Shown here: positions 1 to 64,000 of the stretch, one piece after another | How positions within the stretch are numbered: the first letter of the stretch is position 1 | How the letters are laid out: each line of letters opens with the position of its first letter | DNA from: an uncultured Clostridia bacterium | GTDB lineage: Bacteria; Acidobacteriota; Aminicenantia; UBA2199 | Assembly: GCA_964502145.1 (NCBI GenBank) | Contig: CAZCVI010000009.1 | Span: 73,438-137,437, forward strand | Length of the DNA stretch: 64,000 bases | Direction: 5' to 3' | Position numbers and translations under genes: made by a program | The notes under the pieces: generated by a model | Database searches by the model: none | What the model saw: the letters and a program-made list of their open reading frames with translations, nothing else | What the model was told of the DNA's origin: nothing

Positions 1-560
1 GAATGGTATTGGTAAAATTATCATACTCGTCAATAATGACATATAAATGTTGGTGCGCACCTTTGCAGATAGCGATGATGCGCGATAAAATATCGGCAGC
101 CGAACGGCTTTGCTCTACTTTTTGGGCATAATACTCAATCTTTTTTGAGGCGGACAGGTACTCACGGTATTTCTCAATAAAATCGACGGCCATTTCGCGA
201 ACATGTTCTAAAAAAGATTCTTTGAGCACATCCGAGGAAGGATCCACCATGGCAAAATTAAAGGCAAGAACCAGATATTGGTTCCTGTCCTCGGTAGCAT
301 GGCTGTAAATCCAGGTGTCTTTAAATAATTCCTCGAACTGGTCTTTATAATAGACATCCAAATAGGCGCTCATCATGGTGAGGAAAAGGGATTTCCCGAA
401 TCGACGCGGGCGGGTAAAAAACAGGTAACTGCCCGCTTCTCGAATCGCTTTTAAATAGGATGTTTTATCCACATAATAATAACTCTGGTTCCGAAATTCC
501 CCGTAATCGGAAATCCCGTAAGGAATTTTTTTAATGTGTTCGGTATCTTTTTCGATAGTC
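1..560 (-). CDS. AAA-ATPase-like / PD-(D/E)XK nuclease (PDDEXK_9-type) family protein, N-terminal portion only (gene runs off the window start)
   Basis: Minus-strand reading frame starting at ATG 560 translates to MTIEKDTEHIKKIPYGISDYGEFRNQSYYYVDKTSYLKAIREAGSYLFFTRPRRFGKSLFL..., the canonical N-terminus of this family (YVDKT...FLSRPRRFGKS). Absent from the ORF track because it is truncated by the window edge. Confidence 0.6.
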
Positions 561-714
561 ATAGTTACTCCTTTTCTCAGCTACTATTATAATGGATTTC
601 CACGAATATTTCAAATTGACATTTTCTTTTTTCTCCAATGTTTATCATTAATCTATTAGATATAAATCCATCTGCTGTCCACTTTTACTATTTTACTGGT
701 ATACAATAATAGTG

Positions 715-720
715 TATAAT
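715..720 (+). promoter_or_regulatory. Candidate -10 hexamer (TATAAT) upstream of the amidohydrolase-znuACB cluster
   Basis: TATAAT about 45 nt upstream of ATG 765. A GGAGG ribosome-binding site lies at 752-756. Confidence 0.3.
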
Positions 721-764
721 ACGAGTGATGAATCGTGTGATACTTATTTTCGGAGGTTATAAGA

Positions 765-2483
765 ATGAAACGTATTTACTGGCTGACTTTTTTTGGATTG
801 AGTATATTGGCTATGTGTAACATGATGACCCTTGCGGTTCAACATGAAACGGCTGACCTGATATTACAAGGCGGCAAAATCGTGACGATGGATGAACAAA
901 AACCTGCGGCTGACGCACTGGCAGTACGAAACGGATTAATACTGGCTGTGGGCACGGAAAAAGAGATGGCACCTTTTATTGGGAATGCAACCCGCGTGAT
1001 TGATCTGAAAGGGGAATTGGTTATCCCTGGTTTCATCGAATCTCACGGTCATTTTGCTGCTATGGGCCGTGCTAAAATGCAATTGGACCTGACAAAAGTT
1101 AAGAACTGGGACGAGGTGATCGCCATGGTGGCGGACGCAGTGAAAAAAACCAAACCGGGGGAATGGATTCTAGGCCGCGGCTGGCACCAAGAAAAATGGA
1201 ACAAGGTTCCTAACCCCAATGTAGAAGGTTTACCTATCCATGACACCTTGAGCGCAATTTCACCGGAAAATCCGGTCTTGTTACCGCATGCAAGTGGCCA
1301 CTCGCTCTTTGCCAACCAGAAAGCAATGGCTCTGGCTGGCGTGAATGAAACAACGCCAAACCCGGAAGGCGGGGAAATAGTTAAAGACAACACTGGTAAA
1401 CCAATCGGCATATTCAAAGAAAATGCAGAATATCTTATTTATAACGTGATGCAGGAACAACAAGCGAAACGCACGGAGTTAGAGAAAAAAACTGAGATCT
1501 TAAAAGTATTGGAACTGGCAGATAAAACCTGTTTGGAAAACGGCATTACGACGTTTGAAGACGCGGGTGTTTCTTTTGCAGCAGTCGATATCTACAAGGA
1601 ACTGGTGCAACAAGGAAAACTGGGGGTTCGTTTGAATGTCATGCTTAATGAACCAAATAGCGCACTGCTGCAACATATCGCGGAATATCGGCTTATTGGT
1701 TTAGGCGATAATCACCTGACGGTTCGCGCCATTAAAAGATTAATTGACGGCGCACTGGGTTCACATGGCGCGTGGTTGCTGGAACCCTATACCAGTTTAC
1801 CTTCCAGTAGTGGACTTAATACCGAATCGATTGCAAGCATGAAAGAAACAGCCCAGATCGCGGTGGCCCACGGCTTCCAATTCTGCACCCACGCGATTGG
1901 TGACCGCGGCAATCGCGAGACACTGGATGTGTACGAAGACGCTTTCAAGAATAACCCGACTAAAAAAGACCTGCGCTGGCGCATCGAACATGCCCAACAT
2001 CTTAATCCCCAAGATGTCCCCCGTTTTAGTCAATTGGGAGTGATCGCGGCCATGCAGGGCATTCATTGTACTTCCGATGGTCCATGGGTAGCCAAACGCC
2101 TAGGTGAAACACGGGCAGCGGAAACATCCTACCTATGGCGCAAACTGATTGATTCGGGTGCTACGATCTGCAATGGCACAGATGTGCCAGTGGAAGATGT
2201 GAATCCTATCGCCTGTTTTTATGCCTCGGCGACCCGGAAAATGAATGATGGGAATATCTTTCACGGCGAACAAAAAATGACCCGTTTGGAAGCATTACGT
2301 TCCTATACGATTAATGGCGCTTTCGCCTCTTTCCAAGAAGGCGAAAAAGGTTCCCTCATTCCCGGCAAACTGGCTGATATCACGGTGCTCTCCCAGGATA
2401 TGTTAACGGTGCCAGAGGAAAATATTTTAAAAACCACGGTTCTATATACCATCGTGGGCGGAAAAGTACTATATCAAAAATAA
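765..2483 (+). CDS. Amidohydrolase-family metal-dependent hydrolase (amidohydrolase_3-like), probably secreted
   Basis: 572 aa. N-terminal hydrophobic signal segment. HGHF metal-binding motif near the N-terminus (FIESHGHFAAMG) and conserved His/Asp residues later (CTHAIGD, NGTDVPVE). Confidence 0.75.
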   Translation: MKRIYWLTFFGLSILAMCNMMTLAVQHETADLILQGGKIVTMDEQKPAADALAVRNGLILAVGTEKEMAPFIGNATRVIDLKGELVIPGFIESHGHFAAMGRAKMQLDLTKVKNWDEVIAMVADAVKKTKPGEWILGRGWHQEKWNKVPNPNVEGLPIHDTLSAISPENPVLLPHASGHSLFANQKAMALAGVNETTPNPEGGEIVKDNTGKPIGIFKENAEYLIYNVMQEQQAKRTELEKKTEILKVLELADKTCLENGITTFEDAGVSFAAVDIYKELVQQGKLGVRLNVMLNEPNSALLQHIAEYRLIGLGDNHLTVRAIKRLIDGALGSHGAWLLEPYTSLPSSSGLNTESIASMKETAQIAVAHGFQFCTHAIGDRGNRETLDVYEDAFKNNPTKKDLRWRIEHAQHLNPQDVPRFSQLGVIAAMQGIHCTSDGPWVAKRLGETRAAETSYLWRKLIDSGATICNGTDVPVEDVNPIACFYASATRKMNDGNIFHGEQKMTRLEALRSYTINGAFASFQEGEKGSLIPGKLADITVLSQDMLTVPEENILKTTVLYTIVGGKVLYQK

Positions 2484-2497
2484 CAGCAAAGAAAAAA

Positions 2498-3487
2498 ATG
2501 GCAATTAGAGGCTCATATATGACTGGAAAAATAAGACAGAAAACAGGACACAAGGGAACATGGTTGATTGCTTTCCTGATGGTGGTTTTATGGATAGGGT
2601 GTAGCAGCACGCCAGAGAAAGGCGATAAAGACGCGGCGCGTAAAGATAAAATGATGGTAACGGTCAGCATCATGCCGCAGCAGTATTTTGTACAGCGGAT
2701 TGCCGGTGAGCGGGTCGTGGTTAATGTGATGGTTCCTTCTTCCCAGAGTCCTGATTCCTATGAACCCACGCCGCGGCAGATGCAGGAGTTAAATCGTTCG
2801 CAGCTTTATTTTCGCATTGGGCCATTGATTTTTGAAACCGTGTGGATCGCGGGAATGGCAGCCAACAATCCTAACTTGAAAATTATTGACACATCGGTGG
2901 GCACACCGTTGCTGCACTATGAAGATAAAACTTACGAAACGGGTGCAGCCGGGGCAATGCCGCAGCATGAGGGTCATGAACACACGGGTATTGACCCACA
3001 TACCTGGGTTTCGCCCACCGCGGTGAAAGTACAGATCGGCCATATCAAAGATGCGTTCATTCAACTGGACCCGGTCAACCGGGAATTGTATGAAACGAAT
3101 TACACGACCTTTGCCAGGGAAATTGATGCCTTGCATAACGAGCTTACCGGTATATTTCGCGACTTTTCCAAGCGCACGTTCATGGTGTTTCATCCTGCCT
3201 GGGGTTACTTTGCCCGCGATTACAATTTGATACAATTGCCCATTGAAGTGGAGGGAAAAACGCCGGGACCAGCAACATTAAAACGGGTGATTGATATAGC
3301 CAGAAAAGAGAATATCCGGTTTATCATTGTGCAGCAACAATCGGATACGCATAATGCGGAGGCTGTAGCGGCTGATATTAACGGCAAGGTGGTTGCGTTG
3401 GACCCGCTGGAACTGAACTGGTTGGAAAATATGAAAAAAATCGCGCGCACATTCAAAGAAATATTAAACGACCCATTAAAAGAATAA
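2498..3487 (+). CDS. znuA: Zinc/metal ABC transporter substrate-binding lipoprotein (ZnuA/TroA family)
   Basis: Lipobox LWIGCSS. GIDPHTWVSP motif. His-rich loop HEGHEHTG typical of ZnuA. Confidence 0.8.
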   Translation: MAIRGSYMTGKIRQKTGHKGTWLIAFLMVVLWIGCSSTPEKGDKDAARKDKMMVTVSIMPQQYFVQRIAGERVVVNVMVPSSQSPDSYEPTPRQMQELNRSQLYFRIGPLIFETVWIAGMAANNPNLKIIDTSVGTPLLHYEDKTYETGAAGAMPQHEGHEHTGIDPHTWVSPTAVKVQIGHIKDAFIQLDPVNRELYETNYTTFAREIDALHNELTGIFRDFSKRTFMVFHPAWGYFARDYNLIQLPIEVEGKTPGPATLKRVIDIARKENIRFIIVQQQSDTHNAEAVAADINGKVVALDPLELNWLENMKKIARTFKEILNDPLKE

Positions 3488-3502
3488 GAGGACAAAAGAT
3501 AG

Positions 3503-4327
3503 ATGTCTGAACAAAATCGTAAAATTTTAGAATTGCAACATATCACTGCGGGTTACCGTGACCAGATCGTGCTGGAAGACGTCAGTCTTATCGTAAAGGA
3601 AACGGATTTTATCGGGGTCATTGGGGCCAATGGATGTGGGAAGACGACGCTTTTAAAAGTAATATTGGGCTTGAACCAGCCAATGAAAGGGAGCATGTCT
3701 TTTGATTTTGAAGGGAATGGCAATAACAAGCCCAGCTATTATGTCGGTTATTTACCACAGGTGGCGGTGTTTGATCGGAAGTTCCCTATGACTGTGAATG
3801 ATGTTGTGCTTTCCGGTTTGAGTGCCAAGGTCGGGTTATTCAAGCGTTTTTCCAGGGAAGATAAGTCCCGCGCCCATCAGGTCATGGAACAGATGGGCAT
3901 TTTGCACATGAAAAAGAAAGTGATTGGCGAGTTATCCGGTGGGCAGATGCAGCGGGTATTTTTAGCGCGGGCGTTGATCAATTCGCCCCGGTTGTTGTTA
4001 TTGGATGAGCCCAACACCTTCGTGGATAAAAGTTTTGAACAGAGTTTTTTTGATGTTTTAAAAGAGTTGAACAAGGAGATTGCCATTATTTTAGTGTCCC
4101 ATGATCTTGGTATGATCTCTTCTTATGTCAAAACGATTGCCTGTGTGAACCGTTCGGTTTATCTTCATGAATCCAATGAAGTCACGCAGGAGTTATTGGA
4201 CAATTACAAGTGTCCGATTGATTTGATCACCCATGGCCAGTTGCCGCACCGGGTATTAAAAGCCCATGTGCATGGCAGTGCCGATGTGTGTCATTGTTTA
4301 CTACAGCGTTTGCAGGATGGAAAATGA
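3503..4327 (+). CDS. znuC: Zinc ABC transporter ATP-binding protein
   Basis: Walker A GANGCGKTTLLK, ABC signature LSGGQMQRV, Walker B LLLDEP. Confidence 0.85.
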   Translation: MSEQNRKILELQHITAGYRDQIVLEDVSLIVKETDFIGVIGANGCGKTTLLKVILGLNQPMKGSMSFDFEGNGNNKPSYYVGYLPQVAVFDRKFPMTVNDVVLSGLSAKVGLFKRFSREDKSRAHQVMEQMGILHMKKKVIGELSGGQMQRVFLARALINSPRLLLLDEPNTFVDKSFEQSFFDVLKELNKEIAIILVSHDLGMISSYVKTIACVNRSVYLHESNEVTQELLDNYKCPIDLITHGQLPHRVLKAHVHGSADVCHCLLQRLQDGK

Positions 4328-5160
4328 TTGAATTATTTAAGTACCAGTTTTTTATCAATGCGCTTATTGCCGCTTTATTAACCAGTATTACCTGTGGGTT
4401 TATTGGCACCTATATTGTTTCCCGGCGGATTGTATTTATTAGTGGCGGGATTAGTCACGCCTCGTTTGGTGGTGTGGGTATCGGGTATTATTTAGGTATT
4501 AATCCCATTCTTGGTGCCGCTGTATTTTCCGTGGTATCTGCTATTGGTATCGAAGTCTTTGCCCGTAAAGCCGAAGTGCGGCGGGATTCTTTGATTGGTA
4601 TCATGTGGTCATTTGGTATGGCTGTCGGGATGATTTTTATTTCTATTACTCCCGGTTATTCAGCCAATTTGATGACTTATTTGTTTGGTAATATACTTAC
4701 CGTGACCGCTTTTGATCTTGTTCTCATGCTCGCGTTGGCTGTGTTGGTCGTGTGTTTCTTTTTCCTTTTATTCAAGGAGATATTGTATGTTTCCTTTGAC
4801 GAGGATTATTCCCGCACCCAGGGGATTCCCGTTAGTTTTATTAATTTCGCGCTCATTAGTTTAGTCGCATTGACCATAGTCATCAATATCCGGGTCGTGG
4901 GCATCATTTTAGTAATGTCTTTATTAACCATCCCGCAGGCTACAGCCAGTTTGATTTCCAATAATTTCAGACATTTGATTTTCTTTTCCATTGGGTTTGG
5001 GTTATTGTCGTCTGTGTCTGGGTTGTTCTTGTCTTATCAATTTAACATTCCTTCCGGTGCGGCCATCATCTTTTTTTCCATCATCATCTTCTTCATCGTC
5101 AGAACAATCGTCGCCCTGCGCACCCGCATGAGCTTGCACAAACAACTGGATAAAGCGTAG
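4324..5160 (+). CDS. znuB: Metal (zinc) ABC transporter permease
   Basis: Polytopic membrane protein of ABC-3 type. ATG 4324 overlaps the znuC stop (ATGA), so I prefer it to the longer track ORF starting at 4288. Confidence 0.8.
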   Translation: MIELFKYQFFINALIAALLTSITCGFIGTYIVSRRIVFISGGISHASFGGVGIGYYLGINPILGAAVFSVVSAIGIEVFARKAEVRRDSLIGIMWSFGMAVGMIFISITPGYSANLMTYLFGNILTVTAFDLVLMLALAVLVVCFFFLLFKEILYVSFDEDYSRTQGIPVSFINFALISLVALTIVINIRVVGIILVMSLLTIPQATASLISNNFRHLIFFSIGFGLLSSVSGLFLSYQFNIPSGAAIIFFSIIIFFIVRTIVALRTRMSLHKQLDKA

Positions 5161-5178
5161 TGTAGGAATCCTTGGAGA

Positions 5179-5210
5179 AGGTGAATTCACTGGACTATCT
5201 GGACAAACTC
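5179..5210. repeat. Partial copy of the TGGAC 9-nt-period repeat family (GGTGAATTCA + CTGGACTAT CTGGACAAA)
   Basis: Two CTGGACNNN units preceded by GGTGAATTCA, which matches the 'tail' of the full elements at 10952, 16789 and 36372. Confidence 0.4.
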
Positions 5211-5241
5211 TTACCAATTAAATAGGATATTTAAAAAACCA

Positions 5242-5250
5242 TGGTATAAT
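5242..5250 (+). promoter_or_regulatory. Extended -10 promoter (TGGTATAAT) upstream of the AlbA_2/HATPase gene
   Basis: AAAAAACCATGGTATAATATAATGG lies about 20 nt before ATG 5271. Near-identical context recurs at 17945 and 47638. Confidence 0.45.
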
Positions 5251-5270
5251 ATAATGGCAGGTAAATAAAG

Positions 5271-6488
5271 ATGACGCAATTTATAAATTATACAGACGAC
5301 CAGCTAAAGTCGCTATTAGATGATCTCGAAGCAGACAATGCGGAGCGTAAAGAGAGTTGGAGCGACGATGCCAAGGACAAAGGCCGACAGGCGGTGTGTG
5401 CTTTTGCCAATGATCTTCCCAATTACCAAAAACCGGGAGTCCTTTTTGTAGGTGCCAAGGATGATGGCACTCCTTCAGGTTTAGAGATCAGCGATAAATT
5501 ATTACAGACTTTGGCGGATATCAAAACCGACGGACAGACTTTACCACCACCCACTATTATCGTTCAAAAACGGAAACTAAAAAACAAGGACATGGCCGTG
5601 GTGTTTGTGCTACCTGCTGATACTCCACCCGTTCGTTACAAGGGTAGAGTCTGGATTCGCACAGGTCCCAGGCGTGGCATTGCTACCGCACAGGATGAGC
5701 GTATTTTAAATGAAAAGAGACGATTTAAGGATAAATATTTCGATAGTGCGACAGTGCCAGGAACATCCCTCTATGACCTGAACCGCTTGCAATTCGAACA
5801 GGAATTTCTCCCCAATGCTTTTGCAGTGGATATTTTGGAAGCAAACCAACGCTCTTACGAGGAACGACTGGCATCACTTAAAATGATTGAATCTGTGGAT
5901 AATCCCATACCTACGATATTGGGTTTATTGGTAATCGGGAATAGACCACGTGATTTTCTTCCAAGTGCATATGTGCAATTTTTAAGAATTAATGGCGTGG
6001 GATTGGCTGACCCGATCGTCGATTCTGAAGAGATTGATGGAACAATAGGGCAAATCATCAGGAAGCTTGACGAAAAAATGACCTCACATAATCGTATTGC
6101 CGTGGACATCACTTCCGCCTCCCTGGAACGAAGAAATGCAGACTATCCACTCGTTGCCCTGCAACAACTGACACGAAACGCCTTAATGCATCGTACCTTT
6201 GAGGGCACAAATGCTCCAGTCAGGGTATATTGGTTTAATGACCGCATCGAAATATTCAATCCCGGTGGCCCATACGGAGAAGTAACGGCTGAAAATTTTG
6301 GGCACCCGGGAATAACCGACTATCGCAATCGAAACTTGGCCGACGCCATGAAAGTATCCGGTTTTGTGCAACGATTTGGCGTGGGTATTTCTATCGCTAA
6401 TAGAGAGCTGGAGAAGAACGGTAATCCCCCCTTCAGTTTCGATATTCAACCAACGGTTATTCTTATTACTGTAAGGAAGTCAAAATGA
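5271..6488 (+). CDS. AlbA_2 (Schlafen-like putative DNA-binding) + HATPase_c_4 domain protein, the family often annotated 'RecG-like putative transcriptional regulator'
   Basis: N-terminus VCAFANDLPN...GVLFVGAKDDGTPSGL...RYKGRVWIRTGP matches AlbA_2. C-terminus LTRNALMHRTF...IEIFNPGGPYG matches HATPase_c_4. Confidence 0.7.
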   Translation: MTQFINYTDDQLKSLLDDLEADNAERKESWSDDAKDKGRQAVCAFANDLPNYQKPGVLFVGAKDDGTPSGLEISDKLLQTLADIKTDGQTLPPPTIIVQKRKLKNKDMAVVFVLPADTPPVRYKGRVWIRTGPRRGIATAQDERILNEKRRFKDKYFDSATVPGTSLYDLNRLQFEQEFLPNAFAVDILEANQRSYEERLASLKMIESVDNPIPTILGLLVIGNRPRDFLPSAYVQFLRINGVGLADPIVDSEEIDGTIGQIIRKLDEKMTSHNRIAVDITSASLERRNADYPLVALQQLTRNALMHRTFEGTNAPVRVYWFNDRIEIFNPGGPYGEVTAENFGHPGITDYRNRNLADAMKVSGFVQRFGVGISIANRELEKNGNPPFSFDIQPTVILITVRKSK

Positions 6489-7483
6489 GTATCCCAGTTC
6501 TGACCTTTTTTAATAATAAAGGTGGTGTTGGAAAAACATCACTCATATACCATTTAACATACATGTTTGCTGAACTGGGTAAACGAGTATTAGCCGTGGA
6601 TCTAGATTCACAAGCCAACCTAACGGCTGCTTTTCTTGATGAAGAAGAGTTGGAAGCACTCTGGGAGGGAAATGAACCAGATTCCACTATATCTAAAATT
6701 ATCTCGCCACTGACCGGTGTCGGGGATATCCTAGAACCAAAACCCAGACATATTACGCATCATATTTATTTAATCCCAGGCGATGTAGCCTTGTCTGGAT
6801 TTGAAGAAACTTTAGCTGGCGAATGGCCGAATAGTATGGGGGATACCCTGCTATACCGTCCATTCAGAATTCTTACCGCTTTTTGGCAAGTGATGCAATT
6901 AGGCGCAAAAAAAATAAATGCAGATATTATATTGGTTGATATTGGTCCCTATCTCGGTGCGATTAACAGGTCAGTTTTGATTGCTACCGATTACGTTATT
7001 ATTCCACTGGGTACCGACCTTTTTTCGATTGAGGGGTTGAAAAATCTTGGTCCAATATTACGGAGTTGGCGTAACTTGTGGAAAAAGAGGTTGGACAACT
7101 GGGTTAAGCCTGAATTTATTCTACCACAGGGCAAAATGTCGCCTATTGGCTATGTATGCCAACAACATGGTGTTCGGTTAAGCCGCCCAGTTAAAGCCTA
7201 TGACAAATGGATAAACAAAATTCCCGATGTGTATCGTGAAAGCATTCTTGGAGAAAGTCCAAACGGGATGACACCTGCCGAAGACCCTCTCTGCTTAGCC
7301 ACTATCAAACATTTCCGTAGTCTTATCCCAATGGCCCAAGAACAACGGAAACCAGTGTTTAAATTGACTCAAGCTGATGGCGCTATTGGCAGCCATGCAC
7401 AATCTGTTAATAATGCTTATTCAGATTTCAAAATCCTGGCCAAAAAAATCGCGGACATCATTCATTTGGAAGGCTGCCAGTAA
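6485..7483 (+). CDS. ParA/Soj/MinD-family P-loop ATPase
   Basis: Deviant Walker A FNNKGGVGKTS, A' motif AVDLDSQANLT, Walker B ILVDIGP. The start overlaps the upstream stop (ATGA). Confidence 0.8.
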   Translation: MSIPVLTFFNNKGGVGKTSLIYHLTYMFAELGKRVLAVDLDSQANLTAAFLDEEELEALWEGNEPDSTISKIISPLTGVGDILEPKPRHITHHIYLIPGDVALSGFEETLAGEWPNSMGDTLLYRPFRILTAFWQVMQLGAKKINADIILVDIGPYLGAINRSVLIATDYVIIPLGTDLFSIEGLKNLGPILRSWRNLWKKRLDNWVKPEFILPQGKMSPIGYVCQQHGVRLSRPVKAYDKWINKIPDVYRESILGESPNGMTPAEDPLCLATIKHFRSLIPMAQEQRKPVFKLTQADGAIGSHAQSVNNAYSDFKILAKKIADIIHLEGCQ

Positions 7484-7647
7484 TGGTAATTGGCGGTGGA
7501 TTTAGGACTAAGAGAGTCCTTGATACAACGCTTATTTCCCGATTTTATTATTAATTTGATAATTACTGCCGCATTGCTTGCATTATTGCTGCAATTGATT
7601 TACAATTCTACTATGAATAGGATAACGTTTGCCGCTAGGAGTCTTCA

Positions 7648-9396
7648 ATGAGTTGGGCCAAAACATTTCAAATCAAAACTAATGGAACGGTCTTGGGCGT
7701 CATCGCCGAGTCAGACACTTGGTTCATCCGACAAGATAAAGAGTTACTCGCGTATAACCCCGATGAGAACCGCGTGGTCTGGCGTCTACAAATGCAAAGA
7801 GATAGTTTGCAAATGGATAAAACCCTGTTACGAACAGATGATCTCTTGATTGCCACCCTACACGCCGACCAAAAAACTGACCGGGCTTGGCTCTTTGCCG
7901 TGGACTCGGAATCCGGTCACATGGTTTGGTCCCAACGGGTAGCTGAACAATCCCTGCAAGGAAATGGCAATATCCTGGGCGAAAACCACTGGCATATCCT
8001 CTTTACCCAGATAAAAGACCACCACGCCGACCTGCTCCTGCTGGACAAATCAAACGGTGAAATTATTAAATCTCTCCCCCTGTCGCAAATTCCTAAAGGA
8101 AGCGCCTATACAGAACACTATTATTATTATCATTCCTTGCACGATGCCCTGCGCCGCGTTGATCTGGAAAGCGGCGAAGAGTCCATGATACTGGTTGAAA
8201 AAACCGCTGGACTCGCCCTGGTTTATGACCAACTCCTATGTATTTCTGGCAATGCCCTCTTCTCCTTGGACGCATCATCCAGCCAAATCATAGGGGAAAT
8301 TGATCTAAATGGAAAAAAAGCCAAAAAAATTATTCCTTTTGATAACAAAGATCACGTCCTGGTTTTTTTTGAAGGACCCCGTTCTTCTGTAGCCCTGTAT
8401 GATTTCAAAAGAAACCAGCCTATATGGGAGACAACCGTGCCCCTCCATTCAACTGCCTTTTGGACCGGACACGAAGTGATCGTAAAGGACCAGACATGCA
8501 AACGAAATTTTTCCATTGACGGCCAAAGCGGGGCAGTTAGCCCGATCACCACCCATTCTTTTGCCAAACTGGCCTATTTTAGCAATGGCAAGTGGTTTGA
8601 TTACGCCTTTCACAATCTCGCCGTGTATGAATGGACAGATTTGGAAGCGCCGGAAATAGATATGCCCGATCCCGATGAAAGCGAAACCGAAGTGATGAAT
8701 ATCGAAGATTTTATCCCCGGTTTCTTGGGCCATGAGGATGAACAAAAAGACCACTTGCTACGAGTACACAATCAAACCCTGGTAGATGGCAATTTTGAAT
8801 TGTTGTTCCAAGAGATCGCCAGATGTTTCCATATTCCCGTGGTTCATGACAAGGTGAAAAAATACCTGGTGGATACCTGCAACATAGAATACATTGACGG
8901 GCCATTGAGTCTTGAAGGCGCCAAAAAGAGTATTGGTCAATTCGGCAGTTACAAAAAGTTATTCGGTTTTGGACCCGAGGAAAAATTATATCCCGCCTTG
9001 CAAGTCGGTTCAGGTCGTAGCAATGCGTTTCTTCTGGCCCTGGAAAGCGGGAATATTATTTCTGGTCACCAGAGTGTCCTGTATGGCGAATATGCCAGTG
9101 AAGAGTGGGAACTCGCTGGAAAGGAATTGGTCAGTTTTAATCAACAGTTGGAAGAGAAGTACAGTTGTTTTGATATCCAGCAACTCATCGCCTTCCAAGC
9201 GTCGTTCGAAGACTATAAAGACCATTATGATATCCCCCTGGAAGAATTGTACCGCCAAGCTGGCTGTACTCTGACCCATTCCTACCCACAGCTCTTACGC
9301 AACCTCAATGCCGAGCCCATGGAATTCCTCACTGGCTACATGGATGAAGCAGAAACGGAAGCCATGATCAAGAGCTTCTTTCAACCCGAAGAGTAA
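7648..9396 (+). CDS. Hypothetical cytoplasmic protein with an N-terminal PQQ/BamB-like beta-propeller and an uncharacterised C-terminal domain
   Basis: 582-aa ORF with repeated motifs of the type NRVVWRLQM / SGHMVWSQ. No signal peptide. Confidence 0.5.
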   Translation: MSWAKTFQIKTNGTVLGVIAESDTWFIRQDKELLAYNPDENRVVWRLQMQRDSLQMDKTLLRTDDLLIATLHADQKTDRAWLFAVDSESGHMVWSQRVAEQSLQGNGNILGENHWHILFTQIKDHHADLLLLDKSNGEIIKSLPLSQIPKGSAYTEHYYYYHSLHDALRRVDLESGEESMILVEKTAGLALVYDQLLCISGNALFSLDASSSQIIGEIDLNGKKAKKIIPFDNKDHVLVFFEGPRSSVALYDFKRNQPIWETTVPLHSTAFWTGHEVIVKDQTCKRNFSIDGQSGAVSPITTHSFAKLAYFSNGKWFDYAFHNLAVYEWTDLEAPEIDMPDPDESETEVMNIEDFIPGFLGHEDEQKDHLLRVHNQTLVDGNFELLFQEIARCFHIPVVHDKVKKYLVDTCNIEYIDGPLSLEGAKKSIGQFGSYKKLFGFGPEEKLYPALQVGSGRSNAFLLALESGNIISGHQSVLYGEYASEEWELAGKELVSFNQQLEEKYSCFDIQQLIAFQASFEDYKDHYDIPLEELYRQAGCTLTHSYPQLLRNLNAEPMEFLTGYMDEAETEAMIKSFFQPEE

Positions 9397-9472
9397 AAGA
9401 TCACGTAAAGCTGACGTCCAGATTATAAATGTCCTACCCGCTTAACTTCCTGGCGGCTTAACTGCCTTTTTT

Positions 9473-10585
9473 TTAGGATTTATCGTTCAAGAAATCCTGG
9501 TTAGTGGGGTATTTGACTAAAAATTTCAGGAACAGTTCCATTCCTTCCTGTCCTGATTTAACCGCGGATAGCGCGCGGCGTAGTTTGGTGATTTGTTCGA
9601 ATTCCGCTTCTTTAAAAAGCACTTCTTCCCGTCGTGTACCCGAGGCATTAATATTAATAGCCGGGAATATCCGGGCTTCCGCCAGTTTGCGATCCAAAAC
9701 GATCTCGCTGTTGCCCGTGCCTTTAAACTCTTCGAAGATCAATTGGTCCATGCGTGACCCAGTATCTACCAATACCGTGGCAATAATTGTTACCGAACCC
9801 CCGTTTTCAATGTTGCGGGCCATACCGAAGAAGCGTCGTGGCACTTCCAGCGTTCCTGCTTGGATACCACCAGACATGATGCGTCCCCTGCCTTCCGGGG
9901 AACCTTTTAAATTAAAAGCGCGGGCCATCCGGGTCAGGCTGTCTACCAGCACTACCACGTCCCGGCCACATTCCAATTCTGCGATCACGTGGTTCATGAC
10001 AAATTGAGTCAGCGTGGTATGTTCGTTGATGTTCCGGTCATTCGAACTGGCAATTACTTCCGCGTCGACTTGGCGACGGAAATGCGTGACTTCTTCCGGT
10101 CGTTCATCGATTAAAAAAGCAATGATGCGAGTTTTAGGATCTCCGGCATGGATACCCATGGCGATTTGTTCCAGAATCATGGTTTTACCAGCGCGGGGTG
10201 GTGATACAATCAAACCGCGAGTGCCTTTAGCAATTGGGGCCAATAAATCTACCACCCGCATCGACGTGTTGCCCGCCGCAGCCAGATTAAAGCGTTGATC
10301 TGGCGTGATCGCCGTTAACTTTGTATAAGGAATACGTTTGGCAAATTGTTCCGGCGACAATCCGCACACCGTTTCCACCGAATGTAATTGCGCGTTTCTG
10401 CCGCTCCCCCGTACCTGTCCCACCACGACCGCCCCTTCTACCAGATTGTACTGTTTCACCATTTGAAAAGGTACCGTGATGCCTTCCGCTTCGCCCCCTG
10501 AATATTCTGCTGGGTCTACCAGCAAGGCACGGTTCTTGCCTTTCTGTTTTAATAATTTTAACACTCCTGTTCCGCTCTGCGGCAT
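9473..10585 (-). CDS. rho: Transcription termination factor Rho
   Basis: Walker A PPRAGKT, conserved ATVLVDTGSRMD and Q/R-loop regions. Strong ribosome-binding site GGAGGAAAATA before ATG 10585. Confidence 0.9.
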   Translation of the reverse strand: MPQSGTGVLKLLKQKGKNRALLVDPAEYSGGEAEGITVPFQMVKQYNLVEGAVVVGQVRGSGRNAQLHSVETVCGLSPEQFAKRIPYTKLTAITPDQRFNLAAAGNTSMRVVDLLAPIAKGTRGLIVSPPRAGKTMILEQIAMGIHAGDPKTRIIAFLIDERPEEVTHFRRQVDAEVIASSNDRNINEHTTLTQFVMNHVIAELECGRDVVVLVDSLTRMARAFNLKGSPEGRGRIMSGGIQAGTLEVPRRFFGMARNIENGGSVTIIATVLVDTGSRMDQLIFEEFKGTGNSEIVLDRKLAEARIFPAININASGTRREEVLFKEAEFEQITKLRRALSAVKSGQEGMELFLKFLVKYPTNQDFLNDKS

Positions 10586-10951
10586 TATTTTCCTCCTGGA
10601 TTACTTATTTATAGTCGTATTTTCATATTTATTTACATGAATCTCATACCGGTTCACCTTTATTTTGTTCCAGTATGTCTTAAAAAACCGCGTTCCTGCC
10701 AATATTTTTTTAACGCCCGTGTTTTTTTTTAAGGTCAATAGTTGTGGTCACTAAACTATCCAGCAATAAATACCTTGTGAAATATAAATTTCATTGCTGT
10801 AATATAATATAATGATAATTTCTTCTTTTGTCAAGTCTATTGGGATGTTCGTATCAGGCAAACTTCCAGTTCAACCCGTAGTGACAGTGCTTCCAAGAGC
10901 CGATACAGATAATAAAAATAAAAAAATAACATCTCGCCAAAATAACCTAAA

Positions 10952-11106
10952 TCCACCGCCAAATTTCTGAAATCGTTGTGGACGATATGGGCAGAGTGGA
11001 CGACATGGACAATAAAATGCTTTTTATTTTTGCTCCACATCGTCCATATCGTCCACTCTGTCCATATCGTCCATGTTTTTTCACGAATCTGATGGTGAAT
11101 TCAGTT
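10952..11106. repeat. TGGAC 9-nt-period palindromic repeat element (full copy)
   Basis: Leader CACCGCCAAATTTCTGAAATCG. Arm TGGACGATATGGGCAGAGTGGACGACATGGAC, an AT-rich loop, then the inverted arm GTCCATATCGTCCACTCTGTCCATATCGTCCAT. Tail GATGGTGAATTCAG. Lies between the end of the MBL-fold gene and the region upstream of rho. Confidence 0.7.
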
Positions 11107-11118
11107 ACTACTCTTTTT

Positions 11119-11871
11119 CTATTCTTTTGGGGGTTGGGGGATTCTTAGTTCCGTGGTTTTGTTATCTTTAAACATGGCGATCAAACCAGGGAAATCGGTT
11201 TTGTCCGGGAAGAAGTGGTAGATGTAGAGGATTTTTGGGGAGAACAATTTGGCTGCATCAACAAGCATTTCCGGAGTCATTGTATAGGGCAGGTTCATGG
11301 GTAGAAAAGCGACATCAATGTCTTTTAGTTCCTTCATTTCCGGGATATTTTCCGTATCACCGCCGATGTAGACCCGCTTATTGGCAAAGGTGAGAATATA
11401 CCCGTTCCCCTCGCCTTTCACATGAAAAAGGGTGCCATCTTCCCTTTTATGCACGATATTGTAGGCTGGCACAGCATCAATACCAATTTGAAACACTTCT
11501 TTATGTCCGCCATTGGCGATAATCTCGCCATCAGTTAACTTTGGCGCACAAAGTGTGGTACAGATGATCCGGGTGGTAGAAGTGCGCAGGGGTTCTAAAG
11601 CAATGGGGTCGAGATGATCGCCATGATGGTGGGTAATCAGTATCAAATCCGCCTTGGGTAGTTTCGTATAATCGGCTATTTTTGAGACAGGGTCGATTTG
11701 GATGACCTTGTTATCAAAATTGATCATCAAGGACGCATGACCGATAAAAGTAATCTTCAATGGCCCTTTGGTAGTGTCAAACACGGCAGAGTCAAAAGGC
11801 AATTCCTCCGCCGTTAAATAAAAACAACCGATTAGAAAAAAAAGTATTGTGATAAGATGTTTTACTTTCAT
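11119..11871 (-). CDS. MBL-fold metallo-hydrolase, secreted
   Basis: HHHGDH motif (ITHHHGDHLD). Signal peptide MKVKHLITILFFLIGCF. Start moved to ATG 11871, which has a GGAGG ribosome-binding site. Confidence 0.8.
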   Translation of the reverse strand: MKVKHLITILFFLIGCFYLTAEELPFDSAVFDTTKGPLKITFIGHASLMINFDNKVIQIDPVSKIADYTKLPKADLILITHHHGDHLDPIALEPLRTSTTRIICTTLCAPKLTDGEIIANGGHKEVFQIGIDAVPAYNIVHKREDGTLFHVKGEGNGYILTFANKRVYIGGDTENIPEMKELKDIDVAFLPMNLPYTMTPEMLVDAAKLFSPKILYIYHFFPDKTDFPGLIAMFKDNKTTELRIPQPPKE

Positions 11872-12146
11872 TTTTACCTCCAAGGTAAGTATAGCAAAAA
11901 ATGCAGAGGAATTAAAGACCCTATCACGGTAAGTTTCAAATGGAAGAGGCATGGATGTCCTGTACTTTTTCGGAAGCATTAGTAATCAAAGCGGGTATTT
12001 TCCTGGTGTCTGTTGGTTCGTTTAATGTCATACAAGATATGTCTCCCACGTATATTTCTTGGGTAAGAAAACAGAGCCAAAAGAAAAAAAGCGGATTACA
12101 ATTTTAAAACTGGAATACTAGAAGGGGTGAAAATTGATTTATGGTA

Positions 12147-14621
12147 TCACTGAACCACGCCCACGATTTCCTCTATATCTTGTTTCTCTTTATGTTGTAA
12201 CGTATGGGCGACTAACCGGGCCAGTTGTTCTTTTTCATAAGGTTTTATTAATAAGGTTGTAATCCCAATTTCTGTTATTTTTTTCTGATCCACTAGCTCA
12301 TCATAATGGCTGTACCCGGTGGTCAGTATAACGGGAATATCAGGTCGTAGGCACAAGACTTGCTTCGCCAGTTCGATACCATTTATATAAGGCATGTTTA
12401 AATCTGTGATGACAAGGTCAAAACGATCCGGGTTTTTCATGAATACGCGTTCTACTTCGCGGCTATCGGAAATTATAGTGACGCAATATCCGAGGGATTC
12501 GAGTATTTTGGATTCGGCTTGACATATCGGGATTTCATCGTCGATAAACAGTATATGGCCGCCGACACAGGAGACGAATTCAGGGGATTCCAGCTTATTT
12601 TCTTCAAGCATATCCTCGTCTAACAGAGGGAGATACACATCGAAGCAGGACCCTTTGCCGGGTTCACTTTTAACAGTAATTTTCCCACCGGCATTTAATA
12701 CGATCCCATGGACGATAGATAATCCCATGCCACTTCCCTGACCCATGGGTTTGGTGGTAAAAAAGGGTTCGAAAATACGTTCGCTAATTTCAGGAGTCAT
12801 GCCCATCCCCGTGTCATGAACCGATAGCTTACAATAATTCCCATTTTTCAAACCGGGTATTTCACCGCCGAGGTTGGGAATTTTTTCCACTGCAATCTCA
12901 AGGATACCGCCCGATTCCTGCATGGCATAACCGGCATTGGTACAAAGATTCATCAGTATTTGGTTACATTGGGAAGGTGTGACTGCGATAAAAACCGGTT
13001 CTTCGGGTAAATGATTTTTGATAATAATCGTTTTGGGCAGCATGGCGGTTAACAATTTTTCAGTTCCCATAACCAACTTCAAAATATTCACGCTCTTTTT
13101 TTCCCGCTTAACCTGGCGTCCGAAGGTCAGGATTTGTTCTACCAGTTCGGTGGCGCGACGGATGGAAGCGACTATTTCTGCCATATTCTCTTTGGCTGGG
13201 CTGCCCTCGGGAAGTTCAGCCAAAACAATATAAGAATAAGCAAACATAGAGGTCAAAATATTATTAAAATCATGGGCAATCCCCCCGGCTAATGTACCTA
13301 TCGCTTTTAATTTCTGGTTGTATTGAATATGTTCTTCCAATTTTCTTTTTTCTTCCCATTGCCCGACAAAAGCAGCGATTAAAAGGTTGGCACTGTGAAC
13401 CACTTTTTTAAAATCCACGCCCACGGAATCTTCATCCCCGCGCACCTGGAGCTCGCCATTTAACACGTTTTTTATCATGTTCTCCAACTGCTGAATAGTA
13501 TTCTTGATGCCGCGACTTATAAAAATCGAAATAACCAGGGACAACAACAACAGAATCGCCGCCGAAATGATAAAAATCAGGATAATCTTGGTATTTAACG
13601 CCCCTGCAATCTGCCGTTCGATTTCTTTTAGCGCGATTTCTGCGATCATCGCCCATTTCACCCCACCAATGTCGACGGGCGTATAAGAAGATAATACTTC
13701 CTGACCCCGGTAGTTGACAATAATCCCGGTAGCAGTGATACCTGCCAGTGCTTTTCGTGAAGCGGGGGTGTTAACACCGTTTTTTTCCACGGACCCATTA
13801 AAAGAGGCATGAACGGAATGATTCTTTTGATCCATATAGGAATCCGACCTCATTTTTAGGTCCGGTCCTACGAGATATGTTTCACCCGTCTGCCACATTC
13901 CCGAACGTTCTTTCATAATACTATCAATCGAGTCGATAGAAATCTGCACCGCCACAACACCGAGCACTGTGCCGTTCTCAATAATGGGCGCAGCCAGAAA
14001 TTGCGCGGGATCATTCTGGGAGGGAGGATAGGGTTTGGTGTCTGACAGAGCTATCCTTTTTTCTGCACAGGATTTCAGCCACACATCGCGGAGGGAAGAC
14101 GATACGTCCGCGATTGGAATCCCGAAATCGGATTCTTTCCTAACAGTAAATATCGTATGGCCATGGATAGGTTCGATTAAAAAAAAGTCGTAGTACCCGT
14201 ATTGCCGGATCATGGATTTAAGAAAAGGAAAATAACGGTCGTGGACTTTTTTATAAGATACAGGGGCATCATAAACTTCGTCCAAGCACCCCTTAAAGCA
14301 TTTACTTTCTGGCCCCCCGGCGTCTGCAAATGCCTTTTTGAGATTTTTATAGGCATCAATAATATAGGGGTCAATAGCAAACACGGAGACATTATTAATT
14401 CGTTCGGTGAAAAAATTCTTAATTTGTTCTTTTTTTATATTTCGAACCGACTCCAATTGGCGGAATGCCTGTTCTTTTAATTCGACTTTGGCAGTATTAA
14501 GTCCTATTAACGATACGATCATGATCGGAATCAACCCGGAAATGAGGAAACTGCAAACCAGTAGTAGTTTGATTGAAATATCCCTGGTCATTGAACCTGG
14601 GATGGGGGTGGTGTTACTCAT
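12147..14621 (-). CDS. Hybrid sensor histidine kinase (TM / Cache-like periplasmic domain / HAMP / HisKA / HATPase / C-terminal receiver)
   Basis: H-box AGGIAHDFNN. G-box HDTGMGM...GQGSGMGLS. C-terminal receiver domain ILFIDDE...DLVITDLNMPYINGIE. Confidence 0.85.
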   Translation of the reverse strand: MSNTTPIPGSMTRDISIKLLLVCSFLISGLIPIMIVSLIGLNTAKVELKEQAFRQLESVRNIKKEQIKNFFTERINNVSVFAIDPYIIDAYKNLKKAFADAGGPESKCFKGCLDEVYDAPVSYKKVHDRYFPFLKSMIRQYGYYDFFLIEPIHGHTIFTVRKESDFGIPIADVSSSLRDVWLKSCAEKRIALSDTKPYPPSQNDPAQFLAAPIIENGTVLGVVAVQISIDSIDSIMKERSGMWQTGETYLVGPDLKMRSDSYMDQKNHSVHASFNGSVEKNGVNTPASRKALAGITATGIIVNYRGQEVLSSYTPVDIGGVKWAMIAEIALKEIERQIAGALNTKIILIFIISAAILLLLSLVISIFISRGIKNTIQQLENMIKNVLNGELQVRGDEDSVGVDFKKVVHSANLLIAAFVGQWEEKRKLEEHIQYNQKLKAIGTLAGGIAHDFNNILTSMFAYSYIVLAELPEGSPAKENMAEIVASIRRATELVEQILTFGRQVKREKKSVNILKLVMGTEKLLTAMLPKTIIIKNHLPEEPVFIAVTPSQCNQILMNLCTNAGYAMQESGGILEIAVEKIPNLGGEIPGLKNGNYCKLSVHDTGMGMTPEISERIFEPFFTTKPMGQGSGMGLSIVHGIVLNAGGKITVKSEPGKGSCFDVYLPLLDEDMLEENKLESPEFVSCVGGHILFIDDEIPICQAESKILESLGYCVTIISDSREVERVFMKNPDRFDLVITDLNMPYINGIELAKQVLCLRPDIPVILTTGYSHYDELVDQKKITEIGITTLLIKPYEKEQLARLVAHTLQHKEKQDIEEIVGVVQ

Positions 14622-15307
14622 ACGCGGAATTTATAGCCAACGCCTCGGACAGTTTCGATAAAACGACCCAACGGGGCGAGTTTTTTTCTTAGCCCGGAGA
14701 CCTGATAATCCACGATTCGTTCGGTCACATCATAATTATCGATCCTGATATAATCCAATACCTGGGCACGGGAAAAAACAATATTGGGTTTGCGCGCCAA
14801 GAGTACCAGCAAGTCGAATTCGGTTTTAGTCAGGTCGACTGTTTCGCCATCGATTCGGAGTTCATGGGCATTTAAGTCGATCGTTAAGCGGTTAAAATTC
14901 AAAATATTCGTTTGGGTATCGGTAGTGTCGCTTTTTAGCTTGCGGCGTAGTACTGCCTGGATACGGGCAATCAGTATGGCCGGTTCAAAGGGTTTGGTAA
15001 TATAATCGTCGGCATATTGCGCCAGTCCTTTGGTAATATCCGTGATCAATCCTTTCCCGGTTAACATGATGATAAAAATCCGCGCGGTTTGCGGGTCCCG
15101 TTTCAGAATTTTACAAACTTCAAACCCGTCGATTCCTGGGAGCATTAAATCCAGAAGCAGCAAGTCGGGTTTCTCCTTTGCCGCCAAGCGAACCGCTTCT
15201 TCACCGGTCCGGGTGGTCGTGACGGAAAAGCCCTCTTTTTCAAGTATATACGCAATGCTTTTTTGAAGGCTGACTTCATCCTCCACAAAGAGTATTTTGC
15301 AATTCAT
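14618..15307 (-). CDS. OmpR/PhoB-family response regulator
   Basis: Receiver domain (ILFVEDE, LLLLDLMLPGIDG) plus a winged-helix trans_reg_C C-terminus (VRGVGYKF). Overlaps the kinase gene by 4 nt. Confidence 0.9.
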   Translation of the reverse strand: MNCKILFVEDEVSLQKSIAYILEKEGFSVTTTRTGEEAVRLAAKEKPDLLLLDLMLPGIDGFEVCKILKRDPQTARIFIIMLTGKGLITDITKGLAQYADDYITKPFEPAILIARIQAVLRRKLKSDTTDTQTNILNFNRLTIDLNAHELRIDGETVDLTKTEFDLLVLLARKPNIVFSRAQVLDYIRIDNYDVTERIVDYQVSGLRKKLAPLGRFIETVRGVGYKFRV

Positions 15308-15484
15308 GGTAGGTCCTGTATCGTATGGAATAGATATTATATAGGTATTATAATACCATTTTTATCTGACTCAAGCAAGAAAAAACAAAAATCCAATTAA
15401 ATCCAAATAAAACCACAATAATCATAGGATAAAGTTTGCCATATCACTCGAATAAAACGCGATTAAATAAATAGGAGGTAATCG

Positions 15485-16699
15485 ATGATTAATTCAGGAA
15501 ATGCTGGTTTTATGATTCTTGCTGCCAGCCTGGTCATGTTGATGACACCGGGGTTGGCCTTTTTTTACGGTGGACTGGTGGGCAGAAAGAATGTGTTGAC
15601 AATAATGATTCAGAGTTTTGTTTCCATGGGCATAACCACTGTATTGTGGTTTATCTGTGGATATTCTTTATGTTTTAGCGGTGATGTGGGTGGAATAATC
15701 GGAAATCTGGACAAGGCATTTTTTCAAGGTATTACTCTGACCCAGATGTTTGGCAACGGTGCCACAGGTGTGCCTGAGTTTGTGTTTCTGACGTACCAGA
15801 TGATGTTCGCCATCATTACACCCGCTTTAATTACCGGTGCGTTTACCAACCGTGTCACTTTCAAAGCGTATATTGTGTTCCTGTTGGGATGGTTGCTTTT
15901 TGTGTATTTCCCATTCGTGCATATGATATGGGGTGGGGGGCTTCTGGCCAAATGGGGGGTCCTAGATTTTGCAGGTGGCATTGTGGTTCATGCGATAGCT
16001 GGTATGGCAGCTTTGGCATCCGTATTCTTTGTGGGAAAAAGGCGTGTTGAAGATAAAGGCATGCACAGTATCCCACTGGTCGCGCTGGGTACTGGGTTGC
16101 TGTGGTTTGGATGGTATGGCTTTAATGCGGGTTCAGAACTTCAAGTAGACCATGTCACGGCAATGGCCTTTATTAATACGGATTTGGCCGCTTCATTTGC
16201 CGCTGTAACCTGGTTAGCTATCGAATGGTATAGAGCAAAAAGACCAAAATTCGTGGGTTTATTGACCGGTGCAGTAGCTGGGTTGGCTACCATTACCCCG
16301 GCTGCCGGTTATGTTACGCCCCTCATGGCATGTATTATTGGAATATTGGCCGGAATTATATGCTATATTGCCATCTCTCTCAAAAACAAATTTAAATGGG
16401 ACGATGCCCTGGATGTATGGGGTGTTCATGGCGTAGGTGGTATGTCTGGGGTTGTTCTGCTGGGAGTATTCGCCTCCACGGTGGCTAATCCTGCTGGCGT
16501 TGACGGTCTGTTGCGAGGGAATGTCTCCTTCTTTTTCAAGGAAGTCATAGCTGTTCTGGGTGCAGGGCTTTATGCGTTCCTATTTACTTATGGGATGCTG
16601 TGGCTTATCAACAAGTTCACCCCCGTAAAAGTCAGCGACAAAGACGAAGAGGATGGCTTAGACATGGCACTTCACGGAGAAACAGCCTATGAATTTTAA
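15485..16699 (+). CDS. amtB: Ammonium transporter (Amt family)
   Basis: N-terminus INSGNAGFMILAASLVMLMTPGLAFFYGGLV and conserved Amt transmembrane motifs. Confidence 0.9.
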   Translation: MINSGNAGFMILAASLVMLMTPGLAFFYGGLVGRKNVLTIMIQSFVSMGITTVLWFICGYSLCFSGDVGGIIGNLDKAFFQGITLTQMFGNGATGVPEFVFLTYQMMFAIITPALITGAFTNRVTFKAYIVFLLGWLLFVYFPFVHMIWGGGLLAKWGVLDFAGGIVVHAIAGMAALASVFFVGKRRVEDKGMHSIPLVALGTGLLWFGWYGFNAGSELQVDHVTAMAFINTDLAASFAAVTWLAIEWYRAKRPKFVGLLTGAVAGLATITPAAGYVTPLMACIIGILAGIICYIAISLKNKFKWDDALDVWGVHGVGGMSGVVLLGVFASTVANPAGVDGLLRGNVSFFFKEVIAVLGAGLYAFLFTYGMLWLINKFTPVKVSDKDEEDGLDMALHGETAYEF

Positions 16700-16745
16700 G
16701 TTACTAACAATGCTCGTTTAGTCACATTATAAGATAAACATTTAG

Positions 16746-16789
16746 GCGCAGAGTCTCTGTAAAATCAGAGACTCTGCGCTGTTTTTTTT
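16746..16789 (+). terminator. Rho-independent terminator of amtB
   Basis: GCGCAGAGTCTCTG / TAAAAT loop / CAGAGACTCTGCGC, followed by T9. Confidence 0.75.
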
Positions 16790-16900
16790 GTGGACGATAT
16801 GGACAGAGTGGACGACATGGACGATGTGGAACAAAAACAAAAGCATTTATTTGTCCATATCGTCCACACCGATTTTGGATATTTGGCGATGAATCCAGGA
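16789..16900. repeat. TGGAC 9-nt-period palindromic repeat element
   Basis: TGGACGATATGGACAGAGTGGACGACATGGACGATGTGGAAC, loop, GTCCATATCGTCCAC. This is followed by an inverted copy of the leader (CGATTTTGGATATTTGGCG) and the tail GATGAATCCAGG. Confidence 0.7.
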
Positions 16901-17021
16901 CAACCTCCCGCTATTGACTTTCACCCGCAGTTCCTTTAATATTTTCATATGGTAAATAGAAAAGATAATTTTATCATCGGCTTCACCGGTGTAGCGATCC
17001 GGTATTGGAGGAAAAACTAAG

Positions 17022-17879
17022 ATGAAACGCTTTGTAAAACGATATATGCCCGATTCCATAAAATCTCTATTCCGTCGCCTTTATTATCGTTTCCCAGTTT
17101 TACGGCGCATCTATTATCTCCCGGTCAACCTGTGGGAATGGCTACAAGGAAAGCGAAAAGGATTGCGACCGCCACGTTCAAAGATTTTTGTGGGGGATGG
17201 GAATTTCGAGATTATTGGTCAGGAATTTTTGAATTATTTTATTGAGTTGTGTCATTTGAAACCCACAGATAAAGTTCTGGAAGTAGGGTGTGGAATCGGG
17301 CGTATGGCCATACCTTTGACACGTTATCTGAATAATCAAGGCACTTACATTGGAATGGATATCGTGCCCGAAGGTATAACTTGGTGCCAGCGTAAGATCA
17401 CCCCCCAGTTTCCCAATTTTACTTTTTTTCTATCTGACATTTACAATGATCAATACAACCCAAAGGGACGTTTGCCAGTGATGGAGTATGTTTTTCCATT
17501 GGCTGATGGTTCGTTTGATTTCGTATTCTTAACCTCCGTTTTCACCCACATGTTGCGGGCGGATATCGATCACTATCTGGCGGAGATTAGCCGGGTATTA
17601 AAACCAGGAGGCCGATGCTTGATTACTTTTTTTCTACTTAATGACGAAACCCTGGTTTTGTTAAAAACCAGAGATCATCCGTTCAAGTATACTTATGAAG
17701 ACTGCTTGGTTATTGACAGCAAAATGCCCGAAGCGAGTATCGCCCACCCGGAACAAAAAATCCGCGCGCTCTGTCTGTCCCACCAGCTCAAAATCGTGGA
17801 ACCGATTCTCTACGGCAATTGGAGCGGCAGGGAGAAATACGTATCTTCCCAGGACATGCTTTTGGCTGTAAAAATTTAA
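17022..17879 (+). CDS. Class I SAM-dependent methyltransferase
   Basis: Motif I VLEVGCGIGRMA and post-I LKPGGRCLITFF. Confidence 0.75.
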   Translation: MKRFVKRYMPDSIKSLFRRLYYRFPVLRRIYYLPVNLWEWLQGKRKGLRPPRSKIFVGDGNFEIIGQEFLNYFIELCHLKPTDKVLEVGCGIGRMAIPLTRYLNNQGTYIGMDIVPEGITWCQRKITPQFPNFTFFLSDIYNDQYNPKGRLPVMEYVFPLADGSFDFVFLTSVFTHMLRADIDHYLAEISRVLKPGGRCLITFFLLNDETLVLLKTRDHPFKYTYEDCLVIDSKMPEASIAHPEQKIRALCLSHQLKIVEPILYGNWSGREKYVSSQDMLLAVKI

Positions 17880-17944
17880 ATATAAACTTCGACTGTCCCG
17901 TTATATTTATTGGTATATGCAAAAAAAAGCCACTATGGTATAAT

Positions 17945-17953
17945 AATATAGAA
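17945..17953 (+). promoter_or_regulatory. Extended -10 promoter (TGGTATAAT) upstream of the TIR operon
   Basis: AAAAAAAGCCACTATGGTATAATAATATAGAATGG, about 20 nt upstream of ATG 17974. Paralogous to the 5242 and 47638 promoters. Confidence 0.45.
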
Positions 17954-17973
17954 TGGAGTGATAGCGAGACAAA

Positions 17974-18582
17974 ATGAGCTACCAATACGATGTCTTTTTA
18001 AGTTACAACCGAAAGTTCCCCCACGGTCAGTGGGTAGATGAGATTTTTTATCCATTGTTTGTTCCCTACCTGGAAGATGCCCTGAATCAAAAAGTATTGA
18101 TATTCAAAGACACCGAAGAGATTAATACCGGTTCTGCTTGGCCCCATAGATTAAAGAATGCAGCCGTCCATTCGAAATGTATGGTATCCATTTTTTCGCC
18201 CGCTTATTTTCTTTCGGAATGGTGCATGAAAGAATTTGCCATCATGTTTTACCGGCAAAAGCAATTGGGATATTTAACACAAAAAAACCCTGATGGATTG
18301 ATTGTTCCCGTTAAAATCTTCGATGGTGAGCATTTCCCTGAGTATGCAAATTTTTTGCAGATGTTAGATTGTCGGGATTTATTTCTTGTCGGCGAGGGAA
18401 TGAAGCAGGCAAAATCTTATATGGATTTGCAAACACGCTTACAGAGATGGGTCTACAATGTAGCTAAAGTTATAAAAAACGCCCCGGAATGGGACAACCA
18501 ATGGCTGGAGAAGCATTGGTTGGAACCACTGGCGGCTAAAAAAAACTGGGCAGCAATACAAGAGGAGAAACCAATCCTATGA
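17974..18582 (+). CDS. Stand-alone TIR-domain protein (ThsB-like)
   Basis: YDVFLSYNR start. Conserved S-x-WC-x-x-E region SPAYFLSEWCMKEF, with the Glu in the position of the TIR NADase catalytic residue. Confidence 0.8.
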   Translation: MSYQYDVFLSYNRKFPHGQWVDEIFYPLFVPYLEDALNQKVLIFKDTEEINTGSAWPHRLKNAAVHSKCMVSIFSPAYFLSEWCMKEFAIMFYRQKQLGYLTQKNPDGLIVPVKIFDGEHFPEYANFLQMLDCRDLFLVGEGMKQAKSYMDLQTRLQRWVYNVAKVIKNAPEWDNQWLEKHWLEPLAAKKNWAAIQEEKPIL

Positions 18583-20048
18583 GTCAAGTCATAACTTTTT
18601 ATTCTTTTAAAGGCGGTGTTGGTCGTACCATGGCGTTGGCTAACGTGGCAGTTCTATTGTCGCAATGGGGATATAAAACGTTAGTTGTTGACTGGGACCT
18701 GGAAGCACCTGGGCTGGAAAATTTCTTCAAAGAATATATCAATTTAGAAAAGATTTCCAAAAGAAAAGGCCTGATCGAATTGTTAAATCCCAAAGATGCA
18801 ACTGAAAAAAAATTTACCTGGAAGGACTTGCGGATTCCAGTATTCATTCCTGAAGGTCAGGAGCCCATTCACCTGCTCACTGCTGGCGACCGCAGCAACG
18901 GCTATTACGACAGAGTGAGAAATTTTGATATTGATCTGTTCTATAAAAAGCAGGACGGCGGGCAAAAGATTGAACAACTGCGGGAGGAATGGAAAGCAGA
19001 ATACGATTTCGTTCTGGTGGATAGCCGTACCGGTATTACCGACAATGGAGGTATTTGTACTATTCAACTCCCAGACATCCTTGTCTTGCTTTTTACCGCC
19101 ACGGACATAGGACTAAATGGGATATTGGATGTCGCTCAGCGGGCAGTTAAAGCCCAACAGTCACTCGCTTTCGAACGCTTTAAATTGCTAGCCCTGCCCG
19201 TTCCCACCCGCCTTGAAACCGCTCTTGAATTTAAACTATCGCAAGAGTGGATGAATAAATTTTCAAAAGAATTGGAGCCCCTCTATTATGATTGGCTACC
19301 AATCAATGTGGACCGTCTGCAATTCGTTGAATTAACTAAGATTCCTTCTGTTCCATATTTTAATTTCGGAGAAAAACTTCCGGTCATTGAACAGGGCGTC
19401 AACGATCCGGCTGGCCTGGGATATGCATACGAGACTATCACCGCCCTTCTGGCAAACAACTTCCAATCCATCCAAGACCTGATGAATAACCGTGATGCAT
19501 TCATCCATATGGCTGCCAGTAACCGGGGTACAATAATCAAAAGGAAATCCAATCCTAAAGTAACCAATCAACCAGTTAAAATTTTTATTTCCTATTCCCA
19601 TAAAGAAAAAGCGATTAAAAGTATACTGGAATATTATCTGGAAATACTTAAAACAAAAGGATTGGCCACCTTTTGGTCAGATGAAAAACTTTTGCCGGGT
19701 ATGAAGTGGTCTGAAGAGATTGAAAAGAATATCTCTGACTCCCAGGTTTTCTTAATTTTATTAAGTAAAAACTATCTCTCCCCTACCACTTCAGCGGAAT
19801 TGCAGCAAATAGAAAATTTTGGAAAACAAAAGAATATCCTGATAATTCCAATTGTACTCGACGATTCCACTTGGTATCAGGACACCTTTTTAAAAGATCG
19901 TTTTTCAATATGGATGGATTACGCGACAATAAATACCCATGTAAACTGGGAGGAGGCTCTTTTTGAAGTTGTTCAACAGATTGAAAAATCAATTCTTTTA
20001 TATCAACAACAAATCAATGAAACAAAACCTATAGGAGAAGTGAAATGA
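18579..20048 (+). CDS. Fusion protein: N-terminal MinD/ParA-like (SIMIBI) NTPase with a deviant Walker A, C-terminal TIR domain
   Basis: N-terminus FYSFKGGVGRTMALAN (P-loop Lys replaced by Arg), A' VVDWDLEAPGL, Walker B LVDSRTG. C-terminus VKIFISYSHKEK...FLILLSKNYLSPTTSAELQQ, typical of the bacterial TIR_2 family. ATGA overlap with the upstream TIR gene. Confidence 0.75.
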   Translation: MSQVITFYSFKGGVGRTMALANVAVLLSQWGYKTLVVDWDLEAPGLENFFKEYINLEKISKRKGLIELLNPKDATEKKFTWKDLRIPVFIPEGQEPIHLLTAGDRSNGYYDRVRNFDIDLFYKKQDGGQKIEQLREEWKAEYDFVLVDSRTGITDNGGICTIQLPDILVLLFTATDIGLNGILDVAQRAVKAQQSLAFERFKLLALPVPTRLETALEFKLSQEWMNKFSKELEPLYYDWLPINVDRLQFVELTKIPSVPYFNFGEKLPVIEQGVNDPAGLGYAYETITALLANNFQSIQDLMNNRDAFIHMAASNRGTIIKRKSNPKVTNQPVKIFISYSHKEKAIKSILEYYLEILKTKGLATFWSDEKLLPGMKWSEEIEKNISDSQVFLILLSKNYLSPTTSAELQQIENFGKQKNILIIPIVLDDSTWYQDTFLKDRFSIWMDYATINTHVNWEEALFEVVQQIEKSILLYQQQINETKPIGEVK

Positions 20049-21238
20049 TTGCTGAAATAAGCCAAGAAGATTTAAATGTATGGGCGGATTATATCCTGAA
20101 CCATTCTTTGGGGGGCATTAAACCGGATGATATCGTGATGCTTAAAGGGGAACATATCACCTGGCCATTAATGTCTATTTTGCAAGATAAAATTTTTGCC
20201 GCAGGCGCCATTGCCGATATCAACATGGTCGCACCGGATAATAATCGCGGCCAAGTGTGGGGCGCTTCCATTGCCAAACACGGCACGGTCGAACAAATCC
20301 ACCGGGTACCCGCTTGGCATGGGCAACGTTACAATGCTATGACCAAATATATCGAAATCCTGGGCGCAGAAAACCCAGCCCTCTTCGCCAACCTGCCCAG
20401 CGAAACATCCACGGAACTGGTCAAAGCAGATAACCCCTTCAAATCCATCCGTCTCTCCAAACCCTGGATTCTAACGCTCTACCCGACACAAGGTTTTGCC
20501 GACATGGAAGGGTTGTCGCTGGAAAAATACACGGATATCATTGTCAAAGCCTCTACTACAGACCACAAAGTGCTGGGAGAAATCGAGGAACCGCTGGCCC
20601 AACTGATGGAAAAAACCAAAAAGGTCCGCATTCTGACCCATTGTGCCAAAACAAACCGCAACCTGGAATTGGAAATGAATATCGCAACACGCAGGGTCAC
20701 CCGTTGCGTGGGCAAACGGAACTTCCCGGACGGCGAAATCTTCACCAGCCCTGATGCCAACTCGGTGAACGGTGAAATCTTCGTGGACCTGCCAGTTTTC
20801 TACAACGGCGTAACCATCCAGGGCATTTACCTGCATTTTAAAGACGGGGTTATTATCGAATACGATGCCCAAAAAGAAAATGAAACACTGGCCAAGATTA
20901 TCGAAACAGACGAGGGCTCACATCGGTTGGGTGAAGTCGCGCTGGGCATGAACAGTGGTTTACAAACAGCCCTGCAACACCCGCTTTTCGTGGAAAAAGT
21001 AGGCGGTACATTGCACATTGCTATTGGTGAAAGTTACCCGGAAAGTTATGTGGCGAATCCAGCATCAGAAGAAGGGAAAGCCCTGCTGGAGAAATACCAC
21101 CAGGAGGGTATCATCAATAAATCGTCGCAACACGTGGATATTGTCACCGATTTCAGACCCGGTGGCGCAGGAATCGCAGTCTACTTTGACGACACCCAAC
21201 TGGAAATAAAAGATAATATCTGGAGCATCCCCAAATAA
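20045..21238 (+). CDS. M29-family aminopeptidase (AmpS/PepS/aminopeptidase T-like)
   Basis: ETDEGSHRLGEVALG and GGTLHIAIGESY match the conserved M29 motifs (LDTDEGARRLGEVAL, HIAFG). ATGA overlap with the upstream gene. Confidence 0.85.
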   Translation: MIAEISQEDLNVWADYILNHSLGGIKPDDIVMLKGEHITWPLMSILQDKIFAAGAIADINMVAPDNNRGQVWGASIAKHGTVEQIHRVPAWHGQRYNAMTKYIEILGAENPALFANLPSETSTELVKADNPFKSIRLSKPWILTLYPTQGFADMEGLSLEKYTDIIVKASTTDHKVLGEIEEPLAQLMEKTKKVRILTHCAKTNRNLELEMNIATRRVTRCVGKRNFPDGEIFTSPDANSVNGEIFVDLPVFYNGVTIQGIYLHFKDGVIIEYDAQKENETLAKIIETDEGSHRLGEVALGMNSGLQTALQHPLFVEKVGGTLHIAIGESYPESYVANPASEEGKALLEKYHQEGIINKSSQHVDIVTDFRPGGAGIAVYFDDTQLEIKDNIWSIPK

Positions 21239-21295
21239 TAAAAAATCTTTGTAACTGTTCAGCCCATAGGTAATAGATGAAAGAAAGAAAAAGAT

Positions 21296-21383
21296 TTGCC
21301 CACGAATTACACGAATGATCACGAATTTATCGGAAAAAAAACGTTTATTTCCTTTTAATTCGTGACAATTCGTGGAATTCGGT
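21296..21383. repeat. Palindromic element built from CACGAATNN sub-repeats
   Basis: CCCACGAATTACACGAATGATCACGAATT, loop, AATTCGTGACAATTCGTGGAATTCGG. Confidence 0.6.
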
Positions 21384-21436
21384 TATGCCGGGTACAAAAC
21401 CCTGCCAATCTATCCAATTGTGAGGTATTGGAAATG

Positions 21437-21960
21437 TTAATTAGTCGTATGACATTTAGTCGCGCGCTGGCGTGTGCAAGAGACAGGTGACCAATCACGC
21501 GAAACACCGCGGTCAAGCAAGAAATCGCAAGGCGAGAGCGGATGGTATCCGCTCCACGACGAAGACGCGAGCCCTAACGCAAGTGAACTCATTACGGCCT
21601 CGTTACACGAACCGATGACGGTCAAGCTGCCGGATATGCTGAAACCTATCATTCATGGGGAAGAAACGATTAGATGCACCTGTGAAGTCATCCGGGGGAT
21701 TGGAGAGAGCGCGTGTCGAAAGATCGGCAACAGGTCCCGGGAGACCCGCCCCAGTGTATCAACGGAGAGGAATCCGTGATACAAGGGCACATGGGAATCA
21801 ATAACCATGTATCTTGCTGGCGGCGGGAGTCAGAGCGGTCCATAGTAGCGAAGAAGCGGGGTAATTCCCGTGGAGCCAAGGGACTGTACGTTAGTCATGT
21901 ATCCAACAAGAGAGTGAGAACCGCTTGAGCGAAAAACGCTTCACCACGGAAATAAATTTT
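21437..21960. other. GC-rich (~55% by eye) non-coding island carrying overlapping spurious ORFs on both strands; possible structured RNA or decayed mobile-element remnant
   Basis: Composition contrasts with its flanks. Four overlapping track ORFs on both strands have no recognisable protein features. The island sits immediately 5' of the decayed ATPase paralog and replaces that paralog's N-terminal half. Confidence 0.4.
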
Positions 21961-22553
21961 CACTGTCGAGATGGACACTATACCGTGAAGCCAAGCAGGA
22001 AAGTTAACGGAGGAGCAGATACTCCGATTTTTTTGACGTACCTGTGACCGAAGTGACCGCTTTTCTGAGCGCGCAACTGGCAGAAGGAAATCCTTTTTAT
22101 GTCAGTTCTATCTTATGTTCCCAATTCCCAGACAAAGATTTAACCACTTTGGAAGGATTGGTGCGCACCCTGGAATTTGAAACCTTAAACGATAACGGGG
22201 AGATCAAATCTACCTGGATGACTTATGTGAATTCGGCCTTCAACCAAGTTAACAATAAAATTTCCAAGAATATTGTGTTGTATTTATGTAAAAATAGAGA
22301 CCATGAGGTCACCCGCAAAGAGTTATTGGAAAAATTACATCTGGATATGACGGATGGCGAATTAGAGTTCAAACTCAAAGCTCTAATAAAAGCCGATATT
22401 ATCCTCCAAGGAGCGACCAACTACGATTACCACGGGAAGTGGAAGACTTCCTTCGTGAAAAAAGTATCGCCTATACGGAAGATGAACGCTGGTTGGAGCT
22501 TTAAAGGTTTTTTAACCACAGATTACACAGATTCAAATGATTTCCCAGATTAA
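21961..22553 (+). pseudogene. Decayed paralog of the Arch_ATPase/DUF234 gene at 48996-50756: N-terminal P-loop half missing, internal deletion, frameshifts
   Basis: RYSDFFDVPVTEVTAFLSAQLAEGNPFYVSSIL...LYLCKNRDHEVTRKELLEKLHLDMTDGELEFKLKALIKADII aligns with KYSGFFNVPVTEETAYLIAQMAEGSPFYISSIL...LYLCQNRDHEVTRQELLDNLALDMTDRELELKLKALVRADII of the intact gene. After NYDYHG the frame jumps to ...SIAYTEDERWLEL*, which matches the intact C-terminus GIAYSEDERWLEN*. Confidence 0.75.
22516..22552. repeat. Half-copy of the CACAGATTA repeat element
   Basis: CCACAGATTACACAGATTCAAATGATTTCCCAGATTA is nearly identical to the left arm of the palindrome at 50834-50933. Confidence 0.6.
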
Positions 22554-22612
22554 AAAGAAAAAAGTCGCTGTAACGAAATAACCCGATTATTTTTGATGGT
22601 ATTTCGTTACGC
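22550..22612 (-). terminator. Rho-independent terminator downstream of clpA
   Basis: Minus-strand hairpin GTAACGAAATA ... TATTTCGTTAC, followed on the minus strand by TTTTTTCTTTTT. Confidence 0.6.
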
Positions 22613-22672
22613 TCCCTTTGTCGATTTAATTCCGGGCGCAACTGTTCAATAGCAGTAATTGATCATAGTCCC

Positions 22673-24997
22673 CTATTTCTCCAAAACGTCTTTCTTCTTA
22701 CGTCCAACACGCTTTTCCTCATTTGTACTTTGTAGCGTTAAGGTGACGTCGTCACCTCTGATGTCTGCCAAAACTGCACCACCATTGATCAATTGTCCGA
22801 ACAGAACTTCATCCACGAACCACGTTTTGATTTTATCTTGCAACAGACGCGCGACTTCACGGGCACCGAAAAGTTTGGAGTATCCTTTTTGGGCTAACCA
22901 GAGATAACATTCATCCGTAACCGTTAGCGTCACCTTTTTATCTGCCAATTGCGTGGAGAAAAGATCGAGGTTTTTCTTGACAATAAGTTTCACATGGTCT
23001 TCGGTCAGTTGCCCAAAAGAAACGACCGCGTCCAAACGGTTGCGGAACTCGGGGGAGAAATGTTTTTCCACTGCTTCTAAAATTGCGCTGGTATCGGTAG
23101 AGCGTTCATCAAAACCAATCTGCGTTTTCCCCAGTTTGCGAGCACCGGCGTTGGAGGTCATGATAATAATCACGTTGCGGAAATCTGCTTTTTTGCCGGT
23201 GTTATCGGTGAGGGTCGCGTAATCCATGATTTGCAGGAGCGTGTTGAAAATGTCCGGGTGGGCTTTTTCAATTTCATCCAATAATAACACGGCATGGGGT
23301 GTCTTGCGAATGGATTCGGTTAATAATCCACCCTGCTCAAAACCAACATATCCGGGCGGGGAACCAATCAAACGGGCCACGGCATGTTTTTCCTGGTATT
23401 CAGACATATCAAAACGATGCAACGGAATACCCAGGGTATTGGCGAGTTGGCGCGTTAATTCTGTTTTACCTACACCGGTGGGACCGACAAAAAGAAGCGA
23501 AGCCACCGGTTTATCTGGTTCTCTGAACCCGGCACGGGCACGTTTGATGGCCTGGGTTACCATTTCTATGGCCGGGTCTTGGCCGAAGATTTGTTTTTTT
23601 AGCTCCGATTCCAGTTTTTTCAGCTTGTGCGTCTCGTTTTCGGTCACGGTTTTTTCCGGGATACGGGCGATCTTGGAAACGACTTCCTCAATCCCTTTAC
23701 GTTTAATACTCACCCGCTTTTCCGAGTTGTCCGGGTGCTTCATACGAATCCAAGCGCCCGCCTCATCAATCACATCAATGGCTTTATCCGGCAAGTAGCG
23801 ATCATTGATGTATTTATTGGAAAGATCCACGGCGGCTTCCAGGGCACTTTCACTGTAAGACACATGGTGGAATTCCTCGAACTTTTCTTGCAGACCTTTG
23901 AGAATAGCGAGTGTTTCGGTGGGCGTGGGTTCGGGTATCTCGATCTTTTGGAACCGACGGGAGAGGGCACGATCTTTTTCAAAGAATTTTTTATATTCGT
24001 CATAGGTGGTGGAACCAATACACTGCATCTTGCCGCTGGAAAGGGCGGGTTTAAGGATATTGGAGGCATCCATGGAACCACCAGACACGGCACCCGCGCC
24101 TACCAAGTTATGGATTTCGTCGATAAATAAAATGGCTTTGTCTTCTTGCAGTATCTCGTTGAGCACGCGTTTCATGCGTTCTTCAAAATCGCCGCGATAT
24201 TTTGTACCGGCCAATAAACCACCCATGTCGAGTTGGTAGATTTTGGAACCTTTAAGTGGCAAGGGCACTTTATCCTGGGCGATCAAACGGGCCAGACCTT
24301 CGGTGATAGCTGTTTTGCCTACGCCCGGTTCGCCCACGTGGACCGGGTTGTTTTTAGTTCTGCGACAGAGTATTTGCATGGTTCGTTCGATGATATCTTC
24401 TCTGCCGATGATTGGATCGATTTCGTCGCGGGCTGCTTTCGCGGTTAGTTCGGTTGTGAACATGTCCAGGTACTTTCGTTTTGTTTTTTTATCTGCTTCC
24501 CGTTCACTTGATTCTGGTACGGTTTGTTGATCGCCTATGGCCCCGTTTTCCGGGTATCCGCCATCCGGGACCACCGAGATGCCGTGGGAGATGAAGTTCA
24601 GAATATTGAGGCGCGAGATGCCTTGTTGTTCTAAAAAAGTCACGGCAAATGATTCTTTTTCAAAGTAGATCGCGGCGTACATATCACCGATATCCAAGAC
24701 ATTTTTGCCTGCGGAAACAACGTGGAGCATGGCGTTTTCGACCACGTTTTGGAAACCTTCTGATTGAATGGGGTCTTTGCCGTTACTTTCCGGGATATAA
24801 CCTGCTTTAAAAAAGGTATCCAGCTCGATTTTCAAACCATTAGCATTGCCACCACACGCGGTGACAATTTTCGTGCCACCGCCGAAGAATAACGACGCAT
24901 AGAGGATATGTTCCGGTGTCACGTACTCGTGGGTCCGGGCCTTTGCCTCGTTGTAAGCGGCGGTGATTATATTATTAAGTTCTTCACTGATTTTCAT
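22673..24997 (-). CDS. clpA: ATP-dependent Clp protease ATP-binding subunit ClpA
   Basis: Clp N-domain plus two AAA+ modules (GEPGVGKT and GPTGVGKT Walker A motifs). Genomic context with clpS. Confidence 0.95.
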   Translation of the reverse strand: MKISEELNNIITAAYNEAKARTHEYVTPEHILYASLFFGGGTKIVTACGGNANGLKIELDTFFKAGYIPESNGKDPIQSEGFQNVVENAMLHVVSAGKNVLDIGDMYAAIYFEKESFAVTFLEQQGISRLNILNFISHGISVVPDGGYPENGAIGDQQTVPESSEREADKKTKRKYLDMFTTELTAKAARDEIDPIIGREDIIERTMQILCRRTKNNPVHVGEPGVGKTAITEGLARLIAQDKVPLPLKGSKIYQLDMGGLLAGTKYRGDFEERMKRVLNEILQEDKAILFIDEIHNLVGAGAVSGGSMDASNILKPALSSGKMQCIGSTTYDEYKKFFEKDRALSRRFQKIEIPEPTPTETLAILKGLQEKFEEFHHVSYSESALEAAVDLSNKYINDRYLPDKAIDVIDEAGAWIRMKHPDNSEKRVSIKRKGIEEVVSKIARIPEKTVTENETHKLKKLESELKKQIFGQDPAIEMVTQAIKRARAGFREPDKPVASLLFVGPTGVGKTELTRQLANTLGIPLHRFDMSEYQEKHAVARLIGSPPGYVGFEQGGLLTESIRKTPHAVLLLDEIEKAHPDIFNTLLQIMDYATLTDNTGKKADFRNVIIIMTSNAGARKLGKTQIGFDERSTDTSAILEAVEKHFSPEFRNRLDAVVSFGQLTEDHVKLIVKKNLDLFSTQLADKKVTLTVTDECYLWLAQKGYSKLFGAREVARLLQDKIKTWFVDEVLFGQLINGGAVLADIRGDDVTLTLQSTNEEKRVGRKKKDVLEK

Positions 24998-25004
24998 GTT
25001 GTTT

Positions 25005-25325
25005 TTATGCTTCCTCGTAGCCGCAACGTAGCGGAAAACCCTCTTTTTGTGCCTCGAAATGCACTTGTTTTACTTTGGTGACCGCGATATCGTAGGAATA
25101 AATACCGCAGACCCCCTTCCCATTTTTATGGACATCCAGCATGATCTTGGTGGCTTCAGCCGCCGGTTTGTTGAAGATGGACATCAATACTTGAACCACA
25201 AATTCCATAGAGGTATAGTCGTCGTTGAAAATAATTACCACGAACATGCTTGGCTTCCTGACTTTTAAATCGGGGGCAAGTTTCACCTCGCCGGGTTCGG
25301 CTACATCATAACTTCCCGTCCCCAT
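25005..25325 (-). CDS. clpS: ATP-dependent Clp protease adaptor ClpS
   Basis: VVIIFNDDYTSMEFVVQVLMSIFNK core motif. Sits immediately upstream of clpA. Confidence 0.9.
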   Translation of the reverse strand: MGTGSYDVAEPGEVKLAPDLKVRKPSMFVVIIFNDDYTSMEFVVQVLMSIFNKPAAEATKIMLDVHKNGKGVCGIYSYDIAVTKVKQVHFEAQKEGFPLRCGYEEA

Positions 25326-25536
25326 GTTTGACCTCCATACGTTAATAAAAAATTATAACACTTATAAGAATAGTTGTCAAAACTGAATTTTTCAACTAAA
25401 AAATTTAGGAACTGGTCAGGTCTCGGACGAAAGGTGCTGAAGCGCTTGGCTCGAAAGCCAAAAATGTTTTGCAAAAAGAAATGAAAGGAGACTGATGGGT
25501 TATAAAAGAGGTCTTAAAAAGGGACAAGTTTTTTTT

Positions 25537-25812
25537 CTATTTGGAAGCGATCTTGGTGCCGCCATAAGCCAAGAACGAAAGGGCCAAGGTCTTAAACACG
25601 GTCTTGAGGGTGAATAAAATATCTTCCGCTAGATACTCTTCGAACATGTAGACATAGTCAGCGAGGAAAAATAAAACAACGGTGACCAAGATGATTTTGA
25701 TCACTTCCCCGATTCTGCCACCAGAGTATTTTTTTCGCGCTTTATTAAAGGAAATAAGTATCAAAACATAGATAAAAAGAGAGAATATCAATACGATAAT
25801 GCGGGGCGCCAT
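25537..25812 (-). CDS. Small hypothetical membrane protein with two TM helices
   Basis: 91-aa ORF with two hydrophobic helices, in an intergenic gap. No homology recognised. Confidence 0.35.
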   Translation of the reverse strand: MAPRIIVLIFSLFIYVLILISFNKARKKYSGGRIGEVIKIILVTVVLFFLADYVYMFEEYLAEDILFTLKTVFKTLALSFLAYGGTKIASK

Positions 25813-25829
25813 GCTCCACCTCCTTGGTG

Positions 25830-27191
25830 TTAACGGGTATCCCAGGCACGCATGCCTTTTTTATCAATAAGATAGAGAATATGATCGGGTACTTGGGGTT
25901 GGTCGGGAACAAACGAAATGGCAGACAACAAGCGATGTTTGGCAGCTTCAATGCGGTCTGGATAGTTGGTGTGAATGGTGAGTAACACCTCGCCTTTTTG
26001 AGTGAATTCACCGACTTTCTTGTGAAATACAAATCCAGCACTGTGGTCGATCACATCTTCTTTCTTCCGTCTGCCAGCACCGATATCAATGGCAGCCATG
26101 CCAACTTCAAACGCATCCATTTTCAAGATAAAACCAGAAGTCTCAGCAATCAGCGGCACTTGGTGTTTGCTTTGGGGTAACAACGAATAATCGTCACATA
26201 TGGACGGGTCACCGTTTTGAGCGGCGATAAATTTTCTGAAAATATCCAGGGGAGTGCCAGATTCGAGTGTTTCTTCCAATTGTTCTTGAGCATGGTAAAA
26301 ATCATTGGCCACACCTGCCGCAACCAACATGGCGGCACCGAGCGCAAAAGTCACGGCCATGACATCCTCAGGGCCATTTCCTTTTAAGGCTTCAATGGAT
26401 TCTATTATTTCCAGGGAATTACCCACTGCTTGACCGAGGGGTTGGTCCATGTTGGTGATTAGGCCGATAGTAGTGCGTTCGGCTTTTTCACCGATAGCGA
26501 CCATGGTACGGCCCAACTCTATGGAATCTTCGAGCCGTTTCATAAAGGCACCACTACCAGTTTTAATATCTAATACAATGCCATCAGTGCCCAGAGCGAG
26601 TTTCTTACTCATGATACTGGCGGCAATCAGGGGGATGCTGGTCACTGTGGCGGTTGTGTCGCGGAGGGCATAGAGTTTCCGATCTGCGGGAACGATGTTT
26701 TCGGTTTGCCCACCAATCACCATGCCCACATCGGCCAGGACATTTTTGAATGCCTGGGTGTGCAAGAACACGTTGAAGCCGGGGATAGATTCGAGTTTAT
26801 CCAAGGTGCCGCCAGTATGGCCCAAAGACCGACCGGAAAGCATGGGCACATGAACACCGCACGCGGCTACAAGAGGCGCGACAATAAAGCTGATCTTATC
26901 ACCAACGCCACCAGTACTGTGTTTGTCTATCTTTTTTCCAGCACTGCCATCAAGGCTGATTAAATCCCCGGACAACATCATCAAGCGGGTCAAATCAGCC
27001 AACTCGCGATAATCAAGACCACGGATATAAATGGCCATCAATAATGCGGCGGCTTGATAATCAGGAATATCGCCGGAGACATACCGACTTATAAAAAATT
27101 CAAGTTCGGCAGAACTTAATATATGACCATCCCGCTTCTTAGAAATAATCTCATACATGCTAAAATCATTGTTTTTTGTGTTATTGCTCAT
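25830..27191 (-). CDS. deoA: Thymidine / pyrimidine-nucleoside phosphorylase
   Basis: HSTGGVGDKISF phosphate-binding motif and family-typical N-terminal region. Confidence 0.9.
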   Translation of the reverse strand: MSNNTKNNDFSMYEIISKKRDGHILSSAELEFFISRYVSGDIPDYQAAALLMAIYIRGLDYRELADLTRLMMLSGDLISLDGSAGKKIDKHSTGGVGDKISFIVAPLVAACGVHVPMLSGRSLGHTGGTLDKLESIPGFNVFLHTQAFKNVLADVGMVIGGQTENIVPADRKLYALRDTTATVTSIPLIAASIMSKKLALGTDGIVLDIKTGSGAFMKRLEDSIELGRTMVAIGEKAERTTIGLITNMDQPLGQAVGNSLEIIESIEALKGNGPEDVMAVTFALGAAMLVAAGVANDFYHAQEQLEETLESGTPLDIFRKFIAAQNGDPSICDDYSLLPQSKHQVPLIAETSGFILKMDAFEVGMAAIDIGAGRRKKEDVIDHSAGFVFHKKVGEFTQKGEVLLTIHTNYPDRIEAAKHRLLSAISFVPDQPQVPDHILYLIDKKGMRAWDTR

Positions 27192-27268
27192 TCTTCTTCC
27201 CTAACGGTTATTTCTTATGCGCTGAGTTCTGGTGGATTTTTACGAAAACTGACGCGATCATTTTTCAA

Positions 27269-27670
27269 TCACTTTTTGATATCCAGAAAAAAAGCAAAGG
27301 GTATTAACTCGCCCACGGTGGTTTTTTGCCAAGTCCCCTGCTGGTTGCACATGTAGACGGGGGTTTCCTGGCTTGAAAATTCAGCGATTACTTGCCGACA
27401 TGCACCGCAAGGGGGTAAAAATTCCGGGGTATCACCAATCACCAGTATTTCGGCGATCTGTTGTTCTCCCTCGCTGACCATCTTAAAAATAGCGGTGCGT
27501 TCAGCACAGTTGGTCAAGCCATACGAGGTATTTTCGACATTGCACCCGGAAAAAATCTTCCCGGAACTGGTTCTGATAGCTGCGCCGACGTGAAAGTGGG
27601 AATAGGGGGCATATGCTCTATCTTTGGCCGCTTTGGCCGCGTTCAATAATTGCTCGATTGCTGCGCTCAT
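27269..27670 (-). CDS. cdd: Cytidine deaminase
   Basis: Zinc-binding motifs CAERTAI and PCGACRQ. Confidence 0.9.
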   Translation of the reverse strand: MSAAIEQLLNAAKAAKDRAYAPYSHFHVGAAIRTSSGKIFSGCNVENTSYGLTNCAERTAIFKMVSEGEQQIAEILVIGDTPEFLPPCGACRQVIAEFSSQETPVYMCNQQGTWQKTTVGELIPFAFFLDIKK

Positions 27671-27761
27671 TTTATTTTACCTTCCATTTATAATTCTAAA
27701 GAACTGCAAAAAATAAGTCAAGACTTCTTAAGAAGAATATTAAACCCCAAAATTTCCCGAA

Positions 27762-27801
27762 GGGGTGGGCACGAGGCAGCCCCACCCCGACACCTTTTTT
27801 T
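27762..27801. terminator. GC-rich hairpin with flanking T-runs; likely a (bidirectional) intrinsic terminator
   Basis: GGGGTGGGC...GCCCCACCCC followed by T7 on the plus strand and AAATTTT on the minus strand. Located just after the stop of the 27805-30453 minus-strand gene. Confidence 0.5.
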
Positions 27802-27804
27802 ATA

Positions 27805-30453
27805 TTAATTGGCAATAATCACATTCTCCAGCAGGAAAGGTACGCTTTCCTGCGTGGCGGTATCCACGGCTATGGCACTGAGGGTGTATGTGCCATTGGG
27901 ATAAAGGGTGGTGTTGAGAGATACATTAAAAATGACCTCTTTCTGTGGGCTTTCATGCCAATCATCGACCAATTGAGTGCCCAAATATAATCGTATTGCT
28001 CCTACTCCCTTGTAATCATTGGCATAGACAGCGACTTTAACGGTTCCGCTTAGGGGCGAGGTATTGGGCGTGAGCTGGATGCCAGTCACGGTGGGGGGAT
28101 TATCGACAACAGTCACAGAAATAGAATCGGTATCAATTTGATCGGCGAAATCGTAGACGATGGTTTTTATTTGATGGGGGCCAGCGAGCACATTGGCAGT
28201 AGACCAATCATACCTGTAAGCAGGGACGGTGACAGTTTCTTTTAGTATGTCATCGACATAAAACTCCACTTTTTTAACCCCAAAATCATCTCTGGCCACT
28301 ACATTGATGGTGACATCGCCGGAAACGATATCACCGTCATCAAGGTCTTTAATAGAAATTTGCGGCGGTGCGCCAAAACCGTTATCCAGTTCTGTGGCGG
28401 TAATATCCATGTCTTTAACACCTTGGGCGGAGATGCGGAGAACAGCCACGCCATTTTTATCAATAACCTCGGTAGGGTCCTCGTCTTTGGCGGCTTGGAC
28501 GGTAACAGTTTGCAAGGTACTCCAGTCGGAGGTGGAAAAAACAAGTTGTGGGTTTGAGGTGATGCTGATATCGGTATCACCGCTAAAACGGATTACGTTG
28601 GCGGTGATGGAGGTGGTGGGTTTGGCGGTGAGTCGAACCTGAAAGGTGCGGGTTTCAGTCTCTGGAATAGTGAACGGGGTGTCAATAATGACCTCAAAAC
28701 TAAGGGTGTTTTTGTCTATGACTGTAACAGGTACATCAATATCGGTAAACCCGTCGGCACGAAAGCGGATGGTGCCGGTATCGTTCAATGCATCATCATC
28801 CTTGGCTGCAGACACGGTAACGTCTTGGAACGTGTCATAGTTGCTGGCATCAAAAATTAAACTGGTTACTGGCAGGGTGATATCACTGGAACTGTCATTG
28901 ACGGTGCTGACCTGGACGGTCAAAGGGCTGATGGGAGCGGCGGAAATTTTAACTTGGATGATCCCGCTTGCGCCCTCGTCGAATTCCACATGATCTGGGT
29001 CGATCACAAAATGAAATGCATCGTCATCGATCACTGTCACATAGACAAATTTGTCCTCCATATCTGCGGCACTGACCCGAATGACCGCGTATCCATTAAC
29101 GGTATCGGGATCATGGTTGGCATAGACGGTGACGGATTGCTCCACCCTGAAATTTTCAGCGTTAAAAGTAAGCATGCCACCGGGCGGGGCAGGGATGGTA
29201 ACTGTTTTATCGCCACTCACCCAACTGGCAGTCACGGTTACGGGGGTAGTGGGTGCGGAAATCAAGCTAACCTGGAACCTGGCGTCTTCATTCTCCCTTA
29301 CCACCAAGTTCTCGACGGAAATTTTTAAGCCGAGAGAATCGTTATCTATTTCCTTGGCCAGAACAATTTTGTCAGGGATTCCCCCGCCCGGGTTTTGGAT
29401 ACGAATATGTGCCTCACCATTGATGATATCGTCATCTGACCTGGCGTATAATACAACGGTTTGTTCGACTTGATAATTGCCCTGGGTGAAGGTGATCAAG
29501 TTCCCGGAGGTAACCTGGAGGTCCATGTCGTCACTTACCTCGCCAGCATTATTGACGGTAACAACGACATCGTTCTGGGGTTTGGCGGAAAGGCGCAAGG
29601 TAAAGGTAGCGGTGCCGTTCTCAGGTACGTTCACGATATCGGTGTTGGTGATGAACCCGACCTTATCGGCACTGACAGTGAGGGTATGATTTTTGTTCAT
29701 GGTAACGGTGCCATTTACCGCGACTTCCACGCCGTCGAGCCGCACGGATAGATTGCCGTAGCCGTTTTGGGCGGAAAAGCTGTAAGGTACGGTCTCGTTC
29801 TTGCGGTAGATGTGGTTCCCGGCGATAGGAACGCCAGTGACACCTTCCCCGGTATTGATGGTCAGGGTATATTTCTTGCTTTTCTTGATCAGAATATACA
29901 CGGTAGCGCCCACTAACACGGCGCCAGCGGCCACGAGGAACCAGGGGAATTTTTTCTTTTTACGTGTGCCCGGACCAAAAATCATCTTGGACAACACGTG
30001 TTTTTTGTACAAGGGCAGGCTGTTCAAATCTATGCCGGGGACCTGGGTCACATGGCATTCATCCACGGCTTTTTTGTAATTTTCCACGGCCAGGTCATTG
30101 ACGGAATCTTTTTCATAGATAGCGCCCATCAATAGAAAAGAGCGGCCCATTATTTCTTTGAGTTCCATGTTCTTTTCTAAAATAATTCCCACTATCCCTT
30201 CAAGACGTTTTAGCGCGTTTACTTTTTGCCCTTTTTTATAACTCTCGGCAGCCCGTTGAAATTGATTTTGGATTTCATCATTGCTCTGCGCGAGCAACAT
30301 GAAGTCCATCTGCCAAAGAAACGTAACTATAACAAATAAAACAATAATTTTTTTCGACAATGTGATTCTCTCGGAGTTTTGATTATACGTCACAACTGTA
30401 TTAACTCCCCGGATTTTCTTCTTTAATACATCTAAAACCTTCTTCATCTTCAT
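27805..30453 (-). CDS. Large surface/secreted protein: N-terminal TM anchor and TPR-like region, then multiple Calx-beta/Ig-like beta-sandwich repeats
   Basis: 882 aa with hydrophobic segments (IIVLFVIVTFL; FPWFLVAAGAVLVGATVYILI) and a Thr/Val-rich repetitive C-terminal beta region. Confidence 0.6.
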   Translation of the reverse strand: MKMKKVLDVLKKKIRGVNTVVTYNQNSERITLSKKIIVLFVIVTFLWQMDFMLLAQSNDEIQNQFQRAAESYKKGQKVNALKRLEGIVGIILEKNMELKEIMGRSFLLMGAIYEKDSVNDLAVENYKKAVDECHVTQVPGIDLNSLPLYKKHVLSKMIFGPGTRKKKKFPWFLVAAGAVLVGATVYILIKKSKKYTLTINTGEGVTGVPIAGNHIYRKNETVPYSFSAQNGYGNLSVRLDGVEVAVNGTVTMNKNHTLTVSADKVGFITNTDIVNVPENGTATFTLRLSAKPQNDVVVTVNNAGEVSDDMDLQVTSGNLITFTQGNYQVEQTVVLYARSDDDIINGEAHIRIQNPGGGIPDKIVLAKEIDNDSLGLKISVENLVVRENEDARFQVSLISAPTTPVTVTASWVSGDKTVTIPAPPGGMLTFNAENFRVEQSVTVYANHDPDTVNGYAVIRVSAADMEDKFVYVTVIDDDAFHFVIDPDHVEFDEGASGIIQVKISAAPISPLTVQVSTVNDSSSDITLPVTSLIFDASNYDTFQDVTVSAAKDDDALNDTGTIRFRADGFTDIDVPVTVIDKNTLSFEVIIDTPFTIPETETRTFQVRLTAKPTTSITANVIRFSGDTDISITSNPQLVFSTSDWSTLQTVTVQAAKDEDPTEVIDKNGVAVLRISAQGVKDMDITATELDNGFGAPPQISIKDLDDGDIVSGDVTINVVARDDFGVKKVEFYVDDILKETVTVPAYRYDWSTANVLAGPHQIKTIVYDFADQIDTDSISVTVVDNPPTVTGIQLTPNTSPLSGTVKVAVYANDYKGVGAIRLYLGTQLVDDWHESPQKEVIFNVSLNTTLYPNGTYTLSAIAVDTATQESVPFLLENVIIAN

Positions 30454-32719
30454 CCCTCCCCAAACGATTTTTACTGATCTTTAAATCTTCTTTTGAAGAA
30501 AAAAAGCTTCCCCCTTTTAATATATTCCCTTTCACCCACTCCCAAACATTGCCGGCCATATTAACGACATTAAAAGGAGAGGCAAAGGCCTCGAAACTTT
30601 TAACGGGTGCGGTGCCGCTGTACCCGTCTTTTTCCACGGATTCTTCGAGGGAGTCAAAGTTGGCACGCCAGATCCCCCCGGCGTCAGGCAACTCTTCACC
30701 CCAGGGATACGTGGTATCTCCTTTCCCAGCGACATATTCCCATTCCTCAAGCCTGGGCAAACGGAACCCATATTGCTTGTTGTACTTTTCAGCCTCAGCA
30801 TACCACACAACAACGGGGAACTCGTCCTCATTGCGGATGAATTTACTGTTTTTTTTGGTTGGTCGGCTGATATTTAGGGCTTTCAGGAACCGCCGGTATT
30901 GTGCATTGGATACTTCATACTTATCGATCCAGAAATTTTTCTCCGGGATATACATCATGTGATGGAAATTACGATCCTCACCGAAGGTGTATTCATAATA
31001 TCCCTTTTTATTTTTAACAATGGCACCGTCCCAGTACTTTTCGGGGGGTAAGCGGCGTTCTGTCCTGGTTAATTGTTCTTTTAGCTGGTTGAGATAAATA
31101 GAATCGGGGTAGTTGCGTTTAAAATCGAGATAAGCATTCAGAGTCACGGTGTCTTTGATATTTTGGTAAATCGTTTTGCCGTTTTGTTTTTCAAAATCCC
31201 GGCGTTTTTGTTCCAGGGTTTGTGCCAGTTGTTTAATTTCCTCGTTCTCCGGCCCCATTAATGCGCTGGCTTTTTTTAATTGAAGGGAAGCGGCCTCGTA
31301 ATCATTGGCATTGATTTGCAGGGCGGCGGCGTCGATAGCAACACGGAATTCCTGTTGGGTCCGAATGGTTGTATCGAGTGTTTCCATGGTTTTAGCCAGG
31401 TTCTTCAGTATCTCTTTGCCCATGGGGTCCTTTTCCATATCGCGATAGCTATAGCGGAATTGGCGGCATCTTTTTTGTTTTTCAATGTCTTGGGCTTGGC
31501 TGGCCAGGAATAAACCAAGCTCAGCATATGTTTTTTGCATCTCCGCCAGACGCACGGGTCCTGGTTGCGATTCGGAAAGGGGGTCCACCTGGGAATTTTT
31601 TTTGTCAGGGGGCAGGGGCGGAGTAGTGATAGGGTGACCCTGGGTCTTTGCTATTTTTATATCTGGCGCGAATTCTTTTCCAACTCTTTTCCCAGAATCA
31701 CCTGAAAAGGGTTGGAAGATCAAGGTGGCACCGATCAGGATACATATCAAAATGCTGGCATACACTGCCCAAAGTGGTAAGCGTCGTTTCACAGAGCGGG
31801 GAATTTTTTTGATGACGTGAATTTCCCGCAAAGCTTCCCTGAATTCGAGGGCGGATTTATAGCGATGGGTTGGAGCTTTGGCCATGGCAGTGGCCAGGAT
31901 TAGGTCGGTTCCGGGTGGTAAGACTGGATTTTTAGCACACACGGAGGGCACAGGTTGACTGCGGTGGGCATTCATCACCTCGATAAAATTCCCTCCTTTA
32001 AAGGGGGTATCCCCGGTCAGCATTTCAAACAACACGACGCCAAAGGAATAAATATCCAGGGCAGGCCCTACATTACTACTGTCCAGAAATTGTTCGGGAG
32101 CCATATAGGCGGGGGAACCGAGGAGGGCACCGGTGGTAGTTAACTTGGTGCCGCCAACAATGTCCTTGGCAATACCAAAATCAATGATAACGGCTTCACC
32201 GGTAGCTTCGCGGATCATGATGTTAGAGGCTTTGATGTCCCGGTGGATAATATTGCAGCTATGCATGGCTTCCAATGCTTCCAAGACGTTATTGGAGATA
32301 TCTATGGCCTGACTAATATCTATAGGGGCGTTATGCTTGATGAATTCAGCGAGATTCTCGCCCCGGATATAACTCATGATAAAATAGGGTATTTCGATAT
32401 CCTCTATGGGATCGGCCAGAACGCCCGTATCGTAGATTTCAACAATACTGGGATGATTGATTTTCTCATAAAGCCGGGCTTCAGAAATAAAACGCCGTTT
32501 GATTTCATTGAATTTGGGTTTCACATCGGAGAGATTTTGTTTCTTTAATCGTTGCAACAGATAGTGATAATCGAGTATTTTTAAGGCCCGGTCCTCGCCA
32601 GTGGGGGTATATTTCATCAGGTAGACATTGGAATATTCACCGCCCCCCAAGTGTTTGGTGAGTTTATAGCTACCGCTTAATTCATGCAAAATGGCATCTA
32701 AAATAGTATCCTTCTCCAC
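30401..32719 (-). CDS. Ser/Thr protein kinase fused to an FGE-sulfatase (SUMF1-like) domain
   Basis: Kinase motifs GGGEYSNVY, HRDIKASN, DFG, APE. A TM segment follows. C-terminus RLPRLEEWEY...NVWEWV...GGSFFS matches the FGE-sulfatase domain. Confidence 0.85.
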   Translation of the reverse strand: MEKDTILDAILHELSGSYKLTKHLGGGEYSNVYLMKYTPTGEDRALKILDYHYLLQRLKKQNLSDVKPKFNEIKRRFISEARLYEKINHPSIVEIYDTGVLADPIEDIEIPYFIMSYIRGENLAEFIKHNAPIDISQAIDISNNVLEALEAMHSCNIIHRDIKASNIMIREATGEAVIIDFGIAKDIVGGTKLTTTGALLGSPAYMAPEQFLDSSNVGPALDIYSFGVVLFEMLTGDTPFKGGNFIEVMNAHRSQPVPSVCAKNPVLPPGTDLILATAMAKAPTHRYKSALEFREALREIHVIKKIPRSVKRRLPLWAVYASILICILIGATLIFQPFSGDSGKRVGKEFAPDIKIAKTQGHPITTPPLPPDKKNSQVDPLSESQPGPVRLAEMQKTYAELGLFLASQAQDIEKQKRCRQFRYSYRDMEKDPMGKEILKNLAKTMETLDTTIRTQQEFRVAIDAAALQINANDYEAASLQLKKASALMGPENEEIKQLAQTLEQKRRDFEKQNGKTIYQNIKDTVTLNAYLDFKRNYPDSIYLNQLKEQLTRTERRLPPEKYWDGAIVKNKKGYYEYTFGEDRNFHHMMYIPEKNFWIDKYEVSNAQYRRFLKALNISRPTKKNSKFIRNEDEFPVVVWYAEAEKYNKQYGFRLPRLEEWEYVAGKGDTTYPWGEELPDAGGIWRANFDSLEESVEKDGYSGTAPVKSFEAFASPFNVVNMAGNVWEWVKGNILKGGSFFSSKEDLKISKNRLGRDEDEEGFRCIKEENPGS

Positions 32720-32832
32720 AGTCGTTTTATTACTCCAGCACGTAATATTGAATTTTAAGACATTGTCCAGTTTTTTTCAAGTAGGTAAGGGTAAAAATAA
32801 ATAAATCCCAACGTTTTGTTATTATATTATTA

Positions 32833-34287
32833 CTATTCGGGGTCCTTCATTTTGCTACGCAGGGCGCTACGGGTAAGTCCCAGATATTGGGCGGTTTTTG
32901 TTTTATTGCCGTCAAACCGTTGCAATACCTTTTGCACGATCTCATCCTCCAGAGCTTTAAGATCGAGTTTATCGGGTGGTAATTTGATTTTCCCTGGTTC
33001 CAACACGCAGGTTTCCACCATCATGGGTTCCATCGGGTTATGTCCGGAGCTTAAAAACTGGAGGTGTTCAGGCCGGATTTCGAAATCATCATAGAGCAGA
33101 ATCACGCGTTCGATAGTATTTTGAAGTTGGCGAATATTTCCGGGCCAGGGAAACTGTTCGAGGGTGGTGATGGTCTCGCGGTGCAAGAAGCGGAATTTAC
33201 GGTTCTTTTTTTCTGCATACTTGAAAAGAAACAACTGGGCAAGGGGTGCGATGGCTTCTTTACGTTCGCGTAGGGGCGGCACAAACACGTAACCGACATT
33301 CATGCGATAATAGAGGTCCTCGCGGAAGCGTCCTTCCTTGACTTTTTGGCTCAAGTCCTGGTTGGTGGCGCACACCACACGGATATCAAGGTTGATCTTC
33401 TTTAAGCCACCGACGCGGTAGATGGCTCTTTCTTCAAGTACGCGGAGTAATTTGGGTTGGATTTCCAAGGGTAGATCGCCGATTTCATCTAAAAATATGG
33501 TGCCGCCTTGGGCAAGTTCGAATTTACCGATCGCACCTTTCTTTTTGGCGTCGGTGAATGCGCCTTCCTCGTAGCCGAACAATTCTGTTTCAAAAAGATT
33601 GCCGGGAATAGCGGAGCAGTTGATAGAAATAAAAGGGGTGGTGATATCACCATTGCCATAGTGGATCATGCGGGCTACGACTTCTTTGCCAGTGCCGGTT
33701 TCACCTTCAATGAGTATGGGAATAGCGCGGTCCTGGTGTAGTTTGACCACAAGGTCGCGGATTTCGCGCATCTTGGCCGAATAAATCCCGATGTCTCCCA
33801 GCCCAACGATTTTACTATAGGCGCTCTGGATGCGCTCATATTTTTCGCGTACCTCGGTGGTGGCTTGATAGAGTTTTTGGTCGAAGTGTTTTTTCAGGTC
33901 GGTATTTTCTTTGAGCAGGGAGATATGTTCTTGGACGCGGAGAACTATGGAAGCCAATTCTTCGACATCAATGGGTTTGAGCAAATAATCATAGGCCCCG
34001 GCGCGCATGGCCTGGATGGCAGAATCCATGTTCCCATAACCGGTAATCAATACTATATCGGTAAAGCGACTTTGCGGCAATCCAGTGATATAGCGGGAGA
34101 GTTCGATACCGTTAATGCCGGGCAGACGAATATCAGAAATGACAAGGGGAAAAGGATTGTCCTGATATAATTTTAATGCCTCGCTACCATTATCACAACG
34201 TGTGACATCATGGCCCAACTGGTGGGTTAAAAAACCGTATATGGCTTGCAAACTGAGTTCTTCATCATCAATTAACAAAATTCTCAT
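32833..34287 (-). CDS. Sigma-54-dependent response regulator (NtrC family)
   Basis: Receiver domain plus AAA+ sigma-54 activator core ([14 protein letters not shown]) and C-terminal HTH. Confidence 0.9.
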
Positions 34288-36352
34288 GGCTGGTATCCTT
34301 GGTTACTGGACTAACTGGACCTATAACTGGAGCTTTTTTTGTGTCATGTTTGGGGGGATTATTTTTTGCATAGAGGGGGAATCTTAAGGTGAAGCGGGCG
34401 CCGACGATGTTATCATCGACTTTCTGGTTGGCGGCATGGATTGTACCGTTGTAACGGTCCACATATTGCTTGACAATAGCGAGTCCCAAACCCATGCCCT
34501 CGCCACCACTGTTGGTGGAAAAGAAGGGGTCCCAGAGTTTTTCAATACTTTCATGGGGGAGTCCGGGGCCGTTGTCGCAAATGACCAAGACGACGTGGTC
34601 GTTGTCCATGGACGTAATCAGTTCGATCTTTTTTTGAACCTGTTTTTTTCCTTTTAGGGCATTAGCAGCATTAACCACGATGTTAACAATAATTTGTTCG
34701 AAATGAATCAGGTTCCCCTGTACCATCAAGGGGTTGGTTGAGGTGCTTAAATATTCTTGGATTCCGTGGTCATGGAGTTGCTGGTGAATAAGGGAGAGGG
34801 CATTGGCCACGGCGACATTAATATCTACAGCGACGATGGCAGGAGAATCGGGGACGACCCAGAAGGCGCGCATGTTCTGGATAATTTCCACGATCCGTTT
34901 AACGGATTTAGAGATGAGGTTTAATTGCTCAATAAAGGGTTCGGGGAGTGCGTTGGGGTTTCGTTTTTGCCAGTATTGGATACTGTCAGCGGTCACTTTA
35001 ATAGCATTGAGGGGTTGGTTGATCTCGTGGGTAATACCGGCGGCCATCACGCCGATAGAAGCAAGTCTGGCAGATTGTTCCACTTGTTTGATGGCGGAAA
35101 TCTGTTTTTTTTCCGCTATTTCTCGGGCCTGACACTCTGTTTCCAATGCTTGTTGCGCCAGTTTATGTTCTTCGATTTCGAGGTTTAATTTGCGGTTGGT
35201 TTCGCGAAGTTCAGCGGTGGCTTCATGAACGGTTTCTTCAAGGTGTTTACGATACTGTCGTAACTCGGTTTCGGCGCGTTTGTGAAAGAAAATCATCAAA
35301 AAGGTAACCAGTCCCATAAACACAAGCAGCATAAAAACAATCTTTTTTTTCTGCCGATTCACGGCATTAAAAGTGTTGGAAATGTCTTTCAGTATAAAAA
35401 CACCGCCTACTTTGCGACCCATGGCATCATAAAAGGGAAACACGCCCCGGACAAAGCGTGTGTCCCCCACGGAGATCATGCCCAGCACCAACCCTTCGTC
35501 AGGGATAGTGGATAGATTATCCAGATTCTTTTGCAATAATTCGGTCTGGGAAGCGATACTGGTGGAGGTGACCAGCAGGTGATGGGTCATATCGTCCCAG
35601 TTGTCCCGCGCCCCTTTTACAGTGACCACGGACATCCAGTCAGCGCGATTGAGATATTTTTTTTCGATCAACAAGCCGTATTCGTGCCCGGTTTGTTTCT
35701 TTAAGTGCCTGAAGAGGTATGCCATTTCAACTCCCAGTTCAATATAACCGATGAGTTGAGTTTTGTGGTAAAAGGGATGGACGGCACGTAAGGCCAGGGC
35801 GGTTTTACCCAGTTCGCTACCAGTAGCCAGTTGCCCGGTACTGATACACTTTTGCAAGGTAAACCGCATGTTTTTATCATTGCGGAAGCCAGGGTTATGA
35901 ACGCGTAAAAAACAGGTTTGGTCTGGTTCGGGAGTAATAAAATACCAGTGGGTAATCCCATTTTGTAACTTGAGATGTTGATAGATAGGCCGGGTGAATT
36001 GATACAACTGCTCGCCATCCCGCATATAAAACAACTCGCCAATAGTCTGATTGGACACCAAACCTTCCAAAGTAGCGGACAACATGTTAACGGTGTTCCG
36101 TTCAAGTTCTTTAAATGCGACGGCGGAATTTTCGATGGTGTTCCGGGTCATAAAATCGACGTTGCTGGTATTGGATATGTTAAATATAATTAAAACACCG
36201 GTAACGCTTATGCCTGCAAGACCAAGAATAAAAAAAATGGCCCGGTAAACAAAAACGAAACGCCTGAGCTTCTTATTACGACTTGTATTATACGTTTCCT
36301 CTATTAAACTTTTCACGCTATATATAATAAGGAAACGGACGACGATTGTCAA
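34268..36352 (-). CDS. Sensor histidine kinase, cognate to the NtrC-like regulator
   Basis: TM segments, sensing region, coiled coil, H-box HEINQPLN, HATPase_c (DNGPGL...GMGLGLAIV). Confidence 0.85.
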   Translation of the reverse strand: MTIVVRFLIIYSVKSLIEETYNTSRNKKLRRFVFVYRAIFFILGLAGISVTGVLIIFNISNTSNVDFMTRNTIENSAVAFKELERNTVNMLSATLEGLVSNQTIGELFYMRDGEQLYQFTRPIYQHLKLQNGITHWYFITPEPDQTCFLRVHNPGFRNDKNMRFTLQKCISTGQLATGSELGKTALALRAVHPFYHKTQLIGYIELGVEMAYLFRHLKKQTGHEYGLLIEKKYLNRADWMSVVTVKGARDNWDDMTHHLLVTSTSIASQTELLQKNLDNLSTIPDEGLVLGMISVGDTRFVRGVFPFYDAMGRKVGGVFILKDISNTFNAVNRQKKKIVFMLLVFMGLVTFLMIFFHKRAETELRQYRKHLEETVHEATAELRETNRKLNLEIEEHKLAQQALETECQAREIAEKKQISAIKQVEQSARLASIGVMAAGITHEINQPLNAIKVTADSIQYWQKRNPNALPEPFIEQLNLISKSVKRIVEIIQNMRAFWVVPDSPAIVAVDINVAVANALSLIHQQLHDHGIQEYLSTSTNPLMVQGNLIHFEQIIVNIVVNAANALKGKKQVQKKIELITSMDNDHVVLVICDNGPGLPHESIEKLWDPFFSTNSGGEGMGLGLAIVKQYVDRYNGTIHAANQKVDDNIVGARFTLRFPLYAKNNPPKHDTKKAPVIGPVSPVTKDTSHENFVN

Positions 36353-36371
36353 CCTTTTTTCTTAACCTAAA

Positions 36372-36530
36372 TTCACCGCCAAGTTTCAGAAAAAACTGGA
36401 CTATCTGGACATACTGGACATTCTGGACTTACTGGACTTCACAAAAGCTTTGATTTTTCCAGCTTGTCCAGTATGTCCAGCGTGCCACGGTTATCTGTGG
36501 CTCTTTTAAAAATGATGGTGAATCCAGGTT
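36372..36530. repeat. TGGAC 9-nt-period palindromic repeat element
   Basis: Leader ATTCACCGCCAAGTTTCAGAAA. Five CTGGACNNN units, a loop, then GTCCAGTATGTCCAG. Tail GATGGTGAATCCAGG. Confidence 0.7.
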
Positions 36531-36626
36531 AACTGGGGGAAAAATAGCGGGTGGGCCACATGACCGACCCCGCCATCCACGCTATTCATGAATCAGTCTA
36601 ACCCAAGACCTCACCTTCCCCCCTAT

Positions 36627-36808
36627 TTGGTCATCAGAGCGCCACAAATAACCAACGATCACACTATTTGGCAAAAAAACGCCGTCATAGGTCAATGATG
36701 GCCTAAAAATGCTCTCGTTTCACTAAAAATGGTGAGCAATGACCAAAATGGACCGATTTTTTCAGCAAATGAACCCATTTTCAGATAAAAGGTCATCCAT
36801 TGACCAAA
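36627..36808. promoter_or_regulatory. Cluster of GGTCA-N4-5-TGACC inverted-repeat sites (candidate operators)
   Basis: AGGTCAATGATGGCC at 36689, GGTGAGCAATGACC at 36731 and GGTCATCCATTGACC at 36791, plus a half-site TTGGTCATCAG at 36627. Lies in the 1.2-kb intergenic region upstream of the minus-strand histidine-kinase gene. Confidence 0.4.
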
Positions 36809-36862
36809 AAACATCATCAGAGTCCAAAAAACTCCTCACTTCTCCTCAAACTGTCAATGGTG

Positions 36863-37021
36863 CAGAAAATTACTCAATCAATTGAGAAAATTACTGTTAT
36901 GTTCGAGAATTTTTCAATAATATTACAGTAATTTTCTATTATATTTGAGAAAATTACTTGAATCACAAAGTAAATTACTGAATCATTCGAGTTATTTTCT
37001 TACTGATTTGAGAAAATTACT
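36863..37021. repeat. ~60-bp tandem repeat array with conserved core TTGAGAAAATTACT (three to four copies)
   Basis: Cores at 36882, 36944 and 37008, a variant at 36863, and an inverted copy AGTAATTTTCT at ~36929. Spacers share TTCGAG and ATTACT. Confidence 0.6.
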
Positions 37022-37512
37022 GCAACCCTAGCCTTATATCGTCATGGATGACGTGATGGCTGAAAATGGCACGCTTTTTTGTTATTTATGGCATGAATAG
37101 GTCTATTTATCACCGTTATTACTGGCGAATTCAGAAATTTCCGAATCCGTGACCTGCCTACGACAAAATTGCCGATCAATATTCAACTATTTGCTTCTAT
37201 CGCTTAAAAACCACTTTATTCATGCTCTTGCGACCCACCAGGGGCAATGGGCAGCACCAAGATGAAATTATGCCCTAAGTGGGCGAATTTTCCCCAATAA
37301 CGGTCATTCTTCATTTTCTCAGAAATATCACTCTATTTAAATATAAAGCCTTTATTCTCAGCATCTTTTCTCCATTATGAAAGTATGCCATAAAAAGAGC
37401 AGAGGAAAAAGCAAAAGAGCCTCCCTAAATTCACTCCCAATACTTTAAATGACTATTAAACAATATGGGAAGAATGGGAGAGCGGGGGATAGGCAGCGCC
37501 CCAAAGAGCACT

Positions 37513-37543
37513 AGGATCAACTCCCGTTGATCCTAGTGTCTTT
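37513..37543 (-). terminator. Perfect 13-bp stem hairpin immediately downstream of the S8 protease gene
   Basis: CACTAGGATCAAC / TCCC loop / GTTGATCCTAGTG. T-tracts on both sides are modest. Confidence 0.45.
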
Positions 37544-37560
37544 AGGATTGTATTACTGTT

Positions 37561-40500
37561 TTATTTAAACTTCGGTGTTATTTTTATTTCTACAACTACT
37601 TTTTGTGGCGTATCGTGGGTACTTTCACGGATAAACTCCAGGCGATACTTGCCCAGAAAGCCAGCACCGGGTTGCCAATAAAAGATTCCCCGCTGACTAT
37701 CCAAGGTAGAACCTATAGGTAATGAAGACAACGCAGTCACACTGACCACACTACCTTCAACCGGGGCAAAATGCATCTCCACCCGTTCCAACTCTTTGAT
37801 TTCCGTGGTTACCACACCATCCACATCCGGGGCAATGGGTTTTAATTCCGTATCCTGACGATAACCCCGGCTCACTCTCACCGGCGTGACAGAATCGACG
37901 GGAAAAAGAGACATATCCCGCTCAACAGTGGATTCACCCGAATGAGAATTCATCTGAGTGACAGCAGTATCGCTTCGGCCATGAATGTTTTGAATAGTGA
38001 AATAGCGACTACCAATACCATCTGAATCCCCACCACTATCTGTAGCTGTCCACTGGATGGTGTGAATCCCGTTCTTATACGTCGTGGTATTCAACGTGCG
38101 CACGCCAACTGCACCATTGCTGTTGGCATAACCGGGGAAAAGGGTTGCTATATCTGACCGATAGAGATTGTAAGTGGGATGACCCAGATTGACACCGTCT
38201 ACCCAAACATCAATTTTGGAACCATTGGTAGCTATGGAATGGGGTTGCGGGGTTAACACCCAGCCCCAGTTGGCAAAACTGGAACCTGCCGCTGTTCCAC
38301 CCTGGGCAGGAGTATCCAGCGCACCAAAGGGTTTGACTGCACTGTTATTGGTCAGGTTTATGGTCTTGGAACCGAGTGAAACCTGATTGCCCTCAGCATC
38401 GGTAGCCACGGCATACAATGTATAATACCCATTCCCACCACCGGGTAAGAAGTAGGTCAGAAGCATGTACCCCCAACCGGCTTTATAACTCTTCGGATGA
38501 GTGGGATAAGCAGCGGCGACATCGGGTCGCGAACCTTCCACAAAAACGGCATCGCCAACATAATCTGGGCCATTGTATATCTTCACACTGACAACTTCAA
38601 TATCATCCAAGGCCCATCCAGTCACGGGAATACTGCCATTACCAGTAGAACCATCCAGCGGGGTGGCAAATTCACCAAAAGGCACGGTATTTACGCCCCA
38701 GTTAGACACGGTCAGGTCAACGGAAATAGTTCGCGGGGTATTAGAGGCCCCGGAAGCACTCACGGTGATTTTACCACTATAACTTCCCGCTGCCAAACCA
38801 GTCGGATTGGCTGTTACGGTCAGTACTCCAGACTGCGAGCCAGACGCGGGACTGACACTCAACCAGGAGGAATCAGACACGGTAGTCCACGTTAATGTAC
38901 CAGCACCACTGTTGTCGATCAATATGGTTTGCGCGGTAGTCACAGTATTGTCGACACGGGCACCAAAATTAAGCTGGGTGCGACCCAGATTGATTTTCGG
39001 CGGGGTGGATGAGATAATACTGAACACGGCGTTGGAAGTATCCGTGGGACTGCTATCAGAAGCCTCGCTGACCCTCACCAAACAGGTCGAGGACGTGGTG
39101 GCGGGCAGGGTCCAGGGATGGGTAGCATCATTGGGGGTACTGGCCACGATTACTGTCCAATTGCTGCCATTGTTGGTGGAATATTCGATTTTTACGTTCC
39201 CCACGGCATTGGTCGTGCTCCAGGTAATATTGTGGGCAGAGCTTGTCACCCAGCTCTCACCGCCATTGGGAGAGGTCACGGCAATGGTGGGTGTAGTGGA
39301 CGTGATAATTGAAAAAACAGCATTCGAAGCATCGCTGGGACTTCCATCGGAAGCTTCACTGATCTTGATTTTGCATTGGGCTGATGCGGAATTGGGCACA
39401 GTCCAGGTAAAGGAACCATCATTGGATGTGGATGAAGTCACTGTAGACCAACTACTGCCGTTATTGCTGGAGTATTGGATTTTAACATTGCCCACGGTGC
39501 CACTGCTCGTCCAGGTAATATTTCGGGAAGAGTTTATCGTCCAACTCTCCGCACCATTCGGTGCAGTCACGGTGATGGAACTGGACCCACCCAATAATTG
39601 GGTGATAGCCGCGCCCACATCAATTCGGGGCACAGTTCCAGTGCCACAAACGCTGCTGACCGCTTTGCCAGTACTACGTAACGCATTGTAAATATCCGTG
39701 ACACTCGCGGAAGATTTGGCTTGCCTCAGTAACGCCCAGGCACCCGTGACATGGGGGGTGGCCATGGAGGTTCCGTCCCACGATTTATAGCTGGAATTGC
39801 TTTCGCCGATGGAGGAATAAACGGAAACGCCCGGCGCGAACAGTTCGGTCAGGGTGCGGTGCCAGTTATTAAAAGAGGCTTCAGAATCGCTGTCTGTCGT
39901 GGCCCCTACGGCCACCGCCGAAGAGATACAGCTAGGAGAACCGACATAACCACAGTACCCGTTATTACCGGTGGCAATACAGGTGGCGATATTAGCCGAT
40001 TTCAGATTATCAATGGCCGCTTTCTGAATGGCGCTATCGCAATAGGCGCTATAAGAACCCCCGCCTAAACTCATATTAACCGCGCCAATACTGTAGGAAC
40101 CACGCAACGTATAGATATATTCCAAACCGGCTACCTGATCTGAATTATAGGACATGACGCACAGGTCACCATCGCAATCTTCGGTACCAAAACGGGAGAA
40201 TACCTGTACGGCGATAATATTGCTGTTTTTAGCCACGCCAGTTAAGCTGCCATAGTTCCCAGTGGCAATACCAGCTACATGGGTACCATGATCATAACCA
40301 TCGTATGAACTTTCATAATGCGCGGCAGACCCGGTGCCAGTCATGGATGTACTGCCGTTAGGGCAATCGCTAAGAGCTGAAAAACAGGCTTCCTTGATCG
40401 TTTTTCCGGTGAAAAACTGGTGCGTGCGCAAGATGCCCGTGTCCAAAATAGCCACATACCAACCACTACCCGTGTAACCCATGGTCCACGCATCATCGGC

Positions 40501-41070
40501 GCCGATTACTTTCACCGTGTTGCTCAACATGGTGCGACTTAAATTATCGTTGTTTGTGGGGGTAGTTTTGACCAATGGCTGCTTGAATAGTTGCGCGTCA
40601 GATAAATCATCGGCCAGTTTCACCGGTTTATCCTCGACGATTTCCAGCACATTGGGAAGGGTCGCTATAAATGACATGGCTTGGGGTGAGACATCCAAGG
40701 CCAAGTAAGGTAATGTTCGATAAGTATGGTTGATCCGGTAATCCAAACCGTTCAAACTATGCAGTACTGTAGAAGTCACTGCTTCGATGGCATTGGCCAA
40801 CGCCAAGTCCGCATCAATTCCAGCCTGCGGAAATACAATGCCAGGTTCTATCGTCCCAAACTGGGTGGACGCTGCGGTTAATTGGTTTATACCCGGTACA
40901 TCTAACTTAACGATCACTTTGGTATAACCTTGTGCCGCTACCGGTGTGTCCACGGCAGAAGAGATGATGGGGATACATAAGATAGCCATGAATAATAACC
41001 ACACAGAATAATGGCCGATTTTGTGCAGCACTTTTTTGTTTTTAACAGGCAAATTGCATCTGCTCCTCAA
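37561..41070 (-). CDS. Secreted subtilisin-like serine protease (peptidase S8) with multiple Ig-like repeats and a conserved C-terminal module
   Basis: Catalytic-triad motifs DTGI (Asp), HGTHVAGIA (His), GTSMATPHVTGAWALL (Ser). Signal peptide. Repeated ~90-aa domains TVTAPNGAESW...ITWTSSGTVGNVKIQYSSNNGSSW. Confidence 0.85.
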   Translation of the reverse strand: MRSRCNLPVKNKKVLHKIGHYSVWLLFMAILCIPIISSAVDTPVAAQGYTKVIVKLDVPGINQLTAASTQFGTIEPGIVFPQAGIDADLALANAIEAVTSTVLHSLNGLDYRINHTYRTLPYLALDVSPQAMSFIATLPNVLEIVEDKPVKLADDLSDAQLFKQPLVKTTPTNNDNLSRTMLSNTVKVIGADDAWTMGYTGSGWYVAILDTGILRTHQFFTGKTIKEACFSALSDCPNGSTSMTGTGSAAHYESSYDGYDHGTHVAGIATGNYGSLTGVAKNSNIIAVQVFSRFGTEDCDGDLCVMSYNSDQVAGLEYIYTLRGSYSIGAVNMSLGGGSYSAYCDSAIQKAAIDNLKSANIATCIATGNNGYCGYVGSPSCISSAVAVGATTDSDSEASFNNWHRTLTELFAPGVSVYSSIGESNSSYKSWDGTSMATPHVTGAWALLRQAKSSASVTDIYNALRSTGKAVSSVCGTGTVPRIDVGAAITQLLGGSSSITVTAPNGAESWTINSSRNITWTSSGTVGNVKIQYSSNNGSSWSTVTSSTSNDGSFTWTVPNSASAQCKIKISEASDGSPSDASNAVFSIITSTTPTIAVTSPNGGESWVTSSAHNITWSTTNAVGNVKIEYSTNNGSNWTVIVASTPNDATHPWTLPATTSSTCLVRVSEASDSSPTDTSNAVFSIISSTPPKINLGRTQLNFGARVDNTVTTAQTILIDNSGAGTLTWTTVSDSSWLSVSPASGSQSGVLTVTANPTGLAAGSYSGKITVSASGASNTPRTISVDLTVSNWGVNTVPFGEFATPLDGSTGNGSIPVTGWALDDIEVVSVKIYNGPDYVGDAVFVEGSRPDVAAAYPTHPKSYKAGWGYMLLTYFLPGGGNGYYTLYAVATDAEGNQVSLGSKTINLTNNSAVKPFGALDTPAQGGTAAGSSFANWGWVLTPQPHSIATNGSKIDVWVDGVNLGHPTYNLYRSDIATLFPGYANSNGAVGVRTLNTTTYKNGIHTIQWTATDSGGDSDGIGSRYFTIQNIHGRSDTAVTQMNSHSGESTVERDMSLFPVDSVTPVRVSRGYRQDTELKPIAPDVDGVVTTEIKELERVEMHFAPVEGSVVSVTALSSLPIGSTLDSQRGIFYWQPGAGFLGKYRLEFIRESTHDTPQKVVVEIKITPKFK

Positions 41071-41195
41071 TTTTTCCTCCGATCTTTAGTATTTTATATT
41101 TCTGAAAGGAACTACACCTTTCAATTAATTCAAAAAAAGTTTAGCACATTTTCAAAGGAAATTCAACTGGGAAATTTAAGATGGATGCACAGCCA

Positions 41196-41305
41196 ACTTC
41201 TTGAAATCGTTATGGACTATATGGACTATATGGACGAAATGGACGTTATGGACGAAATGGACGTTCTGGACAAAAGAGGCTATTCGTCCAGATCGTCCAT
41301 ACGGC
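41196..41305. repeat. TGGAC 9-nt-period palindromic repeat element
   Basis: CTTGAAATCGT leader, then ATGGACTAT ATGGACTAT ATGGACGAA ATGGACGTT ATGGACGAA ATGGACGTT CTGGAC, loop, CGTCCAGATCGTCCAT. Lies between the two protease genes. Confidence 0.7.
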
Positions 41306-41306
41306 T

Positions 41307-44300
41307 TTAAAATTTAGGGACTATGTTTATTACTACACTCACTTTCTGCGGCTGACCATCGGCCCCCTGGCGGGCAAACATTAGGGTGTACTTACCTAAA
41401 AAGCCAGGGCCGGGCTGCCAGTAAAAGATGCCTTTATCTCTATCCACGGTAGAACCGACGGGCAAAGGAGAAATCGCCTCCACCGGACCCTGGCTCCGCA
41501 AACGTATTTCTACCCGTTCGTCCTCTTTGATCTCTAACGCGAAAACACCATCAGACGCAGGGAGAATCTCTTGGGGTTCAACATCCTCGCGGTAACCGCG
41601 TAACAGACCGATGGCAACGGTGGTATCTTTCTGCAATTCACGATGACTGGCACTGAAATCCAACGTGGCGGAAGTTTCTGCGTGGCGGCTACTGGCATTA
41701 TAAATCGAGAAATAGCGACTGCCGATTCCATCCGTATTACCAGCGGTGTCTTTGGCTGTCCACTGGATAGTGTGAATGCCATTGGCATAGGTGGTGGTAT
41801 TGAGGGTACGATACCCGACAGCACCATTACTGTTGGCATAACCGGGGAAAAGTGTCGCAATATCAGAGCGATACAAATTATAAATGGGATGTCCGAGATT
41901 CACGCCATCTACCCAGACATCAATCGTGCTGCCATTGGTTGCAATCGAATTGGGCTGCGGGGTTAATACCCAGCCCCAGTTCAGAAAACTTGAACCTGAA
42001 GCCGAACCACCCTGTAGCGGCGTATCAATGGCGCCAAAAGGTTTGACTGCACTGCTGTTGGCCACGGTAATAGTTTTGAAACCCAGGGAGAGTTGATGGC
42101 CCTCGGCATCGGTAGCAATGGCATATAAGGTATACTCACCATTCCCACCACCGGGTAAGAAATTTGTCAAAAGCATGTACCCCCACCCGGCCTGGTAATT
42201 TTTAGGGAAACCAGGATAAGCGCCTTCCACATCGGGTCGAGCGCCTTCAACAAATACGGCATCGCCAATGTAAGCGGCTCCATTGTATATTTTCACGCTG
42301 ACCACTTCAATATCATCCAATACCCAGCCGGTCACCGGAATGCTGCCCATGGCAATAGTGCCGTTTACCGGGGTGGAAAATTCACCGAAGGGCTGGGTTG
42401 TAGTTCCTGAATTAATCATGGTCAGGTTAACGGTGATGGTTTGCGGGGAATTGGTAGCCCCGTTCGCACTAACAGTGATAGTGCCGACATCCATCCCAGC
42501 GGAGAGGACAGTAGGAACAACGGAAACAGAAAGTATCCCGGACTGGGTCCCAGACGCGGGACTGACGTGCAACCAGGATGCATTGGAACTAGCGCTCCAC
42601 GTCAATGTACCACCACCACTGTTGCCGATTAATACAGTTTGCGTGGAAGTTTTTGCGCCACCTGTATCCGCACCAAAATAAAGCTGGGTGCGGTCCAGTT
42701 TAATTTTAGATGGAGTTGGAGAGCTGGAAGAGATAGTGAAAACACTATTGGAACTATCAACGGGACTGCCATCGGAGGCTTCACTAACCCTTACTTTGCA
42801 AGTAGTAGACGTGGTGGAAGGCAGGGTCCAAGAATGGGAACCATCATTGGCGGTAGCTGCGATTATTGGGGTCCAACTACTGCTGTTATTAATGGAGTAT
42901 TCGATTTTTATATTGCCCACTGAGCCAGTAGTGCTCCAGGTAATGTTATGGGTAGAACTTGTGAGCCAATTTTCACCACCATTGGGAGAGGTCACGGTAA
43001 TAGTTGGGGAAGAAGAAGTGGTGATGGTAAAAGCAGCATTGGAAGAATCAGTAGGACTGCTATCGGCTGCTTCGCTGATCCGTACTTTACAAGTCGCGGA
43101 AGCAGCATTGGGGACAGTCCAGGAATAGGAACCGTCATTGCCTGTGGTATTGATTGCCGTGGTCCAATTACTGCCATTATTCGTGGTGTATTCAATTTTT
43201 ACATCTCCCACGGTGCCGCTAGTACTCCAAGTAATGTATTGGGTGGAACCCACTGCCCAACTTTCACCACCATTGGGAGAGGTCACGGTGATAGTTGGAG
43301 TAGGAGTACTGCCCGATACCCTAAAATTAGCCACGGTGGAGGCGGTATTGTTTAAAGCCCGGCGATTATCTGCGGCCAAGGGGTCGGAATATAATACACC
43401 CATGGGTTGTCCCCCATAGGTTTTATCTGGGTTTGACCAATAATTCACACGGGTACAACCCGGAGTAGCGCAATTGTAAGCCATAATCGTGCGGAATGCT
43501 TTATCTGGGGCTTGGTAGCCATACGCATAAGAATAAGCGCCCTGACCACCCCCGGTATTGGCACGGTCATGATGACAGCCCATGTTATGGCCCAACTCGT
43601 GGGCAAAAGAGTAATACCCCGTGGCACAGGTCAAAGATACCAGTGCAAATGCATCGGAGGCAAAAGAGGTGCTCACGGTAGTCATTAGGTACGCTAATCC
43701 GCAATAGCCGGTGTCATTGACCAGCAACACGACCTCGTCAGCAACGTAGGTATTACGCAAAGTATGAACTTCATCCATATACCCGTCCGCTGTGCCTTGC
43801 AGTCTATCCAGAGTGGCGCTCCAGTTAAAACTGGTTTCGCTGTAATCGACTTCTGCCGAATGGACCAGCCTGATCCGTTGGGAGACGCCGCTGTTGCTGT
43901 ATCCCGCATTGGATTCGGTAACTGCCAGGGTGATCAAGGTTTGCATGGCGCTGGTGCCACCCGCCGCAGCACGGGCCGCTTGGTCATACACTACCAGCAC
44001 GTCAATAGTGTCGCCACTGTCCGCCACCACGCCGTCTAGAACTGGCTCTTTTGTAACCATGGCCAAGGTTTGATGGTTGATTTTTTCCGTGTCTGTTAGC
44101 GCGCACGATGGAAATTTGGAGTGATCTATTTCGTGGATAGCATGAATACCATCGCTGATATACCGGATCTCATAAAAGGCATCAGGCAAAGAAATATTTC
44201 CCGACATAATACCATCTTTATAGACCAGGATCACTTGGCCATAATTTATTCCGTCAATAGTTCCAATCCATGAGAAACGGCCCCCATCATCAATTTCCAA

Positions 44301-44597
44301 ACGTTGGAGCATAGCCCGGTAATACACACCGCCGAATAAATTTAATTCCAAAGTATTGCCTAGATCGGCTTTTTTATCAGTCTCGGCAGGTAATAAGTTG
44401 AAATCCACGGTTACAAAGCGGGTGCGTATAATAGTTGGCACCAGAAACCGTTGGGGATCACCCTGGAATATTGTATCCGCAAAAAGGTCCTGTGGTTCTT
44501 GCACTGCCAAGAGCGGTGTACTCATTCCTATTATCTGCAAGAATAACAGACCTATTAATACAGCTACCAGTACCTTTATCTTTGATATTTTTCTCAT
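41307..44597 (-). CDS. Secreted zinc metalloprotease (metzincin, HExxHxxGxxH) with Ig-like repeats and the same C-terminal module as the S8 protease
   Basis: HELGHNMGCHHD zinc-binding motif. Signal peptide MRKISKIKVLVAVLIGLLF. The C-terminal ~400 aa are nearly colinear and highly identical to those of the 37561-41070 product (for example PFGEF.TP..G...GSIPVTGW.LDDIEVVSVKIYNG). Confidence 0.8.
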   Translation of the reverse strand: MRKISKIKVLVAVLIGLLFLQIIGMSTPLLAVQEPQDLFADTIFQGDPQRFLVPTIIRTRFVTVDFNLLPAETDKKADLGNTLELNLFGGVYYRAMLQRLEIDDGGRFSWIGTIDGINYGQVILVYKDGIMSGNISLPDAFYEIRYISDGIHAIHEIDHSKFPSCALTDTEKINHQTLAMVTKEPVLDGVVADSGDTIDVLVVYDQAARAAAGGTSAMQTLITLAVTESNAGYSNSGVSQRIRLVHSAEVDYSETSFNWSATLDRLQGTADGYMDEVHTLRNTYVADEVVLLVNDTGYCGLAYLMTTVSTSFASDAFALVSLTCATGYYSFAHELGHNMGCHHDRANTGGGQGAYSYAYGYQAPDKAFRTIMAYNCATPGCTRVNYWSNPDKTYGGQPMGVLYSDPLAADNRRALNNTASTVANFRVSGSTPTPTITVTSPNGGESWAVGSTQYITWSTSGTVGDVKIEYTTNNGSNWTTAINTTGNDGSYSWTVPNAASATCKVRISEAADSSPTDSSNAAFTITTSSSPTITVTSPNGGENWLTSSTHNITWSTTGSVGNIKIEYSINNSSSWTPIIAATANDGSHSWTLPSTTSTTCKVRVSEASDGSPVDSSNSVFTISSSSPTPSKIKLDRTQLYFGADTGGAKTSTQTVLIGNSGGGTLTWSASSNASWLHVSPASGTQSGILSVSVVPTVLSAGMDVGTITVSANGATNSPQTITVNLTMINSGTTTQPFGEFSTPVNGTIAMGSIPVTGWVLDDIEVVSVKIYNGAAYIGDAVFVEGARPDVEGAYPGFPKNYQAGWGYMLLTNFLPGGGNGEYTLYAIATDAEGHQLSLGFKTITVANSSAVKPFGAIDTPLQGGSASGSSFLNWGWVLTPQPNSIATNGSTIDVWVDGVNLGHPIYNLYRSDIATLFPGYANSNGAVGYRTLNTTTYANGIHTIQWTAKDTAGNTDGIGSRYFSIYNASSRHAETSATLDFSASHRELQKDTTVAIGLLRGYREDVEPQEILPASDGVFALEIKEDERVEIRLRSQGPVEAISPLPVGSTVDRDKGIFYWQPGPGFLGKYTLMFARQGADGQPQKVSVVINIVPKF

Positions 44598-44780
44598 TTG
44601 CTAAACCTCCAAAGTCCTTGCCGTTTATTATGTTCTGTTCTATTATTGCATAAGCATAACATTTTTTCAACCCAAATTATTCTTATTTACTATGAATAGA
44701 AGGGTGAAGCGGCGACTCCATGAAGACAATGGAGGCACAACACACATGAAAAAAAAATGACCCCGTTTTGGTTCTTTAAT

Positions 44781-45584
44781 TTATTGTTTTAGGGCGTCAT
44801 TGATAGCGGCTCTGAATTTAGGGTTGGCTTTAAAGCCGAAACTTTCTGCTTTATCCAGATAATCCAATGCTTTTTGGTATTGTGTGGACATGAAACAGAG
44901 GTTAGCCAGATTCCCCAGTGCGTTGCTGTGTTTTGGATCGGATTTGACAGCCAGCATGTATTGGTCGTAGGATTCTTGGAACTTATTCATTTTAAATAAG
45001 ATATTGCCATGGATATAAAAATAATCTGCCGGGATTTCTGCCAACTGGGCGATAGGGGAATTCAAGCGATTATTAATTTGCGCGATACTTGCTTCGGAAG
45101 CGGAAATACCATTCTCCAGGTCAGAGCGAGCCTTATTGATACCTCCAGAACCTATAGTAGACAATTTCTGTTTCATATCTATGATCTGCTGTTCCAAGCT
45201 TGATTTTTGTTCCCGCAATTGGTCCAAATATTCCTGGTAAGTAGATGCGCTCAACTTCGAAAAAATGATATGCGTTTTTTTGGCACTCTCGATGTACTCC
45301 AGTGCTTTGGTAAAATTTTTAAGCTCGTAAGCAATGCGACTCAAATAAAAATGCGCATAGGAATAACCGGGGAAATTCTCCAGGCACTCCATCAACATCT
45401 TTTCTGCTTTATTCCAATCACCCTTGTTAAATAATTTTTCGCCTTTATAAAATTGCGTTTTTGCAATGCGAAATTTCGACAGGGCGTTTTGGTCCATCAC
45501 TTGGGCATCCTGCCCAAAAACAAAACCTGACCAGCAGACGACCAATAAGACTATCAGGCCCACCATCATCTTCAACCGATACAT
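44781..45584 (-). CDS. TPR-repeat protein with an N-terminal signal/anchor
   Basis: Start set at MYRLKMMVGLIVLLVVCWSGFVFG. Multiple TPR-like helical repeats (AHFYLSRIAYELKNF..., LAVKSDPKHSNALGNLANLCF...). Confidence 0.65.
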   Translation of the reverse strand: MYRLKMMVGLIVLLVVCWSGFVFGQDAQVMDQNALSKFRIAKTQFYKGEKLFNKGDWNKAEKMLMECLENFPGYSYAHFYLSRIAYELKNFTKALEYIESAKKTHIIFSKLSASTYQEYLDQLREQKSSLEQQIIDMKQKLSTIGSGGINKARSDLENGISASEASIAQINNRLNSPIAQLAEIPADYFYIHGNILFKMNKFQESYDQYMLAVKSDPKHSNALGNLANLCFMSTQYQKALDYLDKAESFGFKANPKFRAAINDALKQ

Positions 45585-45957
45585 ACTTGCTACTTCTCCA
45601 GAATGAGTGTCTCTTTTTTCTCTTTGAATTTTTTTTGTCACGTTTACCTCCAAGGCAACATTGTTCTTTAAAATCTTGTTGCTATCCTCATTATACACTA
45701 TACGGATGTTATAAGCAAATACGGATGAGTGTTTATTTTATAACAGAATTTAAATCACCTGAAGAAGAAAAGAACCGGGTTGAGCGATAAAACTGGACTA
45801 CAGATTATGCAGATTACAGGCCTCACCGCAGAACAAATAAATCAGTGCATGAAAAAATGGCCCTCCATTCATAAAATTTTACCTTTGGAGTTTGCCTTTC
45901 AACCTGCAAGTTTAGGCCATTTGAGAGTTGTAGAACTTTATTGACAAATTTGCTCCT

Positions 45958-46650
45958 CAAAACAATCTGTGGGTGAATTCTGGTTCGGGTAACTTCCCCA
46001 ATGCATGATAACACAGTATTTCCGCAGCCGTATAGGTTCTAAATCCATAAGCTTTTCTGAATGTCAATTTCAGCTTGTTATTTAACCCTTCAACAGCCCC
46101 CGACGACAACTCTTTTTTTGCCTTAAACCAATTCAATATAAGCGGTTTATGCCTATGTATTTTTTTTGCATTATCTTAAATAGGTCCGATCTTTGAATAC
46201 ATGACTTTTTTCATCCAGCGATTGATAAACCATTCCGCCCAATAAGGAGAGACGTAATCCCATAGACGTTGAAAGTCTTCTTTAAGAAGATAGCTCTTCA
46301 CAGTTTTTAGGTTCTGCTTAAGGAGTTCGGCTAATTTCTGTTCCTGTGATTCCGATAGATTTTCCAGGTTCTTCAAAAAAATTCACTTGCACTTCCTCAG
46401 AACTGGTTGTTTGCCATCTTTCTTCATTTTTGTAATTTCCTGGTTCCTGACTTTATTAATGGCTTTGCTTATCTGAGCCATGATATAGAAACGGTCGAGA
46501 ACATGAAGTGCGTTTCCTGCATTTTTTGCGATGACATTAATATATGCTTCCCCATATCACTGCAAATAAACTTCAGCTTCTTAATCCTCTCCTCTTGGAA
46601 GAAATTGAGATATCTTTATGTCCCATTTCAATCAAATTCATTTTGCGGCC
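45958..46650 (-). mobile_element. ISL3-family transposase remnant (C-terminal ~230 aa, frameshifted, N-terminus missing)
   Basis: Minus-strand translations (spread over more than one frame) give ...WKAYINVIAKNAGNALHVLDRFHIMAQISKAINKVRNQE..., ...QRLWDYVSPYWAEWFINRW..., ...SSGAVEGLNNKLKLTFRKAYGFRTYTAAEILCYHALGKLPEPEFTHRLF*, the conserved ISL3 DDE and C-terminal motifs. Confidence 0.65.
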
Positions 46651-46687
46651 TACATCGAAAGCCCAGGTTTTTTTTAGCCAATCCCGC

Positions 46688-46909
46688 TCAATCAAGATTT
46701 TCCTGGGTTTTTGCTTTGCTATTGCTACTATTGGATTCGGAAAATATCTCGCTGGCTTTTTCAAGAAAAATCTGTTTCCATTTGGTCAGTTGGGTCGGAC
46801 GCACCCCGTGTTTGCTGGCTATTTCTGAAAGGGTCTGGGTGCCGCCAAGCATTTCCAGAACCATTTTGGTCTTGAACTCTGCGCTATGTTTGCGTCTGCT
46901 TTTACTCAT
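46688..46909 (-). pseudogene. IS3-family transposase OrfA (HTH_Tnp_1) fragment, truncated before the leucine-zipper region
   Basis: RRKHSAEFKTKMVLEML.GTQTLSEIASKHGVRPTQLTKWKQIF matches HTH_Tnp_1. An A8 run at ~46670 resembles the IS3 A-AAA-AAG slippery site, but the downstream frame is not OrfB-like. Confidence 0.6.
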
Positions 46910-47085
46910 GGATTACTCCTCAATACAATGCCCTAATTTTAAAACAAACAGAGCTGGTTGCCCATCACCTTTTTTTATTTTAAGACCCCTTCCGATTCCA
47001 CCATGATGGGGAGGGAAAAATGACCATAAACATGCAAAATCTATCGTTATTGAGGAGTCCTTAACCATTGCACCGCCCCCTAATT

Positions 47086-47508
47086 TCAAAGGAGCCGGGA
47101 AACCGACACGCGGAGCCGTTGAATTATCAATTGATCGGTGCTGGGATAAATTACAAACCTTTTGCCCATACAAAATTCATAATCCTCCAACCACAACCCT
47201 GATATTCGAATCCTTGAAACATAGGTGTCCTTTCTGAATTTTGAGTTACTGGCCCGGAATAGCCAACCTACCCTATATAGCCTTGGATATGAATTCAATA
47301 ATGATTTCATATCCGGCTCTGGGGGATATATGGTTGGAAATATTTTAATCTGCAAATCCGGGAAATCAAGCAATAGACGCCGCCAGATAATGGATATCTT
47401 ATGAAAGGACAACTCTTCAAAATCGCCTTCTAACAGGGTTGTGCATGTCTCTAACAATAATAACAACACTGCTCTCTTTAATTTTTCATTCAACTTCTTC
47501 GTGCTCAC
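47086..47508 (-). CDS. Hypothetical protein (140 aa), no recognisable domain
   Basis: Open reading frame only. Lies between the IS remnants and the next gene; it could be non-coding. Confidence 0.25.
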   Translation of the reverse strand: MSTKKLNEKLKRAVLLLLLETCTTLLEGDFEELSFHKISIIWRRLLLDFPDLQIKIFPTIYPPEPDMKSLLNSYPRLYRVGWLFRASNSKFRKDTYVSRIRISGLWLEDYEFCMGKRFVIYPSTDQLIIQRLRVSVSRLL

Positions 47509-47637
47509 TGTAAACTCCTTAAAATTTGACCCAAAAACAAGCTTAACATGTTGTCAAATTATAGGGGTCCATTATAATTCGTGGGCAAATCTTTTTTTCT
47601 TTATCACAAATTAAAAACTTTTTAAAAAAGTTATTTC

Positions 47638-47646
47638 TGGTATAAT
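47638..47646 (+). promoter_or_regulatory. Extended -10 promoter (TGGTATAAT)
   Basis: TTATTTCTGGTATAATGTATGAGAGGTGAAAACATG. Places the transcription start near 47653 and the ribosome-binding site GAGGTG before ATG 47664. Confidence 0.45.
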
Positions 47647-47663
47647 GTATGAGAGGTGAAAAC

Positions 47664-48755
47664 ATGTCTACTAACAATTCGAACGATAAAAAACAAGGCC
47701 CTGGATACCAGGAGAAGTCCAATCGTATCAGTGTCTGGAGTGAGTTCATACGCTCATTCAGTAAATTTGTTTGGCTGATCGTGGCGATCATTGTACTGGT
47801 TACATTGGGGAAAATCTTTGTCTTTAAATCCGACAAAGGACTCCTGGAACATAAATTCGTCAAGAAACCGGTAGTACAGCGGGTGGATTGGAGCAAAGTC
47901 AATAAAACCATTGCCAAAACTATGACTGAAGCCAGGCTGAGCACGGAACAAATGGCTGCCAGCAAACTGGATCTATGGATTGCTGACAATATGAAACGGG
48001 TAGATGATGATTTCTTAGAATGGTATTTTGGATATTGGACCCAACAGAAACTTGGTTTAAAAAGTTTATTGGCGCAGGTATGGCACTGGGTTGACAGCGA
48101 CAGTCCGACTGCGGCAGAGAAGTTGACCATGGAAGTACAGGAGGAGTTCACCAACCGCGTGATACGTCCGCAAATCGCGCAACTGGAGATTGAGCGTATT
48201 ATCGGTGAGATTGTGGCTCACTACTCTGCTACTTTAAAAGATAAATTGAAAAATATCCCGGTGGAGTATAAAATCAGTCCTGCCGAATGGGACCGGTATA
48301 TTGGCGATATTGCGTTAATAGTTAAGAATGTTGAAGCAAATCGCAGCACGCCGCTAACCTTAAAAGCCATGGTTGGTCTCACTGCGGGTGGTACTATAAT
48401 GGTAGTCAGTACATTGCGGCCCATGATCACCAGGATTGGTGCCCGTATCTCTGCCCGTTTGGCCACAAAAACGGCGGCGCAAATGGCAGCGAAAACAGGG
48501 GGAAAAGTGGCGGCGAAAACAGGGGGAAAGTTCCTGGGTTCTATTATCGCCATCGGTATTATTATATGGGATGTATGGGACCACTACTCGACCAAAGCGA
48601 AAGCACAACCAATTCTAAGACAAAATATCCATGATTATTTGCAAGAAGTGAAACAGTCGATCTTGCACGACCCGAGTTACGGTATTATGACTATTATTTA
48701 CCAGATGGAACAGGGTATTTCAGTTGATGTGAAAACGCAAAATACAGGGACTTGA
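47664..48755 (+). CDS. Hypothetical membrane protein with N-terminal and C-terminal TM segments and an AAKTGGK repeat
   Basis: Start moved to the second ATG (MSTNNSND...), because the first ATG falls inside the predicted 5'UTR. TM helix FVWLIVAIIVLVTLGKIFVF. C-terminal repeat AAKTGGKVAAKTGGK, then LGSIIAIGIIIW. Confidence 0.55.
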   Translation: MSTNNSNDKKQGPGYQEKSNRISVWSEFIRSFSKFVWLIVAIIVLVTLGKIFVFKSDKGLLEHKFVKKPVVQRVDWSKVNKTIAKTMTEARLSTEQMAASKLDLWIADNMKRVDDDFLEWYFGYWTQQKLGLKSLLAQVWHWVDSDSPTAAEKLTMEVQEEFTNRVIRPQIAQLEIERIIGEIVAHYSATLKDKLKNIPVEYKISPAEWDRYIGDIALIVKNVEANRSTPLTLKAMVGLTAGGTIMVVSTLRPMITRIGARISARLATKTAAQMAAKTGGKVAAKTGGKFLGSIIAIGIIIWDVWDHYSTKAKAQPILRQNIHDYLQEVKQSILHDPSYGIMTIIYQMEQGISVDVKTQNTGT

Positions 48756-48995
48756 TGGAAACGAACAGATGGACCAGTAATCGGCGGCCATTTCTGCTAT
48801 TTTATGGGTGTCGCAAAAGAGGAAGATGAGTTTCTCTTCATGTTGCATGAGGTGGCGAAGGTTGCTGAAAATGGTCTTGGCTACGATTTCGGGCGAGTTT
48901 CTTGGAAGAAGAAGAAATGAGACGGGAATTAGCCACACCTATTCCCTCGAATTGAAATCAACGAATCCTGCCTGTCCCCTCTTTTTTCTATAATT

Positions 48996-50756
48996 TTAAT
49001 TTTCCAGCCAGCGTTCATCTTCGCTGTAGGCAATCCCCATTTCTTGGCAGTACTCTTCCGCTTCCCGGGTAAACCCGGCACGGGAAAAGACAAAAGGAAG
49101 CACCCGATCCAGATTTTCAAACTTTTTAAGTCTCGCCAATTTTTCCATAAAAGATACGGCTTCCTGCTTGGAAAATTTTTTAAGCTCCCGGTTCTTCACC
49201 TCTCCGATAATGGAATAATCCGTGGCAGATTTGGCACGGGCGTATATATCCACATTAAATTTATAGCCAAACTCGGTGGCACCATCATAAGACCATGCCC
49301 TTGCATAATCGCAAAAATTAAAATCCAGGGGTAAATGGAGGGTGATGGACTTCAACAGATCATTCACTTTGCGGGCCCGGTTCTTTAATAGATCCAAGAG
49401 CAAATATTCGGCAAAATACCCCTTCTGATAATTCACTTTTCCCAGGAGCTGCTTGTACTTCTGCTTTAATTTCAAAAAATCCTCGTGGTATTCCTTGGCA
49501 ATAGTATTCACATCAAAGAGATTGATCTCTTTTTCATAAACACCCCGAAACACCTTGTCAAAAATATTATCCTGCACACCGCGATAATCAAAGTTGGTTC
49601 TCCCCTTTTCAATAATATCCGCTCGTACCAATGCTTTGAGCTTTAACTCCAGCTCTCTGTCCGTCATATCCAGGGCCAAGTTATCCAGAAGTTCTTGGCG
49701 CGTCACCTCGTGGTCCCTGTTTTGGCAAAGATAGAGCACCACGTTCTTGGCGTTTCGCTCATTCACCTTATTAAAGGCAAACGCCACGTACTCCATCCAG
49801 GTGGCTTTGATTCTACCATGGTCATCCAGGGTTTCATATTCCAGGGTTTCCGTTAACCCCTGCAACGTGGTCAGGTCTTTGTGGCTGTAATTGGAGCGGA
49901 GAATGGAACTAATATAAAAAGGACTGCCTTCAGCCATTTGCGCAATCAAATAAGCCGTTTCCTCGGTAACCGGCACGTTAAAGAAGCCAGAGTATTTATA
50001 CACCATTTCCACCGCTTCGGTTTCGGGCATATTTTCAAAAGAGTGATATACAAAACGTGCGGGCAACAGGGAATTTAATTCATCCATCAGCCATCCCACC
50101 CAGCTACCGGAAATTAATAAGGGGGCGATTTTACTTTCGGCTGTGCTCAAGTACCCGCCCGCCAGATTTTTCATCAGGGTTGTCTTGGAAAAATTTTTAC
50201 TCCGATAGATCATTGCATTCATGAACTGAAACTCGTCGATCATTTGTACGATGAATTCATTCTGGTTGCTGGCGATTTTTTTGGGAGCTTCCCGAACGAT
50301 TTCCCAGAGAATACCCGTATGTTTAGAGCGAATGGCATTGGCGACATCATTTATATATATCAGTAAGTAGTCTAATTTTTCGTCTTTTGCCACTTGCCCC
50401 GCTTTTTTAAGATTACTCCGCTCATAGGATTCAATATACTGATATTTTCTTGTTTTAAAAGCAATGTACTGGTAGACAAAAGTCAGGAAGAAATCCAGAC
50501 AAAAGTCAACGATATTCATCTCAATCTCTTTGATCTCATAGTAAAAGGGAATCACGCCGTTGTTTTTGTGAAAGGTGATATTAAACAACCGTTCCATGAA
50601 AGCGGTTTTTCCCATTTTGCGGCGGGCCAGGATAGCGGAACTCTGGGATTTTCTTTCTTTGATATCGGTGATCCAATTGGAAAAAAAAGCCAGCTCTTCT
50701 TTTCTGCCGGTAAACAGGTCCGGGTTGCCAATTCGTTCTTCTTTTGCGTATTCCAT
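48996..50756 (-). CDS. Archaeal-type AAA+ ATPase (Arch_ATPase) with a C-terminal DUF234 restriction-endonuclease-like domain
   Basis: Walker A ILARRKMGKTAF. C-terminus GEVKNREL...FVFSRAGFTREAEEY is typical of DUF234. Start moved to ATG 50756 (MEYAKEE...), because the upstream part of the track ORF overlaps the palindromic repeat. Confidence 0.75.
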   Translation of the reverse strand: MEYAKEERIGNPDLFTGRKEELAFFSNWITDIKERKSQSSAILARRKMGKTAFMERLFNITFHKNNGVIPFYYEIKEIEMNIVDFCLDFFLTFVYQYIAFKTRKYQYIESYERSNLKKAGQVAKDEKLDYLLIYINDVANAIRSKHTGILWEIVREAPKKIASNQNEFIVQMIDEFQFMNAMIYRSKNFSKTTLMKNLAGGYLSTAESKIAPLLISGSWVGWLMDELNSLLPARFVYHSFENMPETEAVEMVYKYSGFFNVPVTEETAYLIAQMAEGSPFYISSILRSNYSHKDLTTLQGLTETLEYETLDDHGRIKATWMEYVAFAFNKVNERNAKNVVLYLCQNRDHEVTRQELLDNLALDMTDRELELKLKALVRADIIEKGRTNFDYRGVQDNIFDKVFRGVYEKEINLFDVNTIAKEYHEDFLKLKQKYKQLLGKVNYQKGYFAEYLLLDLLKNRARKVNDLLKSITLHLPLDFNFCDYARAWSYDGATEFGYKFNVDIYARAKSATDYSIIGEVKNRELKKFSKQEAVSFMEKLARLKKFENLDRVLPFVFSRAGFTREAEEYCQEMGIAYSEDERWLEN

Positions 50757-50833
50757 GCCTTTATTTATATCATAAATCAAAGAAAATAACAAATTCCAAA
50801 GATCACCATCCTTCCCCCGGCAATTAAAAGATA

Positions 50834-50933
50834 GTCCACAGATTACACAGATTAAAATGATTATCACAGATTTTTTTTTAAAAAACTTTTTTAATCATGT
50901 TAATCCATGGAATCTGTGTAATCTGTGGATATC
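50834..50933. repeat. Palindromic element built from CACAGATTA sub-repeats
   Basis: TCCACAGATTACACAGATTAAAATGATTATCACAGATT, a T/A loop, then AATCATGTTAATCCATGGAATCTGTGTAATCTGTGGA. Confidence 0.65.
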
Positions 50934-50934
50934 T

Positions 50935-51261
50935 TTACAGGCTTTCGCGGACTTTTCGCAACGGGTATTTGGCAGCCACCCACTTGCGCAGGAGATTAAC
51001 AGGGAAATGGTAGACCATGTTCCTTTCGGCAATAATCTCTTGGTGAACCAATGTGGTGAGGGTGTCCATCATCTCCTTGCGGGAAAAGGAGGGGGCAATC
51101 TTTTGGATATTGGAATAAATCCCTTCGACGCCAATGCCGTCGGCTTGTTTGTGGGTGAGTTCCTCGGCCATGGCGCTGAGCACGACGCGGGCGGAACTGG
51201 AGGAATCATCCCAGATGTGTTGCGAGAAATGTTCGGTGCCAGTGGCGATGATTTTATCCAC
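50935..51261 (-). CDS. Hypothetical small protein (108 aa from the first ATG; open frame extends to ~51330)
   Basis: ORF sits between the caspase-like gene and the CACAGATTA palindrome. No recognisable domain. Confidence 0.35.
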   Translation of the reverse strand: MDKIIATGTEHFSQHIWDDSSSSARVVLSAMAEELTHKQADGIGVEGIYSNIQKIAPSFSRKEMMDTLTTLVHQEIIAERNMVYHFPVNLLRKWVAAKYPLRKVRESL

Positions 51262-51368
51262 GGCATCGTCGACATCGTCGATCAGGGCATCGTTGCGTTG
51301 TTTTTTTTCGTTGAGATGGTTGACGATTAAAGTCTAATAGGATTATGATCTGATATGAACAGATATTT

Positions 51369-53801
51369 TTATTCATTATTCGAGCCAATAATAAATCGGA
51401 CTGGGCGTAGGTATGAAGGTGTTTCTTTTTTTACACCATCTTCTATATAATCAGAAAGTGAAAGTCTTGCTGTCCTGAGATCAATAAGCCAAAAAAGGTA
51501 ATTCCCTTTCATATCACCTGTCCACATTATGTATTGCGTTGGAGAAAACAATGGGTTGATATAAAGGCCTGATGCTGAATTGTGTGGTCTAACGAGAGAT
51601 GCCGCTTCTTCCAGATTTGGGTATCTCCAATCTTTATACCCCGCATAACCAGTTTGATTTAATTTGTTTAACCACGTCTCTACCTTTCTGTGGTATGTGT
51701 GAAGCAAATCGGTTTTTAAACGAGGAGATCCTGATTGATGCCACATCAATCCAGTTGAAAAGTCCGCGATTACAATATCTCCATTAATTGTTAATTGCTC
51801 AAGCTGACTGGCAGCATCTGCCTGGGAAATATCTTGAATCATGAGGATATTGAGCAACCCTTTTTCTTTCAGCATTTGCATTGCATCATCAATACTTAAT
51901 CCAATATTTAAGTAGTTTGTTCTAAGTGTTGGCGTGCAAAGGGACAATTTAAATTTTCCAGCTATAGGGTCAATGACAAAAACTTCACCCATTCTAAGAT
52001 CATACAAATCTTTAAAATATCCTTCCACTTTGAGAAGTTCTTTCCTACTGTACATTCCTTTGGCGATATCTGGACTTACTAATAGTGAATAATATCTTTT
52101 TTTCGCCTGAGAGTCCATTACGATAGTGGCATAATTTTTGGTGTCAGGGTTATAAGATAGAAGTTCAATAGTCAATCCTTCTACCGGGTATTTTATATTT
52201 CTTATTATTTCAATTTGTTCTTTGTAGGGTTTCATCAAGGATTCGCATTCATCTTCGTATTTTTTGGATAAATCCAAATCTTCTTTTTCATATTTTTCCA
52301 TAGTTTGCTGAATCTTTTCGTAATGCGCTTTTAACTTACCCTCATAATCAGATGTGGTTTCAAACTGATCTTTTGGAGGAATCGTCGTTCCTTTTAGCTT
52401 TTCTATGAGAGTATTATAGTACAATTTTGATTGGGCAAACGCTTTTTCCTTTTCAGTATAAATTGCTGATTTTATACCTTCAATTTTTTCCTCCAATTGC
52501 GCAATTTCTTTGCGTGCAGAATCAACAAACAGAACCTCCTGCTTAATATCCTTCAATTTTATCTGCTCATCGACGAATTTCTGCCGAAGTTTTTCCAATT
52601 CCTCTTCCCCAAATCTTTTTTTATTCTCCAGGTCGACTTTTTTTTGAGCTTCTTCAGCGGCCAATTTCTTTTCCTCTGCTTCAAAGAGTACTTTTCTCTC
52701 TTTTTCTTTTTGCAGTCTCTCCTGCTCCAATTGACTGGCTTTTAATTTTACCCGGAGATCTTCTTCTTTACGTTTATCCTCCCGTATTTCTTTTTCCGAT
52801 TTTAATTTAGCCGCCTCTTTTTTTTGTGCTTCAATTTCTGTGAGCTGTGATTGGAGTTTTGAGATTTCAGTTTGTACTTCTTCGTATCGGCGATCCACCC
52901 TTGGAATAAACACAAAATCTCCAAGGCCCCAAAATGTACCAAAAGCTGGCGTTTGGATATGCCCCATAGCATTTGAATCGGAAAATACTTTTTCCTTTAC
53001 AGTCACGGAAAGTTCCGAAGCCGTAATATAGTCCGAGGTGTCATTCAAAATTTGCAGGATTCGTCCCAAGAACACTGAGTGACCCAAAGGACCACCATCC
53101 AATACAGTTTCATCCTGTCCCCCGGCGGTCAGAACTTGACGGACGGTTTCTTTGGTTATTTTCTGCATGTATTTTAAATCACGTTTTGTTTCAGGGACGC
53201 TTCCCCGGGTCACCAATAATCCACTGTAGCAGGCATCAATCATAAAAAAAACATGTTTTGCAGGGATTGATTTTCCAACATCTTCCTTTAACTGGGTCAT
53301 GGAGATGTTTTTATATAATTCAGTTTTTTCGAAAGAACCATCATAGGGAACCAGAAACCCAAGTTCTCCATATTGTGAAGTGCCAGTATGCCCATGTCCT
53401 GCAAAAAAAATAAAAACAGCATCATCTGTGGTAGTTTGACTCATTTTCCCCAGAAGTGTCGACATAATTGCTTCACGCGAAGCTTCTCTGTCGTACAATG
53501 TTATAATTTCATCGAAAACAAACCGTTCTTTCAATATTTTTTCAATCCCTTTCGCGTCTTTAACGGCGTAACGAAGCTGTTGGTTCGGGGAAAGATTTTG
53601 GTATCGGTCAATGCCGATAATTACTCCATAAACCTTTTTGTATAGATTGACAATTTTCTCTTGTCCGGTCTGGTTGTCTTTTGCCAATATGCGAACCCCT
53701 CTCTGATCGGAAGGTAATTCCGACGTTTGTGCAAAAATGTCAAGGGGGCCATTCCATACTATGATCAAAAAAATAATAACAAAACTCGTAAGTGATTTCA
53801 T
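51369..53801 (-). CDS. Secreted caspase-like (peptidase C14) domain protein with a long KE-rich coiled coil and a C-terminal DUF1566 (Lcl C-terminal-like) domain
   Basis: Start set at MKSLTSFVIIFLIIV (signal peptide), which has ribosome-binding site AAGGAG. Caspase His/Cys dyad motifs FAGHGH and DACYSG. Coiled coil ~350-560. C-terminus STGLMWHQSG...GYKDWRYPNLEEAASL matches DUF1566. Confidence 0.8.
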   Translation of the reverse strand: MKSLTSFVIIFLIIVWNGPLDIFAQTSELPSDQRGVRILAKDNQTGQEKIVNLYKKVYGVIIGIDRYQNLSPNQQLRYAVKDAKGIEKILKERFVFDEIITLYDREASREAIMSTLLGKMSQTTTDDAVFIFFAGHGHTGTSQYGELGFLVPYDGSFEKTELYKNISMTQLKEDVGKSIPAKHVFFMIDACYSGLLVTRGSVPETKRDLKYMQKITKETVRQVLTAGGQDETVLDGGPLGHSVFLGRILQILNDTSDYITASELSVTVKEKVFSDSNAMGHIQTPAFGTFWGLGDFVFIPRVDRRYEEVQTEISKLQSQLTEIEAQKKEAAKLKSEKEIREDKRKEEDLRVKLKASQLEQERLQKEKERKVLFEAEEKKLAAEEAQKKVDLENKKRFGEEELEKLRQKFVDEQIKLKDIKQEVLFVDSARKEIAQLEEKIEGIKSAIYTEKEKAFAQSKLYYNTLIEKLKGTTIPPKDQFETTSDYEGKLKAHYEKIQQTMEKYEKEDLDLSKKYEDECESLMKPYKEQIEIIRNIKYPVEGLTIELLSYNPDTKNYATIVMDSQAKKRYYSLLVSPDIAKGMYSRKELLKVEGYFKDLYDLRMGEVFVIDPIAGKFKLSLCTPTLRTNYLNIGLSIDDAMQMLKEKGLLNILMIQDISQADAASQLEQLTINGDIVIADFSTGLMWHQSGSPRLKTDLLHTYHRKVETWLNKLNQTGYAGYKDWRYPNLEEAASLVRPHNSASGLYINPLFSPTQYIMWTGDMKGNYLFWLIDLRTARLSLSDYIEDGVKKETPSYLRPVRFIIGSNNE

Positions 53802-54265
53802 CCTTTTCTCCTTTTCCCGCCCGAAAAACATATCCGAACCAATGGGAATCATCTTTCTTTCTGTGTACGGATTGGTCAACGTTTTTTCTTCCGTCATGTG
53901 TTGCGTCCCTTCTTCTTTTTTTTCAATTGTTCGCCATAATTTCCTATTATACAAATATCGCGATTGATTTGCAATACCCACAAATGGATTTCAGGAAGAG
54001 ATCGTTTCTGAACCGTGATGCGTGGGATTATAGGATGACCGGGATGAAAGAATTGGAGTCTGCCAAATGGGATATTCCTGATTATTTTCGCTGTGGTTTG
54101 GAATGAATTTTCGACACACAGACCCTATCACCCTTAAAAAACCAGAATTTTTCAACTACCGTGATTGAATTTTTATGAGGCAAGACCTGGCCATTTCTTC
54201 CATGCACAAGCCACTTTTTTTCAAATCGTTGCGGACGCTATGAACGATTAGGAAGTCTTCACCAT

Positions 54266-54952
54266 TTAAAAGAGTTCAAACACGATGCTGACCCGACGAT
54301 TTTTGGCTTTATTTTCCGGGGAATCATTTTCAAATTGCGGGAAACTGTCCGCATATCCAACTGCTTTAAAGCGTTTTGGGTCCAAATTGCCTTCCTGGAT
54401 AAAAAAACGAACCACACATCCCGCACGTGCCGATGACAGTTCCCAGTTCGAGGGATATCGGTCACTGTTAACCGGCGAATCATCCGTATGACCTTCAATC
54501 GTGATTTTATACGGTGAGTCCTGCATCAGGGGGAGTAATTTTCTTAATGTCGTCTTGGACTCTTCCAGTAATTCCGCTCCCCCTGGTTTGAACATGGCGT
54601 TTCCCACATCTTCCATGATATCTACTTTGGCTCCATTGTTTACTATTGAGATCATCGCGTTTTTTGACAGTGATTCAGCTTCGGCAGCGCTTTTTAGCAG
54701 GTTCACCAACCGCGATTTTTCAATTTCTTCCGCTGTTGATGTTCCTTTTAAATCAATCGGCAATTCCATACCCCCATCTTTACCATAAGCCACTACTTCT
54801 TTTTGCACACCAAAGGCCTCTTCCACGGAACCTGTCGCCGATCGATACTTAACCACATCGGTATTGGCAAACGAGAGCAATAAAACAAAAACGCACAGCA
54901 ACAGTGTCATCATATCCGAATACGTGAGCATCCACTTTGGCACTTCACCCAT
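54266..54952 (-). CDS. motB: MotB-like stator protein (OmpA-like C-terminal domain)
   Basis: N-terminus PKWMLTYSDMMTLLLCVFVLL. OmpA-like region ITIEGHTDD...SNWELSSARA. Confidence 0.8.
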   Translation of the reverse strand: MGEVPKWMLTYSDMMTLLLCVFVLLLSFANTDVVKYRSATGSVEEAFGVQKEVVAYGKDGGMELPIDLKGTSTAEEIEKSRLVNLLKSAAEAESLSKNAMISIVNNGAKVDIMEDVGNAMFKPGGAELLEESKTTLRKLLPLMQDSPYKITIEGHTDDSPVNSDRYPSNWELSSARAGCVVRFFIQEGNLDPKRFKAVGYADSFPQFENDSPENKAKNRRVSIVFELF

Positions 54953-54991
54953 ACGATCCTCCTATCCTAAACGATCATTCACTAGCATAAT

Positions 54992-55759
54992 CTACTTTGT
55001 TTTCACCGAGGCGTCCAGTAATTTGCGGGCGTCTGGTTTTAAAAATGAACCCAGTTTTTCTTGCACGACTGCCGGGTGGTCGCCATTGGCAATAGAAAGA
55101 ATGCCGTTTACGATTAAATTTTTGACCATCATTTCTTGTTTATGAAAGTAGGCCAGTTTATCTGCCAAGGGCAGGCAGAATATATTGGCAATAAAGGCGC
55201 CGTAAAGCGTCGTGATGATTGCCACTGACATGGAGGGGCCAATGGATTTGGGATCATCCATGTTGGCCAACATGATCACCAGACCCAGCAACGTGCCGAT
55301 CATACCGAAAGCAGGTGCCACATCGCCAGCGACCAGCAACATCCCCCGGCTCGCATCGTGTCGTTCCGTGGTGGAAGAGATGTCGATATTTAATACCGCC
55401 TCGATCAATTCTGGTTCCACGCCATCAATGGCCAGTTGAACTCCCTTTTTTAAGAAAGGATTCTCGATTTTAACTTTTTCTAAACCTAGAATACCGTTCT
55501 TCTTCGCTTCAACCGATAGCGAGAGTATCTTCTTAATCATGTCTTCTGGGTCATCCAATTTGGTAAAAATAGTCTTCATCACAATCGGAACCAGACTGGT
55601 GAGCATTTTAAAGGGATAGCGGATAAACATCGCGCCGATAGTACCTCCAATCGTAATAAAGATGGAGGGCAAATCCCAGAACATTTTGATGTCCGCAGAC
55701 ATAGCCCAGCCGACAAACCCGACACAGACAGCTAATCCAATAATAGTTGACAGTTCCAT
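54992..55759 (-). CDS. motA: MotA/TolQ/ExbB-family proton-channel protein
   Basis: 255 aa with four TM helices and a family-typical C-terminal half. Adjacent to motB. Confidence 0.8.
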   Translation of the reverse strand: MELSTIIGLAVCVGFVGWAMSADIKMFWDLPSIFITIGGTIGAMFIRYPFKMLTSLVPIVMKTIFTKLDDPEDMIKKILSLSVEAKKNGILGLEKVKIENPFLKKGVQLAIDGVEPELIEAVLNIDISSTTERHDASRGMLLVAGDVAPAFGMIGTLLGLVIMLANMDDPKSIGPSMSVAIITTLYGAFIANIFCLPLADKLAYFHKQEMMVKNLIVNGILSIANGDHPAVVQEKLGSFLKPDARKLLDASVKTK

Positions 55760-55860
55760 GCATACCTCTTATTTGAATTTTAAATATAATCCTTCTAGAT
55801 AAAAAAGTCAATATGAAAATAGGAATTGACAAATAAAAACAAAGTCACTATCATTATACC

Positions 55861-56283
55861 ATGAAGATTAATACAAAAATTAGATACGGTTTGCGTATGC
55901 TGGTATTGTTGGCTGAATCAGGTGTTGTGATGAGTACTGCCAATTTGGGCAAACAAATGCAGGTCTCTCCCAAGTATTTACGAAAACTGGCGGGTCCTAT
56001 GGAACGGCACGAACTGATCAAAAGTGTGCAGGGTATTTATGGCGGGTACGCGATCAATAAACAACCAGCAGAAATAACCTTGTCTTCCATTTTTACGGCT
56101 TTCGAGGAAAACATCAATATCACAGGTTGCAGCAGTAAAAATGGCTGCCCCCTGAGTGTGGACTGCCTCACCAAACCGGTGTGGTCCCATTTGGAACAGC
56201 TCATTGCTAAAGAATTCCATCACATATCTATCCAAATGATCCTCGATCAACAATTCGCCATCCCTGCTCTGGTAGCCGAATAA
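55861..56283 (+). CDS. Rrf2-family transcriptional regulator (IscR/NsrR-like, with three Cys)
   Basis: N-terminal wHTH TKIRYGLRMLVLLA. Cysteine cluster GCSSKNGCPLSVDC. Confidence 0.85.
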   Translation: MKINTKIRYGLRMLVLLAESGVVMSTANLGKQMQVSPKYLRKLAGPMERHELIKSVQGIYGGYAINKQPAEITLSSIFTAFEENINITGCSSKNGCPLSVDCLTKPVWSHLEQLIAKEFHHISIQMILDQQFAIPALVAE

Positions 56284-56327
56284 TACATGCGGTTTTTGGC
56301 ATTAAATCAAAACTCCAGGAGGCATTT

Positions 56328-56816
56328 ATGAGAATTCTTCGGATTGTGTTTGCAGTATTGGGTCTTGTTATAGTAAGTTATATCATCCAATCCTATCGGG
56401 TGGACCATAAAAAAAAAGTCGACTCCCCGCAATTTGTCTATGGCTTGCCGACTTACCCGGGTTCCCAATTCAACCAGCAGATGTCCGCACTCACTGGAGA
56501 TCCCTACGTGGCTGTTTTTTTCTCCGATGACTCCTATGAGAAGGTCATAAAATTTTACAAGGAAAAACTGAAACGGGACTACAAGGTGTTGAAGTACGGC
56601 AGAAAGAGTCATGTTGTCATGGAGATTTACCAGTTTCAAATCGAAGAGGGAGTTCTTAAGGATTACATTGCCAAAGGGGTGGAAGTTATCCCCCTCAACT
56701 CCAGAAATCAATCAACATACAACGCGAAAACCAAAATCAAGATCATCTTGCCCCGCCAAGAAATCCTGGAAACCCAACAAAAACAAAATACCAAGACAAC
56801 TCCCACGCCCCAGTAA
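56328..56816 (+). CDS. Hypothetical exported/anchored protein
   Basis: N-terminal signal/anchor MRILRIVFAVLGLVIVSYII. No recognised domain. Confidence 0.45.
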   Translation: MRILRIVFAVLGLVIVSYIIQSYRVDHKKKVDSPQFVYGLPTYPGSQFNQQMSALTGDPYVAVFFSDDSYEKVIKFYKEKLKRDYKVLKYGRKSHVVMEIYQFQIEEGVLKDYIAKGVEVIPLNSRNQSTYNAKTKIKIILPRQEILETQQKQNTKTTPTPQ

Positions 56817-57059
56817 TCTTAATTAAGACTATTAGAGGAGCAACACCCAAACTCCCCTAATTCCCATAATTCCCCTATTTCCCATCACTCCCAATCCAAC
56901 ATTTAAGGAGGTCATTTTTAAAATTTGACCTCCTAATTTAGGTTTAAGCCGCCCAAAATTGATGTTCACTAGGTGAATTCCTCTTTTTTCAGGTTATTTT
57001 TCATATTTTCAATCCTAATTCTTGACATATTTTTCAAAAAAGATTAATATATAGAATCA

Positions 57060-58112
57060 ATGAAATACATAAAAATACTTATAATAGTTGCGATTATAGC
57101 CGTTCTGTTGTTTTTCTTTCTCAAAAATGTCGACTTCAAAGAAGTCGTCAGGATCATCCGCTCCGTTGATCCCATATACCCCATTATTTTTTTAGTGGGG
57201 TTGTACCTGCAATTTTTTCTCCGTGGGTATCGGTGGGGATTGATACTGCGGCCCCACAAAAAGAAGATTCCCTTGATGACCCTGTATAATTACACTGTCA
57301 TTGGCTTCTTATTGAATATGCTGCCCGGCAAAATGGGGGAACCGGCCCGCGGTATCTTGTTGGCGAAGGAAGAAAACATAAACCGTAGTTATGGTCTCGC
57401 GTCCGTCGTATTAGAACGGATGCTCGACCTGTTCATGTTGTTGATGATATTTTTTGCCGCTGTCATTTTTATGCCCGATACTGGTTCCCAGATCATGCTC
57501 AAGCTCAAACGCGCCTCATTTTTTGCCTTTCCCCTTGTATTGCTGTTCTTTTTCTTGTTCTATTTGATTAATACCGAGCGCATGTTTGGCCGTGTAGAAC
57601 GATTGATCCGGTTTTTTGCCCGGTTAGCACCCGAAAAAATCCGCGAACGGCTGGTCAATTTTACCCTCCATTTTGTAAAGGGATTACGGTTACAGATGAC
57701 CCCCTGGGAGTATGTCAAATTGATTGTTTCTTCCATGCTGGTCTGGTTGTATTTGATTCCTTTTTACTGGCTATTGATGCAGGGATTTGGGTTTGGCAAG
57801 AACGTTAGCTTGTTGGAAACCTTTCCTTATTTTTGCGTGCTGGTCGTATCAGCCGCTATTCCCACCCCAGGTATGGCAGGAAGTTTTGAATTGGCTTCCC
57901 GGCTCGGTTTGGAACAACTGTACGGTGCCGATCCTAACCAAGCTACCGCGTATACCTTGCTGGCCCATTTTATTATTCTAATCATCATGGTCATACCGGG
58001 TCTGATCGCTTTCTGGTCCAAAGGGTTTCATATGAAGACTATTAAAACAATGAAAGAAGATAATAACGAGCATAAAGTCGCTAACGAAACAAAAGCCGAC
58101 GTGCAGGTCTGA
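57060..58112 (+). CDS. Lysylphosphatidylglycerol-synthase-TM-like (UPF0104 flippase-like) membrane protein
   Basis: Polytopic membrane protein with a family-like loop region (KMGEPARGILLAKEENI). Confidence 0.65.
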   Translation: MKYIKILIIVAIIAVLLFFFLKNVDFKEVVRIIRSVDPIYPIIFLVGLYLQFFLRGYRWGLILRPHKKKIPLMTLYNYTVIGFLLNMLPGKMGEPARGILLAKEENINRSYGLASVVLERMLDLFMLLMIFFAAVIFMPDTGSQIMLKLKRASFFAFPLVLLFFFLFYLINTERMFGRVERLIRFFARLAPEKIRERLVNFTLHFVKGLRLQMTPWEYVKLIVSSMLVWLYLIPFYWLLMQGFGFGKNVSLLETFPYFCVLVVSAAIPTPGMAGSFELASRLGLEQLYGADPNQATAYTLLAHFIILIIMVIPGLIAFWSKGFHMKTIKTMKEDNNEHKVANETKADVQV

Positions 58113-58122
58113 GGGAAAAAAA

Positions 58123-58578
58123 ATGAGATGCCCGGAATGTGGGAATTTTGAAGATAAAGTAATCGAAACGCGGGAAAGCAAGGAAAAAAACTATATCCGT
58201 AGACGGCGCGAATGTCTCCAATGCCAGAAACGCTTTACTACCTATGAAAAACTCGAATATATCCCCCTGATGGTAGTAAAAAAAGACGGGCGACGGGAAG
58301 ACTTTGATATTGATAAGGTCAGAAAAGGATTGTATCGCGCGGTGGAAAAAAGACCTATCCCCAACAAACAAATCCAACAAATCGCCGATCAAATTGAAGA
58401 ATTAGTATCCGGCCAGGAAAAAGAGATTTCCACTACCCGCATTGGCGAGTATATCATGGAAAAACTGAAGGTTCTGGATAAAGTGGCTTATGTCCGGTTT
58501 GCATCGGTTTACCTCGATTTCAGAAGCCTCGAAGAATTCTTGTCGGAACTCCATAATTTGTTAAAAAAGGAGGAATAA
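58123..58578 (+). CDS. nrdR: Transcriptional repressor NrdR
   Basis: Zinc ribbon CPECG...CLQC, followed by an ATP-cone. Confidence 0.9.
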   Translation: MRCPECGNFEDKVIETRESKEKNYIRRRRECLQCQKRFTTYEKLEYIPLMVVKKDGRREDFDIDKVRKGLYRAVEKRPIPNKQIQQIADQIEELVSGQEKEISTTRIGEYIMEKLKVLDKVAYVRFASVYLDFRSLEEFLSELHNLLKKEE

Positions 58579-58995
58579 ATGGCAAAAAAGATATTCCCTT
58601 ATCCCGAAGCAGAGATTGGTAATAGTTTTTCAGCCGGGATAAGTACGTATGTCGATTGGGAACCCAGGGCAAACATCATTGATGCGGGTGAACTCCTCAT
58701 CGTGGAAGTGGAATTGCCGGGTGTGAATAAAGACGATGTGTCGATCTATCTGGAAGGTGACAACCAGTTGATCCTCCGGGGCACTAAACGTCAGCCCCGC
58801 GTTAATGCCAATCCCGACACCCAATCCAAAACTACTTATTATCTTTTTGAACGGGAATTTGGCACTTTTTACAAACGCATTGTTATTGATTTTCCATTGG
58901 ATTCTGCCAATATCAAATCGGTGATGGAAAACGGCGTCCTGGTTGTTACGCTACCCAGAAAAAAAACTGAAAAAATTTCAATTGAGATTAATTGA
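58579..58995 (+). CDS. Hsp20/alpha-crystallin small heat-shock protein
   Basis: Alpha-crystallin domain motifs DWEPRANI...LIVEVELPGV...GVLVVTLPRK. Confidence 0.9.
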   Translation: MAKKIFPYPEAEIGNSFSAGISTYVDWEPRANIIDAGELLIVEVELPGVNKDDVSIYLEGDNQLILRGTKRQPRVNANPDTQSKTTYYLFEREFGTFYKRIVIDFPLDSANIKSVMENGVLVVTLPRKKTEKISIEIN

Positions 58996-59013
58996 TCCGT
59001 TAGAGGTGGAAAA

Positions 59014-61536
59014 ATGAGCGAAGAAGAAAAGGAATTAGAAAATACAGAATCTGAGGAGGAAACCCAGGTTATAAAGAAGCCACTGGAAGACGAAAAGTTA
59101 CATATTCCAGGCACTTTGCCAGTCCTGGTGATGCGGGATATCGTGGTATTTCCATACATGATTGTACCGCTCTATGTGGGCCGCCCCAAATCGAAACGGG
59201 CCGTAGACCTGGTGTTGAATTCGGACCGCATGATCCTGTTACTTACTCAAAAAGATGTCAATGTAGAGGAACCCTTGCAAAAAGACATGTACACTGTGGG
59301 CACTGTAGCCCTGGTGGTGCGCATGTTAAAACTGCCAGACGGTCGCATGAGGGTCCTGGTACAAGGCATTTCAAGGGTCAGTGTCAAGAATTATAACGAT
59401 GACGATAAAATCGTTTATGCCGATGTCCAGATCATTGAAGATCAGGAACCCAAACGCCTCAGCATGAAAGATAAGGCGTTGATTAAAAATGTCAGGGAAC
59501 GGTTCGAACAAACCGGACGTTTAGGCAAGCAGATTCCCAGTGAAATTTTTGTTATTGTTGAAAATATTGAGGAACCGGGCAAATTGGCCGATATTATTGC
59601 TTCGAATCTGGACTTAAAAATCCCCGATTCAGCCAAGATATTAATGGAAGAAAAATCCATGAAACGCTTGCAAAAGGTCTATGAGTTTCTGACCTACGAG
59701 TTGGAGATGCTCAATATCCAGAACCAAATCAACCTGAAAGCCCAGGGCGAAATGGATAAGAACCAGCGCGAGTATTTTCTGCGGCAACAGTTAAAAGCCA
59801 TCCAAAAAGAGCTGGGCGAAGAGTCTGATAGCGGCGAAGAGATTGCCACTTATATAAAAAGAATGAAGGAAATCAATATGCCCGAGGAACCTCAGAAAGA
59901 GGTGGAAAAAAATATTGACCGCTTAAAAAAGATGCACCCGGAATCGGCTGAAAGCACGGTGGTACGAAACTACCTCGACTGGATGCTGGACCTGCCCTGG
60001 AGTGTCTCCACTATTGACAACCTCAACTTAAAACATGCCAAAACAGTTTTAAACCAGGACCACTATGGTCTGGAAAAAGTAAAGGAACGAATCTTGGAAT
60101 ATTTGAGCGTGCGTAAATTAACCACCAAGGCACATGGTCCGATTTTATGTTTTGTCGGCCCTCCAGGTGTGGGTAAAACGTCTCTGGGTCGGTCGATTGC
60201 TTCGGCATTGAATAAAAAATTCGTGCGCATTTCGCTGGGTGGTGTTCGGGATGAAGCTGAAATTCGTGGTCATCGTCGGACGTATGTCGGCGCTCTGCCC
60301 GGCAAAATTATCCAGGACATTAAAAAAGCCGGGGCCAATAACCCTGTCTTCATGATGGATGAAGTTGATAAAATCGGCTCTGATTTCAGGGGTGACCCCT
60401 CCTCCGCGTTACTGGAAGTGCTCGACCCCGAACAAAACAATGCCTTTGTAGACCACTATCTGGGCGTTGCGTTTGATCTTTCCAAGGTTCTTTTTATCAC
60501 TACCGCCAATATGCTCGAACCTATTCAACCCGCGTTCAAGGACAGGATGGAAATCATCCACATCCACGGTTATACAGAAGAAGAGAAAATTGAGATTGCC
60601 AAACGTCATCTTATCCCACGACAACTGGATGCCAACGGTCTTTCAGATAAACTCTTGGAATTCACGGATGGTGCGATTAAAAACCTGATAGCGCTGAATA
60701 CCCGCGAGGCGGGGGTCAGGAACCTGGAACGTGAAATCAGCAGTATCTGCCGGAAAGTGGCTCATAAAGTCGCGCTGGGTGAAAAGAAACTGCATAAAAT
60801 CACTATTCGTAACCTGGAAAAATACACTGGCCCGGCGAAATTATTCAGGGACCAACTGCTGGAAGAAAATTCCGTCGGTGTAGCCACGGGTATGGCGTAC
60901 ACGGCATATGGTGGCGATATCCTGTTTATCGAGGTTAAATTATTACCCGGCAAAGGAAAACTGATCTTAACGGGTTCGTTGGGAGAGGTTATGAAAGAGT
61001 CTGCCACTGCCGCGCTCAGTTTCCTGAAATCCGAGGCTGCCAATTTAGGTATTGGGAACGAGGAATTCGAGAAGAATGATATTCATATCCATGTTCCCGA
61101 AGGTGGCACGCCAAAGGATGGCCCTTCCGCCGGTGTTTCTTTGACTACTGCGCTTTGTTCTGCGTTCACTGGCATTCCCGTGAACCGGGAAATCGCCATG
61201 ACTGGCGAGATTACCTTGCGTGGCAAAGTGATTCCCGTGGGTGGTATCAAGGAAAAAGTCCTGGCTGCAAAACGGGCAGGTATTAAAAAAATTATTATGC
61301 CGGAAAAAAACAAAAAAGACCTGCTGGATATCAAGGAAATTTATCTGGCTGGCATTGAGTTTGCGTTCGTTAAGAACATCTCGGAAGTCGTGGATATGGC
61401 TCTGACCCAAAAGGTTTTTGATCGGGGTAATAATGCTCTACCCAGGCCAAAGGTCGAAGTAAAGACCGAGGGCAATGGCGAGGGGAATGCAGAGGTCAAA
61501 CCTGCGGACAAAGTGGCTGATGATGATGAGGAATAA
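59014..61536 (+). CDS. lon: ATP-dependent protease Lon (La)
   Basis: LON N-domain. AAA+ Walker [10 protein letters not shown]. Protease domain with catalytic Ser in [10 protein letters not shown] and a downstream Lys. Confidence 0.95.
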
Positions 61537-61619
61537 ACCGCTAAATTGATATAAATTGATATAAATTAATATAGTGTGAGGGTGGGCCCCCGTGCCCACC
61601 CTTGGGTAATCGTGAATAT

Positions 61620-62576
61620 ATGGGAAAAGCTATGGATGAACCCGAATTTGTAAAATTTTTGCAGCACGAGTTTCCTTTTAAATATGGTATCGGGATTGGC
61701 GATGACACCTCTGTCGTCCCTGTTAATCGTGCTGATGGTTTTCAATTGATTACCAAGGACTTGTTGATTGAGGGCGTGCATTTTAAGTTGGATTATTTCA
61801 GCATGGAGGAGTTGGCATTAAAGGCATTGGCGGTTAATCTCAGTGATATTGCAGCCATGGGTGGTGTGCCCCAGTATTTTTACCTCGGCCTGGGATTTCC
61901 TAACCATCTTGCTGCGGAAAAGACCGTGCCTTTTTTTAAAGGATTGGCTGCCGGGTGTAGCAAATGGGATGTTGCTTTGGCTGGCGGTGATTATTCCGCT
62001 TCCCCGGTGCTGGTTATTTCTATTACTGTTGTCGGCAAAGCCCAACACCCCGTTTACCGTCACGGTGCAAACGTAGGTGATCTCATCGGTATGACCGGTG
62101 TGACCGGGGAATCGGCGCTGGGTTTAAAATTACTCCTGCAAGGTCAGCATAATGCCTATTTTACCAGGAAACATAAAGAAGTGAACCCTGAATTAATCAA
62201 GGGGCCTGTTTTGAGTCGTTATGTCAGTGCCATGATTGATATTTCAGATGGTTTGTTGATGGACTTGAACCGTATTCTCACGGCTTCAACCAAGGGCGCC
62301 CGGATTGTATGGGAACAAATCCCCATTACGCCGGAACTCCATTCGTTATGCCAGGAAACAGGGTGGTTAGAATATGATGCGGTGTTGGCAGGTGGTGAAG
62401 ACTATGGTTTATTGTTCACTATTGCAGTAGAACGGGAAAAAGAACTCAGAAAGGAAGCTATAGCTTATACTATTATTGGCGAAATTACCGATTCAGCGCG
62501 TTCCCTGGTGGTGGAAGACCGAGGGAAACCTATTATACTGCCCCGCCTCGGTTACGATCATTTTGGCACACCATAG
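61620..62576 (+). CDS. thiL: Thiamine-monophosphate kinase
   Basis: AIRS/PurM-like fold with N-terminus GIGDDTSVV...DLLIEGVHF typical of ThiL. Start set at ATG 61620. Confidence 0.75.
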   Translation: MGKAMDEPEFVKFLQHEFPFKYGIGIGDDTSVVPVNRADGFQLITKDLLIEGVHFKLDYFSMEELALKALAVNLSDIAAMGGVPQYFYLGLGFPNHLAAEKTVPFFKGLAAGCSKWDVALAGGDYSASPVLVISITVVGKAQHPVYRHGANVGDLIGMTGVTGESALGLKLLLQGQHNAYFTRKHKEVNPELIKGPVLSRYVSAMIDISDGLLMDLNRILTASTKGARIVWEQIPITPELHSLCQETGWLEYDAVLAGGEDYGLLFTIAVEREKELRKEAIAYTIIGEITDSARSLVVEDRGKPIILPRLGYDHFGTP

Positions 62577-62624
62577 GGAACCCAGAACACAGGCTTTATT
62601 CTATACCGCGTCGTTTCAAAAATT

Positions 62625-63398
62625 TCACGGTGACTCAGTCGCGTCGCCGATCATGGATTCCCGGTTGCAGAAGAGCGTAGTTTCCAGTGTATTGTTTTTT
62701 TCGTTTAGTTCTGATAGGGTATCATTCACGTCGATCTGGACTTTTACCTTTGCGTTGTTGATAATCATAAAGCCGGGTTCCGCGCCGATTTTGTGCCTGA
62801 TTTCCGCGCCCGGTTCAAGCATGATTGTTTCGTAGGATTCTTCGATTAATTGGTCATTGATCCAGACATTTTCCCGGACCATAACTTTTAGTGGTTCCGT
62901 GCCCCGGTTGATATGTTTTATCCATAGCCGGCAGTTTTGGTCCAGGTAGATATCGCTGACATCAATATCTTTATAGCTCACAGTATGGAGTTTCTCCGAG
63001 CAATCCAATGAGAATACCGCTTCATTGGACGCTATAGGCAGCGGCGCAATAATTTGCAGGACTTGCCAGTAATCAGCATACACTTTGCCCGTATCGCCCA
63101 GCGTCCAAGTTGTCGTGACAATCTCCGTGCTGGCGCCGGGAAATTCGATGGTTTGTACCTCTCCTTTCACCCCATCGCTACGGTCCCAGCGGAATTTCAC
63201 CACCCCTTTACCATTAACGGTAATTTTCCCCGCAAAAAGAAACGTTTGCGGGCATTCCCCTTTGAATCGTGTAGGCGTGACTGCTGCTGATACGTCGGTG
63301 ACCAAAAACAACTTAGTCTTTTGACTGGGAAGGTTCGGGGTAGTGGATAACACCAATACAACCAGACTCCACAGGCACCATGTCAATATTTTCCGCAT
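62625..63398 (-). CDS. Secreted hypothetical protein with a CARDB-like C-terminal beta-sandwich
   Basis: Signal peptide. C-terminal ...NDTLSELNEKNNTLETT resembles the CARDB E-x-NE-x-NN signature. Confidence 0.55.
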   Translation of the reverse strand: MRKILTWCLWSLVVLVLSTTPNLPSQKTKLFLVTDVSAAVTPTRFKGECPQTFLFAGKITVNGKGVVKFRWDRSDGVKGEVQTIEFPGASTEIVTTTWTLGDTGKVYADYWQVLQIIAPLPIASNEAVFSLDCSEKLHTVSYKDIDVSDIYLDQNCRLWIKHINRGTEPLKVMVRENVWINDQLIEESYETIMLEPGAEIRHKIGAEPGFMIINNAKVKVQIDVNDTLSELNEKNNTLETTLFCNRESMIGDATESP

Positions 63399-63607
63399 AT
63401 TATCCTCCCTGGAAAATGATAGTCATAAATCACAGATAATAGTTACCACGTATTATTATCGTATTATAGAGTACTAGAAAACCTTTATAATTTCAAGTCC
63501 TTAATTATTTTTTATGCAAGAAAATCACCCCATTAAAAATTATAAGATTAATTACTGAATTAAAGCGATGTTAATTAACAGTACCACGAGGCTGCACTAT
63601 AATTAGA

Positions 63608-63991
63608 TTGAAAGGTTCAAGCCATGATAAAGATGAACAAGATAAACGAGATCATAGCGCAGATTGCCCAGTTGGTAAAGCCAAAAAATTAATTTTATTT
63701 GGTTCGTATGCTCGTGGCAATCAATCCGAGGATAGTAATCTGGATTTGATGGTAATTGTTGAGAATTCAGATTTACTCCGTCACAAAAGTGCAAGAACCA
63801 TCCGGCAGCATCTCCGGGGCATCACCGACGTACCCAGGAATATTTTAGTATACACCCAGAATGAAATAGACGAATGGGCATCTGTAAAATTGTCTTTTGT
63901 GTCCAATATTCTCCAAGCGGAAAAGCCCTCTATGAAAACTAAAGGCGAAAGACTCATAGAGCATAGCCCAAAAAATGGGAGAATATATTAA
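63608..63991 (+). CDS. Minimal nucleotidyltransferase (Pol-beta superfamily; MNT toxin-antitoxin-like). The N-terminus is probably frameshifted at an A6 run.
   Basis: LILFGSYARGNQSEDSNLDLMVIV matches the G[SG]x9-13DxD motif. A better N-terminus, MIKMNKINEIIAQIAQLVKPKN*, is encoded in another frame from ATG 63623 and terminates at the A-run ~63680. Confidence 0.6.
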   Translation: MKGSSHDKDEQDKRDHSADCPVGKAKKLILFGSYARGNQSEDSNLDLMVIVENSDLLRHKSARTIRQHLRGITDVPRNILVYTQNEIDEWASVKLSFVSNILQAEKPSMKTKGERLIEHSPKNGRIY

Positions 63992-64000
63992 AACTAAGAT

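What the first reader, a model, noticed from the sequence alone, without database searches (positions are those of the whole stretch)
36531..37560. 1.2-kb intergenic region packed with operator-like palindromes and 60-bp tandem repeats
The region between the histidine-kinase start (36352) and the S8 protease stop (37561) holds several elements. There are three GGTCA-N4-5-TGACC inverted repeats within 120 bp (36689, 36731, 36791) plus a half-site. There are three to four ~60-bp tandem units with core TTGAGAAAATTACT (36863-37021) and an inverted core copy. There is a perfect 14-bp palindrome CGTCATGGATGACG (37040-37053), a near-match to a sigma-54 -24/-12 element (TGGCACGCTTTTTTGT at ~37066, imperfect), and a 13-bp perfect-stem hairpin (37509-37538). 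This density of symmetric sites suggests a heavily regulated promoter for the NtrC-partner kinase operon, iteron-like arrays, or an sRNA locus. The repeats are too short and irregular for a CRISPR array.
Basis: seen in the sequence. Interest (0 to 1): 0.55.

Follow-up and report, generated by a model that had tools for sequence, protein, structure and literature searches.

The report
Phased repeat arrays in an intergenic spacer

Summary
The repeats are real but were partly misdescribed. The "~60-bp units" are eight 21-bp units in exact register (36859-37026). Each carries the dyad-symmetric core AGWAAWTTWCT, and there is a weaker 63-bp super-period. Eight further A-tract units with a ~20-bp period extend the array leftward (36705-36858). 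This stretch has the strongest helical phasing in the 64-kb window. The sigma-54 match lacks the -12 GC. The 13-bp hairpin sits 23 nt after the protease stop codon and is probably its terminator.

Both ends of the spacer carry copies of a dispersed module. It has a hairpin and/or 9-bp tandem repeats (a full inverted pair only at the kinase end), then the box TTGGCGGTGAATTTAGG, then 13-14 nt to a -35 hexamer. At least six copies occur in the window.

No Rfam family, tRNA, DnaA box, plasmid or phage similarity was found. Related Aminicenantes loci have no such spacer. Similar 21-bp arrays occur elsewhere next to unrelated housekeeping genes.

Best reading: a lineage-specific, DNA-level protein-binding array, not an operon-specific switch. 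The binding protein and its function are unknown. Interest is moderate.

The parts
36324..36352 (-). Sigma-70-type promoter of the histidine-kinase/NtrC-like operon: TTGACA, 17 nt, TATTAT. The probable GTG start codon is at 36316.
   Evidence: 11 of 12 matches to the consensus. The same TTGACAAT...TATTAT arrangement lies upstream of the orthologous kinases in L007 and L008.
36366..36382 (-). Promoter-proximal box TTGGCGGTGAATTTAGG, ending 13 nt upstream of the -35 hexamer.
   Evidence: The same box occurs 13-14 nt upstream of a -35-like hexamer at 7490(+), 10962(-), 16883(+), 41196(-, degenerate) and 37440(-).
36396..36480 (.). 9-bp-period palindrome: CTGGACnnn x5 (36396-36437), an AT-rich loop, then GTCCAG x3 (36458-36480). 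On the minus strand the hairpin is followed by TTTTTT (36395..36390).
   Evidence: (D3, I3). The whole element 36355-36540 folds at -77.1 kcal/mol, z = -11.4.
36508..36532 (.). Distal inverted copy of the box (GGTGAATCCAGGTTAA). It closes the roughly 170-bp palindromic module 36362-36532.
   Evidence: I5: 36362-36386 / 36508-36532, 25 nt, 76% complementary.
36705..36858 (.). Eight degenerate A-tract units with a ~20-bp period (AAAATGG... type). They contain the imperfect GGTCA..TGACC palindromes at 36731 and 36791. The one at 36690-36703 lies just outside this span.
   Evidence: lags 20, 61 and 81, z 4-6; A-tracts every 19.5-21 bp.
36775..36800 (.). Left arm of the 26-nt inverted repeat that brackets the 21-bp array.
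   Evidence: I4; 21 of 26 complementary; maximum over 200 shuffles is 19. In the single-strand fold these arms close the structure.
36859..37026 (.). Eight 21-bp units in exact register. Each has the dyad-symmetric core AGWAAWTTWCT. A 63-bp super-period is centred on units 3 and 6.
37044..37069 (.). Right arm of the 26-nt inverted repeat.
   Evidence: plus direct reading.
37066..37081 (+). Sigma-54-like string TGGCACGCTTTTTTGT. It is judged non-functional because it has no -12 GC.
   Evidence: It is a variant of the repeated unit AAAATGGACCGATTTTTT (36745) / AAAATGGCACGCTTTTTT (37063), family D7.
37382..37440 (-). Second copy of the box (TTGGGAGTGAATTTAGG, 37440..37424). It is followed by 13 nt, TTTTTC, 17 nt and CATACT. 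This is a weak promoter-like site that points into the spacer.
   Evidence: It was not called by the consensus promoter scan.
37465..37491 (.). Three 9-bp units (ATGGGAAGA, ATGGGAGAG, CGGGGGATA) belonging to the second module.
   Evidence: Direct reading. The same TGGGA/TCCCA 9-bp units occur at 56846-56893.
37509..37538 (-). 13-bp perfect-stem hairpin 23 nt downstream of the S8 protease stop codon. It is the probable transcription terminator or 3' stabiliser, although its U-tract (CUCUUUGGGG) is weak.
   Evidence: (I17).

Best explanation
The spacer is a lineage-specific, non-coding 'repeat island' that works at the DNA level. Its core (about 36705-37026, bracketed by the 26-nt inverted repeat 36775-36800 / 37044-37069) is a helically phased array. 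It consists of eight dyad-symmetric 11-bp sites (AGWAAWTTWCT) spaced exactly two helical turns apart, extended by eight phased A-tract units.

Inferred mechanism: a dimeric DNA-binding protein occupies the eight sites on one face of an intrinsically curved segment. It oligomerises cooperatively into a wrapped or filament-like nucleoprotein complex. In this it resembles iteron, centromere and multi-operator arrays.

The array sits between two copies of a dispersed intergenic 'punctuation' module. Each module has a hairpin and/or 9-bp arrays, then the box TTGGCGGTGAATTTAGG, then 13-14 nt, then a -35 hexamer. One copy follows the protease gene. The other, with its T-run, insulates and precedes the kinase promoter.

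The anatomy and statistics are shown. Protein binding, DNA curvature and any effect on transcription are inferred. The array is not a dedicated switch for the kinase/NtrC operon.
For: - Register: all eight units are in exact 21-bp register with no indel, yet the spacers between cores are only 37% identical while the cores are 79% identical. The variable core positions change only between A and T.
- Site density: 6 perfect sites lie here against about 0.25 expected in 64 kb.
- Periodicity: this is the only stretch in the window with z > 6 at any lag from 6 to 63.
- Helical phasing: A/T-tract phasing at 10-11 bp and 20-21.5 bp over 36640-37020 is the top outlier in the window, z about 9 (tract positions).
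- Bracketing repeat: the flanking inverted repeat exceeds all 200 shuffles.
- No coding capacity, no Rfam family and no tRNA.
- Module: at least six copies occur in the window, with a constant box-to-(-35) spacing but unrelated intervening sequence, and always downstream of a co-oriented gene. The copies at 16790-16899 and 10946-11106 are clearly homologous.
- Similar arrays elsewhere: exact-21-bp arrays with AGAAAnTTTCT / AGTAAnTTACT cores and more variable spacers occur in other metagenome contigs (L045, L055, L101, L107, L082, L106, L029). L107 also carries 9-bp arrays and CCTAAATT/GGTGAAT boxes in the same spacer.
Against: - No binding protein can be named. No regulator gene adjoins the array in this window or in the other loci.
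- Only one such array occurs in 64 kb, and no close relative exists for phylogenetic footprinting. The best kinase homologue is 62% identical.
- Core-versus-spacer conservation in the other loci is partly an ascertainment effect, because they were found with the core pattern.
- Tandem arrays can expand and homogenise without any host function.
- Curvature is inferred from A-tract phasing only.
- Most of the roughly 120 hits of the metagenome scan are single pairs of sites and probably arise by chance.
Confidence: 0.45

Rival explanations
1. Selfish or neutral repeat DNA. Under this reading the 295-bp unit bounded by the 26-nt inverted repeat is a MITE-like or satellite element. Its internal 21/63-bp repeats would have expanded by slippage or unequal recombination and would have no host function.
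For: - The unit has terminal inverted repeats, and as a single strand it folds into one closed structure (z = -5.5).
- The 63-bp super-period suggests duplication of three-unit blocks.
- The spacer is absent from related genomes.
- Short-read assemblies of the same species break at or next to the arrays (L005 at 36393, L010 at 37092, L268 and L266 at other arrays).
- Similar arrays elsewhere sit next to unrelated genes.
Against: - No second copy occurs in the 64-kb window.
- No target-site duplication is visible.
- The spacers have diverged to about background identity, yet the register has no indel and the cores stay conserved. That pattern argues for constraint rather than neutral decay.
- An independent assembly is 100% identical over 36366-37560.
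Confidence: 0.25
2. A non-coding RNA or small-ORF transcription unit. The second module (box 37440..37424 with a weak promoter) would start a minus-strand transcript of about 0.9 kb. That transcript would run through the arrays and end at the 9-bp palindrome plus U-run (36480..36390). The repeats would act as RNA motifs, or the unit would be the remnant of a decayed gene.
For: - In the other copies the box is followed by a promoter and a gene. Here it is followed by TTTTTC-17-CATACT.
- A GGAG-preceded 17-codon ORF is then coupled by an ATGA overlap to a 32-codon ORF (37311-37391 and 37216-37314, minus strand).
- The palindrome 36396-36480 is followed by U6 on the minus strand.
Against: - The promoter is weak and was not called by the scan.
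- There is no Rfam match.
- Dyad symmetry of the cores and phasing at the DNA helical repeat are properties of duplex recognition, not of RNA motifs.
- No homologues are available to test ORF or structure conservation.
Confidence: 0.12
3. One reading: an enhancer (UAS) array for the adjacent NtrC-like activator, driving a sigma-54 promoter at 37066 or regulating the kinase operon.
For: - An NtrC-type sigma-54 activator with a Fis-type HTH domain is encoded about 2.6 kb away.
- Such activators bind dyad-symmetric sites spaced by whole helical turns. This is established knowledge for NtrC and DctD, not tested here.
- TGGCACG lies 40 bp from the end of the array.
Against: - The -12 GC is missing, and no acceptable GG-N10-GC site exists in the spacer.
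- A plus-strand promoter at 37066 would have no gene to drive, because the next 500 bp end at the tail of the convergent protease gene.
- Orthologous kinase/NtrC operons have no arrays.
- Similar arrays elsewhere are not next to sigma-54 activators.
Confidence: 0.06
4. Replication-origin iterons or a partition centromere of a plasmid or an integrated element.
For: 21-22-bp phased repeats and bent DNA are typical of iteron origins and of parC-type centromeres. This is established knowledge, not tested here.
Against: - No rep or par gene lies next to the array, and the flanking genes are ordinary chromosomal genes.
- No DnaA box occurs in the spacer.
- No similarity to 72,556 plasmids or 50,697 phages goes beyond short AT-rich matches.
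- The local cumulative GC skew peaks here rather than dipping.
Confidence: 0.03

Closest known systems
Iteron arrays and multi-site centromeres/operators, for example plasmid iterons with 19-22-bp spacing, parC of R1 and pSK41 (10-20-bp repeats wrapped by ParR), and ARG boxes spaced 21 bp apart for hexameric ArgR. These examples are from my own knowledge and were not tested here.
   Same: Several short sites sit in exact helical register on one face of the DNA. The cores are conserved, the spacers are free, and phased A-tracts lie adjacent.
   Different: No rep, par or arg gene and no cognate binding-protein gene lies nearby. The location is chromosomal, between a protease gene and a two-component operon. 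The core sequence AGWAAWTTWCT matches no operator that I could find.
The 'putative global regulator binding sites' (classes 1-3) of Geobacter metallireducens, described by Aklujkar et al. 2009 (PMC2700814).
   Same: These are intergenic and multicopy. Each site is 3-5 tandem repeats of 7-9 nt, and sites are paired on opposite strands with a variable gap. Their function is unknown, and the authors guessed IHF/HU-type binding. This is the same architecture as the 9-bp CTGGAC/GTCCAG palindrome at 36396-36480 and its relatives at 10977, 16790 and 41211.
   Different: The repeat sequences and the phylum differ. The Geobacter sites are not reported to have the conserved box at a fixed distance from a -35 hexamer, nor the terminal inverted repeat CCTAAATYCACC...GGTGAATYYAGG.
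REP/BIME elements and MITEs, that is, dispersed palindromic intergenic repeats. This comparison is from my own knowledge.
   Same: They are short, palindromic, intergenic, multicopy and lineage-specific, and they often lie just after stop codons, where they can act as terminators or mRNA stabilisers.
   Different: No RAYT or transposase link and no target-site duplications were seen. The internal 9-bp tandem arrays and the fixed spacing to a promoter are unusual for these elements.
Intrinsically curved upstream DNA made of phased A-tracts. This comparison is from my own knowledge.
   Same: A/T tracts repeat at about 10.5 and 21 bp over about 330 bp.
   Different: The stretch is unusually long and lies 350-700 bp from the nearest convincing promoter. 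It is also combined with eight specific dyad sites.

Membership tests
Sigma-54 promoter | A -24 GG and a -12 GC separated by exactly 10 nt (TGGCACG-N4-TTGCW). | tested here: not met
   The site at 37066-37081 has TG at the GC position. No site with 3 or fewer mismatches that keeps both GG and GC lies in 36353-37560.
Enhancer (UAS) of a bacterial sigma-54 activator | Dyad sites 70-200 bp upstream of a sigma-54 promoter, bound by the cognate activator. | tested here: not met
   Dyad sites are present, but there is no sigma-54 promoter. Orthologous operons lack the sites. Binding itself cannot be tested with these tools.
Plasmid/phage iteron origin | Tandem 17-22-bp repeats next to a rep gene, with an AT-rich unwinding element and DnaA boxes. 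| tested here: not met
   The repeats are present, but there is no rep gene, no DnaA box in the spacer, and no plasmid or phage similarity.
Partition centromere (parC/parS-type array) | A repeat array immediately next to a parA/parB or parM/parR operon. | tested here: not met
   The flanking genes are an S8 protease and a histidine kinase. The nearest ParA-like genes are more than 16 kb away and are fused or adjacent to TIR-domain genes.
CRISPR array | Repeats of 23-55 bp separated by unique spacers of similar length. | tested here: not met
   The unit is an 11-bp core plus a 10-bp spacer.
Any Rfam RNA family | A score at or above the family's gathering threshold. | tested here: not met
   There were 0 hits at gathering thresholds in the whole window. 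In 36200-37700 the only sub-threshold hits are chance matches to eukaryotic or plastid families.
Intrinsic terminator (hairpin 37509-37538) | A stable GC-containing hairpin just after a stop codon, followed by a U-tract. | tested here: inconclusive
   The hairpin is strong (-34.6 kcal/mol, z = -6.5) and lies 23 nt after the stop codon. The tail, CUCUUUGGGG, is U-poor, and the consensus scan did not call it.
MITE / REP-like dispersed element (the 9-bp-array module) | Multiple copies in one genome, terminal inverted repeats and target-site duplications. | tested here: inconclusive
   There are at least six copies in 64 kb with terminal inverted repeats. No target-site duplication was seen. The fixed 13-14-nt spacing to a -35 hexamer fits a positioned binding site as well as it fits targeted insertion.
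MITE-like element (the 21-bp-array unit 36775-37069) | Multiple copies in one genome, terminal inverted repeats and target-site duplications. | tested here: inconclusive
   The inverted repeat is significant, but there is only one copy in the window and no duplication. The rest of the genome could not be reached.
Geobacter-type paired tandem short repeats (PMC2700814) | 3-5 tandem repeats of 7-9 nt, paired in inverted orientation, intergenic and multicopy. | tested here: met
   The site 36396-36480 has 5 + 3 copies. Relatives are at 10977-11074, 16790-16872 and 41211-41300. This is a structural analogy only; there is no sequence homology.
Phased A-tract curved DNA | A/T tracts repeated at the helical period over several turns, with anomalous gel mobility. 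| tested here: met
   The phasing is the strongest in the window (z about 9). Physical curvature cannot be tested with these tools.

The most novel reading that the evidence does not exclude
Two novel readings remain open.

First, the exact-21-bp arrays of AGWAAWTTWCT-type dyads may form an undescribed, phylogenetically scattered class of chromosomal 'iteron-like' platforms. They were seen here, in a contig whose transporter gene is 80% identical to one from a Syntrophales MAG (L101), in a contig carrying the cyanobacterial-type palindrome GCGATCGC (L045), and in others. An unknown nucleoid-associated or regulatory protein would bind them.

Second, the module of 9-bp array, box and promoter may be a mobile or templated terminator-promoter cassette that punctuates co-oriented genes in this lineage.
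Probability: 0.2. Interest if true: 0.7.

Novelty: new variant of a known kind. Interest (0 to 1): 0.4.

Why it matters
If the array is a real protein-binding platform, it would point to an unknown abundant DNA-binding or chromosome-organising protein in Aminicenantes. No member of this group has been cultured.

It would also give a concrete, synthesisable 330-bp bait for finding that protein.

The recurrent module (hairpin or 9-bp arrays, then the box, then a fixed 13-14 nt to a -35 hexamer) would be a useful landmark for annotating promoters and terminators in these genomes. It would extend an unexplained observation made in Geobacter in 2009.

If the repeats turn out to be merely selfish, the finding matters mainly as a cause of assembly breaks and of spurious small-ORF calls. 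One example is the 41-aa 'gene' called across the GGTCA sites in the JGI contig.

Tried and rejected
- Known RNA or tRNA: the Rfam scans (gathering thresholds on the whole window; E-value mode on the spacer) and ARAGORN found nothing.
- Sigma-54 promoter: rejected.
- oriC or iteron origin: no DnaA boxes, no rep or par genes, and no plasmid or phage similarity.
- Phylogenetic footprinting failed. The only contigs with near-identical genes are the same species: L004 is identical to the window, and L009 is identical over 36366-37560. The nearest kinase and protease homologues are 56-62% identical and have neither the spacer nor the arrays.
- Viral-contig scans were uninformative. The box hits occur at about the chance rate and lie in coding DNA. 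The TGGAC-N4 pattern hit more than 120 contigs, but I did not inspect them and only suspect collagen-like coding repeats.
- A shared neighbouring gene: an all-against-all BLASTP of ORFs near 16 arrays found no common flanking protein. The one cross-hit was L101's Ig-domain protein against the C-terminal part of the window's S8 protease, and it has a different position relative to the array.
- The 21-bp periodicity in L272 is a coding heptad repeat and is unrelated.
- Literature searches for the core sequence and for 21-bp repeats gave nothing relevant.
- Extending to more of the same genome failed, because other assemblies' contigs end near the window's ends.
Full report
**Setting**

The window matches metagenome contigs from lake or sediment-type samples. 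JGI 3300020048 Ga0207193_1000105 is identical over 22833-44287, and ENA and Logan contigs of the same species also match.

The organism is probably a divergent member of the Aminicenantes/Acidobacteriota. The best named full-length homologues of its S8 protease and of its histidine kinase come from such MAGs, at 56-59% identity.

The spacer lies between two co-oriented minus-strand units:
- An S8 protease gene with BACON/Ig domains, whose stop codon is at 37561.
- A dCache histidine-kinase / NtrC-type sigma-54 activator operon.

The kinase ORF's nominal TTG 'start' at 36352 is actually the -35 hexamer of a good sigma-70-type promoter: TTGACA, 17 nt, TATTAT, at 36352..36324. The likely start codon is the GTG at 36316, just ahead of an N-terminal membrane helix (direct reading). 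The same TTGACAAT...TATTAT promoter precedes the orthologous kinases in L007 and L008.

**Checking the observation**

- *Tandem units.* The '60-bp units' are eight 21-bp units in perfect register (36859-37026). Each is centred on AGWAAWTTWCT, an 11-bp dyad. Six cores are perfect, one has 1 mismatch and one has 2. Only one other perfect site exists in 64 kb, and about 0.25 are expected. Core positions are 79% identical between units and spacer positions 37%. The three variable core positions switch only between A and T.
- *Super-period.* Half-site orientation alternates so that units 2-3-4 and 5-6-7 form 63-bp super-palindromes. The stretch is the only one in the window with autocorrelation z > 6 at any lag from 6 to 63.
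- *GGTCA sites.* To the left, eight degenerate units of about 20 bp, each starting with an A-tract (36705-36858), continue the phasing. Two of the three GGTCA..TGACC 'operators' lie inside these units and the third (36690-36703) just to their left. Only one of the three is perfect.
- *Helical phasing.* A/T-tract periodicity at 10-11 and 20-21.5 bp across 36640-37020 is the strongest in the window (z about 9).
- *Bracketing inverted repeat.* A 26-nt inverted repeat (36775-36800 / 37044-37069, 21 of 26 complementary) brackets the array and exceeds all 200 shuffles. That palindrome is really CGTCAT-GG-ATGACG, with 6-bp arms.
- *Sigma-54 string.* It lacks the -12 GC. It is a variant of the recurring AAAATGGnCnG-T-run unit (D7).
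- *Hairpin.* The 13-bp hairpin (z = -6.5) lies 23 nt after the protease stop codon.

Just outside the stated coordinates lies a palindromic element of about 170 bp (36362-36532). It folds at -77 kcal/mol with z = -11. Read in the direction of the kinase gene, it contains:
1. CCTGGATTCACC
2. 3 x CTGGACnnn
3. a loop
4. 5 x GTCCAGnnn
5. TTTTTT
6. TTGGCGGTGAATTTAGG
7. 13 nt
8. the -35 hexamer

The same architecture recurs upstream of the S8 protease (41188-41320), of the genes starting at 17022 and at 10585, and, as the box alone, of the gene starting at 7648. The box-to-(-35) spacing is 13, 14, 13, 13 and 13 nt, while the intervening sequence is unrelated. Each copy follows a co-oriented upstream gene. 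Two copies (16790-16899 and 10946-11106) are plainly homologous.

A further copy lies at the other end of the spacer, directly after the protease terminator hairpin. It has three TCCCA-type 9-bp units, then TTGGGAGTGAATTTAGG (37440..37424), 13 nt, TTTTTC, 17 nt and CATACT.

The spacer is therefore delimited by two copies of one dispersed 'punctuation' module. The downstream genes share no function: they encode a methyltransferase, a PQQ-like protein, an ATPase, a protease and a kinase.

The closest published parallel is the set of paired, inverted 7-9-nt tandem repeats that Aklujkar et al. catalogued in Geobacter metallireducens. They called them putative binding sites of unidentified global regulators, possibly IHF/HU (PMC2700814).

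**Comparative evidence**

- No genome close enough for footprinting exists in the collections. The next kinase homologue is 62% identical.
- In more distant Aminicenantes, the kinase operon has a 330-600-bp upstream region without arrays or boxes.
- In those genomes the S8 protease gene is followed within 3-70 bp by the next gene. The spacer is therefore lineage-specific.
- One strain variant (L009) diverges from the window exactly at the outer edge of the proximal box (36365/36366). It is otherwise identical through 37560.
- A pattern scan of metagenome contigs found many exact-21-bp arrays with AGAAAnTTTCT or AGTAAnTTACT cores. They lie in intergenic DNA next to carB and to genes for an aldo-keto reductase, a HAD hydrolase, a sodium:solute symporter, a PLP enzyme, L21, an amylase and FabF.
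- One of these contigs carries the cyanobacterial-type palindrome GCGATCGC (L045; my inference). Another has a transporter 80% identical to one from a Syntrophales MAG (L101).
- L107 combines a 21-bp array, 9-bp arrays, CCTAAATT/GGTGAAT boxes and a terminator in one long spacer, as this window does. L101, L082 and L055 also have 8-9-bp arrays beside their 21-bp arrays.
- No protein family is shared among the neighbours of these arrays.
- These loci were found with the core pattern, so they show that the architecture recurs. They do not show that it is homologous.

**Interpretation**

Four properties point to duplex DNA read by a dimeric protein that binds cooperatively on one helical face, probably on intrinsically curved DNA:
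- dyad-symmetric cores;
- a register of exactly two helical turns, kept without a single indel while the spacers have randomised;
- variation restricted to A/T at three core positions;
- phased A-tracts.

This is how iteron, centromere and multi-operator arrays work. I therefore file it as working like those arrays, with confidence 0.45. Membership in any of those families fails, because no rep, par or cognate regulator gene, DnaA box or sigma-54 promoter is present.

The main rival is a selfish or neutral inverted-repeat-bounded satellite (0.25). It is favoured by lineage specificity, the flanking inverted repeat, the 63-bp block structure and assembly breaks at the arrays. It is disfavoured by the conservation pattern and by the single copy in 64 kb.

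A minus-strand non-coding or small-ORF transcript running from the second module to the 9-bp palindrome plus U-run remains possible (0.12).

**Verdict**

The features are real, statistically solid and structurally unusual. However, they belong to a known kind: phased multi-site DNA arrays plus dispersed palindromic intergenic modules. There is no identifiable partner protein and no experimental handle in an uncultured organism. Interest is moderate (0.4), and the novelty class is a new variant of a known kind.

Noticed in passing
window 10946-11106, 16790-16899, 41188-41320, 36362-36532, 7490-7506, 37424-37491: A dispersed module: inverted 9-bp tandem arrays (TGGAC-type cores), then ATTTCWGAAA, then the box TTGGCGGTGRATTTAGG, then 13-14 nt, then a -35 hexamer. 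Every copy follows a co-oriented upstream gene. It looks like a terminator-promoter 'punctuation' cassette. Structurally it is analogous to the Geobacter metallireducens paired tandem-repeat sites (PMC2700814).
   Followed up: partly
window 21301-21380, 22517-22552, 50837-50927, 56846-56990: Further 9-10-bp inverted tandem arrays with other cores: CACGAATTA, CACAGATTA and TCCCA/TCCCC. The array at 56846 is followed by a GGAGGTCA...TGACCTCC hairpin and by CCTAATTTAGG / GGTGAATTCC box-like sequences upstream of the promoter of the gene starting at 57060.
   Followed up: partly
L009 10688-10725 versus window 36328-36365: In the ENA assembly ERZ27262925 the sequence departs from the window exactly at the outer edge of the proximal box (36365/36366). 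The companion contig L006 stops at 36293. This suggests a strain-level insertion or replacement in the kinase promoter region.
   Followed up: partly
L005 end (window 36393), L010 end (37092), L268 end (about 10983), L266 end (about 56.9 kb): Short-read (Logan) contigs of the same species end at or next to the repeat arrays. The arrays are therefore either repeated elsewhere in the genome or polymorphic in the population.
   Followed up: no
window 5271-7483 and 17974-20048: Two possible defence-type gene pairs. The first is a SLFN/AlbA_2 + HATPase_c_4 protein next to a CbiA/ParA-like ATPase. The second is a TIR-domain protein next to a ParA-like-ATPase-TIR fusion.
   Followed up: no
window 27805-36352; L008 7001-15416: The gene order kinase, NtrC-like activator, Ser/Thr-kinase-FGE-sulfatase fusion, Big_7 protein is conserved in a distant relative (L008). 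The upstream side is not conserved.
   Followed up: partly
L004 7471-7596 (= window 36692-36817, minus strand): The JGI annotation calls a 41-aa gene across the GGTCA/A-tract repeats. It has no Pfam hit on record and is probably a spurious call.
   Followed up: partly
L107 1556-1730 (minus strand): A small ORF next to L107's 21-bp array reads like a double-glycine-leader peptide: ...LNDREMSNVKGG | WDTVIVCESYFVCSQPEQSCIPPKPK. It is a possible bacteriocin or RiPP precursor.
   Followed up: no
L272 4480-4790: A 21-bp periodic stretch in an Aminicenantes MAG turns out to be a coding heptad repeat in a 133-aa ORF. It sits among several small XRE-family HTH genes upstream of the S8 protease orthologue and is unrelated to the dyad arrays.
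   Followed up: partly
L101 3467-5761 versus window 37561-41052: In L101, the Ig-domain protein gene that starts about 95 bp from the 21-bp array is 53% identical over 380 aa to the C-terminal part of the window's S8 protease. This could be coincidence or a weak link between such arrays and secreted Big-domain protein genes.
   Followed up: no

What the first reader, a model, noticed from the sequence alone, without database searches (positions are those of the whole stretch)
37561..44597. Tandem secreted S8 serine protease and metzincin sharing a near-identical ~400-aa C-terminal module
Two adjacent minus-strand genes encode different catalytic classes (subtilisin Asp/His/Ser; HELGHNMGCHHD metzincin). 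Both carry the same series of ~90-aa Ig-like repeats (SPNGGESW...ITWS...VGNVKIEYSTNNGS.W). Their last ~400 residues are colinear and highly identical (PFGEF.TP..G...GSIPVTGW.LDDIEVVSVKIYNG ... IATLFPGYANSNGAVG.RTLNTTTY.NGIHTIQWTA.D), ending in a conserved ~100-aa tail (GIFYWQPG.GFLGKY.L.F). This indicates recent domain shuffling or gene conversion between proteases. The shared C-terminus may be a sorting/anchoring or substrate-targeting module that I cannot assign to known CTDs (T9SS, PEP-CTERM, LPXTG). Each gene is followed by a TGGAC palindromic element, and the pair sits next to an NtrC-type two-component system.
Basis: seen in the sequence. Interest (0 to 1): 0.6.

Follow-up and report, generated by a model that had tools for sequence, protein, structure and literature searches.

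The report
Shared C-terminal cassette on secreted proteases
Two neighbouring secreted proteases of an uncultured Aminicenantes-type bacterium carry the same unannotated C-terminal cassette of Ig-like domains, which tags dozens of unrelated secreted proteins per genome and whose last domain sits exactly where other bacteria place a type IX secretion signal, so it is probably a new surface-display or sorting tag.

Summary
Two adjacent minus-strand genes encode an intact S8 subtilase (37561-41070) and an M12/reprolysin-like metzincin (41307-44597).

It is not a recent exchange: dS is 1.0-1.4 in every segment and the longest identical DNA run is 23 nt.

The last ~480 aa form a conserved cassette: BACON, two Big_7-like domains, a disordered linker and a ~110-aa terminal domain.
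- More than 2,400 database proteins carry it, with up to 25 copies per MAG (Aminicenantes, Bryobacterales).
- The tail ends within 22 residues of the stop codon in 91 of 92 ORFs.
- It follows signal-peptide-bearing, unrelated passengers (LRR, beta-propellers, LTD, lectins, peptidases).

The tail has no Pfam or NCBIfam hit and no similarity to T9SS CTDs. It is a divergent He_PIG/cadherin-like Ig domain (hhalign 97.8%; AF2 pLDDT 88). In other bacteria the same BACON-Big_7-Big_7 triad is followed by a genuine T9SS type A sorting domain instead.

Best reading, inferred and not shown: a surface-display module whose tail is a lineage-specific targeting or anchoring domain. The TGGAC claim is half right.

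The parts
37561..41070 (-). S8 subtilase gene (1169 aa from the TTG preceded by GGAGG; a public gene call gives 1163 aa). Layout: signal peptide ~1-39, pro-region, S8 domain 201-468, then the shared domain string.
39667..40470 (-). S8 catalytic domain (aa 201-468) with DTG at 210, HGTH at 261 and GTSMA at 433.
   Evidence: Pfam PF00082 E=6e-33; motif positions
39007..39579 (-). S8: two ~95-aa Kre9/KNH-like Ig repeats (aa 498-688). These are optional in the wider family.
   Evidence: (PF10342, 24.2 bits, just under the 24.6 cutoff)
38695..39006 (-). S8: BACON domain (aa 689-792), first element of the conserved cassette.
   Evidence: PF19190 33.7 bits against cutoff 25; PDB sequence matches only here
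37981..38694 (-). S8: bigA (aa 793-910) and bigB (aa 911-1030), two Big_7-like beta-sandwich domains. This is the most conserved part of the cassette (dN/dS 0.15 and 0.09).
37891..37980 (-). S8: non-conserved linker (aa ~1031-1060), predicted disordered.
   Evidence: pLDDT below 50 for model residues 342-364; ~4-23% identity between the two proteins
37564..37890 (-). S8: terminal tail domain (aa 1061-1169), a He_PIG-like Ig sandwich with the motif LPIGSTLD..RGIFYWQPG.GF.G.Y.
41307..44597 (-). M12/reprolysin-like metzincin gene (1096 aa). Layout: signal peptide ~1-31, N-terminal region, catalytic domain 197-388, then the same domain string.
43434..44009 (-). Metzincin catalytic domain (aa 197-388). 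The zinc motif HELGHNMGCHHD (aa 333-344) is at 43566-43601; the Met-turn IMAY is at aa 371.
   Evidence: PF13688 E=7e-22; NCBIfam Mep72 132 bits, below its 645 cutoff
42738..43295 (-). M12: two Kre9/KNH-like Ig repeats.
41697..42737 (-). M12: BACON, bigA and bigB.
41310..41627 (-). M12: terminal tail domain, ending ...NIVPKF.
41211..41300 (-). 9-bp-period GTCCANNNN array with inverted TGGAC arms directly after the M12 stop. It folds as a hairpin (-28.5 kcal/mol, z=-4.7).
37509..37538 (-). Perfect 13-bp inverted repeat 23 nt after the S8 stop, part of a longer stem (-33.6 kcal/mol, z=-8.4). Probably a transcript-end hairpin. It is not a TGGAC element.
44642..44670 (-). Best sigma-70-like promoter match (TTGAAA-17-AATAAT with TG) ~45 nt upstream of the M12 start. 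No comparable site lies in front of the S8 gene, so the pair may be co-transcribed.
   Evidence: a consensus match only
32833..36352 (-). NtrC-type two-component system downstream of the pair: dCache_3 histidine kinase, then a sigma-54-activator response regulator.
   Evidence: similar regulators lie directly upstream of cassette genes in L002, L007 and L018

Best explanation
The two genes are old paralogous members of a large family of Sec-exported proteins in Aminicenantes-type Acidobacteriota. Each member is a variable 'passenger' fused to a constant C-terminal cassette: BACON, Big_7-like A, Big_7-like B, a flexible linker, and a ~110-aa He_PIG-like terminal domain. Here the passengers are an active-looking S8 subtilase and an M12 metzincin.

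Proposed mechanism:
1. The signal peptide takes the protein across the inner membrane.
2. The conserved BACON-bigA-bigB triad is a rigid, strongly selected stalk or binding unit.
3. The terminal domain, set off by a disordered linker, is recognised by a common partner. That partner either carries the protein across the outer membrane or holds it on the outer face, as the T9SS C-terminal domain does in Bacteroidota.
4. The result is a cell surface decorated with proteases, LRR proteins, propellers and lectins that all share one attachment or sorting device.

Shown: the domain architecture, the family-wide distribution, the C-terminal position, the passenger diversity, the T9SS-CTD swap, the He_PIG relationship, and purifying selection.
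Inferred: export to the surface, recognition of the tail by a partner, and any cleavage at the linker.
For: 1. The tail is multi-copy. 108 confirmed stretches were found in about 14 MAGs out of 185,579 species genomes: 25, 16, 15 and 11 tail-bearing ORFs in the four richest.
2. Position. The tail ends within 22 residues of the stop in 91 of 92 ORFs (median 2), once per protein. The representative search shows the same for hundreds of clusters.
3. The tail is always preceded by bigA and bigB, and nearly always by BACON.
4. Hosts start with signal-peptide-like N-termini. They carry unrelated passengers: LRR in 22 of 62, LVIVD 7, DUF7948/SBBP 6-7, DUF11, LTD, Laminin_G_3, metallo-beta-lactamase, lectin-like, M28, S8 and Kelch, plus M43.
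5. P0170, P0175, P0179 and P0256 are signal peptide, (BACON-bigA-bigB) twice, then a T9SS type A CTD (TIGR04183 33-42 bits, cutoff 23). P0171 has the closest matching build: BACON-bigA, a Kre9-like repeat in place of the first bigB, then BACON-bigA-bigB, ending in the tail. Similarity between P0171 and P0170 stops exactly at the end of the last bigB.
6. The motif LPIGSTLD..GIFYWQPG.GF.G.Y is invariant across genomes.
7. The AF2 models are confident: tail pLDDT 88, cassette pLDDT 84.5 and pTM 0.77, with a disordered linker before the tail.
8. dN/dS is 0.09-0.30 with dS above 1.
9. Tandem cassette genes are common: 12 of 78 loci.
10. A beta-sandwich CTD is a known outer-membrane export signal in T9SS (PMC4804311).
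Against: - No partner or machinery was found. The recurrent neighbours of cassette genes are generic: AAA-ATPases, radical SAM, TPR, MacB/FtsX.
- The tail is a member of an adhesin-type Ig superfamily (He_PIG), so it could simply be one more adhesion or spacer domain.
- About 20% of tails are followed by 6-22 extra residues, and one by 76. A free C-terminus is therefore not required.
- Within the window pair the tail is the least conserved cassette domain (51-55%).
- At about 480 aa the cassette is far larger than any known sorting signal.
- There are no localisation or proteomic data.
- Whether these genomes lack a T9SS was not tested. It rests on the literature statement that T9SS is specific to the FCB superphylum (PMC12398890).
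Confidence: 0.5

Rival explanations
1. The cassette is a shared ligand-binding (CBM-like or adhesin) module with no role in sorting. BACON, bigA, bigB and the He_PIG-like tail together bind one polymer, either the organism's own exopolysaccharide or an environmental glycan or protein. Exoenzymes and binding proteins are thereby concentrated on the same substrate. The tail is simply the last Ig domain.
For: - bigA and bigB are the most strongly constrained parts (dN/dS 0.09-0.15; many invariant Trp, Tyr, Arg, Asp and Asn).
- The T9SS-tagged proteins consist of nothing but two triads plus a CTD, so the triad is a functional unit in its own right.
- BACON domains occur on glycan-active enzymes; the PDB matches are BoGH5A, GH115, GH16 and a sulfatase.
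- He_PIG and cadherin-like domains are typical of adhesins.
Against: - It does not explain why the tail, and not the triad, is swapped for a T9SS CTD.
- It does not explain why the tail is almost never internal or repeated, unlike ordinary He_PIG domains, which occur in 8-25 tandem copies.
- It does not explain the disordered linker that sets the tail apart.
- BACON in BoGH5A is reported to act as a spacer rather than a binding domain (from my own knowledge, not checked here).
Confidence: 0.3
2. The tail is a dockerin-like docking domain. It binds non-covalently to a cell-surface scaffold, for example a giant He_PIG or cadherin-repeat protein, and so assembles a multi-enzyme surface complex analogous to a cellulosome.
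For: - One constant small C-terminal domain sits on many different enzymes and binding proteins per genome, which is the dockerin pattern.
- The tail profile matches the repeats of giant He_PIG proteins. Ig-type domains often pair homotypically.
Against: - No scaffold gene was identified next to cassette genes.
- The giant He_PIG proteins found were not shown to come from the same genomes.
- Export across the outer membrane still has to be explained.
Confidence: 0.1
3. The tail is a very divergent T9SS C-terminal domain, and these proteins are ordinary T9SS cargo.
For: - It has the same position, similar size and a beta-sandwich fold, and is interchangeable with a T9SS type A CTD after the same triad.
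Against: - No TIGR04183, TIGR04131 or PF18962 hit on either window protein.
- hhalign of tail against CTD gives probability 0.2%, whereas tail against He_PIG gives 97.8%.
- The top fold matches are Rib, dystroglycan and cadherin domains, not CTDs.
- The carriers are Acidobacteriota, outside the FCB superphylum to which T9SS is reported to be specific (PMC12398890).
- Only one marginal T9SS-type CTD hit (E~1e-3, L062) turned up in ~0.8 Mb of held loci.
Confidence: 0.05
4. One reading: the shared C-terminus results from recent domain shuffling or gene conversion between the two neighbouring protease genes.
For: - The two copies are adjacent.
- They are closer to each other (66% over the cassette) than to any database homologue (58% or less).
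Against: - dS is 1.0-1.4 in every segment, with no tract of elevated DNA identity.
- The longest identical run is 23 nt.
- Third-position identity is about 50% even at 93% protein identity.
- The same cassette is on more than 2,400 proteins with other passengers.
Confidence: 0.02

Closest known systems
T9SS cargo proteins with a type A C-terminal domain (TIGR04183 / PF18962), e.g. gingipains (PMC4804311)
   Same: Sec signal peptide, variable passenger (often a protease), Ig-like domains, then a ~80-110-aa beta-sandwich at the extreme C-terminus. Dozens of cargo proteins per genome, scattered or in tandem. The same BACON-bigA-bigB triad occurs with a true T9SS CTD in other bacteria.
   Different: There is no sequence or profile similarity between the tail and T9SS CTDs. 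The tail belongs to the He_PIG superfamily. The carriers are Acidobacteriota rather than FCB bacteria. No machinery, cleavage or anchoring has been shown.
He_PIG (PF05345) / dystroglycan-type cadherin-like / Rib-type Ig domains of adhesins
   Same: hhalign gives 97.8% probability at E=7e-13 over 75 columns. They share the motif LP.G..lD..tG.F.W.P....G.Y. Foldseek hits are Rib-long, dystroglycan and cadherin EC domains at TM 0.5-0.6.
   Different: Pfam's own He_PIG model does not reach the tail, even at E<=10. The tail is single-copy and terminal rather than in long tandem arrays. It has a ~27-residue N-terminal extension with a conserved IEIKELER strand and a much more strongly conserved core motif.
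NCBIfam 'choice-of-anchor' domain families (e.g. NF012200 choice_anch_D)
   Same: The logic is the same: a homologous extracellular region is followed by different C-terminal sorting signals in different lineages. Here the triad is followed either by the tail or by a T9SS CTD. P0175 and P0179 also give sub-threshold choice_anch_D hits on the first BACON region.
   Different: Only one known alternative anchor (T9SS) was seen. The tail itself is not a recognised anchor.
Dockerin-bearing cellulosomal enzymes
   Same: One small constant C-terminal module sits on many different secreted enzymes in one genome.
   Different: The fold is different (Ig sandwich against a Ca-binding EF-hand pair), and no cohesin-like partner was identified.
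Mep72 of Pseudomonas aeruginosa (NF052434) and subtilases with C-terminal Ig/PKD extensions
   Same: The metzincin catalytic region aligns with positions 1-254 of the Mep72 model (E=2e-38). Secreted proteases with C-terminal beta-sandwich extensions are common.
   Different: The score of 132 bits is far below the 645-bit equivalog cutoff, and the C-terminal domains are unrelated to those of Mep72.

Membership tests
Peptidase S8 (subtilase) | Pfam PF00082 match above the gathering score | tested here: met
   114.8 bits against 21.8, residues 201-468
Peptidase S8 (subtilase) | Asp-His-Ser triad in the order D, H, S within the conserved motifs | tested here: met
   DTG at 210, HGTH at 261, GTSMA at 433
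Metzincin, M12/reprolysin-like | Reprolysin-type Pfam match above the gathering score | tested here: met
   PF13688 79.1 bits against 27; PF13583 and PF13582 also above their cutoffs
Metzincin, M12/reprolysin-like | HExxHxxGxxH(D) zinc motif and a downstream Met-turn | tested here: met
   HELGHNMGCHHD at 333-344; IMAY at 371
Mep72 equivalog (NF052434) | Whole-protein score at or above the 645-bit cutoff | tested here: not met
   132 bits; only model positions 1-254 of 573 align
T9SS type A or type B C-terminal sorting domain | Match to TIGR04183/PF18962 (type A) or TIGR04131 (type B) at the C-terminus | tested here: not met
   No such hit on either protein at E<=0.1. hhalign of the tail against type A CTDs gives probability 0.2%.
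T9SS type A or type B C-terminal sorting domain | T9SS machinery (PorK/L/M/N, Sov, PorU, PorV) present in the genome | not testable with these tools
   Only a 64-kb window and ~12-kb loci were available. The literature places T9SS in the FCB superphylum (PMC12398890).
PEP-CTERM, LPXTG and other transmembrane-helix sorting signals | Short signature motif, then a hydrophobic helix and a basic tail at the C-terminus | tested here: not met
   The proteins end ...VVVEIKITPKFK and ...VSVVINIVPKF, within a predicted beta-strand. There is no NCBIfam sorting-signal hit.
He_PIG (PF05345) Ig domain | Pfam model match above the gathering score | tested here: not met
   No Pfam hit on either tail at E<=10
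He_PIG (PF05345) Ig domain | Profile-level homology and fold | tested here: met
   The tail profile hits He_PIG repeat proteins at 10-28 bits per repeat. hhalign 97.8%, E=7e-13. Foldseek hits are Rib, dystroglycan and cadherin domains. This is a superfamily relation, not family membership.
BACON domain | PF19190 or PF13004 match above the gathering score | tested here: met
   PF19190 33.7 and 32.8 bits against 25
Big_7 (PF17957) | Pfam match above the gathering score | tested here: inconclusive
   bigA alone scores 26.2 bits against 24.1 but covers only model positions 1-41 of 70. bigB has no Big_7 hit.
Proposed new family: BACON-bigA-bigB-tail cassette proteins | Tail domain at the extreme C-terminus, preceded by bigA and bigB (usually BACON too), with an N-terminal signal peptide | tested here: met
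   Both window proteins fit. The pattern holds in 91 of 92 ORFs from 14 MAGs.

The most novel reading that the evidence does not exclude
The ~110-aa He_PIG-like terminal domain is the recognition signal of an undescribed outer-membrane export or surface-attachment pathway of Acidobacteriota (Aminicenantia, Bryobacterales). This pathway would be functionally analogous to T9SS but evolutionarily independent of it. It would have its own translocon or 'sortase' and dozens of cargo proteins per genome, including these two proteases.
Probability: 0.3. Interest if true: 0.8.

Novelty: new variant of a known kind. Interest (0 to 1): 0.55.

Why it matters
Aminicenantes and Bryobacterales are abundant and mostly uncultured degraders in sediments, soils and peat. 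How they put proteases and binding proteins on their surface is unknown.

A constant C-terminal cassette on up to 25 secreted proteins per genome gives three practical handles:
- It is absent from Pfam and NCBIfam.
- It is interchangeable with a T9SS sorting domain.
- An HMM of the tail would at once define the surface or secreted proteome of these lineages, and would allow phylogenetic profiling for the matching machinery.

If the tail is a sorting signal, it is a new protein-sorting system in a major phylum. If it is not, the triad is a highly conserved and widespread binding unit of unknown ligand.

For the window itself, the result corrects the 'recent gene conversion' reading. The two proteases become ordinary members of this family.

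Tried and rejected
- Pfam and NCBIfam on the isolated tails: no hits.
- tblastn of every cassette segment against the window: no third copy of the tail.
- Sigma-54 promoter consensus: 40 matches against 30.7 expected, and none upstream of either protease gene. Control by the adjacent NtrC-type regulator is therefore unsupported by promoter evidence.
- Synteny search for sorting machinery around 78 loci: only generic recurrent neighbours.
- The window's 882-aa Big_7 protein (27805-30453) was checked as a possible cassette relative. It is not one.
- Foldseek of the four-domain model: only generic Ig strings such as titin and cadherins.
- PDB sequence search: only BACON matches.
- Rfam on the window: nothing. 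No tRNAs.
- Literature searches for the cassette in Aminicenantes, or for T9SS in Aminicenantes: nothing.
- A very wide phyletic spread was considered and toned down. The 'Omnitrophota' MAG222 has a Lon 80% identical to the window's. 'Deferrimicrobium' DATGXF proteins are 70-75% identical over their full length to Aminicenantes ones. Both are probably Aminicenantes-type or mis-binned.

Full report
OBSERVATION.
- The first is a subtilase: Pfam Peptidase_S8 at E=6e-33, residues 201-468, with DTG at 210, HGTH at 261 and GTSMA at 433.
- The second is a reprolysin-like metzincin: Reprolysin_5 at E=7e-22, with HELGHNMGCHHD at 333-344 and a Met-turn IMAY at 371. Its catalytic region resembles Mep72 but scores far below the equivalog cutoff, 132 against 645 bits.
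- Both start with signal-peptide-like sequences.
- BLASTP aligns S8 498-1168 with M12 435-1096 at 64% identity over 676 positions. The shared part is therefore ~670 aa, not ~400, and it is true colinear identity.

By segment:
- two ~95-aa Kre9/KNH-like Ig repeats, 57-73% identical
- BACON domain, 59%
- Big_7-like domain 'bigA', 75%
- related domain 'bigB', 86%
- a non-conserved ~30-aa linker
- a ~110-aa tail, 51-55%

No third copy of the tail exists in the window.

NOT A RECENT EXCHANGE.
- The codon alignment of the shared region is 70% identical at the DNA level.
- Third positions are about 50% identical even where the proteins are 93% identical.
- The longest identical nucleotide run is 23 nt.
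- Nei-Gojobori dS is 1.0-1.4 in all five segments. dN/dS is 0.16 (repeats), 0.27 (BACON), 0.15 (bigA), 0.09 (bigB) and 0.30 (tail).

The divergence is uniform, old and under purifying selection, and there are no conversion tracts. The two cassettes are nevertheless each other's closest relatives: 66% against 58% or less for any database protein. This fits an old within-lineage duplication.

THE TAIL IS A FAMILY-WIDE C-TERMINAL TAG. A first search with the tail found 18 metagenomic fragments that share IEIKELER...LPIGSTLD..RGIFYWQPG.GF.GEY..VFI...I.PKF at their C-termini.

A scan of one genome per bacterial species (185,579) with the motif G[IV]FYWQPG gave 108 confirmed stretches in about 14 MAGs only, but many per MAG. 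Among the 78 loci kept there are 92 tail-bearing ORFs:
- 25 in an Aminicenantes MAG (JAPKZK01)
- 16 in another Aminicenantes MAG (WVZO01)
- 15 in an 'Acidobacteriota' MAG (JAUPLE01)
- 11 in MAG222 (JBLMYT01)
- 1-7 each in the remaining ten MAGs: six Bryobacterales/Paludibaculum, the 'Deferrimicrobium' DATGXF, two further Aminicenantes and one further Acidobacteria MAG

The tail ends within 5 residues of the stop in 73 ORFs and within 22 in 91 (median 2), once per protein. Twelve of the 78 loci hold two or three such genes side by side, so the tandem pair in the window is typical.

An exhaustive profile search of 1.8 billion representatives found 2,025 proteins at E<=1e-10, in two classes:
- proteins with one full-length tail at the very C-terminus
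- giant proteins with 8-25 weak matches to the second half of the profile only

THE TAIL IS THE END OF A CONSERVED CASSETTE. In every complete host ORF the tail is preceded by bigA and bigB, and in nearly all by BACON. The Kre9-like repeats are optional.
- A search with the 481-aa cassette returned 2,444 proteins at E<=1e-10. Many are labelled Candidatus Aminicenantes.
- Host proteins begin with signal-peptide-like N-termini.
- The regions upstream of the cassette are unrelated to one another: LRR in 22 of 62, LVIVD propellers 7, DUF7948/SBBP 6-7, DUF11 4, lamin-tail 3, Laminin_G_3, metallo-beta-lactamase, fn3, lectin-like, M28, S8 and Kelch, and M43 peptidases.
- Proteases are thus a minority of passengers.

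WHAT THE TAIL IS.
- Neither Pfam (E<=10) nor NCBIfam r20 (E<=0.1) recognises it.
- The second class of profile hits are He_PIG (PF05345) tandem-repeat proteins.
- A profile-profile comparison of the tail alignment with He_PIG repeats gives 97.8% probability, E=7e-13, over tail columns 28-104. Caveat: those repeats were picked from hits of the tail profile, although Pfam independently calls them He_PIG.
- AlphaFold2 on the 19-sequence alignment gives a nine-strand all-beta model, pLDDT 88.4 and pTM 0.81.
- Its best PDB matches are Rib-long, dystroglycan cadherin-like and cadherin EC domains at TM 0.5-0.6.

The tail is therefore a divergent He_PIG/cadherin-like Ig domain with a ~27-residue N-terminal extension. 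It is not a known sorting domain. hhalign against T9SS type A CTDs gives 0.2% probability, and there is no C-terminal hydrophobic helix.

THE KEY COMPARATIVE CLUE. Among the best cassette hits are proteins that cover only BACON-bigA-bigB and carry PF18962.
- P0170, P0175, P0179 and P0256 are signal peptide, (BACON-bigA-bigB) twice, then a T9SS type A sorting domain (TIGR04183 33-42 bits, cutoff 23).
- P0171 is the closest tail-ended counterpart: BACON-bigA, a Kre9-like repeat in place of the first bigB, then BACON-bigA-bigB and the tail. Aligned with P0170 it is colinear up to the ...F(I/V)(V/I)QN end of the last bigB, and similarity then stops.
- The gene for P0179 lies beside SusC-like CarboxypepD_reg/Plug/TonB-receptor genes, which fits an FCB-type organism.

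The tail thus occupies, as a swappable unit after a short linker, the slot that a proven outer-membrane export and anchoring signal occupies elsewhere. That signal is itself a beta-sandwich (PMC4804311). T9SS is reported to be specific to the FCB superphylum (PMC12398890). The tail-bearing genomes are Acidobacteriota.

STRUCTURE OF THE CASSETTE.
- AF2 on a 38-sequence alignment gives pLDDT 84.5 and pTM 0.77. There are four beta-sandwich domains and one disordered stretch, model residues 342-364 (S8 1030-1052), just before the tail.
- Foldseek finds only generic Ig strings.
- PDB sequence profiles hit only the BACON part: BoGH5A 3zmr, GH115 4zmh, a sulfatase and a GH16.
- bigA and bigB carry dense invariant positions and have the lowest dN/dS. 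They are more than spacers.

CONTEXT.
- The window matches a 136-kb contig of JGI metagenome 3300020048.
- The closest named relatives of its Lon protease are Candidatus Aminicenantes (83%), the 'Omnitrophota' MAG222 (80%) and Acidobacteriota (77%).
- 'Deferrimicrobium' DATGXF proteins are 70-75% identical over their full length to Aminicenantes ones.
- The true host range is therefore probably Aminicenantes-type lineages plus Bryobacterales, narrower than the MAG labels suggest.
- Gene order on the minus strand: IS remnants, a TPR protein, M12, S8, a 1.2-kb gene-free gap, a dCache_3 histidine kinase, an NtrC-type regulator, a Ser/Thr kinase fused to FGE-sulfatase, and a membrane Big_7 protein.
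- NtrC-type regulators also lie directly upstream of cassette genes in L002, L007 and L018. The kinase/Big_7 pair lies beside tail genes in L001, L021 and L076.
- No sigma-54 promoter consensus lies in front of either protease gene. The only good promoter-like site is sigma-70-like, 45 nt before the M12 start.
- No sorting machinery emerged from synteny.

THE TGGAC ELEMENT. It is a tandem array of 9-bp units GTCCANNNN with inverted arms.
- Four copies occur in the window against none expected by chance.
- Three fold into strong hairpins, z from -4.7 to -14.
- One lies directly after the M12 stop.
- The one nearest the S8 gene is 1.1 kb away. The S8 stop is followed instead by an unrelated perfect hairpin.
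- The arrays occur only in contigs of this organism among the 86 loci held at the time.

INTERPRETATION. The best-supported reading (confidence about 0.5) is a shared surface-display module. Sec export is followed by recognition of the terminal He_PIG-like domain by a common partner, which exports or retains the protein at the cell surface. The strongly conserved BACON-bigA-bigB triad acts as stalk and/or binding unit.

Rivals:
- a pure ligand-binding module without a sorting role (0.3)
- a dockerin-like docking domain (0.1)
- a divergent T9SS CTD (0.05)

The architecture, distribution, C-terminal placement, anchor swap, fold class and selection regime are shown. Localisation, partner and cleavage are inferred.

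VERDICT. I rate this a new variant of a known kind: a C-terminal tag or cassette for secreted proteins that current domain libraries do not annotate. Interest is moderate to good. The protease pair itself is ordinary, but it exposes a large uncharacterised family that makes the question of surface sorting in Acidobacteriota directly testable.

Noticed in passing
window 10979-11073, 16789-16831, 36395-36480, 41211-41300: A family of intergenic elements built from 9-bp units GTCCANNNN in tandem, usually with an inverted TGGAC arm set. There are 17 pattern matches against 0 expected. Three of the four fold into long hairpins (down to -63.9 kcal/mol, z=-14). Among the 86 loci held at the time they occur only in contigs of this same organism. 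They look like a lineage-specific REP-like repeat.
   Followed up: partly
window 22517-22552, 50837-50872 with inverted 50892-50927, 56846-56893, 21301-21327: Further 9-bp-period tandem arrays with other units (CACAGATTA, TCCCATAAT, CACGAATTAT). This suggests a general class of 9-bp-periodic intergenic repeats in this genome.
   Followed up: no
window 36859-37037: About eight copies of the 11-mer AGAAAATTACT / AGTAATTTTCT, in both orientations, at 21-bp spacing (two helical turns). They lie inside the 1.2-kb gene-free gap between the S8 gene and the histidine kinase gene. They look like an operator- or iteron-type array of protein-binding sites.
   Followed up: no
window 27805-32719 (minus strand); L001, L021, L076: A gene pair recurs next to tail-bearing genes in three other loci. 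It is a Ser/Thr kinase fused to an FGE-sulfatase domain (772 aa), followed by a membrane-anchored repeat protein ending in two Big_7 domains (882 aa). This may be a functional link or only synteny among related genomes.
   Followed up: partly
L002, L007, L018 (and window 32833-36352): Sigma-54-dependent NtrC-type response regulators, with a histidine kinase in L007 and L018, lie directly upstream of cassette genes and co-oriented with them in three other MAG loci. No sigma-54 promoter consensus was found in front of the window's protease genes.
   Followed up: partly
L076 924-3443: A Big_7-type ORF ends at a single in-frame TGA and is followed at once, in the same frame, by a complete stand-alone tail domain (P0011-like, 109 aa). 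This could be a pseudogene, a rearrangement remnant or a read-through.
   Followed up: no
window ~46176-46909: Short remnants of transposase genes (HTH_Tnp_1 and an ISL3-family DDE fragment) lie upstream of the TPR-M12-S8 block, according to the public gene calls.
   Followed up: no
JBLMYT01 (MAG222, L048, L051, L062 and others) and DATGXF01 (L007, L037, L044 and others): The MAG labels look unreliable. The 'Omnitrophota' MAG222 encodes a Lon 80% identical to the window's Aminicenantes-type Lon. 'Deferrimicrobium' DATGXF proteins are 70-75% identical over their full length (76-88% DNA identity) to Aminicenantes MAG proteins. Mislabelling or mis-binning is likely.
   Followed up: partly
window 51369-53981 and 54992-55759: A large caspase-like protein (Peptidase_C14 plus Lcl_C, 842-870 aa) lies beside a MotA/ExbB and MotB/OmpA pair. 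No link to the finding was examined.
   Followed up: no
window 48468-48529: A 24-bp tandem repeat (2.6 copies) inside ORF 47649-48755 encodes the repeated peptide AAKTGGK(V/F).
   Followed up: no

Follow-up and report, generated by a model that had tools for sequence, protein, structure and literature searches.

A predicted exported caspase-like protease gene nested between NTPase gene remnants, beside an unrelated ATPase gene

Results

Within the window—the whole 64,000-nucleotide stretch of DNA analysed here—a gene for an 810-aa caspase-like protein, a gene for a 586-aa ATPase (hereafter ATPase586), and several fragments of NTPase genes all lie on the minus strand. The 810-aa product belongs, as a solo member, to a widespread family of clan-CD (C14) cysteine proteases predicted to be exported via Sec, and the region is probably a mosaic of independent pieces rather than a system, with the proximity of the protease and ATPase genes being an ordinary juxtaposition. 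The first-pass annotation, which had set these two genes against the background of prokaryotic conflict systems, was partly confirmed in its observations and partly supported in its interpretation.

The 810-aa open reading frame listed in that annotation was borne out at 53801..51369 on the minus strand (gene at 51369..53801), with AAGGAG 6 nt before the ATG; and an identical product has been recorded from four contigs. A longer frame runs from a GTG at 53981 (870 aa) through an ATG at 53897 (842 aa). Translation from the latter would yield an 842-aa type II membrane protein with an NTPase-derived cytoplasmic tail of 32 aa and a signal-anchor, in which event the hydrophobic segment described below would be a membrane anchor and not a cleaved signal. 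The frame is indeed open from 53981, gene callers chose the 842-aa product in four data sets, and a promoter-like site (TTGCAA-17-TATAAT, 10/12; 53946..53974, minus strand) stands about 50 nt upstream of ATG 53897; but the AAGGAG before ATG 53801 is strong, the best-aligned homologues begin at the Met equivalent to that start, and the homology of the N-terminal extension lies with an NTPase rather than with the caspase family, so that we consider the longer product possible, though somewhat unlikely. The site at 53946..53974 is a candidate promoter of the transcript comprising the N-terminal NTPase fragment and the caspase gene, which assignment is no more than suggestive because the total of promoter-like sites in the region does not exceed that in shuffled sequences.

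Read from ATG 53801, the protein starts with a signal-peptide-like N-terminus (aa 1–24; 53730..53801, minus strand) consisting of MKS, a hydrophobic core at residues 4–16, NGP and IFA↓Q. Those residues 4–16 form the sole TM-like window in the hydropathy profile, and a similar hydrophobic segment ending in (F/L)(A/S)Q is found in all the aligned homologues; from both these features an export signal is predicted, in agreement with the first reading. The Peptidase_C14 (caspase-fold) domain follows at aa ~57–300 (52902..53633, minus strand; Pfam E 3.7e-15). Its His136 (FAGHGH; codon 53394–53396) and Cys191 (DACYSG; codon 53229–53231) are invariant in an alignment of 74 homologues, and the catalytic dyad that had been described as intact is therefore so. 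Foldseek matched the domain to MALT1 (1.1e-9), GSU0716 (1.3e-8), and caspase-7 (2e-7), and the PADLOC caspase model matches it as well; in the AF2 model of the monomer (pLDDT 83), most of the domain exceeds 90. The KE-rich coiled coil noted earlier, at some 200 residues, corresponds to a charged alpha-helical stalk of 233 residues (aa 302–534; 52200..52898, minus strand), modelled as four long helices, with K/E/R/Q/D making up 55% of the stretch and with weak SMC/JetC-type matches of the kind typical of coiled coils. Next come a small beta-rich domain (aa ~540–625; 51927..52184, minus strand), with strands at 544–621 in the AF2 model and no match in a Pfam search, and finally the C-terminal DUF1566 domain, Lcl_C, that the first reading had recognised (aa 677–802; 51396..51773, minus strand; PF07603, E 3.7e-12, 47 bits versus a cut-off of 34.9), in which the WRLP-type motif columns are conserved among homologues. 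The C14 and Lcl_C matches both surpass the Pfam gathering scores. We infer from these sequence features an intact protease, presumably exported, whose sugar-binding-type head would dock onto a ligand.

The union of caspase and DUF1566 had been called a rare combination, which it is not: 89 of the 120 best homologues share C14 plus Lcl_C (PF00656 + PF07603), and a further 11 of the 120 carry C14 plus an FGE-sulfatase domain. A full-text literature search for DUF1566 with caspase returned no description of the caspase–stalk–Lcl_C architecture, and we know of no characterised member of the caspase–Lcl_C family. The closest relatives of the caspase gene share their operon with a C14+DUF4384 paralogue and with a gene for a secreted protein of 336–364 aa.

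Remnants of degraded ATPase_2/nSTAND-type NTPase genes flank the caspase gene exactly, the first 32 codons adjoining its ORF at 0 nt and the last ~131 codons at 33 nt. The N-terminal remnant (32 codons, MTEEKTLTNPYTERKMIPIGSDMFFGREKEKR; 53802..53897, minus strand) derives from a "type-1" ATPase_2/nSTAND-like NTPase and keeps the native start codon, in frame with the caspase ORF. Over 29 aa the remnant shares 65.5% identity with the N part of a split NTPase at the locus L103 (E 4e-9), and over 22 aa 72.7% with P0243; both references match Pfam ATPase_2 above the gathering score, and the NPYT-x11-FFGR spacing of the remnant equals that of P0244. The C-terminal remnant (~131 codons; 50935..51333, minus strand) is the winged-helix end of a "type-2" ATPase_2/AAA_22/nSTAND-like NTPase; by phmmer it matched the final ~130 residues of 864–1255-aa proteins, and stand-alone NTPases of ~340–385 aa, at E 2e-44 to 1e-30. 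The small unknown ORF of the first-pass annotation (50935..51261, with the frame open to 51330) does exist, but is this NTPase fragment and not an unknown gene. That it might instead encode a functional stand-alone winged-helix protein, such as a regulator, we judge improbable. The 131 codons do run without an internal stop or frameshift, the family-invariant residues are kept (Y, F, W, and P-L..V at the C-terminus), several metagenomes have comparable short ORFs among their called genes, and there is a weak match to an HxlR-type HTH (E 0.085); the homology, however, begins right after an in-frame TAG located 23 codons ahead of the earliest possible start, no Shine–Dalgarno sequence precedes GTG 51261, several short homologues are cut off at contig ends or differ in their truncation point, and the JGI gene caller picked the opposite strand.

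A middle fragment of a type-2 NTPase (39 codons, IFSNLRHLMQHEEKLIFLFCDTHKIAEMAADYWSI; 48768..48884, minus strand) was found by tblastn at 67–74% identity to seven full-length NTPases (E 1e-13 to 1e-15), out of order relative to the C-terminal fragment; and the Walker A and B motifs are wholly absent from the NTPase remnants of the window. The palindromic repeat observed in the first pass was located at 50835..50929 (no strand), an imperfect palindrome with 32-nt arms that are 84% complementary around a perfect core of 19 nt (TCCACAGATTACACAGATT). A third copy of the core at 22517–22533, where none would be expected by chance, marks the palindrome as a REP-like dispersed repeat, and no Rfam family matches 50835–50929.

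From this arrangement, the caspase gene is probably transcribed from the promoter of the NTPase gene. At L103, which comes from another metagenome, an NTPase of the same family harbours a nested TIR_2+Inositol_P gene in the same orientation, a curious circumstance that hints that the nesting of the caspase gene may not be pure accident. One might then conceive of the caspase as a present or past effector of the flanking ATPase_2/nSTAND NTPase, with effector cassettes being swapped within an NTPase scaffold and the nesting being functional or mechanistic. The closeness of both fragments to the caspase ORF (0 and 33 nt), the in-frame N-terminal piece, the split NTPase of L103, and P0243, which joins a type-1 N part directly to a type-2 C part, all speak for such an arrangement. 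Nevertheless, the nested cases found number two; the window NTPase lacks Walker A/B and the C part of the L103 NTPase is frameshifted, so that both NTPases are non-functional; the caspase family otherwise never adjoins such NTPases (0 of 82 loci); the caspase is predicted to be exported and has other conserved partners; other C-terminal fragments adjoin unrelated genes (STAS, MNT, MmeI-type RM); and neither target-site duplications nor terminal repeats flank the insert. We accordingly hold a role as an effector of the NTPase to be quite doubtful.

ATPase586 (48996..50756, minus strand) was recognised from homologues and motifs as a P-loop NTPase with a winged helix and a PD-(D/E)xK-like domain. 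The protein belongs to a large multi-copy family, unannotated and comprising 1337 homologues, the best 120 of which are 65–72% identical and without Pfam assignment; and G49-K50 (Walker A), D174-E175 (Walker B), and D503/E519/K521 (D..ExK) are invariant. The earlier label of Arch_ATPase-DUF234 fails as a membership, there being no Pfam match even at E<=10, no meaningful NCBIfam match, and no PDB sequence match; but the label holds loosely, at the level of motifs, profiles, and weak fold similarity, for a distant ATPase_2-like P-loop and a PD-(D/E)xK-like domain. By hhalign ATPase586 aligned with the type-2 NTPase over 312 collinear columns (E 4.7e-4, probability 32%), and Foldseek gave weak matches (E >= 0.004) to RuvB/RFC, wHTH proteins, and NucS/EndoMS/AF1548 with a model whose pLDDT is 67.5 overall and poor in the N-terminal half. 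The true ATPase_2 signal at the locus belongs to the pseudogene fragments flanking the caspase gene.

The ATPase586 gene has its own promoter (50757..50792, minus strand): TTGTTA (50792–50787), a 17-nt spacer, and TG-n-TATAAA (50772–50764), the –35 and extended –10 being conserved in register across 10 loci whose sequences farther upstream are unrelated. As the –10 ends 7 nt from the ATG (6–8 nt across loci), the mRNA would be leaderless or nearly so. The gene is probably transcribed separately from the caspase gene and is unrelated to it. Members of its family turn up repeatedly in variable regions rich in restriction-modification, toxin–antitoxin, and CRISPR-adaptation genes. The likeliest role of ATPase586 is that of a stand-alone gene, of the defence or selfish kind, directed at nucleic acids.

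The comparison of loci spoke against a conflict or defence system made up of the two genes. None of 82 loci of caspase homologues (421 kb of flanks) contained a relative of ATPase586, with 18 of the 82 offering 2.5 kb or more on each side, so that weak or distant linkage could be missed; and a caspase was likewise absent from all 20 other loci that carry ATPase586 relatives. Because the two genes showed no conserved co-occurrence—the outcome that the first-pass annotation had itself named as contrary to a link—the notion of a caspase paired with an NTPase/nuclease was rejected. The genes do lie on the same strand ~600 nt apart, relatives of ATPase586 often occur near defence-type genes, and the PADLOC caspase model recognises the C14 domain; against these points, in addition to the 82 and 20 loci, stand the conserved promoter of ATPase586, the pseudogene fragment and REP palindrome between both genes, the predicted export of the caspase, and a MAG (WGS prefix JBLMYT01) in which both families are present but on different contigs. 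We regard a two-gene system as extremely improbable.

The reading of the region as a mosaic rests on the N-terminal, C-terminal, and middle NTPase fragments, along with IS fragments at 46176–46909, a truncated ATPase586 paralogue at 22017–22498, and the spread of GC3: 0.34 in the caspase gene, 0.66 in the C-terminal fragment, and 0.52 in ATPase586, with neighbouring genes at 0.45–0.55. Rearrangements in a decaying stretch of the genome probably put the ATPase586 gene beside the caspase gene.

Discussion

We propose that the caspase-like protein would be exported via Sec, whereupon the helical stalk might oligomerise it and the Lcl_C head might dock it onto a glycan or surface ligand, so positioned that the C14 protease could cleave extracytoplasmic substrates near that ligand; oligomerisation would probably also activate the caspase-fold domain.

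ATPase_2–DUF234 proteins are habitually multi-copy. With the ATPase_2 (PF01637, "Arch_ATPase") plus DUF234 (PF03008) proteins, ATPase586 shares the N-terminal NPxLFxGRxxEL motif, Walker A/B, the winged helix, and a C-terminal D..ExK domain having PD-(D/E)xK-like fold matches; unlike them, it matches neither PF01637 nor PF03008 at E<=10, and its kinship to ATPase_2-type NTPases is visible by profile–profile comparison only.

The 810-aa protein, for its part, shares the caspase fold and the His/Cys dyad with the bacterial C14 caspase homologues (metacaspase-like proteins/orthocaspases; GSU0716, PDB 3BIJ). In the EACC1–caspase two-gene membrane-associated conflict system (Kaur et al., 2020; PMC7159879), an N-terminal caspase is likewise followed by a variable C-terminal module, and action near the membrane would putatively be common to both; the best NCBIfam match of our protein is in fact caspase_w_EACC1, but at 58.6 against a cut-off of 140, far below. 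Whereas that system has a 5' EACC1 gene, the window caspase gene has an NTPase remnant and motB upstream, and none of the caspase homologue loci had an EACC1-type partner.

Among these homologues are proteins with a C-type-lectin-like module at the C-terminus, such as metacaspase–FGE-sulfatase. In the metacaspase–FGE-sulfatase proteins the N-terminal hydrophobic segment has been read as a signal peptide (PMC3501461), and sister proteins of the 810-aa caspase carry a C-terminal head of that FGE-sulfatase type; the C-type-lectin-like head of the 810-aa protein itself is instead Lcl_C/DUF1566, set off by a helical stalk of ~230 residues and a beta domain. The DUF1566 head of Legionella pneumophila Lcl, a collagen-like adhesin, is C-type-lectin-like and trimeric and binds sulphated glycosaminoglycans (PMC11162425). 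Like Lcl, the 810-aa protein combines predicted export, an elongated and putatively oligomerising stalk, and a C-terminal DUF1566 head, which arrangement of stalk and head resembles, by analogy, the trimeric "lollipop" of Lcl; the stalk, however, is an alpha-helical coiled coil and not a collagen triple helix, and the 810-aa protein, unlike Lcl, bears an N-terminal protease.

Domain Organization of the Caspase Protein

The caspase gene (53801..51369, minus strand) encodes a protein for which the first-pass annotation had proposed a signal-like N-terminus, a catalytic dyad, a charged coiled coil, and a DUF1566 domain, which layout proved correct upon Pfam searches, a 74-sequence alignment, hydropathy analysis, and AlphaFold2 modeling. 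Both Pfam profiles scored above their gathering thresholds: Peptidase_C14 (PF00656) was matched with an E-value of 3.7e-15 (56.7 bits, cut-off 21.4), and Lcl_C/DUF1566 (PF07603) was matched by the C-terminus with an E-value of 3.7e-12 (47.0 bits against 34.9) over profile positions 2–117 of 117. The dyad was intact, with His136 located within FAGHGH and Cys191 within DACYSG; both residues were invariant in the alignment of 74 homologues and satisfied the C14-family contexts (A/S)GHG and D(A/S)C(Y/H)SG. The sole TM-like hydrophobic window detected by hydropathy comprised residues 2–26 (MKS, a core at 4–16, NGP, and IFA|Q), and an equivalent N-terminal segment ending in (F/L)(A/S)Q was present in every aligned homologue.

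The AlphaFold2 monomer model (mean pLDDT 83) consisted of a caspase-type alpha/beta domain at residues 57–300 (pLDDT >90); four long helices at residues 302–534, in which stretch K, E, R, Q, and D made up 55% of the composition; a beta domain without annotation at residues 544–621; and, in agreement with Pfam, the Lcl_C region at the C-terminus. When the protease domain was submitted to Foldseek, the MALT1 paracaspase (1.1e-9), the Geobacter caspase homologue GSU0716 (1.3e-8), and caspase-7 (2e-7) were retrieved, along with caspases 8 and 3. By profile, dyad contexts, and predicted fold, the protein can be assigned to family C14 (clan CD). The P1 specificity of meta- and orthocaspases is for Arg or Lys.

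The combination of domains had been regarded as rare, which view is not tenable: PF00656 and PF07603 occurred together in 89 of the 120 best caspase homologues listed, the head was an FGE-sulfatase domain (PF03781) instead of Lcl_C in another 11, and a few of the 120 carried additional PDZ or TPR modules. The source names of the listed homologues included Omnitrophota, Syntrophales, Cloacimonetes, Geobacter/Trichlorobacter, Desulfuromonadales, and Chlorobium. Metacaspase–FGE-sulfatase proteins were already listed in a 2012 survey, whose authors considered the N-terminal helices to be probably signal peptides (PMC3501461). The caspase protein thereby adds one member to a family of exported bacterial caspase homologues that is large and already annotated, though uncharacterised. 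The exchange of Lcl_C and FGE-sulfatase-type heads among sister proteins would fit with a variable targeting module; diversification of the lectin-like head by a diversity-generating retroelement was discarded, no template-repeat-like copy of 51301–51900 being found in the window.

The Downstream NTPase-Nuclease-Like Gene

The downstream neighbor of the caspase gene, at 50756..48996 (minus strand) with its start at MEYAKEER set by homologues, encodes a 586-aa product (ATPase586) that had been designated an Arch_ATPase–DUF234 protein. Membership in those families could not be confirmed because ATPase586 matched no Pfam family even at E ≤ 10—PF01637 and PF03008 included—had no meaningful match in NCBIfam, and matched no PDB sequence, whether searched singly or in profile form; nor was any Pfam domain found in the best 120 of its 1337 homologues. 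What stood of the designation was a loose likeness, formed by the Walker A and B motifs, a winged helix, and a D..ExK arrangement. The Walker A (G49-K50-T51) and Walker B (D174-E175) residues were invariant or nearly so, and D503, E519, and K521 were invariant in the homologue alignment. A weak but collinear hhalign match to the ATPase_2-type NTPase module (E 4.7e-4, 312 columns) took in both Walker motifs, the lid, and the winged helix at the C-terminal end. The predicted structure was mediocre overall (pLDDT 67.5), with the C-terminal domain reaching about 90; Foldseek matched the protein weakly to RuvB/clamp-loader (RFC) AAA+ proteins and winged-helix regulators, and the C-terminal domain, again weakly (E 0.004–0.08), to the PD-(D/E)xK nucleases NucS/EndoMS, AF1548, and BstEII. 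Sequence and model are consistent with a P-loop NTPase core followed by a winged helix.

The best 120 of the 1337 family matches were all 65–72% identical. Copies were present on at least five contigs of one MAG and at least twice in a complete 9.1-Mb Aminicenantes genome, and were frequently located at contig ends; in plasmids or phages, tblastn found no match. A second copy in the window (22017–22498, plus strand) was truncated and internally deleted, retaining residues 254–393 at 68% identity plus residues 548–585. Two kb upstream of that copy stands a gene (18579–20048, plus strand) for a 489-aa protein of effector-like architecture, with a ParA/MinD-like P-loop (AAA_31/CbiA) and a C-terminal TIR_2 domain (E 7.6e-17). 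With more than 1300 members, multiple copies per genome, and no domain annotation, the ATPase586 family constitutes a gap in current protein-family libraries.

Ten ATPase586 genes had a promoter in common, composed of a -35 element TTGaTA, a 17-nt spacer, and an extended -10 element TGgTATAaA ending 6–8 nt before the ATG, beyond which the sequences further upstream were unrelated among the 10 genes. In the window, on the minus strand, the corresponding elements were TTGTTA at 50792–50787 and TG-n-TATAAA at 50772–50764, preceding the ATG at 50756, with equivalents in the comparison loci L002–L018. Because this conserved promoter lies so close to the ATG, ATPase586 is an independent transcription unit whose mRNA is probably leaderless; the same promoter location would imply leaderless mRNAs across the family.

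Genomic Association of the Two Genes

The first-pass annotation had proposed that the caspase and the ATPase might form a conflict pair, to be sought as a conserved synteny. No such association was found: relatives of ATPase586 were absent near the caspase homologues in all 82 loci searched by tblastn (421 kb of flanks, 18 of the 82 loci having 2.5 kb or more on each side), and the caspase was absent near ATPase586 relatives in all 20 other loci. In the Omnitrophota MAG JBLMYT01 both families were present, on separate contigs. This lack of co-occurrence is the very outcome that the first-pass annotation had named as refuting its proposal, and, together with the ATPase586 gene's own promoter, it refutes a functional link. 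Elsewhere, the neighbors of ATPase586 were type III restriction-modification, PemK, AAA-ATPase_like/PDDEXK_9, RT-Cas1, VapBC, and AAA_15 genes, those neighborhoods being variable, defence-rich regions. ORFs of about 130 aa upstream of ATPase586 in two loci (L111 and L112) were dropped as candidate partners since no clean translation was obtained from their coordinates and they matched nothing else.

The two closest relatives (L022, 5438–13864; L113, 2489–8271) had a conserved operon in common, in which one or two caspase–Lcl_C genes were followed by a distant paralogue of 764–776 aa combining C14 with DUF4384, and then by a gene for a secreted protein of 336–364 aa, 50% identical between the loci and without family assignment; in addition, DUF4384 lipoproteins adjoined six more distant caspase homologues. 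Neither the C14+DUF4384 paralogue, nor the secreted protein, nor a DUF4384 lipoprotein was found within the window. Apart from the DUF4384 proteins in a few loci, a search for conserved neighbors in 83 caspase loci yielded nothing but artefacts antisense to the coiled-coil region. The caspase–ATPase locus as found is of little importance, the proposed link between the protease and the ATPase-nuclease not being real.

NTPase Remnants Around the Caspase Gene

The small unknown ORF noted between the two genes turned out to be the C-terminal remnant of an NTPase gene. Of this C fragment (51333..50935, minus strand), the stretch 51330..50935 matched the last approximately 130 residues of NTPases with E-values down to 2e-44 (HMMER, 1.8 billion representatives), the targets being either 864–1255 aa long or stand-alone forms of about 340–385 aa. 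Since the homology already opens 23 codons ahead of the first possible start, immediately behind an in-frame TAG, the ORF is to be read as a 3' gene remnant. JGI annotates a 107-aa plus-strand gene at 50857–51330, antisense to the C fragment and without family match, which call is probably a miscall from a GC-rich pseudogene. A middle (M) fragment at 48884..48768 (minus strand) matched the middle of the same NTPase family at 67–74% identity (E ~1e-14). Finally, an N fragment of 32 codons (53897..53802, minus strand), in frame with and abutting the caspase start, matched the N-terminus of a related NTPase, start codon included, with identities of 65.5% over 29 aa to the N part of the NTPase in locus L103 (E 4e-9) and of 72.7% over 22 aa to the relative P0243; a possible similarity of upstream extensions in P0124 and P0126 to this fragment was too weak for use.

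The fragments matched the relatives P0243, P0244, and P0257 and the L103 N part. As P0243, P0244, and the L103 N part passed Pfam ATPase_2 (36–44 bits, cut-off 33.2), with the full-length relatives matching AAA_16/AAA_22/nSTAND as well, the genuine Arch_ATPase signal of the locus sits in the pseudogene; no segment coding for the Walker A/B motifs of this NTPase family was present in the window. The order along the minus strand—N fragment, caspase, C fragment, palindrome, ATPase586, M fragment—is not collinear with a single gene and calls for two or more NTPase copies as well as several rearrangements. Pseudogene fragments such as these can pass for small unknown ORFs and hint at spurious operons.

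The caspase frame has its longest opening at GTG 53981 (870 aa), whereas the ATG at 53801 gives the 810-aa product and is preceded, 6 nt ahead, by AAGGAG. A promoter-like site at 53974–53946, upstream of ATG 53897, together with the in-frame NTPase start, suggests that the caspase gene borrows the expression signals of the dead NTPase; translation may start at either 53897 or 53801.

A parallel to this nesting was found in L103 (5755–8345; metagenome contig ERZ27247761 k141_1404209) and identically in L104, where a TIR_2+Inositol_P gene on the same strand (6327–7859) interrupts an ATPase_2/nSTAND NTPase gene, the N part retaining NTPase residues 1–186 with Walker A/B and the C part being frameshifted. 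In P0243, the type-1 N-terminal and type-2 C-terminal NTPase parts are joined directly; other loci contained C fragments alone, with differing truncation points, beside unrelated genes. The idea that the caspase ORF is bordered in the manner of a transposon or cassette was rejected, there being no target-site duplication and no inverted or terminal repeats, with the best shared word an AT-rich 8 nt. The two nested effector-type genes could represent a coincidence in a fast-decaying family or, alternatively, cassette capture. We consider improbable the joint reading that effector-type genes—the caspase here, the TIR–inositol-phosphatase in L103—were inserted in the same orientation between type-1 N and type-2 C parts, and that the ATPase586 family could be a new gene of Aminicenantes-type bacteria that stands alone and serves defence or is selfish; if true, the nesting would indicate that the ATPase_2/nSTAND NTPase family is the target of some as yet undescribed process of cassette capture or exchange.

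Composition and Surroundings of the Region

GC3 was 0.34 in the caspase gene, compared with 0.66 in the C fragment, 0.52 in ATPase586, and 0.45–0.55 in neighboring genes; the region is a mosaic of DNA from different sources. The palindrome previously noticed, at 50835–50929, is real. Its core, CACAGATTACACAGATT, was found again at 22517–22533, directly after the truncated ATPase586 copy, and was absent from the 18 other loci checked; it matched no Rfam family, and neither a known RNA family nor a tRNA site of integration was found. The palindrome would fit with a dispersed REP-like repeat, and an integron attC site was rejected because the same core recurs after that truncated paralogue.

Insertion-sequence remnants detected by Pfam (a DDE_Tnp_ISL3 fragment at 46176–46376 and an HTH_Tnp_1 ORF at 46688–46909, minus strand) and a 140-aa ORF (47086–47508, minus strand; weak SymE_toxin match, E 0.012) mark the stretch from 46 to 51.4 kb as a decaying variable region. 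Convergent with the ATPase586 gene is a gene (47649–48755, plus strand) for a predicted 368-aa membrane protein with an alanine/lysine-rich repeat near its C-terminus, which product had neither a family match nor a homologue in any comparison locus.

Comparison With Known Systems

Against the model for EACC1-associated caspases (NF047832), the caspase protein scored 58.6 bits, below the cut-off of 140. The 5' single-TM EACC1 gene of that system is absent here, the caspase gene being preceded by the 32-codon NTPase remnant and then, beyond a spacer of 369 nt, by motB; moreover, no conserved upstream partner of the caspase homologues was found in 83 loci. In view of the sub-threshold score and the missing 5' gene, an EACC1–caspase two-gene system was rejected.

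The exported caspase homologues, which have DUF4384 partners and in which the C-type-lectin-like head can be swapped between Lcl_C and FGE-sulfatase, form a coherent family worthy of biochemical study; they favor a role outside the cytoplasm, and not in cell suicide, for many bacterial "caspases". The closest characterised analogue of the non-protease part is the Legionella Lcl, whose trimeric stalk bears a head that contains DUF1566, resembles C-type lectins, and binds sulphated glycans (PMC11162425). The caspase protein is best read as a putative Sec-exported protease-lectin. By analogy with Lcl, its helical stalk would oligomerise, its Lcl_C head would attach to a glycan or surface ligand, and its clan-CD protease might then work on extracytoplasmic substrates close by, trimerization and glycan binding being known for Lcl alone.
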